Below are positions 1-39,855 of a stretch of DNA of 39,855 bases, in pieces. Positions within the stretch are counted from its first letter, which is position 1; every line of letters begins with the position of its first letter. Under the pieces are notes generated by a model. The model worked only from the letters and a program-made list of their open reading frames with translations. It was not told where the DNA came from and searched no databases. This DNA is from a virus. Its lineage: Duplodnaviria > Heunggongvirae > Uroviricota > Caudoviricetes. The DNA is taken from IMG/VR virus record IMGVR_UViG_2563366875_000003; one strand, 5' to 3'. Both the position numbers and the translations under genes were made by a program.

Positions 1-1164
1 TTACGCCTTCTTTATATCCTCCATAATTCCAGAGTGGGACATATTTGGGACATTATCACCAAAAATGTCGTCTATTTTCCTCGCATGCTCTGTCAAATGA
101 TTAGGCGCAAGGTGAGCATACCTACGAACCATTTCTATGGACTCCCATCCGCCCATTTCCTGAAGCACTGATAATGGGACGCCTGACTGAATCAGCCAGC
201 TTGCCCAGGTGTGTCTGAGGTCATGGAAACGGAAATCTTCAATTCCTGCACGACGACAAGCTGATAGCCATGATGTCTTGCTGTCGATGCGCATCTTCCT
301 GACCGCAGGCGTTGATGTTCCATCTGCTCGCTTAGCCGCCTTGGTATGTACAAACACCCATTTGTGATGCTTGCCTATTTGATCACGCAACACTTTACAG
401 GCGGTATCGTTCAGCGCCACACCAATGGCGCGGTTTGATTTGCTCTCTTCTGGATTCACCCAGGCAACTCGTCGCTGCATGTCGATTTGTTGCCATTCCA
501 GATTTATGATGTTCGACTTTCTCAGACCAGTTGCCAGCGCAAACTTGACGACAGATTTCAGTGGTTCGGGGCACTCATCAATAAGGCGTTTTGCTTCCTC
601 CTTTTCCAGCCATCTGACTCGCTTGTTTCTGACCGCTGGTATCTTGATGACAGGCGCTTTTTCCAGCCACTTCCAGTCGCGTTCTGCAGCACGGAGAATG
701 GCCTTTATCATGGCAAGATGCTTTGCCTTTGTCTGAGTTGATACTGGCTTTGGTTCATAAACAGGCGGTTCTTTACCTTTCCTGATGGCGGCCTGAACTT
801 TCTGTTTCCATATTTCTTTCGTCTTTCTGTTATGCATTCTGCTTACAGCAGAGTAAATCTTTGCCTCCGAGATATCTTTAAGCCTTATACCCTCAAAATG
901 TTCAAGCCAGAACTCAATCCGGCTTTTATCTGAATCGAGAGATTTTTTATCAGCTTTTTCCTCAAGCCATCTTAGGCAGGCCTCTTCAAAAGTGACATCA
1001 GGTAAATCCCCTAGCTTTTCTACTCGCCAGAGTTCTGCTTTTCGCTTGTCGTGCAACTCCTGAGCTTGCCGCTTGTCCTTTGTGCCAAGAGATTCCTTAA
1101 TTCGTTTCCCGCCCGGGAGCGAATACGAGGCATACCATATTTCATTTCTGCGGAAGAGTGACAT
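1..1164 (-). CDS. int: Tyrosine site-specific integrase, P22/Sf6-like family (not lambda Int)
   Basis: 387-aa ORF with stop codon at 1-3. C-terminal catalytic motifs typical of tyrosine recombinases ([11 protein letters not shown]...[15 protein letters not shown]). N-terminus MSLFRR...WYASY resembles P22-family integrases as I recall them. First gene at the prophage left end. Confidence 0.9.
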
Positions 1165-1391
1165 TTTCTTTCCTCTGTTATGCCATCACCCGCGCTCACC
1201 TGGACAGTATGCAGCGGAGACTGAAGCGCCGCAATGCAGGCTTGCCGTGTTGTGAGGTAAGGAGATTTTGGCTTGGTTGGATCTTTACGTGTTGCCTGTA
1301 GGCGGCCTGTTCGTATCCAGTTGGTGGCGGTTGGTCTGGATATCTTAAGAAACTGACAGGCCTCATCGAGTGTGAGGCTGTATGATTCCAT
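1020..1391 (-). CDS. xis: Excisionase (Xis, AlpA-type HTH), overlaps the 5' end of int
   Basis: ORF 1020-1421; start chosen at the internal Met ([31 protein letters not shown], an HTH typical of Xis/AlpA). Position immediately upstream of int and overlapping it, as in P22-type int-xis modules. Confidence 0.7.
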
Positions 1392-1641
1392 GGTTACCTC
1401 TGCTTTTTGAACGCATGTCACGTAACTTCTTAATGTGTTCTGCCGTTTCGATCTCTTCTGCTATCCGATCTGCATCAGCTTTATTCACAGGTTCAAAGTC
1501 ATGATTAAAGCGGAACATGCTGGCGATACATGTTCTGCCTTTTCGGATGTAGTGAACTTTGTTGTGGGTAGAACGCAGGATTTTGCAGGGAGTGCCGTGG
1601 TGGTCGACGTACCAGGTGTTAGGAAAAATGATTCTGAACAT
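1363..1641 (-). CDS. Hypothetical protein (92 aa), non-lambda, function unknown
   Basis: ORF in the track; occupies the position held by ea8.5/ea22 in lambda but I do not recognise any family. Co-oriented with the early-left operon. Confidence 0.4.
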   Translation of the reverse strand: MFRIIFPNTWYVDHHGTPCKILRSTHNKVHYIRKGRTCIASMFRFNHDFEPVNKADADRIAEEIETAEHIKKLRDMRSKSRGNHGIIQPHTR

Positions 1642-1688
1642 TTTTACACCTCAGTTGGACGATGTTGAAATTTGCTGCTTTGAGGCCA

Positions 1689-1907
1689 TCACAGTCCCCA
1701 TTGTTTGTTCTTAAGTTCGATCTCCTCCTGGCAACTTGCACAAGTCCGACAACCCTGAACAGCCAGGCGTCTTCGCTCATCTATCGGATCGCCACACTCA
1801 CAACAATGAGTTGCGGATACAGTCTGGTAGTTCAGACGACGCATTTTTATTGCTGTATTGCGCTGTAATTCTTCGATTTCTGATGCCGAATCAATGATGT
1901 CTGCCAT
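1689..1907 (-). CDS. TraR/DksA-family C4 zinc-finger protein (lambda orf73-like)
   Basis: 72-aa ORF with CxxC-(17)-CxxC (HCCECGDPIDERRRLAVQGCRTCASC), the DksA/TraR zinc-finger signature. Position matches lambda orf73 under the coordinate offset that fits exo/bet. Confidence 0.7.
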   Translation of the reverse strand: MADIIDSASEIEELQRNTAIKMRRLNYQTVSATHCCECGDPIDERRRLAVQGCRTCASCQEEIELKNKQWGL

Positions 1908-2005
1908 CTTCCATTAATCCCTGAATTGTTGGTTAATACGCTTGAGGATGAATGCGAACAATAAAAAAGGAGCCTGTAGCTCCCTGATGATTTTGCTTTT
2001 CATGT

Positions 2006-2317
2006 TCACCGTTCCTTAAAGACGCCGTTTAACATGCCGATCGCCAGGCTTAAATGAGTCGGTGTGAATCCCATCAGCGTTACCGTTTCGCGGTGCTTCT
2101 TCAGTACGCTACGGCAAATGTCATCGACGTTTTTATCCGGAAACTGCTGTCTGGCTTTTTTGATTTCAGAATTAGCCTGACGGGCAATGCTGCGAAGGGC
2201 GTTTTCCTGCTGAGGTGTCATTGAACAAGTCCCATGTCGGCAAGCATAAGCACACAGAATATGAAGCCCGCTGCCAGAAAAATGCATTCCGTGGTTGTCA
2301 TACCTGGTCTCTCTCAT
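2006..2317 (-). CDS. Small early-left ORF (lambda orf61 position); true start uncertain (2317 or internal Met at 2221)
   Basis: ORF in track, co-oriented with and adjacent to orf63/orf60a. Longer than the 61 aa I recall for lambda orf61, so the lambda/non-lambda junction may lie within or just left of it. Confidence 0.4.
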   Translation of the reverse strand: MRETRYDNHGMHFSGSGLHILCAYACRHGTCSMTPQQENALRSIARQANSEIKKARQQFPDKNVDDICRSVLKKHRETVTLMGFTPTHLSLAIGMLNGVFKER

Positions 2318-2489
2318 CTGCTTCTGCTTTCGCCACCATCATTTCCAGCTTTTGTGAAAGGGATGCGGCTAACGTATGAAATTCTTCGTCTGTTTCTACT
2401 GGTATTGGCACAAACCTGACTCCAATTTGAGCGAGGCTATGTGCCATCTCGATACTCGTTCTTAACTCAACGGGAGATGCTTTGTGCAT
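2298..2489 (-). CDS. Lambda orf63-like small protein
   Basis: 63-aa ORF at exactly the position and length expected for lambda orf63 relative to exo. Confidence 0.55.
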   Translation of the reverse strand: MHKASPVELRTSIEMAHSLAQIGVRFVPIPVETDEEFHTLAASLSQKLEMMVAKAEADERDQV

Positions 2490-2644
2490 ACAGCTCCCCG
2501 TTTATTATTTATCTCCTCAGCCAGCCGCTGTGCTTTCAGGGGATTTCGGATAACAGAAAGGCCGGGAAATACCCAGCCTCGCTTCGTAACGGAGTAGACG
2601 AAAGTGATCGTGCCTACGCGGATATTATCGTGAGGATGTTTCAT
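2462..2644 (-). CDS. Lambda orf60a-like small protein
   Basis: ORF 2462-2650 with start at MKHPHDN (2644); 60 aa; overlaps the exo stop in the ATGA style. Confidence 0.55.
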
Positions 2645-3321
2645 CGCCATTGCTCCCCAAATACAAAACCAATTTCAGCCAGTGCCTCGTCCATTTTTTC
2701 GATGAACTCCGGCACCATCTCGTCAAAACTCGCTATATACTTTTCATTCCGCTCAATCACGACATAATGCAGGCCTTCACGCTTCATACGCGGGTCATAG
2801 TTGGCAAAGTACCAGGCATCTTTTCGCGTCACCCACATGCTGTACTGCACCTGGGCCATGTAAGCCGATTTTATTGCCTCGAAACCACCGAGCCGGAATT
2901 TCATGAAATCCCGGGAGGTAAACGGGCATTTCAGTTCAAGGCCGTTGCCGTCACTGCATAAACCATCGGGAGAGCAGGCGGTGCGCATACTTTCGTCGCG
3001 ATAGATGATCGGGGATTCAGTAACATTCACGCCGGAAGTAAACTCAAACAGGGCTCTGGCGTCATTCTCGTACTGTTTTCCCCAGGCCAGCGCCTTAGCG
3101 TTAACTTCCGGAGCCACACCGGTGCAAATCTCAGCCAGCAGGGTGTGAAAGTAGGACATTTTCATGTCAGGCCACTTTTTTCCGGAGCGGGGTTTTGCTA
3201 TCACATTGTGAACTTCTGAAGCCGTGATGACGCCGAGTCGTAATTTGTTCCACGCATCATCTCCCTGTTCGACAGCTCTCACGTCGATCCCGGTACGCTG
3301 CAGGATAATGTCCGGTGTCAT
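2641..3321 (-). CDS. exo: Lambda exonuclease (Red-alpha, YqaJ family)
   Basis: 226-aa [27 protein letters not shown]...GEQWR, recognised as lambda Exo essentially end to end. Confidence 0.95.
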
Positions 3322-4103
3322 GCAGCCACCTTCTGCTCAGTGGCTTTCTGTTTCAGGAATCCAAGAGCTTTCACTGCTTCGGCCTGTGTCAGTTCTGACG
3401 ATGCGCGAATGTCGCGGCGAAATATCTGGGAACAGAGCGGCAATAAGTCGTCATCCCATGTTTTATCCAGGGCGATCAGCAGAGTGTTAATCTCCTGCAT
3501 GGTTTCATCGTTAACCGGAGTGATGTCGCGTTCTGGCTGACGTTCTGCAGTGTATGCAGTATTTTCGACAATGCGCTCGGCTTCATCCTTGTCATAGATA
3601 CCAGCAAATCCGAAGGCCAGACGGGCACACTGAATCATGGCTTTATGCCGTAACATCCGTTTGGGATGCGACTGCTACGGCCCCGTGATTTCTCTGCCTT
3701 CGCGGGTTTTGAATGGTTCGCGGCGGCATTCATCCATCCATTCGGTAACGCAGATCGGATGATTACGGTCCTTGCGGTAAATCCGGCATGTACAGGATTC
3801 ATTGTCCTGCTCAAAGTCCATGCCATCAAACTGCTGGTTTTCATTGATGATGCGGGACCAGCCATCAACGCCCACCACCGGAACAATGCCGTTCTGCTTA
3901 TCAGGGAAGGCGTAAATTTCTTTCGTCCACGGATTAAGGCCGTACTGGTTGGCGACGATCAGCAATGCGATGAACTGCGCATCGCTGGCATCACCTTTAA
4001 ATGCCGTCTGGCGAAGAGTGGTGATCAGTTCCTGTGGGGCGACAGAATCCATGCCGACACGTTCAGCCAGCTTCCCTGCCAGCGTTGCGAGTGCTGTACT
4101 CAT
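3318..4103 (-). pseudogene. bet: bet (Red-beta, RecT-family annealase) interrupted by an in-frame amber codon
   Basis: Two same-frame ORFs: 3675-4103 (MSTALATLAGKLAERVG...REITGP then stop) and 3318-3656 (MLRHKAMIQCARLAF...EQKVAA). They are separated only by TAG (plus-strand cta at 3675-3677) plus six in-frame codons QSHPKR. Lambda Bet is one 261-aa protein with W at this codon. Confidence 0.9.
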
Positions 4104-4108
4104 CCGTT

Positions 4109-4405
4109 TTATACCTCTGAATCAATATCAACCTGGTGGTGAGCAATGGTTTCAACCATGTACTGGATGTGTTCTGCCATGCGCTCCTGAAACTCAACAT
4201 CGTCATCAAACGCACGGGTAATGGCTTTTTTGCTGGCCCCGTGGCGTTGCAAATGATCGATGCATAGCGATTCAAACAGGTGCTGGGGCAGGCCTTTTTC
4301 CATGTCGTCTGCCAGTTCTGCCTCTTTCTCTTCACGGGCGATCTGCTGGTAGTGACGCGCCCAGCTCTGAGCCTCAAGACGATCCTGAATGTAATAAGCG
4401 TTCAT
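4109..4405 (-). CDS. gam: Gam, short form GamS (RecBCD inhibitor)
   Basis: 98-aa [24 protein letters not shown]...[10 protein letters not shown], recognised as lambda Gam. Confidence 0.9.
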
Positions 4406-4480
4406 GGCTGAACTCCTGAAAATGGCTGTGAAAATATCGCCCGCGAAATGCCAGGCTGATTAGGAAAACAGGAAAGAGGA

Positions 4481-4624
4481 TTAGTGAATGCTTTTGCTTG
4501 ATCTCAGTTTCAGTATTAATATCCATTTTTTATAAGCGTCGACGGCCTCACGAAACATCTTTTCATCGCCAATAAAAGTGGCGATAGTGAATTTAGTCTG
4601 GATAGCCATAATTGTTTGATCCAT
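4481..4624 (-). CDS. kil: Kil (host cell-division inhibitor)
   Basis: Internal Met of ORF 4481-4750 gives the 47-aa protein [47 protein letters not shown], matching lambda Kil. Confidence 0.8.
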
Positions 4625-4757
4625 TTTTTGGGACTCCTGGCTGATTAAGTATGTCGATAAGGCGTTTCCATCCGTCACGTAATTTACGGGTGATTCGTTC
4701 AAGTAAAGATTCGGAAGGGCAGCCAGCAACAGGCCACCCTGCAATGGCATATTGCAT
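4593..4757 (-). CDS. cIII: CIII (FtsH inhibitor, stabilises CII)
   Basis: Hand translation from the ATG at 4757 gives [54 protein letters not shown] (54 aa). Below the 60-aa cutoff of the track. Confidence 0.8.
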   Translation of the reverse strand: MQYAIAGWPVAGCPSESLLERITRKLRDGWKRLIDILNQPGVPKNGSNNYGYPD

Positions 4758-4829
4758 GGTGTGCTCCTTATTTATACATAACGAAAAACGCCTCGAGTGA
4801 AGCGTAATTGGTATGCGGTAACGCCGCGC

Positions 4830-5198
4830 TCAGGCGGCTTTGACAGTCATATCATCTGGATCAAATATTCCTGATGTATCGATATCGGTAATTCTTATTC
4901 CTTCGCTACCATCCATTGGAGGCCATCCTTCCTGACCACTTCCATCATTCCAGTCGAACTCACACACAACACCATATGCATTTAAGTCGCTTGAAATTGC
5001 TATAAGCAGAGCATGTTGCGCCAGCATGATTAATACAGCATTTAATACAGAGCCGTGTTTATTGAGTCGGTATTCAGAGTCTGACCAGAAATTATTAATC
5101 TGGTGAAGTTTTTCCTCTGTCATTACGTCATGGTCGATTTCAATTTCTATTGATGCTTTCCAGTCGTAATCAATGATGTATTTTTTGATGTTTGACAT
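4830..5198 (-). CDS. ea10: Ea10 early protein
   Basis: 122-aa ORF MSNIKKYIIDYDWKASIEIEIDHDVMTEEKLHQINN..., recognised as lambda Ea10; position between cIII and ral. Confidence 0.7.
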   Translation of the reverse strand: MSNIKKYIIDYDWKASIEIEIDHDVMTEEKLHQINNFWSDSEYRLNKHGSVLNAVLIMLAQHALLIAISSDLNAYGVVCEFDWNDGSGQEGWPPMDGSEGIRITDIDTSGIFDPDDMTVKAA

Positions 5199-5225
5199 CT
5201 ATTCATATCCTCATAGATAAAAAAT

Positions 5226-5245
5226 CTCCCTCACACTGGAGGGCA
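5226..5245 (-). terminator. Candidate tL2-type intrinsic terminator (weak hairpin plus U-run on the leftward transcript)
   Basis: ccctc-acactg-gaggg hairpin followed on the minus strand by TTTTTT; lies between ral and ea10 on the pL transcript. Confidence 0.3.
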
Positions 5246-5380
5246 AAGAAGATTTCCAATAATCAGAACAAGTCGGCTCCTGTTTAGTTACGAGCGACAT
5301 TGCTCCGTGTATTCACTCGTTGGAATGAATACACAGTGCAGTGTTTATTCTGTTATTTATGCCAAAAATAAAGGTCACTA

Positions 5381-5581
5381 TCAGGCAGCTTTGTTGTTCT
5401 GTTTACCAAGTTCTCTGGCAATCATTGCCGTCGTTCGTATTGCCCATTTATCGACATATTTCCCATCTTCCATTACAGGAAACATTTCTTCAGGCTTAAC
5501 CATGTATTCCGATTGCAGCTTGCATCCATTGCATCGCTTGAATTGTCCACACCATTGATTTTTATCAATAGTCGTAGTCAT
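5381..5581 (-). CDS. ral: Ral (restriction alleviation, anti-restriction)
   Basis: 66-aa ORF MTTTIDKNQWCGQFKRCNGCKLQSEYMVKPEEMFPVMEDGKYVDKWAIRTTAMIARELGKQNNKAA, recognised as lambda Ral. Confidence 0.85.
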   Translation of the reverse strand: MTTTIDKNQWCGQFKRCNGCKLQSEYMVKPEEMFPVMEDGKYVDKWAIRTTAMIARELGKQNNKAA

Positions 5582-5651
5582 ACGGATAGTCCTGGTATTG
5601 TTCCATCACATCCTGAGGATGCTCTTCGAACTCTTCAAATTCTTCTTCCAT
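5565..5651 (-). CDS. Acidic 28-aa micro-ORF (lambda orf28-like) overlapping the ral start
   Basis: Hand translation: MEEEFEEFEEHPQDVMEQYQDYPYDYDY then stop, with an upstream SD-like AAGGTG. Not in the track (under 60 aa). Confidence 0.35.
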   Translation of the reverse strand: MEEEFEEFEEHPQDVMEQYQDYPYDYDY

Positions 5652-5775
5652 ATATCACCTTAAATAGTGGATAGCGGTAGTAAAGATTGTGCCTGTCTTT
5701 TAACCACATCAGGCTCGGTGGTTCTCGTGTACCCCTACAGCGAGAAATCGGATAAACTATTACAACCCCTACAGT

Positions 5776-6330
5776 TTGATGAGTATAGAAATGGATCCAC
5801 TCGTTATTCTCGGACGAGTGTTCAGTAATGAACCTCTGGAGAGAACCATGTATATGATCGTTATCTGGGTTGGACTTCTGCTTTTAAGCCCAGATAACTG
5901 GCCTGAATATGTTAATGAGAGAATCGGTATTCCTCATGTGTGGCATGTTTTCGTCTTTGCTCTTGCATTTTCGCTAGCAATTAATGTGCATCGATTATCA
6001 GCTATTGCCAGCGCCAGATATAAGCGATTTAAGCTAAGAAAACGCATTAAGATGCAAAACGATAAAGTGCGATCAGTAATTCAAAACCTTACAGAAGAGC
6101 AATCTATGGTTTTGTGCGCAGCCCTTAATGAAGGCAGGAAGTATGTGGTTACATCAAAACAATTCCCATACATTAGTGAGTTGATTGAGCTTGGTGTGTT
6201 GAACAAAACTTTTTCCCGATGGAACGGGAAGCATATATTATTCCCTATTGAGGATATTTACTGGACTGAATTAGTTGCCAGCTATGATCCATATAATATT
6301 GAGATAAAGCCAAGGCCAATATCTAAGTAA
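5776..6330 (+). CDS. sieB: Superinfection exclusion protein B (SieB), membrane protein
   Basis: 184-aa ORF with hydrophobic N-terminal segments, on the opposite strand between ral and N as in lambda. Confidence 0.8.
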   Translation: MMSIEMDPLVILGRVFSNEPLERTMYMIVIWVGLLLLSPDNWPEYVNERIGIPHVWHVFVFALAFSLAINVHRLSAIASARYKRFKLRKRIKMQNDKVRSVIQNLTEEQSMVLCAALNEGRKYVVTSKQFPYISELIELGVLNKTFSRWNGKHILFPIEDIYWTELVASYDPYNIEIKPRPISK

Positions 6331-6654
6331 CTAAGTAAGAGGAATCGATTTTCCCTTAATTTTCTGGCGTCCACTGCATGTTATGCCGCGTTCGCCAGGC
6401 TTGCTGTACCATGTGCGCTGATTCTTGCGCTCAATACGTTGCAGGTTGCTTTCAATCTGTTTGTGGTATTCAGCCAGCACTGTAAGGTCTATCGGATTTA
6501 GTGCGCTTTCTACTCGTGATTTCGGTTTGCGATTCAGCGAGAGAATAGGGCGGTTAACTGGTTTTGCGCTTACCCCAACCAACAGGGGATTTGCTGCTTT
6601 CCATTGAGCCTGTTTCTCTGCGCGACGTTCGCGGCGGCGTGCTTGTGCATCCAT
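6331..6654 (-). CDS. N: Antiterminator N
   Basis: Internal Met of ORF 6331-6744 gives a 107-aa protein with the arginine-rich motif MDAQARRRERRAEKQAQWKAAN; first gene downstream of pL. Confidence 0.9.
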   Translation of the reverse strand: MDAQARRRERRAEKQAQWKAANPLLVGVSAKPVNRPILSLNRKPKSRVESALNPIDLTVLAEYHKQIESNLQRIERKNQRTWYSKPGERGITCSGRQKIKGKSIPLT

Positions 6655-6764
6655 CTGGATTCTCCTGTCAGTTAGCTTTGAGTAACGCGCCGTGATGCTT
6701 ATCTCCACGGTTGCTGTCTTGCAGCTGCATTTCGCGCTACTCAAAGCCTTCTGCTTTGAATGCT

Positions 6765-6796
6765 GCCCTTCTTCAGGGCTAAATTTTTAAGAGCCT
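6765..6796 (-). promoter_or_regulatory. nutL (boxB hairpin GCCCTGAAGAAGGGC plus boxA-like GCTCTTAAAAATT)
   Basis: Read on the minus strand between pL and the N start. Confidence 0.6.
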
Positions 6797-6837
6797 CACC
6801 TTCAATGGTGGTCAGTGCGTCCTGCTGATGTGCTCAG

Positions 6838-6899
6838 TATCACCGCCAGTGGTATTTATGTCAACACCGCCAGAGATAATTTATCACCGCAGATGGTTA
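6838..6899 (-). promoter_or_regulatory. oL1-oL2-oL3 operators with pL
   Basis: Three 17-bp lambda operator sites: TATCACCGCCAGTGGTA (6838-6854), CAACACCGCCAGAGATA (6862-6878), TATCACCGCAGATGGTT (6883-6899). Confidence 0.85.
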
Positions 6900-7046
6900 T
6901 CTGTATGTTTTTTATATGAATTTATTTTTTGCAGGGGGGCATTGTTTGGTAGGTGAGAGATCTGAATTGCTATGTTTAGTGAGTTGTATCTATTTATTTT
7001 TCAATAAATACAATTGGTTATGTGTTTTGGGGGCGATCGTGAGGCA

Positions 7047-7072
7047 AAGAAAACCCGGCGCTGAGGCCGGGT
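7047..7072 (-). terminator. Intrinsic terminator downstream of rexB (timm-like)
   Basis: cccggc / gccggg stem with 6-nt loop, followed on the minus strand by TTTTCTTT, immediately after the rexB stop. Confidence 0.5.
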
Positions 7073-7506
7073 TATTCTTGTTCTCTGGTCAAATTATATA
7101 GTTGGAAAACAAGGATGCATATATGAATGAACGATGCAGAGGCAATGCCGATGGCGATAGTGGGTATCATGTAGCCGCTTATGCTGGAAAGAAGCAATAA
7201 CCCGCAGAAAAACAAAGCTCCAAGCTCAACAAAACTAAGGGCATAGACAATAACTACCGATGTCATATACCCATACTCTCTAATCTTGGCCAGTCGGCGC
7301 GTTCTGCTTCCGATTAGAAACGTCAAGGCAGCAATCAGGATTGCAATCATGGTTCCTGCATATGATGACAATGTCGCCCCAAGACCATCTCTATGAGCTG
7401 AAAAAGAAACACCAGGAATGTAGTGGCGGAAAAGGAGATAGCAAATGCTTACGATAACGTAAGGAATTATTACTATGTAAACACCAGGCATGATTCTGTT
7501 CCGCAT
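7072..7506 (-). CDS. rexB: RexB (exclusion / abortive infection, membrane component)
   Basis: 144-aa hydrophobic ORF directly downstream of rexA in the cI operon; recognised as lambda RexB. Confidence 0.9.
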   Translation of the reverse strand: MRNRIMPGVYIVIIPYVIVSICYLLFRHYIPGVSFSAHRDGLGATLSSYAGTMIAILIAALTFLIGSRTRRLAKIREYGYMTSVVIVYALSFVELGALFFCGLLLLSSISGYMIPTIAIGIASASFIHICILVFQLYNLTREQE

Positions 7507-7521
7507 AATTACTCCTGATAA

Positions 7522-8361
7522 TTAATCCTTAACTTTGCCCACCTGCCTTTTAAAACATTCCAGTATATCACTTTTCATTCTTGCGTAGCAATATGCCATC
7601 TCTTCAGCTATCTCAGCATTGGTGACCTTGTTCAGAGGCGCTGAGAGATGGCCTTTTTCTGATAGATAATGTTCTGTTAAAATATCTCCGGCCTCATCTT
7701 TTGCCCGCAGGCTAATGTCTGAAAATTGAGGTGACGGGTTAAAAATAATATCCTTGGCAACCTTTTTTATATCCCTTTTAAATTTTGGCTTAATGACTAT
7801 ATCCAATGAGTCAAAAAGCTCCCCTTCAATATCTGTTGCCCCTAAGACCTTTAATATATCGCCAAATACAGGTAGCTTGGCTTCTACCTTCACCGTTGTT
7901 CGGCCGATGAAATGCATATGCATAACATCGTCTTTGGTGGTTCCCCTCATCAGTGGCTCTATCTGAACGCGCTCTCCACTGCTTAATGACATTCCTTTCC
8001 CGATTAAAAAATCTGTCAGATCGGATGTGGTCGGCCCGAAAACAGTTCTGGCAAAACCAATGGTGTCGCCTTCAACAAACAAAAAAGATGGGAATCCCAA
8101 TGATTCGTCATCTGCGAGGCTGTTCTTAATATCTTCAACTGAAGCTTTAGAGCGATTTATCTTCTGAACCAGACTCTTGTCATTTGTTTTGGTAAAGAGA
8201 AAAGTTTTTCCATCGATTTTATGAATATACAAATAATTGGAGCCAACCTGCAGGTGATGATTATCAGCCAGCAGAGAATTAAGGAAAACAGACAGGTTTA
8301 TTGAGCGCTTATCTTTCCCTTTATTTTTGCTGCGGTAAGTCGCATAAAAACCATTCTTCAT
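7522..8361 (-). CDS. rexA: RexA (exclusion / abortive infection sensor)
   Basis: 279-aa ORF directly downstream of cI; recognised as lambda RexA. Confidence 0.9.
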   Translation of the reverse strand: MKNGFYATYRSKNKGKDKRSINLSVFLNSLLADNHHLQVGSNYLYIHKIDGKTFLFTKTNDKSLVQKINRSKASVEDIKNSLADDESLGFPSFLFVEGDTIGFARTVFGPTTSDLTDFLIGKGMSLSSGERVQIEPLMRGTTKDDVMHMHFIGRTTVKVEAKLPVFGDILKVLGATDIEGELFDSLDIVIKPKFKRDIKKVAKDIIFNPSPQFSDISLRAKDEAGDILTEHYLSEKGHLSAPLNKVTNAEIAEEMAYCYARMKSDILECFKRQVGKVKD

Positions 8362-8473
8362 AATTCAATCCATTTACTATGTTATGTTCTGAGGGGAGTG
8401 AAAATTCCCCTAATTCGATGAAGATTCTTGCTCAATTGTTATCAGCTATGCGCCGACCAGAACACCTTGCCGA

Positions 8474-9190
<717 letters not shown>

Positions 9191-9197
9191 TTAAATC

Positions 9198-9263
9198 TAT
9201 CACCGCAAGGGATAAATATCTAACACCGTGCGTGTTGACTATTTTACCTCTGGCGGTGATAAT
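9198..9263. promoter_or_regulatory. oR3-oR2-oR1 operators with divergent pRM and pR
   Basis: TATCACCGCAAGGGATA (9198-9214), TAACACCGTGCGTGTTG (9221-9237), TACCTCTGGCGGTGATA (9245-9261); pR -35 TTGACT and -10 GATAAT overlap oR2/oR1. Confidence 0.85.
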
Positions 9264-9278
9264 GGTTGCATGTACTAA

Positions 9279-9488
<210 letters not shown>

Positions 9489-9496
9489 ATAACCCC

Positions 9497-9527
9497 GCTC
9501 TTACACATTCCAGCCCTGAAAAAGGGC
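9497..9527 (+). promoter_or_regulatory. nutR (boxA CGCTCTTACA, boxB hairpin GCCCTGAAAAAGGGC)
   Basis: Directly downstream of the cro stop. Confidence 0.6.
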
Positions 9528-9606
9528 ATCAAATTAAACCACACCTATGGTGTATGCATTTATTTGCATACATTCAATCAATTGTTATCTAAGGAAATAC
9601 TTACAT

Positions 9607-9900
9607 ATGGTTCGTGCAAACAAACGCAACGAGGCTCTACGAATCGAGAGTGCGTTGCTTAACAAAATCGCAATGCTTGGAACTGAGAAGACAGCGGAAG
9701 CTGTGGGCGTTGATAAGTCGCAGATCAGCAGGTGGAAGAGGGACTGGATTCCAAAGTTCTCAATGCTGCTTGCTGTTCTTGAATGGGGGGTCGTTGACGA
9801 CGACATGGCTCGATTGGCGCGACAAGTTGCTGCGATTCTCACCAATAAAAAACGCCCGGCGGCAACCGAGCGTTCTGAACAAATCCAGATGGAGTTCTGA
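9607..9900 (+). CDS. cII: CII transcriptional activator
   Basis: ATG at 9607 preceded by TAAGGA; MVRANKRNEALRIESALLNKIAMLGTEKTAEAVGVDKSQISRWKRDWIPKF... (97 aa). The track start at 9547 is an upstream extension. Confidence 0.9.
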   Translation: MVRANKRNEALRIESALLNKIAMLGTEKTAEAVGVDKSQISRWKRDWIPKFSMLLAVLEWGVVDDDMARLARQVAAILTNKKRPAATERSEQIQMEF

Positions 9901-9923
9901 GGTCATTACTGGATCTATCAACA
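9847..9923 (-). ncRNA. oop: Candidate OOP antisense RNA overlapping the 3' end of cII
   Basis: Minus-strand hairpin (cgctcgg / ccgggcg region) followed by TTTTTT at about 9847-9875, antisense to the cII 3' end. The 5' end is placed by analogy to lambda, not read from the sequence. Confidence 0.35.
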
Positions 9924-9932
9924 GGAGTCATT

Positions 9933-10832
9933 ATGACAAATACAGCAAAAATACTCAACTTCGGCAGAAGTAACTTTGCCGGACAGGAGCGTAATGTGGC
10001 AGATCTCGATGATGGTTACGCCAGACTATCAAATATGCTGCTTGAGGCTTATTCGGGCGCAGATCTGACCAAGCGACAGTTTAAAGTGCTGCTTGCCATT
10101 CTGCGTAAAACCTATGGGTGGAATAAACCAATGGACAGAATCACCGATTCTCAACTTAGCGAGATTACAAAGTTACCTGTCAAACGGTGCAATGAAGCCA
10201 AGTTAGAACTCGTCAGAATGAATATTATCAAGCAGCAAGGCGGCATGTTTGGACCAAACAAAAACATCTCAGAATGGTGCATCCCTCAAAACGAGGGAAA
10301 ATCCCCTAAAACGAGGGATAAAACATCCCTCAAATTGGGGGATTGCTATCCCTCAAAACAGGGGGACACAAAAGACACTATTACAAAAGAAAAAAGAAAA
10401 GATTATTCGTCCGAGAATTCTGGCGAATCCTCTGACCAGCCAGAAAACGATCTTTCTGTGGTTAAACCGGATGCTGCAATTCAGAGCGGCAGTAAGTGGG
10501 GAACAGCAGAAGACCTGACCGCCGCAGAGTGGATGTTTGACATGGTGAAGACCATCGCGCCATCAGCCAGAAAACCGAATTTTGCTGGGTGGGCTAACGA
10601 TATCCGCCTGATGCGTGAACGTGACGGACGTAACCACCGCGATATGTGTGTGCTTTTCCGCTGGGCCTGCCAGGACAACTTCTGGTCCGGTAACGTGCTG
10701 AGTCCGGCCAAACTCCGCGACAAGTGGACCCAGCTCGAAATCAACCGTAACAAGCAACAGGCTGGCGTGACAGCCGGAAAACCAAAACTCGACCTGACAA
10801 ACACTGACTGGATTTACGGGGTGGATCTATGA
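9933..10832 (+). CDS. O: Replication initiator O
   Basis: 299-aa ORF containing the origin iterons; recognised as lambda O. Confidence 0.95.
   Translation: MTNTAKILNFGRSNFAGQERNVADLDDGYARLSNMLLEAYSGADLTKRQFKVLLAILRKTYGWNKPMDRITDSQLSEITKLPVKRCNEAKLELVRMNIIKQQGGMFGPNKNISEWCIPQNEGKSPKTRDKTSLKLGDCYPSKQGDTKDTITKEKRKDYSSENSGESSDQPENDLSVVKPDAAIQSGSKWGTAEDLTAAEWMFDMVKTIAPSARKPNFAGWANDIRLMRERDGRNHRDMCVLFRWACQDNFWSGNVLSPAKLRDKWTQLEINRNKQQAGVTAGKPKLDLTNTDWIYGVDL
10281..10369 (+). repeat. ori-lambda iterons (four roughly 19-bp direct repeats) followed by an A/T-rich unwinding region
   Basis: ATCCCTCAAAACGAGGGAAA / ATCCCCTAAAACGAGGGATA / AAACATCCCTCAAATTGGGGGATTG / CTATCCCTCAAAACAGGGGGACAC, then AAAGAAAAAAGAAAAGATTATT. 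Confidence 0.75.
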
Positions 10833-11530
10833 AAAACATCGCCGCACAGATGGTTAACTTTGACCGTGAGCAGATGCGTCGGATCGCCAACAACATGCCG
10901 GAACAGTACGACGAAAAGCCACAGGTACAGCAGGTAGCGCAGATCATCAACGGTGTGTTCAGCCAGTTACTGGCAACTTTCCCGGCGAGTCTGGCTAACC
11001 GTGACCAGAACGAACTGAACGAAATCCGCCGCCAGTGGGTTCTGGCTTTCCGGGAAAACGGGATCACCACAATGGAACAGGTTAACGCAGGAATGCGCGT
11101 AGCCCGTCGGCAAAATCGACCATTTCTGCCATCACCCGGGCAGTTTGTTGCATGGTGCCGGGAAGAAGCATCCGTTATCGCCGGACTGCCAAACGTCAGC
11201 GAGCTGGTTGATATGGTTTACGAGTATTGCCGGAAGCGAGGCCTGTATCCGGATGCGGAGTCTTATCCGTGGAAATCAAACGCGCACTACTGGCTGGTTA
11301 CCAACCTGTATCAGAACATGCGGGCCAATGCGCTTACTGATGCGGAATTACGGCGCAAGGCTGCCGATGAACTGACCTGTATGACAGCGCGAATTAACCG
11401 TGGTGAGACGATACCTGAACCAGTAAAACAACTTCCTGTTATGGGCGGTAGACCTCTAAATCGTGCACAGGCTCTGGCGAAGATCGCAGAAATTAAAGCT
11501 AAGTTCGGACTGAAAGGAGCAAGTGTATGA
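10829..11530 (+). CDS. P: Replication protein P (helicase loader)
   Basis: 233-aa ORF overlapping the O stop; recognised as lambda P. Confidence 0.95.
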   Translation: MKNIAAQMVNFDREQMRRIANNMPEQYDEKPQVQQVAQIINGVFSQLLATFPASLANRDQNELNEIRRQWVLAFRENGITTMEQVNAGMRVARRQNRPFLPSPGQFVAWCREEASVIAGLPNVSELVDMVYEYCRKRGLYPDAESYPWKSNAHYWLVTNLYQNMRANALTDAELRRKAADELTCMTARINRGETIPEPVKQLPVMGGRPLNRAQALAKIAEIKAKFGLKGASV

Positions 11531-11817
11531 CGGGCAAAGAGGCAATTATTCATTACCTGGGGACGCATAATAGCTTCTGTGCGCCGGACGTTGCCGCGCT
11601 AACAGGCGCAACAGTAACCAGCATAAATCAGGCCGCGGCTAAAATGGCACGGGCAGGTCTTCTGGTTATCGAAGGTAAGGTCTGGCGAACGGTGTATTAC
11701 CGGTTTGCTACCAGGGAAGAACGGGAAGGAAAGATGAGCACGAACCTGATTTTTAAGGAGTGTCGCCAGAGTGCCGCGATGAAACGGGTATTGGCGGTAT
11801 ATGGAGTTAAAAGATGA
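11527..11817 (+). CDS. ren: Ren (Rex exclusion escape)
   Basis: 96-aa ORF MTGKEAIIHYLGTHNSFCAPDVAALTGATVTSINQ... overlapping the P stop. Confidence 0.85.
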   Translation: MTGKEAIIHYLGTHNSFCAPDVAALTGATVTSINQAAAKMARAGLLVIEGKVWRTVYYRFATREEREGKMSTNLIFKECRQSAAMKRVLAVYGVKR

Positions 11818-11842
11818 CCATCTACATTACTGAGCTAATAAC

Positions 11843-11873
11843 AGGCCTGCTGGTAATCGCAGGCCTTTTTATT
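11843..11873 (+). terminator. tR2-like intrinsic terminator
   Basis: aggcctgc / gcaggcct 8-bp stem followed by TTTTTATTT between ren and ninB. Confidence 0.5.
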
Positions 11874-11890
11874 TGGGGGAGAGGGAAGTC

Positions 11891-12331
11891 ATGAAAAAAC
11901 TAACCTTTGAAATTCGATCTCCAGCACATCAGCAAAACGCTATTCACGCAGTACAGCAAATCCTTCCAGACCCAACCAAACCAATCGTAGTAACCATTCA
12001 GGAACGCAACCGCAGCTTAGACCAAAACAGGAAGCTATGGGCCTGCTTAGGTGACGTCTCTCGTCAGGTTGAATGGCATGGTCGCTGGCTGGATGCAGAA
12101 AGCTGGAAGTGTGTGTTTACCGCAGCATTAAAGCAGCAGGATGTTGTTCCTAACCTTGCCGGGAATGGCTTTGTGGTAATAGGCCAGTCAACCAGCAGGA
12201 TGCGTGTAGGCGAATTTGCGGAGCTATTAGAGCTTATACAGGCATTCGGTACAGAGCGTGGCGTTAAGTGGTCAGACGAAGCGAGACTGGCTCTGGAGTG
12301 GAAAGCGAGATGGGGAGATCGGGCTGCATGA
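11891..12331 (+). CDS. ninB: NinB (Orf-family recombination mediator)
   Basis: Internal Met of ORF 11873-12331: MKKLTFEIRSPAHQQNAIHAVQQILPDPTKPIVVTIQERNRSLDQNRKLWA... (146 aa). Confidence 0.85.
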   Translation: MKKLTFEIRSPAHQQNAIHAVQQILPDPTKPIVVTIQERNRSLDQNRKLWACLGDVSRQVEWHGRWLDAESWKCVFTAALKQQDVVPNLAGNGFVVIGQSTSRMRVGEFAELLELIQAFGTERGVKWSDEARLALEWKARWGDRAA

Positions 12332-12855
12332 CTATCAAATCAAATACGCCAGCACACGACAAGGACTGCTGGCAAACGCCGCTTTGGCTTTTTGATGCAC
12401 TGGATATTGAGTTTGGATTCTGGCTGGATTCGGCAGCGAGCGACAAAAATGCTCTGTGTGCTCACTGGCTAACTGAGGCCGACGACGCGCTCAATTCTGA
12501 GTGGGTAAGCCACGGTGCAATCTGGAATAACCCACCGTACAGCAATATCAGGCCGTGGGTGGAAAAAGCCGCTGAGCAGTGCATACAACAGCGACAGACG
12601 GTAGTTATGCTTGTGCCAGAGGATATGTCAGTCGGATGGTTCAGCAAGGCTCTGGAGAGTGTCGACGAAGTTCGCATTATCACTGATGGACGGATTAATT
12701 TTATCGAACCATCGACAGGGCTGGAGAAGAAGGGAAACAGCAAAGGCTCCATGCTGCTGATTTGGCGACCGTTCATCAGTCCTCGACGGATGTTTACTAC
12801 CGTATCCAAAGCGGCATTGATGGCGATCGGGCAGGGCGTCAGGAGGGCGGCATGA
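12328..12855 (+). CDS. Phage orphan DNA N6-adenine methyltransferase (Dam-like, NPPY motif)
   Basis: Start at MTIKSNT (ATGA overlap with the ninB stop). Contains IWNNPPYS (motif IV, N/DPPY) and a ...CWQTPLWLF... region. Occupies the position of ninC/ninD in lambda. Confidence 0.8.
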
Positions 12856-13028
12856 GGCGACAGCGACGAAGTTTCACCGACATCATCTGCGAAAACTGCA
12901 AATACCTTCCAACGAAACGCTCCAGAAATAAACGCAAGCCAATCCCAAAAGAATCTGACGTAAAAACCTTCAATTACACAGCTCACCTGTGGGATATCCG
13001 GTGGCTAAGATATCGTGCGAGGAAATGA
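12852..13028 (+). CDS. ninE: NinE
   Basis: Internal Met of ORF 12762-13028: [58 protein letters not shown]. Confidence 0.7.
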
Positions 13029-13372
13029 CAATGGATTATTCACAGTTAAGTGATTTTGAAATTAACAGAATGGTAGGAGACATAATTTTTAAAGGCCTTT
13101 GGGCAAGTAAACCGGAAACATCAGGGAATAACACCAACAAATGGTATTACGGAAATGCTGATACAACTTTTGAGCCATTAAATCATTTGCCTGACTACTG
13201 CAATGATCCGAGCGCTTCATGGCCGATTATTGAGAAATACAGGATTTCTATCTTAGACCAGTTAACTGAATGGTGTGTGGATGCAAAAGGCGTAAGCCCA
13301 ATATTTGATACCAGACCTCTCCGCGCCGCCATGATTGTCTTTCTCCTGATGCAGGAGGCCAATAATGCTTAG
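13025..13372 (+). CDS. Hypothetical nin-region protein (NinX/DUF-type), function unknown
   Basis: Start overlapping the ninE stop (MTMDYSQL...); 115 aa. I cannot assign a family with confidence. Confidence 0.45.
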
Positions 13373-13559
13373 CCCATCTCAATCCCTTCAATACCTGAAA
13401 GGAAGCATAGAGCGGGCTTCAATGTGCACAGAGTGGATTCTATCTAGGTTTAGCGCATACAGAAGATTGCCGGTAAAGGGCATGCCAAGCAAGTCGATGC
13501 TGCATATGCAAAAGAATGCGCGCTGGAAGGTATGGCGAGAACACAGGTTATCTGGCTGA
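13365..13559 (+). CDS. Small protein with NinF-like N-terminus ([10 protein letters not shown]) and unrelated C-terminus
   Basis: 64-aa ORF whose start overlaps the preceding stop. The first roughly 20 aa resemble NinF as I recall it, but the Cys-rich NinF body is absent. Confidence 0.35.
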
Positions 13560-13578
13560 AAGAGGGGGTTATTAAGGC

Positions 13579-13941
13579 GTGAATACCTACAGCATCACAT
13601 TACCTTGGCCTCCGAGCAATAATCGCTATTACCGCCATAATCGCGGACGCACGCACATCAGCGCAGAGGGGCAGGCATACCGCGATAACGTCGCCCGAAT
13701 CATTAAAAACGCAATGCTAGATATCGGCCTGGCTATGCCTGTGAAAATCCGCATTGAGTGCCACATGCCGGATCGCCGTCGCCGTGACCTGGATAATCTG
13801 CAAAAAGCCGCTTTTGACGCACTCACTAAAGCAGGTTTCTGGCTGGATGATGCTCAGGTCGTTGATTACCGCGTTGTGAAGATGCCTGTTACCAAAGGTG
13901 GGAGGCTGGAACTGACCATCACCGAAATGGGGAATGAATGA
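13579..13941 (+). CDS. rusA: RusA Holliday-junction resolvase
   Basis: 120-aa [44 protein letters not shown]...[29 protein letters not shown], RusA family; replaces lambda ninG (rap). Confidence 0.9.
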
Positions 13942-14078
13942 TGTTTGAGTTTAATATGGCAGAACTTCTTCGCCACCGCTGGGGGCGTCTGCGCTTATAT
14001 CGTTTCCCCGGTTCTGTTTTGACCGATTACCGAATACTGAAGAATTACGCCAAAACACTGACAGGAGCAGGAGTATGA
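13938..14078 (+). CDS. YlcG-like small protein (46 aa)
   Basis: Hand translation [46 protein letters not shown]; ATGA overlap with the rusA stop. Same position as ylcG in DLP12. Confidence 0.4.
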
Positions 14079-14163
14079 AGTCAGAGATAACAATCAACTA
14101 ATACTGTTTTGTTGATTTTTGCTTGTAATTGGCGTTCTGGTCTGAGTTTTGTGGAGTAAGTTG

Positions 14164-14547
14164 ATGCGTGATATTCAGATGGTTCTTGAGCGTTGGGGAG
14201 CGTGGGCGGCTAATAATCATGAAGATGTGACCTGGTCGTCCATTGCCGCCGGTTTTAAGGGATTAATTCCTTCAAAAGTAAAATCTCGCCCGCAATGTTG
14301 TGACGATGACGCGATGATCATTTGCGGGTGCATGGCCCGTCTGAAAAAGAACAACAGCGATTTGCACGATTTATTAGTAGATTATTATGTAGTCGGTATG
14401 ACATTCATGTCACTGGCAGGTAAGCATTGCTGCTCTGATGGTTATATCGGGAAAAGGTTACAAAAGGCTGAGGGCATAATTGAAGGGATGTTAATGGCAT
14501 TAGATATCCGGTTAGAGATGGATATCGTTGTTAATAACTCTAATTAA
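14164..14547 (+). CDS. Q: Late antiterminator Q, phage 82 / DLP12 QuuD type (not lambda Q)
   Basis: Start at [26 protein letters not shown]... (127 aa), Cys-rich ([20 protein letters not shown]); recognised as the QuuD/Q82 family. Confidence 0.85.
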
Positions 14548-14580
14548 TACGCCAATTATTTACTAAAAGTTATTAAAAAT

Positions 14581-14720
14581 GGGGCGTTGAAACGCCCCCA
14601 AAAATAAAGGGTAATATATAACAGAAGGTTTGTATAGTTAGAAGCAAGGTTGTGCTTCTAAAGGAAGTGGCTTGAGGGAGCCACTTATATGTTGGGGAGG
14701 CAAAGCCTCCCACAACATAT
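14581..14720. terminator. Cluster of four stem-loops between the convergent Q and porin genes (bidirectional terminator module)
   Basis: H1 ggggcgttgaaacgccccc (U-run on the minus strand, likely the porin terminator); H2 tagaagca..tgcttcta; H3 aagtggct..agccactt; H4 a 14-15-bp stem atatgttggggaggc-aaa-gcctcccacaacatat followed by cttttag on the plus strand. Confidence 0.4.
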
Positions 14721-14735
14721 CTTTTAGTAATCAAA

Positions 14736-15818
14736 TTAGAACTGGTAAACCATACCTACAGCAACGATATCATCGGTAGCAACGCCAGATGCTTTCGTGA
14801 AATCGCTCTTATCAATCAGGTTGATTTTGTAGTCAACAAAAGTGGACATATTTTTGTTGAAGTAATAGGTTGCACCTACATCAACATATTCAACCAGGTC
14901 CTGATCACCCCAAACACCCAAGTCTTTTCCTTTAGAATGCAGGTAAGCAACGGATGGACGCAGGCCGAAGTCGAACTGATATTGTGCAACAGCTTCGAAG
15001 TTTTGTGCTTTGTTGGCAATATGGTTATTACCAAAAACAGTCATGTTCTGGGTTTCAGAATAGGTGGTGGCCAGATAGATGTTGTTCGCATCATATTTCA
15101 GACCAGCTGCCCATACTTCAGCATTTTGACCAGAAGCATTCAGACCGTTGTTACCGTAGATAACCTGATTATTAGTGCGATCAGATTTAGCATAGGTTGC
15201 ACCCACGCCGAATCCTTCATACTCATAAGTAGTTGAGAAACCGAAACCATCGCCATTAGCTTCAGTTACTTCATTTCGGTCATTTTTGCCCTGATACTGA
15301 GCTGCAAAGTTCAGGCCATCAACCAGACCAAAGAAGTCGTTGTTACGATAAGTTGCAACACCTGTGGTGCGACCAGTCATGAATACATCTGTTTGGGTCC
15401 AGGTATCGCCACCGAATTCTGGCAGAACGTCGGTCCATGCACCAATATCGTATGCTACACCGTAGTTACGGCCATAATCGATGGAGCCGTAGTCACCGAA
15501 TTTCAGGCCAGCGAAGGCAAGACGGGTTTTATCTTTGGAGGAACCTTGAGATTCAGCGCGGTTGCCTTTGAATTCATATTCCCACTGACCGAAACCAGTC
15601 AGTTGATCGTTGATTTGGGTTTCACCTTTGAAGCCAAGACGGGCATAAGTAGTATCACCATCATCTGCATCATTAGAGGAGAAGTAGTGCTTAGCATTAA
15701 CTTTCCCGTACAGATCCAGCTTGTTACTGTCTTTATTATAAATTTCAGCTGCCTGAGCAGACATCGCCATCAGTACTGATGCAGCTACAGCAGAAATTGC
15801 CACTGTTAATTTTTTCAT
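14736..15818 (-). CDS. OmpC/OmpF-family general porin (Lc / NmpC-like lysogenic-conversion moron), apparently intact
   Basis: 360-aa ORF with signal peptide [23 protein letters not shown], conserved porin N-terminus [17 protein letters not shown] and C-terminal beta-barrel signature ...VAVGMVYQF. Opposite strand to flanking phage genes with its own AT-rich upstream region. Confidence 0.9.
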
Positions 15819-16188
15819 CGTGAGCCCTTTTTTTTGAACTATTATTAAAAAATGATGTCACTGCGCGATAAATATTCATCTAATCAATGTGATTATTTCA
15901 AGATGTAAGTTTTGGTTTCTCGTTTAATTTGTGAAGTAGATCTCTATTTTTATCTGAACTTTTTTCTATCGAATCCTATTCATGGCTCTTGGCTGAATAA
16001 AAATAAATCTATTAGCCAATTTATATTAATGGCTGTTATTTATAAGTGCTCTATAATTTGAAGGTTCAATTTAAATTGGCTAAAAATAACGCTGGAAATT
16101 ATTTGTTGGTTATTTGTTGAGATTTGCTTATGTATTTGTAGTGGTGTTTTCAATACTCGGTAGCATTCTCGCAAATATCATTTAGTGG

Positions 16189-16224
16189 TTTACGTACGTA
16201 AAAAATTGGTTATGCTGTTAAGAG
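16189..16224 (+). promoter_or_regulatory. Candidate late promoter (pR'-like) upstream of the lysis genes
   Basis: TTTACG - 16-nt spacer - TATGCT on the plus strand, about 25-40 nt upstream of a strong plus-strand intrinsic terminator. Inference only. Confidence 0.25.
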
Positions 16225-16248
16225 TGGTTACTTCGTCACACAGCTTAA

Positions 16249-16271
16249 ACCCGCCGTCGAGCGGGTTTTTC
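16249..16271 (+). terminator. Plus-strand intrinsic terminator (tR'-like) upstream of the holin gene
   Basis: acccgc-cgtcga-gcgggt hairpin followed by TTTTT. No plus-strand gene lies within 1.7 kb upstream, implying a short leader transcript. Confidence 0.5.
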
Positions 16272-16407
16272 CATTTTTTGAGTCTCGATATTAGCTGATA
16301 ACCCAATACCTGAGTTATTCACTGACTCCGAGTCTGTTACGTTTCTGCTTTTTTGCGATACGTTGTATTCCCTCAATTTACACCCGCTTTGTCTGCGAGG
16401 TGGGGTT

Positions 16408-16623
16408 ATGAAATCCATGGATAAGTTAACAACGGGTGTCGCCTATGGCACCTCAGCAGGTAGTGCCGGTTACTGGTTTTTACAGCTGCTCGATAAAGTC
16501 ACGCCCTCACAGTGGGCAGCAATAGGTGTGCTGGGTAGCCTGGTATTTGGCCTGCTGACGTACCTGACAAACCTTTATTTCAAGATTAAAGAAGATAAGC
16601 GCAAGGCTGCGAGAGGTGAATAA
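16408..16623 (+). CDS. S: Holin, S21/EssD-type (class II pinholin) with dual-start MKSM motif
   Basis: Internal Met of ORF 16363-16623: [71 protein letters not shown] (71 aa, two TM segments). Confidence 0.85.
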
Positions 16624-17120
16624 TGCCTCCATCATTACGAAAAGCCGTTGCTGCTGCTATTGGTGGCGGAGCAATTGCTATAGCATCAGTGTTAATCACT
16701 GGCCCAAGTGGTAACGATGGTCTGGAAGGTGTCAGCTACATACCATACAAAGATATTGTTGGTGTATGGACTGTATGTCACGGGCATACAGGAAAAGACA
16801 TCATGCTCGGTAAAACGTATACCAAAGCAGAATGCAAAGCCCTCCTGAATAAAGACCTTGCCACGGTCGCCAGACAAATTAACCCGTACATCAAAGTCGA
16901 TATACCGGAAACAATGCGCGGCGCTCTTTACTCATTCGTTTACAACGTGGGTGCTGGCAATTTCAGAACATCGACGCTTCTTCGCAAAATAAACCAGGGC
17001 GATATCAAAGGCGCATGTGATCAGCTACGTCGCTGGACATATGCTGGCGGTAAGCAATGGAAAGGTCTCATGACTCGTCGTGAGATTGAGCGTGAAATCT
17101 GTTTGTGGGGTCAGCAATGA
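16623..17120 (+). CDS. R: SAR endolysin (GH24 lysozyme with signal-anchor-release N-terminus), R21-like
   Basis: 165-aa ORF with Gly/Ala-rich weakly hydrophobic N-terminus ([21 protein letters not shown]), then a lysozyme-like domain. Confidence 0.9.
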
Positions 17121-17578
17121 ACAGAGTAACCGCGATTATCTCCGCTCTGGTTATCTGCATCATCGTCTGCCTGTCATGGGCTGTTAATCATTACCGTGAT
17201 AACGCCATTACCTACAAAGCCCAGCGCGACAAAAATGCCAGAGAACTGAAGCTGGCGAACGCGGCAATTACTGACATGCAGATGCGTCAGCGTGATGTTG
17301 CTGCGCTCGATGCAAAATACACGAAGGAGTTAGCTGATGCGAAAGCTGAAAATGATGCTCTGCGTGATGATGTTGCCGCTGGTCGTCGTCGGTTGCACAT
17401 CAAAGCAGTCTGTCAGTCAGTGCGTGAAGCCACCACCGCCTCCGGCGTGGATAATGCAGCCTCCCCCCGACTGGCAGACACCGCTGAACGGGATTATTTC
17501 ACCCTCAGAGAGAGGCTGATCACTATGCAAAAACAACTGGAAGGAACCCAGAAGTATATTAATGAGCAGTGCAGATAG
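17117..17578 (+). CDS. Rz: Rz (inner-membrane spanin), lambda-type
   Basis: Start [48 protein letters not shown]...; N-terminal TM plus coiled coil; recognised as lambda Rz-like. Confidence 0.85.
17337..17519 (+). CDS. Rz1: Rz1 (outer-membrane lipoprotein spanin), embedded in Rz in the +1 frame
   Basis: 60-aa [26 protein letters not shown]... with lipobox LVVVGC and a Pro-rich body, fully nested in Rz. Confidence 0.8.
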
Positions 17579-17609
17579 AGCTGCCCATATCGATGGGCAA
17601 CTCATGCAA

Positions 17610-17903
17610 TTATTGTGAGCAATACACACGCGCTTCCAGCGGAGTATAAATGCCTAAAGTAATAAAACCGAGAAATCCATTTACGAATGTTTGCTGGGTT
17701 TCTGTTTTAACAACATTTTCTGCGCCGCCACAAATTTTGGCTGCATCAACAGTTTTCTCCTGTCCAATTCCCGAAACGAAGAAATGATGGGTGATGGTTT
17801 CCTTTGGTGTTACTGCTGTCGGTTTGTTTCCAACAGTAAACGTCTGTTGAGCACATCCTGTAATAAGCATTGCCAGAGCGGCAGAAAACAACATTTTTTT
17901 CAT
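17610..17903 (-). CDS. bor: Bor lipoprotein (serum-resistance / Iss family)
   Basis: Internal Met of ORF 17610-17951: MKKMLFSAALAMLITGCAQQTFTV... (97 aa, lipobox LITGC). Confidence 0.85.
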   Translation of the reverse strand: MKKMLFSAALAMLITGCAQQTFTVGNKPTAVTPKETITHHFFVSGIGQEKTVDAAKICGGAENVVKTETQQTFVNGFLGFITLGIYTPLEARVYCSQ

Positions 17904-18263
17904 CTTATTATCCTGCATTGTTAAAAACGGCAGAATCCTATGTGACAACAATTAAACGATAGTTAAATGGATTGATGAAAATTAAAACTATATAGGTGGA
18001 TGCTCAGCCTATTGGAGGAGGGGGGGCACTCAGAATCCTGTGGAATGAAATAAACCGCTCTATCTGTCCATTACCCTTTTAGCTGCGCTGTATCGTCGCC
18101 GTATTCCCGCATTAACCATGACCGTAGCCCGACGGGGAATTCCTTCTGCGTGAGTGTGCGGGAATAATCAAAAACGATGCACACCGGGTTTTACTGTGCT
18201 GACAGACGCAGGGTTACCCTCATAGTCGCTTTTCCGGTGCGATGGTGGAAGAAACCGGGATGT

Positions 18264-18458
18264 TCATCCATCATCACTTTGGATTGATGTATATGCTCTC
18301 TTTTCTGACGTTAGTCTCCGACGGCAGGCTTCAATGACCCAGGCTGAGAAATTCCCAGACCCTTTTTGCTCAAGAGCGATGTTAATTTGTTCAATCATTT
18401 GGTTAGGAAAGCGGATGTTGCGGGTTGTTGTTCTGCGGGTTCTGTTCTTCGTTGACAT
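18264..18458 (-). CDS. Small ribbon-helix-helix-like protein (64 aa) between bor and cos
   Basis: ORF MSTKNRTRRTTTRNIRFPNQMIEQINIALEQKGSGNFSAWVIEACRRRL...; basic N-terminus and RHH-like core. Function unknown. Confidence 0.45.
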   Translation of the reverse strand: MSTKNRTRRTTTRNIRFPNQMIEQINIALEQKGSGNFSAWVIEACRRRLTSEKRAYTSIQSDDG

Positions 18459-18657
18459 GAGGTTGCCCCGTATTCAGTGTCGCTGATTTGTATTGTCTGA
18501 AGTTGTTTTTACGTTAAGTTGATGCAGATCAATTAATACGATACCTGCGTCATAATTGATTATTTGACGTGGTTTGATGGCGTAGATGCACGTTGTGACA
18601 TGTAGATGATAATTATTATCATTTTTGCGGGTCCTTTCCGGCGATCCGACAGGTTAC

Positions 18658-18669
18658 GGGGCGGCGACC
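18658..18669 (+). other. cosN cohesive-end sequence GGGCGGCGACCT (cosQ upstream, cosB downstream)
   Basis: Exact lambda 12-nt cohesive end followed by CGCGGGTTTTCGCTATTTATGAAAATTTTCCGG, then the Nu1 start about 190 bp downstream. Confidence 0.85.
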
Positions 18670-18847
18670 TCGCGGGTTTTCGCTATTTATGAAAATTTTC
18701 CGGTTTAAGGCGTTTCCGTTCTTCTTCGTCGTAACTTAATGTTTTTATTTAAAATACCCCCTGAAAAGAAAGGAAACGACAGGTGCTGAAAACGAACTTT
18801 TGGGCCTTTGTCGTTTCCTTTCTCTGTTTTTGGCCGTGGAATGAACA

Positions 18848-19367
18848 ATGGAAGTCAACAAAAAGCAGCTGGCTGACATTTTCGGTGCGAGTATCCGTAC
18901 CATTCAGAACTGGCAGGAGCAGGGAATGCCCGTTCTGCGAGGCGGTGGCAAGGGTAATGAGGTGCTTTATGATTCTGCCGCCGTCATAAAATGGTATGCC
19001 GAAAGGGATGCTGAAATTGAGAACGAAAAGCTGCGCCGGGAGGTTGAAGAACTGCGGCTGGCCAGCGAGGCAGATCTTCACCCCGGAACACTTGAATTTG
19101 AGCGCCATCGCCTGACTCGTGCTCAGGCGACGGCGCAGGAACTGAAAAATGCCAAAGAATCGGCTGAAGTGGTGGAAACCGCATTCTGTACTTTCGTGTT
19201 GTCGCGGATCGTAGGTGAAATTGCCAGTATTCTCGACGGGCTCCCCCTGTCGGTGCAGCGGCGTTTTCCGGAACTGGAAAACCGACATGTTGATTTCCTG
19301 AAACGGGATATCATCAAAGCCATGAACAAAGCAGCCGCGCTGGATGAACTGATACCGGGGTTGCTGA

Positions 19368-19393
<26 letters not shown>
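18848..19393 (+). CDS. Nu1: Terminase small subunit Nu1
   Basis: 181-aa ORF MEVNKKQLADIFGASIRTIQNWQEQGMPVLRGGGKGNEVLYD...; first gene after cos. Confidence 0.95.
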
Positions 19394-23074
<3,681 letters not shown>

Positions 23075-23094
<20 letters not shown>

Positions 23095-24394
23095 TCTCCC
23101 GCATATTGCCAGCATGGCCTTTAATGAGCCGCTGATGCTTGAACCCGCCTATGCGCGGGTTTTCTTTTGTGCGCTAGCAGGCCAGCTTGGGATCAGTCGC
23201 CTGACGGATGCAGTATCCGGCGACAGCCTGACTGCCGGAGAGGCACCCGCGGCGCTGGCGTTATCCGGTGATGATGACGGACCACGACAGGCCCGCAGTT
23301 ATCAGGTCATGAACGGCATCGCCGTGCTGCCGGTGTCCGGTACGCTGGTCAGCCGGACGCGGGCGCTGCAGCCGTATTCGGGAATGACCGGTTACAACGG
23401 CATTATCGCCCGTCTGCAACAGGCTGCCAGCGATCCGATGGTGGACGGCATTCTGCTCGATATGGACACACCTGGCGGAATGGTGGCGGGAGCATTTGAC
23501 TGCGCTGACATCATCGCCCGTGTGCGTGACATAAAGCCGGTATGGGCGCTGGCCAACGACATGAACTGCAGTGCAGGTCAGCTGCTTGCCAGTGCCGCCT
23601 CCCGACGTCTGGTCACGCAGACCGCCCGGACAGGCTCCATCGGCGTCATGATGGCTCACAGTAATTACGGCGCTGCGCTGGAGAAACAGGGCGTGGAAAT
23701 CACGCTGATTTACAGCGGCAGCCATAAGGTGGATGGCAACCCCTACAGCCATCTACCGGATGACGTCCGGGAAACACTGCAGTCCCGGATGGATGCAACC
23801 CGCCGGATGTTTGCACAGAAGGTGTCGGCATATACCGGCCTGTCCGTGCAGGCTGTGCTGGATACCGAGGCTGCAGTGTACAGCGGTCAGGAGGCCATTA
23901 ATGCCGGACTGGCTGATGAACTTGTCAACAGCACCGATGCGATCACCGTTATGCGTGATGCACTGGATGCACGTAAATCCCGTCTCTCAGGAGGGCGAAT
24001 GACCAAAGAGACTCAATCAACAACTGTTTCAGCCACTGCTTTGCAGGCTGACGTTACTGACGTGGTGCAAGCGACGGAGGGCGAAAACGCCAGCGCGGCG
24101 CAGCCGGACGTGAACGCGCAGATCACCGCAGCGGTTGCGGCAGAAAACAGCCGCATTATGGGGATCCTCAACTGTGAGGAGGCTCACGGACGCGAAGAAC
24201 AGGCACGCGTGCTGGCAGAAACCCCCGGTATGACCGTGAAAACGGCCCGCCGCATTCTGGCCGCAGCACCACAGAGTGCACAGGCGCGCAGTGACACTGC
24301 GCTGGATCGTCTGATGCAGGGGGCACCGGCACCGCTGGCTGCAGGTAACCCGGCATCTGATGCCGTTAACGATTTGCTGAACACACCAGTGTAA
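23075..24394 (+). CDS. C: Head maturation protease C (ClpP-like), GTG start
   Basis: GTG at 23075 preceded by GGAGGAG; product begins (M)TAELRNLPHIASMAFNEPLMLEPAYARVFF...; overlaps the B 3' end by 20 nt. Confidence 0.9.
23789..24394 (+). CDS. Nu3: Scaffolding protein Nu3 (in-frame internal start within C)
   Basis: In-frame ATG at 23789 (MDATRRMFAQK...) sharing the C stop; arrangement as in lambda. Confidence 0.7.
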   Translation: MDATRRMFAQKVSAYTGLSVQAVLDTEAAVYSGQEAINAGLADELVNSTDAITVMRDALDARKSRLSGGRMTKETQSTTVSATALQADVTDVVQATEGENASAAQPDVNAQITAAVAAENSRIMGILNCEEAHGREEQARVLAETPGMTVKTARRILAAAPQSAQARSDTALDRLMQGAPAPLAAGNPASDAVNDLLNTPV

Positions 24395-24403
24395 GGGATG
24401 TTT

Positions 24404-24736
24404 ATGACGAGCAAAGAAACCTTTACCCATTACCAGCCGCTGGGCAACAGTGACCCGGCTCATACCGCAACCGCGCCCGGCGGATTGAGTGCGAAAGCGC
24501 CTGCAATGACCCCGCTGATGCTGGACACCGCCACCCGTAAGCTGGTTGCGTGGGATGGCACCACCGACGGTGCTGCCGTTGGCATTCTTGCAGTTGCTGC
24601 TGACCAGACCAGCACCACGCTGACGTTCTACAAGTCCGGCACGTTCCGTTATGAGGATGTGCTCTGGCCGGAGGCTGCCAGCGACGAGACGAAAAAACGG
24701 ACCGCGTTTGCCGGAACGGCAATCAGCATCGTTTAA
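24404..24736 (+). CDS. D: Head decoration protein D
   Basis: [52 protein letters not shown]... (110 aa). Confidence 0.9.
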
Positions 24737-24791
24737 CCTTACCCTTCATCACTAAAGGCCGCCTGTGCGGCTTTTTTTACGGGATTTTTTT

Positions 24792-25817
24792 ATGTCGATG
24801 TACACAACCGCCCAGCTGCTGGCGGCAAATGAGCAGAAATTTAAGTTTGATCCGCTGTTTCTGCGTCTCTTTTTCCGTGAGAGCTATCCCTTCACCACGG
24901 AGAAAGTCTATCTCTCACAAATTCCGGGACTGGTAAACATGGCGCTGTACGTTTCGCCGATTGTTTCCGGTGAGGTTATCCGTTCCCGTGGCGGCTCCAC
25001 CTCTGAATTTACGCCGGGATATGTCAAACCCAAGCATGAGGTGAATCCGCAGATGACCCTGCGTCGCCTGCCGGATGAAGATCCACAGAATCTGGCGGAT
25101 CCGGCTTACCGTCGCCGTCGCATCATCATGCAGAACATGCGTGACGAAGAGCTGGCCATTGCCCAGGTCGAAGAGATGCAGGCAGTTTCTGCCGTGCTCA
25201 AGGGCAAATACACCATGACCGGTGAAGCCTTCGATCCGGTTGAGGTGGATATGGGCCGCAGTGCGGCGAACAACATCACGCAGTCCGGCGGTACGGAGTG
25301 GAGCAAGCGTGACAAGTCCACGTATGACCCGACCGACGATATCGAAGCCTACGCGCTGAACGCCAGCGGTGTGGTGAATATCATCGTGTTTGATCCGAAA
25401 GGCTGGGCGCTGTTCCGTTCCTTCAAAGCCGTCAAGGAGAAGCTGGATACCCGTCGCGGCTCTAATTCCGAGCTGGAGACAGCGGTAAAAGACCTGGGCG
25501 AAGCGGTGTCCTATAAGGGGATGTATGGCGATACGGCGATCGTCGTGTATTCCGGACAGTACGTGGAAAACGACGTCAAAAAGAACTTCCTGCCGGACAA
25601 CACGATGGTGCTGGGGAACACTCAGGCACGCGGTCTGCGCACCTATGGCTGCATTCAGGATGCGGACGCACAGCGCGAAGGTATTAACGCCTCTGCCCGC
25701 TACCCGAAAAACTGGGTGACCACCGGCGATCCGGCGCGTGAGTTCACCATGATTCAGTCAGCACCGCTGATGCTGCTGGCTGACCCTGATGCGTTCGTGT
25801 CCGTACAACTGGCGTAA
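24792..25817 (+). CDS. E: Major capsid protein E
   Basis: MSMYTTAQLLAANEQKFKFDPLFLRLFFRESYPFTTEKVYLSQIPGL... (341 aa). Confidence 0.95.
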   Translation: MSMYTTAQLLAANEQKFKFDPLFLRLFFRESYPFTTEKVYLSQIPGLVNMALYVSPIVSGEVIRSRGGSTSEFTPGYVKPKHEVNPQMTLRRLPDEDPQNLADPAYRRRRIIMQNMRDEELAIAQVEEMQAVSAVLKGKYTMTGEAFDPVEVDMGRSAANNITQSGGTEWSKRDKSTYDPTDDIEAYALNASGVVNIIVFDPKGWALFRSFKAVKEKLDTRRGSNSELETAVKDLGEAVSYKGMYGDTAIVVYSGQYVENDVKKNFLPDNTMVLGNTQARGLRTYGCIQDADAQREGINASARYPKNWVTTGDPAREFTMIQSAPLMLLADPDAFVSVQLA

Positions 25818-25858
25818 TCATGGCCCTTCGGGGCCATTTTCTCTCTGTGGAGGAGTCC

Positions 25859-26257
25859 ATGACGAAAGATGAACTGATTGCCCGTCTTCAGGTGCTGGGT
25901 GAGCAACTGAACCGTGATGTCAGCCTGACGGGGACGAAAGAAGAACTGGTGCTCCGTGTGGCAGAGCTGGAAGAGGAGCTTGATGACACGGATGAAACTG
26001 CCGGTCAGGACACCCCTCTCAGCCGGGAAAATGTGCTGACCGGACATGAAAATGAGGTGGGATCAGCGCAGCCGGATACCGTGATTCTGGATACGTCTGA
26101 ACTGGTCACGGTCGTGGCACTGGTGAAGCTGCATACTGATGCACTTCACGCCACGCGGGATGAACCTGTGGCATTTGTGCTGCCGGGAACGGCGTTTCGT
26201 GTCTCTGCCGGTGTGGCAGCCGAAATGACAGAGCGCGGCCTGGCCAGAATGCAATAA
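25859..26257 (+). CDS. FI: DNA-packaging protein FI
   Basis: Start MTKDELIARLQVLGEQLNRDVSLTGTKEELVLRVAELEEELDD...; 132 aa. Confidence 0.9.
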   Translation: MTKDELIARLQVLGEQLNRDVSLTGTKEELVLRVAELEEELDDTDETAGQDTPLSRENVLTGHENEVGSAQPDTVILDTSELVTVVALVKLHTDALHATRDEPVAFVLPGTAFRVSAGVAAEMTERGLARMQ

Positions 26258-26268
26258 CGGGAGGCGCT

Positions 26269-26622
26269 GTGGCTGATTTCGATAATCTGTTCGATGCTGC
26301 CATTGCCCGCGCCGATGAAACGATACGCGGGTACATGGGAACGTCAGCCACCATGACATCCGGTGAGCAGTCCGGTGCTGTGATACGTGGTGTTTTTGAT
26401 GACCCTGAAAATATCAGCTATGCCGGACCGGGCGTGCGCGTTGAAGGCTCCAGCCCGTCCCTGTTTGTCCGGACTGATGATGTGCGGCAGCTGCGGCGCG
26501 GCGACACGCTGACCATCGGTGAGGAAAATTTCTGGGTAGATCGGGTTTCGCCGGATGATGGCGGAAGTTGTCATCTCTGGCTTGGACGGGGCGTACCGCC
26601 TGCCGTTAACCGTCGCCGCTGA
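26269..26622 (+). CDS. FII: Head-tail joining protein FII
   Basis: 117-aa ORF MADFDNLFDAAIARADETIRGYMGTSATMTSGEQ... Confidence 0.9.
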   Translation: MADFDNLFDAAIARADETIRGYMGTSATMTSGEQSGAVIRGVFDDPENISYAGPGVRVEGSSPSLFVRTDDVRQLRRGDTLTIGEENFWVDRVSPDDGGSCHLWLGRGVPPAVNRRR

Positions 26623-26633
26623 AAGGGGGATGT

Positions 26634-27212
26634 ATGGCCATAAAAGGTCTTGAGCAGGCCGTTGAAAACCTCAGCCGTATCAGCAGAACGGCGGTGCCCG
26701 GTGCTGCCGCAATGGCCATTAACCGCGTTGCTTCATCCGCGATATCGCAGTCGGCGTCACAGGTTGCCCGTGAGACAAAGGTACGCCGGAAACTGGTAAA
26801 GGAAAGGGCCAGGCTGAAAAGGGCCACGGTCAAAAATCCGCAGGCCAGAATCAAGGTTAACCGGGGGGATTTGCCCGTAATCAAGCTGGGTAATGCGCGG
26901 GTTGTCCTTTCGCGCCGCAGGCGTCGTAAAAAGGGGCAGCGTTCATCCCTGAAAGGTGGCGGCAGCGTGCTTGTGGTGGGTAACCGTCGTATTCCCGGCG
27001 CGTTTATTCAGCAACTGAAAAATGGCCGGTGGCATGTCATGCAGCGTGTGGCCGGGAAAAACCGTTACCCCATTGATGTGGTGAAAATCCCGATGGCGGT
27101 GCCGCTGACCACGGCGTTTAAACAAAATATTGAGCGGATACGGCGTGAACGTCTTCCGAAAGAGCTGGGCTATGCGCTGCAGCATCAACTGAGGATGGTA
27201 ATAAAGCGATGA
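26634..27212 (+). CDS. Z: Tail completion protein Z
   Basis: 192-aa ORF at the lambda gpZ position. Confidence 0.9.
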   Translation: MAIKGLEQAVENLSRISRTAVPGAAAMAINRVASSAISQSASQVARETKVRRKLVKERARLKRATVKNPQARIKVNRGDLPVIKLGNARVVLSRRRRRKKGQRSSLKGGGSVLVVGNRRIPGAFIQQLKNGRWHVMQRVAGKNRYPIDVVKIPMAVPLTTAFKQNIERIRRERLPKELGYALQHQLRMVIKR

Positions 27213-27604
27213 AACATACTGAACTCCGTGCAGCCGTACTGGATGCACTGGAGAAGCATGACACCGGGGCGACGTTTTTTGATGGTCGCCCCGCTGTTTT
27301 TGATGAGGCGGATTTTCCGGCAGTTGCCGTTTATCTCACCGGCGCTGAATACACGGGCGAAGAGCTGGACAGCGATACCTGGCAGGCGGAGCTGCATATC
27401 GAAGTTTTCCTGCCTGCTCAGGTGCCGGATTCAGAGCTGGATGCGTGGATGGAGTCCCGGATTTATCCGGTGATGAGTGATATCCCGGCACTGTCAGATT
27501 TGATCACCAGTATGGTGGCCAGCGGCTATGACTACCGGCGCGACGATGATGCGGGCCTGTGGAGTTCAGCCGATCTGACTTATGTCATTACCTATGAAAT
27601 GTGA
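27209..27604 (+). CDS. U: Tail terminator protein U
   Basis: 131-aa [57 protein letters not shown]... Confidence 0.9.
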
Positions 27605-27611
27605 GGACGCT

Positions 27612-28352
27612 ATGCCTGTACCAAATCCTACAATGCCGGTGAAAGGTGCCGGGACCACCCTGTGGGTTTATAAGGGGAGCGGTGACCCTTATGCGAATCC
27701 GCTTTCAGACGTTGACTGGTCGCGTCTGGCTAAAGTTAAAGACCTGACGCCCGGCGAACTGACCGCTGAGTCCTATGACGACAGCTATCTCGATGATGAA
27801 GATGCGGACTGGACTGCGACCGGGCAGGGGCAGAAATCTGCCGGAGATACCAGCTTCACGCTGGCGTGGATGCCCGGAGAGCAGGGGCAGCAGGCGCTGC
27901 TGGCGTGGTTTAATGAAGGGGATACCCGTGCCTATAAAATCCGCTTCCCGAACGGCACGGTCGATGTGTTCCGCGGCTGGGTCAGCAGTATCGGTAAGGC
28001 GGTGACGGCGAAGGAAGTGATCACCCGCACGGTGAAAGTCACCAACGTGGGACGTCCGTCGATGGCAGAAGATCGCAGCACGGTAACAGCGGCAACCGGC
28101 ATGACCGTGACGCCTGCCAGCACTTCGGTGGTGAAAGGGCAGAGCACCACGCTGACCGTGGCCTTCCAGCCGGAGGGCGTAACCGACAAGAGCTTTCGTG
28201 CGGTGTCTGCGGATAAAACAAAAGCCACCGTGTCGGTCAGTGGTATGACCATCACCGTGAAAGGTGTTGCTGCAGGCAAGGTCAACATTCCGGTTGTATC
28301 CGGTAATGGTGAACTTGCTGTGGTTGCAGAAATCACCGTCACCGACAGTTAA
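27612..28352 (+). CDS. V: Major tail tube protein V (with C-terminal Ig-like domain)
   Basis: Start [57 protein letters not shown]... Confidence 0.95.
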
Positions 28353-28367
28353 TCCGGAGAGTCAGCG

Positions 28368-28790
28368 ATGTTCCTGAAAACCGAATCATTTGAATATAAC
28401 GGTGTGAGCGTCACGCTTTCTGAACTGTCAGCCCTGCAGCGCATTGAGCATCTCGCCCTGATGAAACGGCAGGCAGAACAGGCGGAGTCAGACAGCAACC
28501 GGAAGTTTACTGTGGAAGACGCCATCAGAACCGGCGCGTTTCTGGTGGCGATGTCCCTGTGGCATAACCATCCGCAGAAGACGCAGATGCCGTCCATGAA
28601 TGAAGCCGTTAAACAGATTGAGCAGGAAGTGCTTACCACCTGGCCCACGGAGGCAATTTCTCATGCTGAAAACGTGGTGTACCGGCTGTCTGGTATGTAT
28701 GAGTTTGTGGTGAATAATGCCCCTGAACAGACAGAGGACGCCGGGCCCGCAGAGCCTGTTTCTGCGGGAAAGTGTTCGACGGTGAGCTGA
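28368..28790 (+). CDS. G: Tail assembly chaperone G
   Basis: 140-aa ORF MFLKTESFEYNGVSVTLSELSALQRIEHLALMKRQAEQAESD... containing the slippery site near its 3' end. Confidence 0.9.
   Translation: MFLKTESFEYNGVSVTLSELSALQRIEHLALMKRQAEQAESDSNRKFTVEDAIRTGAFLVAMSLWHNHPQKTQMPSMNEAVKQIEQEVLTTWPTEAISHAENVVYRLSGMYEFVVNNAPEQTEDAGPAEPVSAGKCSTVS
28766..28772 (+). promoter_or_regulatory. Programmed -1 ribosomal frameshift site G GGA AAG (G to G-T fusion)
   Basis: Heptamer GGGAAAG in the G zero frame at 28766-28772; the -1 frame continues open as the T segment (28772-29206). Confidence 0.8.
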
Positions 28791-29206
28791 GTTTTGCCCT
28801 GAAACTGGCGCGTGAGATGGGGCGACCCGACTGGCGCGCCATGCTTGCCGGGATGTCATCCACGGAGTATGCCGACTGGCACCGCTTTTACAGTACCCAT
28901 TATTTTCATGATGTTCTGCTGGATATGCACTTTTCCGGGCTGACGTACACCGTGCTCAGCCTGTTTTTCAGCGATCCGGATATGCATCCGCTGGATTTCA
29001 GTCTGCTGAACCGGCGCGAGGCTGACGAAGAGCCTGAAGATGATGTGCTGATGCAGAAAGCGGCAGGGCTTGCCGGAGGTGTCCGCTTTGGCCCGGACGG
29101 GAATGAAGTTATCCCCGCTTCCCCGGATGTGGCGGACATGACGGAGGATGACGTAATGCTGATGACAGTATCAGAAGGGATCGCAGGAGGAGTCCGGTAT
29201 GGCTGA
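28772..29206 (+). CDS. T: T segment of the tail assembly chaperone (expressed as the G-T frameshift fusion)
   Basis: Open frame -1 relative to G from the slippery site to a stop overlapping the H start; ...LSFALKLAREMGRPDWRAMLAGMSSTEYADWHRFY... Confidence 0.85.
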   Translation: MFDGELSFALKLAREMGRPDWRAMLAGMSSTEYADWHRFYSTHYFHDVLLDMHFSGLTYTVLSLFFSDPDMHPLDFSLLNRREADEEPEDDVLMQKAAGLAGGVRFGPDGNEVIPASPDVADMTEDDVMLMTVSEGIAGGVRYG

Positions 29207-31760
29207 ACCGGTAGGCGATCTGGTCGTTGATTTGAGTCTGGATGCGGCCAGATTTGACGAGCAGATGGCCAGAGTCAGGCGTCATTTTTCCGGTACGGAA
29301 AGTGATGCGAAAAAAACAGCGGCAGTCGTTGAACAGTCGCTGAGCCGACAGGCGCTGGCTGCACAGAAAGCGGGGATTTCCGTCGGGCAGTATAAAGCCG
29401 CCATGCGTATGCTGCCTGCACAGTTCACCGACGTGGCCACGCAGCTTGCAGGCGGGCAAAGTCCGTGGCTGATCCTGCTGCAACAGGGTGGTCAGGTTAA
29501 GGACTCCTTCGGCGGGATGATCCCCATGTTCAGGGGGCTTGCCGGTGCGATCACCCTGCCGATGGTGGGGGCCACCTCGCTGGCGGTGGCGACCGGTGCG
29601 CTGGCGTATGCCTGGTATCAGGGCAACTCAACCCTGTCCGATTTCAACAAAACGCTGGTCCTTTCCGGCAATCAGGCGGGACTGACGGCAGATCGTATGC
29701 TGGTCCTGTCCAGAGCCGGGCAGGCGGCAGGGCTGACGTTTAACCAGACCAGCGAGTCACTCAGCGCACTGGTTAAGGCGGGGGTAAGCGGTGAGGCTCA
29801 GATTGCGTCCATCAGCCAGAGTGTGGCGCGTTTCTCCTCTGCATCCGGCGTGGAGGTGGACAAGGTCGCTGAAGCCTTCGGGAAGCTGACCACAGACCCG
29901 ACGTCGGGGCTGACTGCGATGGCACGCCAGTTCCATAACGTGACGACGGAGCAGATTGCGTATGTTGCTCAGTTGCAGCGTTCCGGCGATGAAGCCGGGG
30001 CATTGCAGGCGGCGAACGAGGCCGCAACGAAAGGGTTTGATGACCAGACCCGCCGCCTGAAAGAGAACATGGGCACGCTGGAGACCTGGGCAGACAGGAC
30101 AGCGCGGGCATTCAAATCCATGTGGGATGCGGTGCTGGATATTGGTCGTCCTGATACCGCGCAGGAGATGCTGATTAAGGCAGAGGCTGCGTTTAAGAAA
30201 GCAGACGACATCTGGAATCTGCGCAAGGATGATTATTTTGTTAACGATGAAGCGCGGGCGCGTTACTGGGATGATCGTGAAAAGGCCCGTCTTGCGCTTG
30301 AAGCCGCCCGAAAGAAGGCTGAGCAGCAGACTCAACAGGACAAAAATGCGCAGCAGCAGAGCGATACCGAAGCGTCACGGCTGAAATATACCGAAGAGGC
30401 GCAGAAGGCTTACGAACGGCTGCAGACGCCGCTGGAGAAATATACCGCCCGTCAGGAAGAACTGAACAAGGCACTGAAAGACGGGAAAATCCTGCAGGCG
30501 GATTACAACACGCTGATGGCGGCGGCGAAAAAGGATTATGAAGCGACGCTGAAAAAGCCGAAACAGTCCGGCGTGAAGGTGTCTGCGGGCGATCGTCAGG
30601 AAGACAGTGCTCATGCTGCCCTGCTGACGCTTCAGGCAGAACTCCGGACGCTGGAGAAGCATGCCGGAGCGAATGAGAAAATCAGCCAGCAGCGCCGGGA
30701 TTTGTGGAAGGCAGAAAGTCAGTTCGCGGTACTGGAGGAGGCGGCGCAACGTCGCCAGCTGTCTGCACAGGAGAAATCCCTGCTGGCGCATAAAGATGAG
30801 ACGCTGGAGTACAAACGCCAGCTGGCTGCACTTGGCGACAAGGTTACGTATCAGGAGCGCCTGAACGCGCTGGCGCAGCAGGCGGATAAATTCGCACAGC
30901 AGCAACGGGCAAAACGGGCCGCCATTGATGCGAAAAGCCGGGGGCTGACTGACCGGCAGGCAGAACGGGAAGCCACGGAACAGCGCCTGAAGGAACAGTA
31001 TGGCGATAATCCGCTGGCGCTGAATAACGTCATGTCAGAGCAGAAAAAGACCTGGGCGGCTGAAGACCAGCTTCGCGGGAGCTGGATGGCAGGCCTGAAG
31101 TCCGGCTGGAGTGAGTGGGAAGAGAGCGCCACGAACAGTATGTCGCAGGTTAAAAGTGCAGCCACGCAGACCTTTGATGGTATTGCGCAGAATATGGCGG
31201 CGATGCTGACCGGCAGTGAGCAGAACTGGCGCAGCTTCACCCGTTCCGTGCTGTCCATGATGACAGAAATTCTGCTTAAGCAGGCAATGGTGGGGATTGT
31301 CGGGAGTATCGGCAGCGCCATTGGCGGGGCTGTTGGTGGCGGCGCATCCGCATCAGGCGGTACAGCCATTCAGGCCGCTGCGGCGAAATTCCATTTTGCA
31401 ACCGGAGGATTTACGGGAACCGGCGGCAAATATGAGCCAGCGGGGATTGTTCACCGTGGTGAATTTGTCTTCACGAAGGAGGCAACCAGCCGGATTGGCG
31501 TGGGAAATCTCTACCGGCTGATGCGCGGCTATGCCACCGGCGGTTATGTCGGTGGCACCGGAAGTCCGGCGCAAATGCGGCGTTCAGAGGGTATCAGGTT
31601 TGAGCAGAACAACAACGTGGTGATTCAGAACGACGGTACGAATGGTCTGCCAGGTCCACAGATGATGAAGGCAGTGTATGACATGGCCCGCAAGGGTGCC
31701 CGTGATGAAATTCAGGCACAGATGCGCGATGGTGGTCTGTTCTCCGGAGGTGGACGATGA
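29199..31760 (+). CDS. H: Tail tape-measure protein H
   Basis: 853-aa ORF, coiled-coil/Ala-Gln-rich, with a Gly-rich region near the C-terminus. Confidence 0.95.
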   Translation: MAEPVGDLVVDLSLDAARFDEQMARVRRHFSGTESDAKKTAAVVEQSLSRQALAAQKAGISVGQYKAAMRMLPAQFTDVATQLAGGQSPWLILLQQGGQVKDSFGGMIPMFRGLAGAITLPMVGATSLAVATGALAYAWYQGNSTLSDFNKTLVLSGNQAGLTADRMLVLSRAGQAAGLTFNQTSESLSALVKAGVSGEAQIASISQSVARFSSASGVEVDKVAEAFGKLTTDPTSGLTAMARQFHNVTTEQIAYVAQLQRSGDEAGALQAANEAATKGFDDQTRRLKENMGTLETWADRTARAFKSMWDAVLDIGRPDTAQEMLIKAEAAFKKADDIWNLRKDDYFVNDEARARYWDDREKARLALEAARKKAEQQTQQDKNAQQQSDTEASRLKYTEEAQKAYERLQTPLEKYTARQEELNKALKDGKILQADYNTLMAAAKKDYEATLKKPKQSGVKVSAGDRQEDSAHAALLTLQAELRTLEKHAGANEKISQQRRDLWKAESQFAVLEEAAQRRQLSAQEKSLLAHKDETLEYKRQLAALGDKVTYQERLNALAQQADKFAQQQRAKRAAIDAKSRGLTDRQAEREATEQRLKEQYGDNPLALNNVMSEQKKTWAAEDQLRGSWMAGLKSGWSEWEESATNSMSQVKSAATQTFDGIAQNMAAMLTGSEQNWRSFTRSVLSMMTEILLKQAMVGIVGSIGSAIGGAVGGGASASGGTAIQAAAAKFHFATGGFTGTGGKYEPAGIVHRGEFVFTKEATSRIGVGNLYRLMRGYATGGYVGGTGSPAQMRRSEGIRFEQNNNVVIQNDGTNGLPGPQMMKAVYDMARKGARDEIQAQMRDGGLFSGGGR

Positions 31761-32086
31761 AGACCTTCCGCTGGAAAGTGAAACCCGGTATGGATGTGGC
31801 TTCGGCCCCTTCCGTAAGAAAGGTGCGCTTTGGTGATGGCTATTCTCAGCGAGCGCCTGCCGGGCTGAATGCCAACCTGAAAACGTACAGCGTGACGCTT
31901 TCTGTCCCCCGTGAGGAGGCCACGGTACTGGAGTCGTTTCTGGAAGAGCACGGGGGCTGGAAATCCTTTCTGTGGACGCCGCCTTATGAGTGGCGGCAGA
32001 TAAAGGTGACCTGCGCAAAATGGTCGTCGCGGGTCAGTATGCTGCGTGTTGAGTTCAGCGCAGAGTTTGAACAGGTGGTGAACTGA
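31757..32086 (+). CDS. M: Tail tip protein M
   Basis: 109-aa ORF MKTFRWKVKPGMDVASAPSVRKVRFGDGYSQRAPAGLNANLKTYSVTLSVPREEA... Confidence 0.9.
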   Translation: MKTFRWKVKPGMDVASAPSVRKVRFGDGYSQRAPAGLNANLKTYSVTLSVPREEATVLESFLEEHGGWKSFLWTPPYEWRQIKVTCAKWSSRVSMLRVEFSAEFEQVVN

Positions 32087-32784
32087 TGCAGGATATCCGA
32101 CAGGAAACACTGAATGAATGCACCCGTGCGGAGCAGTCGGCCAGCGTGGTGCTCTGGGAAATCGACCTGACAGAGGTCGGTGGAGAACGTTATTTTTTCT
32201 GTAATGAGCAGAACGAAAAAGGTGAGCCGGTCACCTGGCAGGGGCGACAGTATCAGCCGTATCCCATTCAGGGGAGTGGTTTTGAACTGAATGGCAAAGG
32301 CACCAGTACGCGCCCCACGCTGACGGTTTCTAACCTGTACGGTATGGTCACCGGGATGGCGGAAGATATGCAGAGTCTGGTCGGCGGAACGGTGGTCCGG
32401 CGTAAGGTTTACGCCCGTTTTCTGGATGCGGTGAACTTCGTCAACGGAAACAGTGACGCCGATCCGGAGCAGGAGGTGATCAGCCGCTGGCGCATCGAGC
32501 AGTGCAGCGAACTGAGCGCGGTGAGTGCCTCCTTTGTACTGTCCACGCCGACGGAAACGGATGGCGCTGTTTTTCCGGGGCGCATCATGCTGGCCAACAC
32601 CTGCACCTGGACCTATCGCGGTGACGAGTGCGGTTATAGCGGTCCGGCTGTCGCGGATGAATATGACCAGCCGACATCCGATATCACGAAGGATAAATGC
32701 AGCAAATGCCTGAGTGGCTGTAAGTTTCGCAATAACGTCGGCAACTTTGGCGGCTTCCTTTCCATTAACAAACTTTCGCAGTAA
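32086..32784 (+). CDS. L: Tail tip protein L
   Basis: 232-aa ORF with C-terminal Cys cluster (KDKCSKCLSGCKF). Confidence 0.9.
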   Translation: MQDIRQETLNECTRAEQSASVVLWEIDLTEVGGERYFFCNEQNEKGEPVTWQGRQYQPYPIQGSGFELNGKGTSTRPTLTVSNLYGMVTGMAEDMQSLVGGTVVRRKVYARFLDAVNFVNGNSDADPEQEVISRWRIEQCSELSAVSASFVLSTPTETDGAVFPGRIMLANTCTWTYRGDECGYSGPAVADEYDQPTSDITKDKCSKCLSGCKFRNNVGNFGGFLSINKLSQ

Positions 32785-32788
32785 TCCC

Positions 32789-33532
32789 ATGACAGAGACA
32801 GAATCAGCGATTCTGGCGCACGCCCGGCGATGTGCGCCAGCGGAGTCGTGCGGCTTCGTGGTGAGAACGCCGGAGGGGGAAAGATATTTCCCCTGCGTGA
32901 ATATCTCCGGTGAGCCGGAGGCGTATTTCCGTATGTCGCCGGAAGACTGGCTGCAGGCAGAAATGCAGGGTGAGATTGTGGCGCTGGTCCACAGTCACCC
33001 CGGTGGTCTGCCCTGGCTGAGTGAGGCCGACCGGCGGCTGCAGGTGCAGAGTGATTTGCCGTGGTGGCTGGTCTGCCGGGGAGTGATTCATAAGTTCCGC
33101 TGTGTGCCGCATCTCACCGGGCGGCGCTTTGAGCACGGGGCGACGGACTGTTACACGCTGTTCCGGGATGCTTATCATCTGGCGGGGATTGAGATGCCGG
33201 ACTTTCATCGTGAGGATGACTGGTGGCGTAACGGCCAGAATCTCTATCTGGATAATCTGGAGGCGACGGGGCTGTATCAGGTGCCGTTGTCAGCGGCACA
33301 GCCGGGCGATGTGCTGCTGTGCTGTTTTGGTTCATCGGTGCCGAATCACGCCGCAATTTACTGCGGCGACGGCGAGCTGCTGCACCATATTCCTGAACAA
33401 CTGAGCAAACGAGAGAGGTATACCGACAAATGGCAGCGACGCACACACTCCCTCTGGCGTCACCGGGCATGGCGCGCATCTGCCTTTACGGGGATTTACA
33501 ACGATTTGGCCGCCGCATCGACCTTCGTGTGA
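32789..33532 (+). CDS. K: Tail tip assembly protein K (JAB/MPN plus NlpC/P60-like); shorter start at 32933 also possible
   Basis: ATG at 32789 (MTETESAILAHARRCAPAESCGFVV...) 5 nt after the L stop. Contains HSHPGG (JAMM-like) and a downstream Cys/His region. Confidence 0.85.
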   Translation: MTETESAILAHARRCAPAESCGFVVRTPEGERYFPCVNISGEPEAYFRMSPEDWLQAEMQGEIVALVHSHPGGLPWLSEADRRLQVQSDLPWWLVCRGVIHKFRCVPHLTGRRFEHGATDCYTLFRDAYHLAGIEMPDFHREDDWWRNGQNLYLDNLEATGLYQVPLSAAQPGDVLLCCFGSSVPNHAAIYCGDGELLHHIPEQLSKRERYTDKWQRRTHSLWRHRAWRASAFTGIYNDLAAASTFV

Positions 33533-34101
33533 AAACGGGGGCTGAAGCCATCCGGGCACTGGCCACACAGCTCCCGGCGTTTCGTCAGAAACTGAGCGAC
33601 GGCTGGTATCAGGTACGGATTTCCGGGCGGGACGTCAGCACGTCCGGGTTAACGGCTCAGTTACATGAGACTCTGCCTGATGGCGCTGTGATTCATATTG
33701 TTCCCAGAGTCGCCGGGGCCAAGTCAGGGGGCGTATTCCAGATTGTCCTGGGGGCTGCCGCCATTGCCGGATCATTCTTTACCGCCGGAGCCACCCTTGC
33801 AGCATGGGGGGCAGCCATTGGGGCCGGTGGTATGACCGGCATCCTGTTTTCTCTCGGTGCCAGTATGGTGCTCGGTGGTGTGGCGCAGATGCTGGCACCG
33901 AAAGCCAGAACTCCCCGTACACAGACAACGGATAACGGCAAACAGAACACCTATTTCTCCTCACTGGATAACATGGTTGCCCAGGGCAATGTTCTGCCCG
34001 TTCTGTACGGTGAAATGCGCGTGGGGTCGCGGGTGGTCTCTCAGGAGATCAGCACGGCAGACGAAGGGGACGGTGGTCAGGTTGTGGTGATTGGTCGTTG
34101 A
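33430..34101 (+). CDS. I: Tail tip protein I
   Basis: 223-aa ORF overlapping the K 3' end, with hydrophobic Gly/Ala-rich central segment. Confidence 0.9.
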   Translation: MAATHTLPLASPGMARICLYGDLQRFGRRIDLRVKTGAEAIRALATQLPAFRQKLSDGWYQVRISGRDVSTSGLTAQLHETLPDGAVIHIVPRVAGAKSGGVFQIVLGAAAIAGSFFTAGATLAAWGAAIGAGGMTGILFSLGASMVLGGVAQMLAPKARTPRTQTTDNGKQNTYFSSLDNMVAQGNVLPVLYGEMRVGSRVVSQEISTADEGDGGQVVVIGR

Positions 34102-34161
34102 TGAAAAACGTTTTATGTGAAACCGCTTCCGGGCGGTTTTGTCGTTTATGGAGCGTGAGGA

Positions 34162-37100
34162 ATGGGTAAAGGCAGCAGTAAGGGGCATACCCCGCGCGAA
34201 GCGAAAGATAACCTGAAATCCACGCAGTTACTGAGTGTGATTGATGCCATCAGCGAAGGGCCGGTTGAAGGTCCGGTGGATGGATTAAAAAGCGTGCTGC
34301 TGAACAGTACGCCGGTGCTGGACAGTGAGGGGAATACCAACATCTCCGGCGTCACGGTGGTGTTCCGGGCAGGTGAGCAGGAGCAGACACCGCCGGAGGG
34401 ATTTGAATCCTCCGGCTCCGAGACGGTGCTGGGTACGGAAGTGAAATACGACACGCCGATCACCCGGACCATCACGTCGGCAAACATTGACCGACTGCGC
34501 TTTACCTTCGGTGTGCAGGCACTGGTGGAAACCACCTCAAAGGGGGACAGGAATCCATCGGAAGTCCGCCTGCTGGTTCAGATACAGCGTAATGGTGGCT
34601 GGGTGACGGAAAAAGACATCACCATTAAGGGCAAAACCACCTCGCAGTATCTGGCCTCGGTGGTGGTGGATAACCTGCCGCCGCGCCCGTTTAATATCCG
34701 GATGCGCAGGATGACGCCGGACAGCACCACAGACCAGCTGCAGAACAAAACGCTCTGGTCGTCATACACCGAAATCATCGATGTGAAACAGTGCTACCCG
34801 AACACGGCACTGGTCGGCGTGCAGGTGGACTCGGAGCAGTTCGGCAGTCAGCAGGTGAGCCGTAATTATCATCTTCGCGGGCGCATTCTGCAGGTGCCGT
34901 CGAACTATAACCCGCAGACGCGGCAATACAGCGGTATCTGGGACGGAACGTTTAAGCCGGCATACAGCGACAACATGGCCTGGTGTCTGTGGGATATGCT
35001 GACCCACCCGCGCTACGGCATGGGGAAACGTCTTGGTGCGGCGGATGTGGATAAATGGGCGCTGTATGTCATCGGCCAGTACTGCGACCAGTCAGTGCCG
35101 GACGGCTTTGGCGGCACGGAGCCGCGCATCACCTGTAATGCGTACCTGACCACACAGCGCAAGGCGTGGGATGTGCTCAGTGATTTCTGCTCGGCGATGC
35201 GCTGTATGCCGGTATGGAACGGGCAGACGCTGACGTTCGTGCAGGACCGACCATCAGATAAGGTGTGGACCTATAACCGCAGTAATGTGGTGATGCCGGA
35301 TGATGGCGCGCCGTTCCGCTACAGTTTCAGCGCCCTGAAGGACCGCCATAATGCCGTTGAGGTGAACTGGATTGACCCGAACAACGGCTGGGAGACGGCG
35401 ACAGAGCTTGTTGAAGATACGCAGGCCATTGCCCGTTACGGTCGTAATGTCACGAAGATGGATGCCTTTGGTTGTACCAGTCGGGGGCAGGCACACCGCG
35501 CCGGGCTGTGGCTGATTAAAACGGAGCTGCTGGAAACGCAGACCGTGGACTTCAGCGTGGGCGCAGAAGGGCTTCGCCATGTGCCGGGCGATGTCATTGA
35601 AATCTGTGATGATGACTATGCCGGTATCAGCATCGGCGGGCGCGTGCTGGCGGTGAACAGCCAGACCCGGACGCTGACGCTCGACCGTGAAATCACGCTG
35701 CCATCCTCCGGTACCACGCTGATAAGCCTGGTTGACGGAAGTGGCAATCCGGTCAGCGTGGAGGTCCAGTCCGTCACCGACGGCGTGAAGGTAAAAGTGA
35801 GCCGTGTTCCTGACGGTGTTGCAGAATACAGCGTGTGGGGGCTGAAGCTGCCGACGCTGCGCCAGCGCCTGTTCCGCTGCGTGAGTATCCGTGAGAACGA
35901 CGACGGCACGTATGCCATCACCGCCGTGCAGCATGTACCGGAAAAAGAAGCCATCGTGGATAACGGGGCGCACTTTGACGGGGACCAGAGCGGCACGGTG
36001 AATGGTGTCACGCCGCCAGCAGTGCAGCACCTGACTGCCGAAGTTACCGCAGACAGCGGGGAGTATCAGGTACTGGCCCGCTGGGACACGCCGAAGGTGG
36101 TGAAGGGCGTGAGTTTCATGCTTCGCCTGACCGTGGCAGCGGATGACGGCAGTGAGCGGCTGGTCAGCACAGCCCGGACGGCGGAAACCACATACCGCTT
36201 CACGCAACTGGCGCTGGGGAACTACAGGCTGACAGTCCGGGCGGTAAATGCCTGGGGGCAGCAGGGTGATCCGGCGTCGGTATCATTCCGGATTGCCGCA
36301 CCGGCAGCACCGTCGCGGATTGAGCTGACGCCGGGCTATTTTCAGATAACCGCCACGCCGCATCTTGCGGTTTATGACCCGACGGTACAGTTTGAGTTCT
36401 GGTTCTCGGAAAAACGGATTGCGGATATCAGGCAGGTTGAAACCAGCGCGCGTTATCTTGGTACGGCACTGTACTGGATAGCCGCCAGTATCAATATCAA
36501 ACCGGGCCATGATTATTATTTTTACGTTCGCAGTGTGAACACCGTTGGCAAATCGGCATTCGTGGAGGCTGTCGGTCAGCCGAGTGATGATGCATCAGGC
36601 TATCTGGATTTTTTCAAAGGCAAGATAACCGAATCCCATCTCGGCAAGGAGCTGCTGGAAAAAGTTGATCTGACGGAGGATAACGCCAGCAGACTGGATG
36701 AGTTTTCGAAAGAGTGGCAGGACGCTAACGATAAATGGAATGCCATGTGGGGCGTCAAAATTGAGCAGACCAAAGACGGCAAACATTATGTCGCGGGTAT
36801 TGGCCTCAGCATGGAGGACACGGAGGAAGGCAAACTGAGCCAGTTTCTGGTTGCCGCTAACCGTATCGCGTTTATTGACCCGGCAAACGGGAATGAAACG
36901 CCGATGTTTGTGGCGCAGGGCAACCAGATATTCATGAACGACGTGTTCCTGAAGCGCCTGACAGCCCCCGCCATTACCAGCGGTGGCAGTCCTCCGGTAT
37001 TTTCCCTGACATCAGACGGGAGGCTGACGGCGAAAAATGCGGATATCAGTGGTAGTGTGAATGCGAACTCAGGAACGCTCAACAATGTCACGATTAACCA

Positions 37101-37575
37101 GAACTGTACGATTAAGGGCATGCTGGAGGCGACCCAGGTCAGAGGAGATTTCGTTAAAGCTGTATCAAAAGCCTTCCCGAAAAAAGTCGGTACGTGGGGT
37201 AACACGGAAACACCAAACGGTACGGTTACAGTCACCATCAGCGATGATCATAACTTTGACCGCCAGATTATTATTCCGCCCATTATTTTTAACGGTATAG
37301 CGTATGACGATCCGGGGAGCGGAAATAACCCAGGAGGCACGCGATACACGGGTTATGGTTTTGAAGTTCGCAAAAACGGCGTATTAATCGCATCCAGAGA
37401 AACTAAAGGGGCCATTCCCGGTAGTTACAGTGCAGTTATTGATATGCCGAGTGGCAGGGGAAGCGTCACTCTGGAGTTTAAGATTTTCCAGAAAGGCAAT
37501 CAGGGGGCAGGCAATATCACCGACTGTACGGTGATTGTGACCAAAAAAGCCGCTTCCGGCATCAGTATTCGTTGA
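34162..37575 (+). CDS. J: Central tail fibre / host-specificity protein J
   Basis: 1137-aa [57 protein letters not shown]...; fibronectin-III-like repeats and C-terminal receptor-binding region. Confidence 0.95.
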
Positions 37576-37596
37576 AATATTTATAACCCCAATAAA

Positions 37597-37622
37597 GGGC
37601 GTCAGGAATGACGCCTTTTTTA
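37597..37622 (+). terminator. Intrinsic terminator downstream of J
   Basis: gggcgtca-ggaa-tgacgcc hairpin followed by TTTTTTTATT. Confidence 0.6.
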
Positions 37623-37645
37623 TTGCAGAAAAGCGAGAGGTAATT

Positions 37646-38280
37646 ATGCGTAAAGTTTGTGCAGCAATTTTGTCCGCAGCCATTTGTCTGGCCGTATCCG
37701 GTGCGCCTGCATGGGCGTCTGAACATCAGTCCACGCTGAGCGCGGGGTATCTTCATGCCTCGACGAACGTCCCCGGCAGTGATGATCTGAACGGGATTAA
37801 CGTGAAATACCGTTATGAGTTTACGGACACACTGGGGCTGGTGACGTCATTCAGCTATGCAGGAGACTGGGGCTGGTGACGTCATTCAGCTATGCAGGAG
37901 ACAAGAATCGCCAGCTGACCCGTTACAGCGATACCCGCTGGCATGAAGATTCCGTTCGTAACCGCTGGTTCAGCGTAATGGCGGGGCCGTCTGTGCGCGT
38001 GAATGAATGGTTCAGCGCGTATGCGATGGCGGGTGTGGCTTACAGCCGTGTGTCGACTTTCTCCGGGGATTATCTTCGCGTAACTGACAACAAGGGGAAA
38101 ACGCACGACGTGCTGACCGGAAGTGATGACGGTCGCCACAGCAACACGTCTCTGGCGTGGGGGGCTGGCGTGCAGTTTAACCCGACCGAATCCGTGGCCA
38201 TTGATATTGCTTATGAAGGCTCCGGCAGTGGTGACTGGCGCACTGACGGTTTCATCGTGGGTGTCGGTTATAAATTCTGA
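37646..38280 (+). pseudogene. lom: lom (Ail/OmpX/PagC-family outer-membrane protein) disrupted by a 35-bp tandem duplication
   Basis: Signal peptide MRKVCAAILSAAICLAVSGAPAWA; ORF 37646-37879 stops early (...TSFSYAGDWGW then stop) and ORF 37876-38280 resumes with ...TSFSYAGDKNRQLTRY...GVGYKF. The two pieces sum to a normal 199-aa Lom once one repeat copy is removed. Confidence 0.85.
37832..37901 (+). repeat. Perfect 35-bp direct tandem duplication inside lom
   Basis: CTGGGGCTGGTGACGTCATTCAGCTATGCAGGAGA at 37832-37866 is repeated exactly at 37867-37901 (boundary ambiguous by 1 nt). Confidence 0.9.
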
Positions 38281-38306
38281 TTAGCCAGGTAACACAGTGT
38301 TATGAC

Positions 38307-38334
38307 AGCCCGCCGGTTCAGGCGGGCTTTTTTG
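38307..38334 (+). terminator. Intrinsic terminator downstream of lom
   Basis: agcccgcc-ggttca-ggcgggct hairpin followed by TTTTTT. Confidence 0.6.
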
Positions 38335-38344
38335 TGGGGTGAAT

Positions 38345-39855
38345 ATGGCAGTAAAGATTTCAGGTGTACTGAAAGACGGCACAGGAAAACCGGTACAGAA
38401 CTGCACAATCCAGCTGAAAGCAAAACGTAACAGCACCACGGTGGTGGTGAACACGCTGGCCTCAGAAAATCCGGATGAAGCCGGGCGTTACAGCATGGAC
38501 GTTGAGTACGGGCAGTACAGCGTTATTCTGTTGGTGGAGGGATTCCCGCCGTCACATGCCGGGACCATCACCGTGTATGAAGATTCCCGACCCGGTACGC
38601 TGAATGATTTTCTCGGTGCCATGACGGAGGATGATGCCCGTCCTGAGGCACTGCGCCGTTTTGAACTGATGGTGGAAGAGGTGACGCGTAACGCGTCCGC
38701 GGTGGCACAGAACACGGCAGCCGCGAAGAAGTCAGCCAGCGATGCCGGCACATCAGCCCGTGAGGCGGCAACCCATGCGACTGATGCTGCAGGCTCAGCA
38801 CGCGCAGCCAGCACGTCAGCCGGACAGGCCGCGACTTCGGCTCAGGAGGCGTCTTCCAGCGCAGGAACGGCATCAACAAAGGCCACTGAAGCATCAAAAA
38901 GTGCTGCCGCTGCAGAGTCCTCAAAAAGCGCGGCGGCCACCAGTGCCGGTGCGGCGAAAACGTCAGAAACGAATGCTGCAGCGTCACAAAAATCAGCAGC
39001 CACTTCTGCATCCACTGCGACGACGAAAGCGTCAGAAGCCGCCACTTCAGCCAGAGATGCGGCGGCCTCCAAAGAGGCGGCAAAATCATCAGAAACGAAC
39101 GCCTCCACAAGCGCCAGCAGTGCAGCCTCCTCGGCAACGGCGGCAGGAAATTCCGTGAAGGCGGCAAAAACGTCCGAGACGAATGCCAGGTCTTCTGAAA
39201 CGGCAGCGGGACAGAGCGCCTCGGCTGCGGCAGGCTCAAAAACAGCGGCTGCGTCGTCTGCCAGTGCCGCGTCAACAAGTGCCGGGCAGGCCTCAGCCAG
39301 TGCCACCGCCGCCGGAAAATCGGCAGAAAGCGCCGCATCATCCGCTTCAACAGCCACAACGAAGGCTGGCGAAGCCACTGAACAGGCCAGCGCAGCAGCG
39401 AGGTCTGCTTCCGCAGCGAAGACATCCGAAACGAACGCGAAAGCGTCGGAAACCAGCGCAGAATCCTCAAAAACGGCTGCCGCATCGTCCGCCAGTTCGG
39501 CGGCGTCATCGGCATCATCGGCGTCTGCTTCAAAAGATGAGGCGACCAGACAAGCGTCCGCAGCGAAGGGCAGCGCCACGACAGCATCCACGAAGGCGAC
39601 AGAGGCTGCTGGCAGTGCGGCAGCGGCAGCACAGAGCAAAAGTACGGCGGAATCCGCGGCAACGCGCGCCGAGACAGCGGCAAAACGGGCAGAGGATATT
39701 GCATCCGCCGTGGCGCTTGAGGATGCGAGCACGACGAAAAAGGGGATAGTACAGCTCAGCAGTGCGACCAACAGCACTTCCGAGTCACAGGCGGCAACGC
39801 CAAAAGCCGTTAAGGCCGCGTATGACCTGGCTAACGGGAAATACACCGCACAGGA
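38345..39855 (+). CDS. stf: Side tail fibre protein Stf, N-terminal part (runs off the window end)
   Basis: ATG at 38345; hand translation is open for 503 codons to the window end. N-terminus MAVKISGVLKDGTGKPVQNCTIQLKAKRNSTTVVVN..., a long Ala/Ser/Thr-rich repeat region (recurring KTSETNA units), then the conserved ...KKGIVQLSSATNSTSESQAATPKAVKAAYDLANGKYTAQ. Confidence 0.85.
   Translation, partial: MAVKISGVLKDGTGKPVQNCTIQLKAKRNSTTVVVNTLASENPDEAGRYSMDVEYGQYSVILLVEGFPPSHAGTITVYEDSRPGTLNDFLGAMTEDDARPEALRRFELMVEEVTRNASAVAQNTAAAKKSASDAGTSAREAATHATDAAGSARAASTSAGQAATSAQEASSSAGTASTKATEASKSAAAAESSKSAAATSAGAAKTSETNAAASQKSAATSASTATTKASEAATSARDAAASKEAAKSSETNASTSASSAASSATAAGNSVKAAKTSETNARSSETAAGQSASAAAGSKTAAASSASAASTSAGQASASATAAGKSAESAASSASTATTKAGEATEQASAAARSASAAKTSETNAKASETSAESSKTAAASSASSAASSASSASASKDEATRQASAAKGSATTASTKATEAAGSAAAAAQSKSTAESAATRAETAAKRAEDIASAVALEDASTTKKGIVQLSSATNSTSESQAATPKAVKAAYDLANGKYTAQ

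Follow-up and report, generated by a model that had tools for sequence, protein, structure and literature searches.

Whether a phage gene that appears as two shorter reading frames still does its work is a question that the recombination gene bet raises in the 39,855-nt stretch of DNA analyzed here (hereafter the window), which carries a lambdoid prophage. The two halves could be the remains of one broken annealing protein, two separate products, a single protein made in full when a host suppressor is present, or the outcome of a sequencing error. With a probability of about 0.88, we judge this to be a recent, strain-private, pseudogenizing nonsense mutation in the bet of a near-intact lambdoid prophage of Escherichia coli KTE210, with the Red pathway dead. 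We propose that a single G>A transition turned Trp143 from TGG into the amber codon TAG, so that translation from the normal bet start would halt after residue 142. The resulting fragment would be without Trp143, without the DNA-binding and oligomerization residues of alpha-5 and motif 6, and without the C-terminal domain on which Exo and SSB dock. Unable to anneal DNA, it would leave the Red pathway dead despite intact gam and exo, and the lesion would be tolerated as ordinary decay of an accessory prophage gene, since neither lysogeny nor lytic growth in recA+ hosts requires bet.

The bet frame and its closest alleles

The features of the locus are collected in Table 1. In the list of open reading frames, the 142-aa and 112-aa ORFs of bet share one frame, and only the TAG and the codons for QSHPKR lie between them, just as the earlier note had described the two halves; its coordinates, frame and spacer are all exact. 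Read on the minus strand within 3720..3640, the codons run CGC GAA GGC AGA GAA ATC ACG GGG CCG TAG CAG TCG CAT CCC and continue with AAA CGG ATG TTA CGG CAT AAA, and the 112-aa ORF accordingly begins MLRHKAMIQCARLAF (MLRHKA). The spacer holds no GTG, TTG or other start codon and no Shine-Dalgarno motif. A full-length bet frame of about 261 codons, comprising the domain of residues 1-177 and the C-terminal domain, is absent from the window, and the RecT profile is split accordingly: Pfam RecT matches the N-terminal fragment over profile positions 5-143 of 198 (E 3.9e-20) and the C-terminal fragment over positions 160-195, the latter below the cut-off. The stop thus falls within the Pfam RecT domain. 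It is the sole lesion of the bet frame, D22A being an added missense change.

Table 1. Positions of bet, its parts and its neighbors in the window
Feature	Position	Strand	Detail
bet (whole, interrupted)	4103..3318	minus	TAG at codon 143
bet N-terminal fragment ORF, codons 1-142 plus TAG	3675..4103	minus	142 aa, ends ...REGREITGP
bet N-terminal fragment as truncated RecT/Redbeta DNA-binding domain	3675..4103	minus	Pfam RecT PF03837
D22A (GAC to GCC), second strain-private bet change	4039	minus	base-by-base comparison
Premature amber TAG in place of Trp143 (TGG)	3675..3677	minus	mutated base 3676
Six sense codons QSHPKR, Bet residues 144-149	3657..3674	minus	context GCCGTAGCAGTCGCATCCCAAACGGATG
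bet C-terminal remnant ORF, residues 150-261, from Met150 (3656..3654)	3318..3656	minus	112 aa
exo (lambda exonuclease), intact	2641..3321	minus	226 aa; 7/226 residues differ from lambda Exo
gam, 98-aa form (GamS), intact	4109..4405	minus	Pfam Gam 1-98 of 98, E 2e-64

The protein is readily placed by its resemblance to lambda Bet (Redbeta; PDB 7UJL residues 1-177, 6M9K and 8TFU), with which 258 of 261 residues are the same when codon 143 is taken as Trp. A phmmer search of the PDB returns 7ujl_A (E 2e-121) and 8tfu_A (E 9e-46); the solved lambda structures span both domains, and the window protein is 99% identical to them. The Trp that the earlier note placed after REITGP in lambda Bet is indeed there, 7ujl_A reading ...REITGPWQSHPKRMLRHKA... 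at this point. Unlike lambda bet, the window gene is stopped at codon 143 and also carries D22A and A255T, so that its product terminates within the DNA-binding domain. The N-terminal fragment equals lambda Bet residues 1-142 apart from D22A, and the C-terminal remnant, which matches the 8tfu and 6m9k chains in the PDB search, corresponds to the end of the N-terminal domain together with the Exo/SSB-binding C-terminal domain.

Base 3676 is now T on the plus strand and was ancestrally C, a G>A change on the coding strand at bet nucleotide 428. This one-base conversion of TGG to TAG, which the earlier note had put forward, is seen against each of three alleles: lambda, the prophage of strain 2017.18.02CC (L001) and GF131. 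In nucleotide alignment with lambda NC_001416, 17 of 786 nt differ: 13 of the changes are synonymous, two together make A255T, and the remaining two yield D22A and the stop. The 18 differences from the L001 allele are 16 synonymous changes, D22A and W143*. The closest allele among complete genomes, that of GF131 (99.7%), differs at two positions only, again D22A and W143*; both alter the protein and none is synonymous. In every bet copy aligned with that of the window at single-base level (lambda, L001, L004, L006 and L008, the last three described below), codon 22 is GAC. The excess of synonymous over missense change against L001, 16 to 1, indicates long-standing purifying selection on bet. 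As the nearest allele is two nucleotides away and the half of bet downstream of the TAG shows no further damage relative to GF131, the inactivation appears to be recent.

Residues lost beyond codon 142

Conservation of Trp at codon 143 had been singled out as something to be checked among homologs, and the position is Trp in 140 of 141 diverse Bet homologs, in an alignment of 50%-identity cluster representatives and the full-length reference whose median identity to Bet is about 50%. The cryo-EM study of Redbeta177 describes W143 as "almost universally conserved", places it in the 3-10 helix of motif 6 and has it hydrogen-bond to the template-strand backbone (PMC9512822). The same work finds that residues 1-177 suffice for ssDNA binding and annealing and form the minimal domain, within which K148, K154, K172 and R161 are critical, K148 and R149 make oligomer contacts, and H153, K154 and R161 bind DNA, mutation of R161 lowering function about 1000-fold in vivo; binding of lambda Exo, and possibly of SSB, is assigned to residues 178-261 (PMC9512822).

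The stop removes residues 143-261, and with them Trp143, K148, R149, H153, K154, R161 and the Exo/SSB-binding C-terminal domain. Because the 1-142 fragment lacks Trp143, the other DNA-binding residues and the C-terminal domain, we predict that Bet is null, the fragment most likely having no annealing or recombination activity. Of the two outcomes offered by the earlier note, the first, a prophage without working Red recombination, is thereby well supported, to judge from the conserved residues that are lost. Low-level natural readthrough of the UAG, or reinitiation at Met150, could still yield a trace of product, and the C-terminal remnant is probably either untranslated or weakly translated by reinitiation.

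Readings in which bet is split, suppressed or miscalled

Among readings that compete with simple loss of function, the one that survives best is a functional split gene, although we regard it as very unlikely. Ribosomes would reinitiate at Met150, 18 nt after the UAG, and release a free fragment of residues 150-261, which would bind Exo and SSB in a regulatory or dominant-negative role while keeping the translational coupling to exo. Such reinitiation is possible in principle, there being an ATG six codons past the stop, and the fragment would include all of the Exo/SSB-binding domain known from 6m9k and 8tfu. Other strains, too, repeatedly show nonsense mutations a short way upstream of Met150. 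However, no Shine-Dalgarno motif precedes Met150 (context CATCCCAAACGGATG), and the recurrence itself has another explanation once the individual cases are considered.

The exact 112-aa Met150 ORF is called on many contigs, and we read ten such places. Two (L010 and L011) are KTE210 or identical to it, and two more (L012 and L013) are contig ends. In L004 (SRR31503444) and L008 (SRR10426956), each at 2054-2839, W143 has gone from TGG to TGA; the two opal alleles differ both in bet background (5 and 16 nt from the window) and in prophage context. In L006 (ERR3375559, 2054-2839) it is S145 that has become a stop, TCG to TAG. Other strains have lost bet by insertion or deletion, which argues against maintenance of a split arrangement: an IS3-family element replaces the first 149 bet codons in the O157:H7 chromosome CP066753 (L005, 1234-2447), a deletion junction lies at bet codon 151 in L007, and L009 (SRR21846767, about 2440-2500) has an in-frame gam-bet deletion fusion at a TGGCAG microhomology. 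The homolog search returned further Bet proteins that are truncated, internally deleted or fused to an integrase. Bet inactivation is therefore recurrent and heterogeneous among E. coli strains.

As a separate observation on these fusions, P0018, P0014 and P0017 join Bet from residue 1 to about 196 to an integrase-like C-terminus (307 aa, PF03837 and PF00589). P0018 is found on 77 contigs, complete chromosomes included, and is apparently a common deletion product of cryptic E. coli prophages.

The concentration of lesions just upstream of Met150 follows from the design of the look-up and from mutation bias, and selection need not be invoked. A look-up by the Met150 ORF catches only those lesions that fall after Met123, and codons 124-149 offer 12 one-step routes to a stop, of which three are transitions and two of these are at Trp143; the whole gene has 26 transition routes to a stop. 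We accordingly rejected the Met150 ORF as a conserved second gene, the heterogeneous upstream lesions and contig ends amounting to an ascertainment effect. That recurrent stops before Met150 reflect selection for uncoupling the C-terminal domain of Bet from its annealing domain is, in our estimation, highly unlikely; if it were true, a free Exo/SSB-binding peptide made by reinitiation at Met150 would modulate host or phage recombination.

Nor is the split arrangement conserved. Across 5,426 complete E. coli genomes, the 61-mer centered on the TAG finds 3,084 matching records (4,109 places), none of them exact; nor is there an exact match among 170 phage records, and the same 61-mer with TGA has none in the 5,426 genomes. 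As this is a homology-based observation to which a chance test is not applicable, the relevant control is the 61-mer with TGG, which is found exactly in 2,423 complete-genome records. GTDB species representatives, IMG/VR and JGI metagenome contigs likewise contain no exact copy of a TAG-bearing 36-mer. On these grounds a conserved split bet was also rejected, no exact amber 36-mer or 61-mer match having turned up in the collections searched. A stop followed by an independent second protein in close relatives, which had been named as the observation that would overturn the lesion, is not a conserved feature of any relative in these collections. In the collections searched, the amber allele is private to KTE210 and the two read-run assemblies that match it.

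The second outcome offered by the earlier note, a conditional allele whose function reveals the suppressor status of the host, is not supported, and we consider it extremely improbable. Here an amber-suppressor tRNA, supplied by the host or by a co-resident element, would give full-length Bet. The stop is of the appropriate kind, a UAG that classical suppressors read, and it is the only lesion of the frame. In classical lambda red and bet amber mutants, used with supE and supF hosts, a UAG in bet abolishes Red recombination in hosts that lack a suppressor. However, no tRNA gene was found in the 39.9-kb window, and KTE210 is a wild strain of clinical origin. The amber suppressors standard in E. 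coli supply Gln, Tyr, Ser, Leu or Lys and not Trp, so that a suppressed Bet would be altered at its most conserved residue, one that contacts DNA and is nearly invariant among homologs; this conservation argues that Gln, Tyr or Ser at 143 would be damaging. The TGA alleles at the same codon in independent strains are not read by amber suppressors, which argues for plain loss of function, and they show that loss of this codon is tolerated in nature.

The likeness to the laboratory bet ambers is therefore one of kind, each being an in-frame UAG in bet. The KTE210 allele differs from them in being natural, in lying in the resident prophage of a clinical isolate and in striking a residue that suppressors do not restore, and prophage gene decay is the apter match. 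Literature searches on the classical amber alleles of lambda bet, on polarity in such alleles and on amber suppressors in natural isolates returned nothing useful.

Apart from GCA_000351145.1 (scaffold KB732522.1, 4.66 Mb), the exact 142-aa product occurs only in Logan assemblies that agree with the window, and a cluster look-up identifies the strain as E. coli KTE210, a clinical isolate, with the protein ELD25258.1. The window is 100% identical to KB732522.1 over the 14,103 nt compared. A Logan contig of SRR647331 is 100% identical over 10,835 nt, TAG included, and the bet on a Logan contig of SRR630971 is identical to that of the window, again with the TAG. The check on base 3676 in the reads that had been called for comes out in favor of the stop, in that assemblies built straight from reads retain it. 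The isolate behind the GenBank assembly is probably also the source of both read sets; the Logan agreement excludes an error of assembly, though not a mutation that arose in the laboratory stock. We therefore give next to no credence to a sequencing or assembly artefact hiding a true TGG codon, for although the difference is a single base in a short-read draft assembly of 2013, the KB732522.1, SRR647331 and SRR630971 assemblies agree base for base and a high-coverage Illumina consensus seldom has substitution errors.

The prophage around bet

With the competing readings weighed, a private pseudogenizing mutation remains the favored account of bet, and the rest of the prophage gives this loss its setting. 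The lambdoid prophage of the window sits at the intD/DLP12 site, beside fimZ and an Arg-tRNA gene. Its genes run int - ... - exo - bet - gam - kil - cIII - ... - N - rexB/rexA - cI - cro - cII - O - P - nin region - Q - porin - lysis - terminase - head - tail - J - lom - tail fiber. We set the window against 60 proteins annotated in the L001 region and found counterparts for 57; ynaM, ydfK and pinR, which lie beyond the window end, have none, and neither do a tail-fiber assembly gene (off the window) and an immunity-region gene (which differs). Among the 57 counterparts 55 are intact, bet alone having an internal stop and lom alone being split, and it is because only these two are broken that we call the prophage nearly intact. 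In lom (37646-38280, plus strand), a perfect 35-bp tandem duplication, ACTGGGGCTGGTGACGTCATTCAGCTATGCAGGAG, present in 2.1 copies at 37831-37902, frameshifts the gene into ORFs of 77 and 134 aa; in L001 the 35-bp unit occurs once and Lom is intact at 199 aa.

The prophage also bears cargo, a porin gene at 14739-15818 and the serum-survival lipoprotein gene iss at 17613-17903; the porin protein shares only 91% identity with its counterpart in the closest prophage.

The genes flanking bet keep the arrangement of lambda, with the gam-bet-exo order and the ATGA overlap of bet and exo common to both. The exo ATG overlaps the bet TGA in this ATGA and has its own Shine-Dalgarno sequence, AAGGTGG, 4 nt upstream. 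Transcription from lambda pL is N-antiterminated, and we infer that Exo is probably still made, without its partner, from its own ribosome-binding site and N-antiterminated transcription. Exo and Gam had both been taken to be intact, and this stands for Exo and for the 98-aa form of Gam, which is 99% identical to its L001 relative. It does not extend to the 138-aa form. An extra T in the T-run at 4419-4422 (minus strand), upstream of the gam ATG at 4405, frameshifts the 138-aa gam ORF, so that the 40-codon N-terminal extension, annotated in lambda and open in L001, is out of frame and only the 98-aa form is possible.

Seen in this setting, the bet amber of KTE210 is real but ordinary, and nothing new in kind. 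It belongs with routine prophage gene decay, as in the cryptic prophages of the DLP12 site, where accessory genes are likewise lost by heterogeneous private lesions. The KTE210 prophage differs from those in still being near complete, at an early stage of decay.

Several consequences follow for how this prophage is described and what it may do. The proper annotation of the locus is a single bet pseudogene, not two genes; the GenBank record of KTE210 labels the 142-aa fragment 'phage recombination protein Bet'. The KTE210 prophage is expected to be without Red-mediated recombination, and is probably still inducible. Loss of Red would leave it without the relaxed homologous exchange that drives lambdoid mosaicism. 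Finally, the locus offers a small, clean example of Trp codons as the easiest nonsense targets in decaying prophage genes.

Follow-up and report, generated by a model that had tools for sequence, protein, structure and literature searches.

Porins of the NmpC/Lc type have long been known from lambda-like phages, in which they are encoded between the late antiterminator gene Q and the lysis cassette and are transcribed opposite to the late genes. Described members include lc of phage PA-2 (J02580.1) and nmpC of DLP12 (qsr', E. coli K-12), and NmpC forms trimeric diffusion channels in lipid bilayers (Hindahl et al. 1984, as cited in PMC8144880). The porin transcript of DLP12 and PA-2 is also the source of IpeX, a 167-nt RNA that is credited to Castillo-Keller et al. 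2006 in the papers that cite it. Passages on IpeX in later papers state that it lowers OmpC and OmpF (PMC5069750, PMC3333887, PMC12197685, PMC7177473) and that it is transcribed together with the porin, with processing mentioned in a review (PMC12197685). PA-2 lysogens are said to express the porin with loss of OmpC (see PMC8065619). An intact cassette therefore means an altered porin set (NmpC up, OmpC down), the relevance of which is already recognised: it touches antibiotic permeability and the sensitivity to phages and colicins, and it matters when laboratory strains such as MG1655 and NCM3722 are compared.

The window studied here is a stretch of 39,855 nucleotides from a Caudoviricetes virus (IMG/VR record IMGVR_UViG_2563366875_000003), in which a porin gene lies between Q and the holin gene:

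14164-14547, plus strand: late antiterminator Q of the QuuD type, left neighbour of the porin (PF06530, E 8.5e-54)
14736-14738, minus strand: porin stop codon
14736-15818, minus strand: porin gene of the NmpC/Lc/OmpD clade (open reading frame listing, Pfam Porin_1, NCBIfam and PDB porins)
15750-15818, minus strand: signal peptide, codons 1-23
16408-16623, plus strand: S21-type holin with the dual start MKSM, right neighbour of the porin (PF04971, P21 holin S; phage 434B annotation)

The two profile matches bear out the original prediction of a porin on the opposite strand, flanked by Q and the holin. Lysozyme and then Bor follow the holin, and the porin is transcribed against the late genes as in the described systems. 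The window Q shares 99.5% DNA identity with quuD, and Q21 structures were a distant match. The porin region has 100% identity to phage ev243, and at least 1000 public contigs encode exactly this porin protein. About half of the complete E. coli genomes have the cassette, in many cases within a defective prophage. As a textbook lysogenic-conversion gene of a published phage, the porin alone brings nothing new.

The position shared with PA-2 lc and DLP12 nmpC, which had been proposed from the sequence of the window, extends well beyond the porin. The whole 2816-bp PA-2 record is colinear with window positions 17310-14510 (93.0%) and has the same slot and orientation, from the end of Q through the 3'UTR, lc and the AT-rich region to S, R and Rz. 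After removal of IS5, DLP12 aligned to 13493-17957 (94.2%) with the gene order rusA-ylcG-quuD-nmpC-essD-rrrD-rzpD-borD in common. The nmpC genes of K-12 and phage 434B are split by IS5 after codon 346, whereas the window copy is intact. The nmpC coding DNA is 87.3% identical to the window, compared to 98-99% in the flanks, which points to an allele swap or to diversifying change in the loop-coding part of the gene.

The porin open reading frame has an ATG start and zero internal stops and encodes 360 aa including the signal peptide. Residues 29-360 match PF00267 (Porin_1) end to end (profile positions 1-337 of 337, E 3.6e-152), with a score of 507.1 bits against a cut-off of 23.7 that places the protein in the general bacterial porin family, and PDB porins were matched with E-values from 1e-135 to 1e-107. 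By eye, the translation shows a cleavage site AQA|AE with a mature start AEIYNKD, the L3 motif PEFGGD (residues 133-138) and the C-terminus YQF. The full-length porin with signal peptide and C-terminal signature that the original prediction described is accordingly present. In the AF2 model the barrel has 16 strands and L3 includes helical segments; a mean pLDDT of 74.8 and a pTM of 0.73 make it a model of moderate confidence. Together these features are those expected of a signal peptide-bearing 16-strand barrel with a predicted inward L3 and a C-terminal aromatic residue.

Overall identities of the window porin are ~90% with Lc and NmpC, 81-82% with Salmonella OmpD and 63.6% with K-12 OmpC. 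Its signal peptide is identical to that of PA-2 Lc, with one difference in the first 148 residues, and the two proteins share 90.4% identity (330/365), the window porin being 5 residues shorter. The restored NmpC of DLP12 is likewise 90.4% identical, without any difference in the first 148 residues. The differences from Lc cluster in loops L4, L5, L6 and L8, and these same surface loops hold 28 of the 35 differences from NmpC. Column entropy is 1.0-1.7 bits in the outer loops versus 0.30 in the strands. In a neighbour-joining tree, the check that had been suggested against OmpC, OmpF, PhoE, NmpC and Lc, the protein groups with NmpC/Lc/OmpD and lies outside OmpC, OmpN, PhoE and OmpF. The earlier label 'OmpC-family' holds in a broad sense, but the porin is not an OmpC orthologue, given 63.6% identity to OmpC against ~90% to Lc and NmpC. 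It passes the NCBIfam 'porin OmpC' subfamily model (515 vs 484), which evidently spans the NmpC/Lc/OmpD clade as well, and fails the PhoE and OmpF equivalog models. A host ompC gene or an ompC chimera was ruled out by this identity and by the Q/holin context in a lambdoid phage, which differs from the chromosomal ftp-ompC-micF-rcsD context of ompC. Close relationship to Lc and NmpC is what these comparisons indicate. Two further open reading frames, 15745-15879 (44 aa) across the porin start and 14573-14734 (53 aa, TTG start) within the 3'UTR, were regarded as spurious.

Upstream of the porin, GC content is 27-30% (15800-16200) compared to 45-55% in the flanks, in line with the AT-rich upstream sequence of its own that had been predicted. 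The extent of that sequence needs correction, as the intergenic span between porin and holin is 589 bp (15819-16407) and the predicted end at 16360 is an upstream TTG of the holin open reading frame. The region contains the following elements:

15819-16407, minus strand: AT-rich regulatory region, homologue of PnmpC/Plc (GC content, DLP12 identity and PnmpC literature)
15896-15901, minus strand: candidate -35 hexamer TTGAAA
15927-15947, minus strand: proximal CRP site (21/21 identical to a CRP site annotated in PA-2 J02580.1)
16223-16243, minus strand: distal CRP site (21/21 identical to a CRP site annotated in PA-2 J02580.1)
16247-16279, plus strand: terminator-like hairpin (16247-16268) and T-run, upstream of the holin

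Positions 15819-16100 are 97.9% identical to the PnmpC region of DLP12, for which a start site was mapped in K-12, a promoter deletion was made and function was established (PMC11677980). The porin transcript probably starts at a G near 15861-15866, and a start near 15866 would centre the proximal CRP site at about -71.5. By homology, the window porin appears to have a CRP-dependent promoter region of its own, as Lc and NmpC do. The plus-strand hairpin, which accounts for the flanking hairpin predicted on the 5' side, probably stops stray rightward transcripts ahead of S. A weak Rfam Trp_leader match on it (E 0.76) was dismissed as chance, since terminator shape alone accounts for it.

An intact porin in such a region could be a quiescent passenger, with no meaningful expression and no effect on the lysogen. 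AT-rich regions are, as a matter of general knowledge, typical targets of H-NS silencing, and the title of Prilipov et al. 1998 describes nmpC as 'quiescent'. We regard this reading as very improbable. NmpC makes up ~2% of the proteome of NCM3722, which has an intact gene, and is induced by carbon limitation (PMC8144880); NmpC of prophage Perceval is transcribed 10-fold above background in the lysogen (PMC9928086); and PnmpC activity in K-12 suffices to drive the IS5 transposase (PMC11677980). The conserved promoter region, the presence of both CRP sites in the window and the intact state of the exact protein on its many contigs also argue against quiescence. Expression and OmpC/OmpF repression are taken here from the homologue literature: according to published proteomics and RNA-seq, intact homologues are expressed, with loss of OmpC, and the window porin may be expected to behave in the same way. 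Much of what the original prediction had left open about expression and its effects is thereby answered by published data on homologues (PMC11677980, PMC8144880, PMC9928086, PMC5069750).

On the 3' side, the porin gene is followed by three stem-loops and a Rho-independent terminator, in agreement with the flanking hairpins predicted there:

14575-14735, minus strand: 3'UTR of the porin mRNA, homologue of the IpeX region (starts directly behind the stop codon and ends with the terminator U-tract)
14687-14720, minus strand: stem-loop SL1, with an AUAU...AUAU stem base kept across lineages
14665-14686, minus strand: stem-loop SL2, with the invariant loop CCCUCA at 14673-14678
14638-14661, minus strand: stem-loop SL3
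14607-14630, minus strand: single-stranded seed, RNA 5'-AACCUUCUGUUAUAUAUUACCCUU-3', unpaired in the centroid fold
14575-14598, minus strand: Rho-independent terminator of the porin (stem 14581-14598, U5 14575-14579)

Folding of the 169-nt 3' region gave -58.5 kcal/mol (z = -7.7 versus dinucleotide shuffles). The 3'UTR is 94.7% identical to DLP12 and ~95% to PA-2, in which the seed is identical. By these identities it is the IpeX homologue, and it has the same position as IpeX, behind the stop codon of the porin and up to the terminator. The loop CCCUCA of SL2 is identical in 8 divergent lineages, with covarying stems, and a U-rich stretch precedes the U-tailed terminator. The original prediction had seen the hairpins, and the 3' set was not recognised there as the IpeX regulatory RNA. 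An Rfam 15 scan of 13500-17500 (E <= 1) did not find the IpeX family. Genome contigs of other species were also scanned for SL2 with GTGGNNCCCTCANGCCAC; this pattern specifies just 15 bases, and its matches, which lay in unrelated GC-rich genomes, are therefore uninformative and were discarded as chance.

The hairpins lie immediately downstream of Q, where lambdoid phages usually have the late promoter and tR' (general knowledge from lambda, H-19B and 933W), and could belong to a plus-strand late-operon leader with tR'-like terminators, in place of a regulatory RNA of the porin strand. Over its first 333 nt, the window Q gene shares 75-77% DNA identity with Q of the Stx phages H-19B and 933W, the plus strand folds equally well (z = -7.4), with the SL1 complement followed by CUUUU, and promoter-like hexamers occur downstream of Q (TTGAAA at 14587-14592 and TAATAT at 14612-14617), but with a 19-bp spacer. 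A consensus scanner found no promoter between Q and the holin. The candidate late-promoter hexamers below Q and in the AT-rich region are not convincing, and lineages that differ in their Q allele share no promoter-like motif. It is the porin strand that has the well-formed terminator with its U-run. The U.G wobbles of SL2 and SL3 are valid pairs on the porin-sense strand only and become A.C mismatches on the plus strand (61/64 versus 57/64 pairs), and an A-U to G-U polymorphism of SL3, present in 15 of 40 distinct UTRs, is again a standard pair only in the porin sense. Moreover, the same four elements follow porins in P7-like phages (beside ssb) and in IS-flanked islands, both of which lack Q. 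A late-operon origin in place of a porin-strand RNA is in our view distinctly unlikely, even though the two are not mutually exclusive in lambdoid phages.

To compare the 3'UTR with host porin mRNAs, a contiguous-helix search and duplex folding were run against windows from -30 to +15 of the targets, both with shuffle controls; these duplex calculations take no account of competing intramolecular mRNA structure. Seed positions 14616-14630 can form 15 contiguous base pairs (1 G.U) with ompC from -21 to -7 (p = 0.0005), and positions 14607-14616 can form 10 base pairs with ompF from -14 to -5, which is not significant alone (p = 0.10). Under dinucleotide-shuffle controls, the ompC helix was significant (p < 0.05) for 6 of the 7 lineages covered (lineage L312 is absent from the helix table), and ompC was the best target by duplex energy for all 8 UTRs (L317 is absent from the energy table). 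With the control targets phoE, ompN, ompA, ompX, lamB and Salmonella ompD, all 42 comparisons gave p-values of 0.07 or more. The loop CCCUCA of SL2 is the complement of UGAGGG, a sequence of the ompF Shine-Dalgarno region that also occurs in the ompC leader. The porin's own ribosome-binding site in the window, AAAAGGGCUCACG, lacks the target sequences of the seed and the SL2 loop, and the duplex energy of each UTR with its own porin ribosome-binding site was at or worse than that of shuffled sequences. Unrestricted duplex folding of the UTR against 130-nt leaders was dropped because it gave unrealistic long structures. This complementarity is an observation of the present analysis, as are the anatomy, homology and conservation of the cassette. 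The seed, the invariance of the SL2 loop and the occurrence of the family outside lambdoid phages also come from it.

An unpaired seed directly upstream of a U-tailed terminator is the usual layout of 3'UTR-derived, Hfq-dependent sRNAs. The seed of the window 3'UTR, predicted to be accessible and with beyond-chance, conserved complementarity to the initiation region of ompC, is of the kind expected in an Hfq-dependent antisense sRNA. It sits at the site of a potential late promoter on the opposite strand, which could account for part of its conservation in lambdoid phages. No pairing site of IpeX is described in the literature that we found, which represents the primary IpeX paper through the papers citing it. 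The abstract of that paper reportedly states that the part of the ompC leader needed for the effect showed no complementarity to IpeX, and that the effect on ompC is Hfq-independent. A pairing mechanism therefore conflicts with the published account, or at least exceeds it.

The same statements favour the view that IpeX lowers OmpC and OmpF without pairing, by titration of Hfq or another factor or through envelope stress from porin overproduction, and that the complementarity is fortuitous. Consistent with this, the reciprocal levels of NmpC and OmpC, the latter being >10-fold higher in an MG1655-derived strain with nmpC interrupted by IS5, have been read as compensation (PMC8144880). Fortuitous complementarity would have to account for a 15-bp helix over the ompC Shine-Dalgarno sequence at the p-value given above, for its maintenance by different sequences in independent lineages, for the clean control comparisons and for the placement of an unpaired seed directly before a U-tailed terminator. 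We consider repression without pairing unlikely, and judge it rather probable that pairing is the mechanism by which OmpC and OmpF are repressed.

Based on these results, we propose that the cassette is a lysogenic-conversion module of the PA-2 lc / DLP12 nmpC type that acts as a porin swap. The lysogen would transcribe the porin leftward from its own host-controlled promoter, in which both CRP sites are intact, with regulation as described for nmpC (CRP activates; OmpR and IHF repress). The product would be a classical 16-strand trimeric general porin with conserved barrel and L3, and with surface loops L4, L5, L6 and L8 unlike those of Lc/NmpC and of host OmpC/OmpF. The same transcript would end in a ~160-nt 3'UTR comprising the three stem-loops, the unpaired U-rich seed and the terminator. 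This IpeX-type RNA may then lower OmpC and OmpF by ordinary antisense pairing, and host OmpC/OmpF would be replaced by the phage-encoded porin. Lysogens would lose the receptor class of the phage (superinfection exclusion) and retain permeability. Transcription, product and 3'UTR as proposed, together with the reported repression of OmpC and OmpF, form a combination that we hold with considerable confidence. A useful by-product is a concrete and cheaply testable mechanism for IpeX, namely a 15-nt seed against the ompC ribosome-binding site within a conserved architecture. If pairing is true, the cassette would be a self-contained module that removes a host porin and supplies the replacement, and OmpC-dependent phages such as that of the window could clear their own receptor from lysogens.

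The proposed benefit concerns the tail tip of the window phage:

36826-37572, plus strand: C-terminal receptor-binding part of J (gene J, 34162-37575)

This part is identical to J of phage 434 in 241 of 249 residues (97%), and phage 434 uses OmpC via J (PMC11101478, PMC3509688). OmpC is thus the probable receptor of the window phage, and removal of the receptor from lysogens a likely benefit. A functional tie between J and the porin cassette is drawn here only by inference. A 434-type J was found in 12 of the 27 porin-carrying lambdoid phages of the collection, and many phages with a 434-type J (Stx phages, mEp460) lack a porin, which rules out a strict linkage of the cassette with an OmpC-binding J and means that the receptor link is not obligatory. 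A literature search on the receptors of ev243, mEp332 and mEp460 returned nothing useful. That receptor removal is the main benefit has, in our estimate, an even chance.

The weak linkage to J also fits a cassette that mainly serves the host, as a CRP-induced general porin for nutrient scavenging under carbon limitation. NmpC belongs to the carbon-limitation sector and is, with OmpF, the major porin under this condition (PMC8144880), two CRP sites are conserved, and the cassette is widespread in E. coli, often in defective prophages. Left unexplained by host physiology are the concentration of variation in the surface loops and the 3'UTR complementary to ompC/ompF, which mobile porins have and chromosomal ompD lacks. 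As the main role of the cassette we consider nutrient scavenging possible, though somewhat doubtful; it is compatible with the porin swap as a second benefit beside it.

The nearest chromosomal relatives of the window porin are the OmpD major porins of Salmonella and Citrobacter (78-82%), which belong to the same clade. They differ in the signal peptide (MKLKLVAVAV...) and in a chromosomal context of EamA, GFA and MFS genes. The 3' end of ompD has one plain terminator ~25 nt past the stop, without an IpeX-like element or ompC/ompF complementarity. The nmpC gene of the phage-plasmid P7 (Punavirus, AF503408) also falls in this porin clade (76.5% DNA identity) and has ssb and odaA as its neighbours in a P1-like genome, without Q or late-operon context. 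Its 3'UTR is too divergent for BLAST alignment to that of the window, and yet has the same four elements and a 14-bp helix with ompF (at most 1 G.U, p = 0.0015), besides complementarity to ompC. The divergent porin cassettes of IS-flanked islands have likewise retained such complementarity. We tentatively propose, with slightly more doubt than conviction, that the IpeX-type 3'UTR is a conserved mobile antisense family fused to NmpC-type porins in lambda-like phages, P1/P7-like phages and IS-flanked islands, with MicC/MicF-like seeds against the ompC/ompF Shine-Dalgarno sequences and the invariant CCCUCA loop.

The proposed action resembles that of MicF and MicC, i.e., antisense pairing over the Shine-Dalgarno sequence and start region. 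The 12-nt word UUAUUUAUUACC of the MicF seed is common to two porin-UTR lineages, and the window has one mismatch to it. On ompC, the described target region of MicC adjoins that of IpeX (-21 to -7), and the word GUUAUAU is common to both. MicF and MicC are free-standing genes, divergent beside ompC and ompN, whereas the putative regulator of the window is the 3'UTR of a competing porin mRNA and is mobile with the porin.

The porin gene of the original prediction was borne out: the open reading frame at 14736..15818 (-) starts with ATG, has 360 codons, and contains no stop. Its product covers the whole Porin_1 (Pfam) profile (E = 3.6e-152) and matches solved porin structures (best: OmpK37 and OmpC variants) at E-values of about 1e-135. 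The translation also contains the predicted signal peptide, followed by AEIYNKD, the L3 motif PEFGGD, and a terminal YQF as barrel signature. The gene has the following surroundings:

14164-14547: Q antiterminator (PF06530), neighbour of the porin gene
16408-16623: S21-type holin (PF04971), neighbour of the porin gene
beyond the holin: lysozyme, Rz, and Bor, in this order
17610-17903 (-): Bor-type outer-membrane lipoprotein gene (PF06291)

Like borD in DLP12 and its counterpart in phage 434B, the Bor-type gene directly follows Rz in the opposite orientation; it is another lysogenic-conversion gene. The DNA 5′ of the porin start is AT-rich as claimed (GC 27–30% versus 45–55% around it), but the end coordinate assigned to this region was wrong, the true intergenic region being 15819-16407. 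The proposed flanking hairpins were found on both sides: three stem-loops and a terminator on the 3′ side, and a terminator-like hairpin (16247-16268, +) on the 5′ side. In the RefSeq record of Escherichia phage ev243 (NC_049955), the porin begins at an internal ATG (344 aa, 16 codons late, signal peptide cut), and a 44-aa ‘hypothetical protein’ spans the real porin start (window 15745-15879; NC_049955 42648-42782). Elsewhere, the A-run differs by 1 nt, which joins this 44-aa upstream ORF to the porin in frame and results in 385-aa annotations (porin proteins P0006 and P0012). The late-start porin, the 44-aa ORF, and the 385-aa annotations (window 15745-15879, 15770-15818) are annotation artefacts.

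Based on a neighbour-joining tree and sequence identities, the window porin belongs to the NmpC/Lc/OmpD clade, which includes NmpC of the E. coli K-12 prophage DLP12 and Lc of phage PA-2. It is 91.7% identical to IS5-restored NmpC over aligned residues (330 of 365 columns, 90.4%), 81–82% to Salmonella OmpD, and 78–80% to Citrobacter OmpD. Because it passes the NCBIfam ‘porin OmpC’ subfamily model (515 versus 484 bits) and fails both the NCBIfam PhoE and OmpF equivalog models, the ‘OmpC-family’ label holds only in a broad sense; as OmpC proper it does not stand, given this clade and the only 62–67% identity to K-12 OmpC, OmpF, PhoE, and OmpN. A 364-aa E. coli protein named OmpF (P0059) has an N-terminal third of OmpF and is NmpC-type from about residue 120, where it resembles the window allele; it is an apparent recombinant of chromosomal ompF with a prophage porin.

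The porin cassette (gene, 3′UTR, and AT-rich upstream region) is classical, widespread, and previously sequenced, that is, already known. Window 14400-16700 is 100% identical to ev243 (LR597639 / NC_049955), and window 1-18658 is 99.8% identical to ev243 26905-45560. The exact protein occurs in at least 1000 contigs of a large protein collection, labelled ‘porin OmpD’ or ‘outer membrane porin protein LC’. There are about 460 relatives in IMG/VR (the best 80 of these are 98–100% identical), and ≥80% of the cassette (14548-16407) is present in 2465 of 5426 complete E. coli genomes.

An AlphaFold model of the window porin that drew on 42 members of the clade (mean pLDDT 74.8, pTM 0.73) predicts 16 strands and helical L3 segments. 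Of the 35 columns that differ from NmpC, 28 are in the outer loops L4, L5, L6, and L8 and two are in L3. Across the clade, column entropy was 1.0–1.7 bits in the outer loops, compared to 0.30 in strands, 0.33 in periplasmic turns, and 0.20 in L3. The channel is therefore conserved and the exposed surface variable, the usual pattern of porins targeted by phage, colicin, or antibody.

In K-12, the start site of PnmpC has been mapped (a G), its effect is lost when −199 to −1 is deleted, and CRP is described as its activator, with OmpR, IHF, and MprA as repressors (PMC11677980). In strain NCM3722, which has an intact nmpC, NmpC accounts for about 2% of the proteome, with induction under carbon limitation; an MG1655-derived strain with IS5 in nmpC has >10-fold higher OmpC than NCM3722 (PMC8144880). 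The NmpC gene of the LF82 prophage Perceval is transcribed 10-fold above the local background (PMC9928086), and this porin shares 89.5% DNA identity with the window gene. The window porin promoter is predicted to have its −35 element (TTGAAA) at 15896-15901 and its start near 15861-15866. With this start, the proximal CRP site would lie at about −71.5, one of the usual class I positions.

The distal CRP site adjoins a strong terminator-like hairpin with a T-run (16247-16279, +), 130 bp upstream of the holin, whose sole Rfam match (Trp_leader, E = 0.76) is by chance. The hairpin may shield the holin from stray transcription leaving the AT-rich region, and Q-modified polymerase would need to read through it. 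Over its first 333 nt, window Q shares 75–77% DNA identity with its counterparts in H-19B and 933W, and in these phages pR′ lies directly after Q. If the window has the same arrangement, late transcription would run antisense through the 3′UTR and the porin gene. The only candidate late-promoter hexamers found near Q were TTGAAA (14587-14592) and TAATAT (14612-14617), with a 19-bp spacer and no conservation across Q alleles.

Judged from its sequence, the segment from the porin stop codon to the terminator (14575-14735) is a homologue of IpeX, which is described as a 167-nt part of the nmpC/lc transcript and as a repressor of OmpC and OmpF (PMC12197685, PMC5069750, PMC3333887, PMC7177473). No family in Rfam 15 matches the window 3′UTR. 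On the porin-sense strand, three stem-loops and a terminator are predicted to fold with −58.5 kcal/mol (z = −7.7):

14687-14720 (-): SL1
14665-14686 (-): SL2, loop CCCUCA
14638-14661 (-): SL3
14599-14637 (-): unpaired stretch
14581-14598 (-): terminator, then U5

Among 173 IMG/VR loci, the UTR is 94–100% conserved behind 360-aa and 365-aa alleles alike. In the correct register, SL2 stems covary, with 61 of 64 cells pairing in porin sense (including 5 G.U) versus 57 of 64 on the other strand, and six of eight positions carry compensatory changes. On an unsupervised alignment, 79.7% of SL2 cells paired (24 of 500 shuffles were as high; all slid controls were ≤55%), and RNAalifold recovered SL1 and SL2 with double changes in 6 of 17 pairs. 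An A-U to G-U polymorphism in SL3 (15 of 40 distinct UTRs) retains a standard pair on the porin strand only. The element therefore belongs to the porin transcription unit and not to the Q/late operon.

Mobile porins of this clade were also found in other settings: L089 and the P7 record AF503408 represent P7-like phage-plasmids, where the porin lies beside ssb; in L186 the neighbour is a Mu-like transposase, and in L315 it is a ProQ/FinO-family gene together with IS elements; L310/311, L314, and L317 are lambdoid phages whose Q and holin types differ from those of the window. Their 3′UTRs are beyond BLAST alignment, but the order of elements is preserved: SL1 comes first, followed by SL2 (CCCUCA loop unchanged), in most cases a third hairpin, then an unpaired stretch with (C)CU(U)CUGUU, and finally a terminator. 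The lineage of porin P0046 (L315 3515-4078; L316 2848-3411; GCA_013061645, GCA_021749545) is non-phage, has an IpeX-like 3′UTR, and in E. coli is convergent with the ProQ/FinO-family RNA-chaperone gene among IS66, IS200-like, and IS4 elements; this porin-plus-sRNA module beside an RNA chaperone gene may merit a look.

The unpaired stretch of the window 3′UTR reads 5′-AACCUUCUGUUAUAUAUUACCCUU-3′. Nucleotides 1–15 of this seed pair without interruption (14 Watson-Crick pairs and one G.U) with K-12 ompC −21..−7 (AUAUAACAGAGGGUU), which holds the Shine-Dalgarno (SD) sequence, and the next 10 nt pair with ompF −14..−5 (GAGGGUAAUA). DLP12 and PA-2 have identical seeds, and in the other lineages different sequences preserve the complementarity to ompC/ompF: L315 (13 bp with ompC; 17 bp with ompF −14..+3), L089 (17 bp with ompF; 11 bp with ompC −6..+5), L317 (ompC only: 12 perfect bp at the SD and 13 in the leader, −68..−56), and L310 and L314 (11 bp each with ompC). 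In L186, L310, and locus L312, the SL2 loop and closing pairs (UACCCUCAUG) are a perfect 10-nt complement of ompF −17..−8. The word UUAUUUAUUACC is common to L089, L315, and the MicF seed. Ahead of the real SD (ACAGAGGGUUAAU), the K-12 ompC 5′UTR (L004) carries an additional SD-like copy (AAUGAGGGUUAAU) at about −68..−56 from the AUG; this upstream copy, too, is complementary to the invariant SL2 loop and the L317 seed.

Helices were compared to 2000 dinucleotide shuffles (target windows −30..+15, ≤1 G.U per helix). The window UTR gave p = 0.0005 against ompC, and the other values for ompC and ompF, respectively, were 0.0025 and 0.0005 (L315), 0.03 and 0.0015 (L089; 14-bp ompF helix with ≤1 G.U), 0.0085 and 0.018 (L317), and about 0.08 for both (L186); ompC values were 0.04 for L310 and 0.02 for L314. 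All 42 control comparisons with phoE, ompN, ompA, ompX, lamB, and Salmonella ompD gave p ≥ 0.07. By duplex energy, ompC was the best target in 8 of 8 UTRs (z = −1.6 to −4.4), and pairing of each UTR with its own porin ribosome-binding site was equal to or worse than that of shuffled sequences. The ribosome-binding site of the phage porin (AAAAGGGCUCACG) lacks GAGGG. We therefore infer that IpeX would pair over the ompC and ompF ribosome-binding sites, as MicC and MicF do. Such pairing would go beyond published accounts of IpeX; the abstract of the 2006 IpeX paper reportedly states that no complementarity was found. We found no description of the antisense seed and the mobile IpeX-type 3′UTR family in accessible sources. 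A defined seed in a conserved, mobile family is a lead worth passing on and cheap to test.

The tail tip protein J (34162-37575) bears on the phage receptor. Its last 249 residues (the tip) match phage 434 J at 97% identity, versus only 57% for lambda J, and the tip (36826-37572) has 98.8% protein identity to mEp460_ev081. The ev243 record matches the J-tip segment only at bases 71-747 (97.5%); therefore, the window, with its mosaic tail-tip region, is not simply ev243. The receptor of phage 434 is OmpC, and receptor specificity is set by the C-terminus of J (PMC11101478, PMC3509688). By this likeness, OmpC is the probable receptor of the window phage. PA-2 also uses OmpC, and PA-2 lysogens lose OmpC. 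By lowering OmpC and supplying a porin with different loops, the cassette would deprive lysogens of the phage’s probable receptor. Cassette and receptor type are not strictly linked: of the 27 lambdoid phages in the collection that carry the porin, a 434-type J occurs in only 12, and the porin slot of many phages with such a J holds stx or nothing.

The proposed equivalence of position with PA-2 Lc and DLP12 nmpC was confirmed by direct colinear alignments. The original finding is correct, and its interpretation is supported. DLP12 (MG1655) has the order rusA-ylcG-quuD-nmpC(-)-essD-rrrD-rzpD-borD and, once IS5 is excised together with one of the 4-bp target duplicates, aligns to window 13493-17957 at 94.2% (Q 99.5%, 3′UTR 94.7%, porin coding DNA 87.3%, promoter region 97.9%, holin 98.6%). 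Compared with the flanking Q, promoter, and holin (98–99%), the porin coding sequence is divergent; its first 148 codons specify the same protein as in DLP12, and the differences concentrate in the part that encodes the loops. This contrast fits recombinational allele exchange or diversifying selection on surface loops. All 2816 bp of the PA-2 lc record J02580.1 (Rz-R-S, lc, 3′UTR, Q end) are colinear with window 17310-14510 (93.0%), and both CRP sites annotated there are identical (21/21) at window 16223-16243 and 15927-15947. At the protein level, PA-2 Lc shares 98.9% identity with NmpC and 90.4% with the window porin. Phage 434B carries the same porin gene, broken by IS5 after codon 346. 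In P7 (L324, AF503408 25531-26646; also L089-L103), an nmpC-type porin (76.5% DNA identity) lies between ssb and odaA, and the 3′UTR of P1/P7-like porins has the same four-element layout as the window, with a seed complementary to the ompF start region. Behind chromosomal ompD in Salmonella and Citrobacter, the sole element is a plain terminator, some 25 nt past the stop codon.
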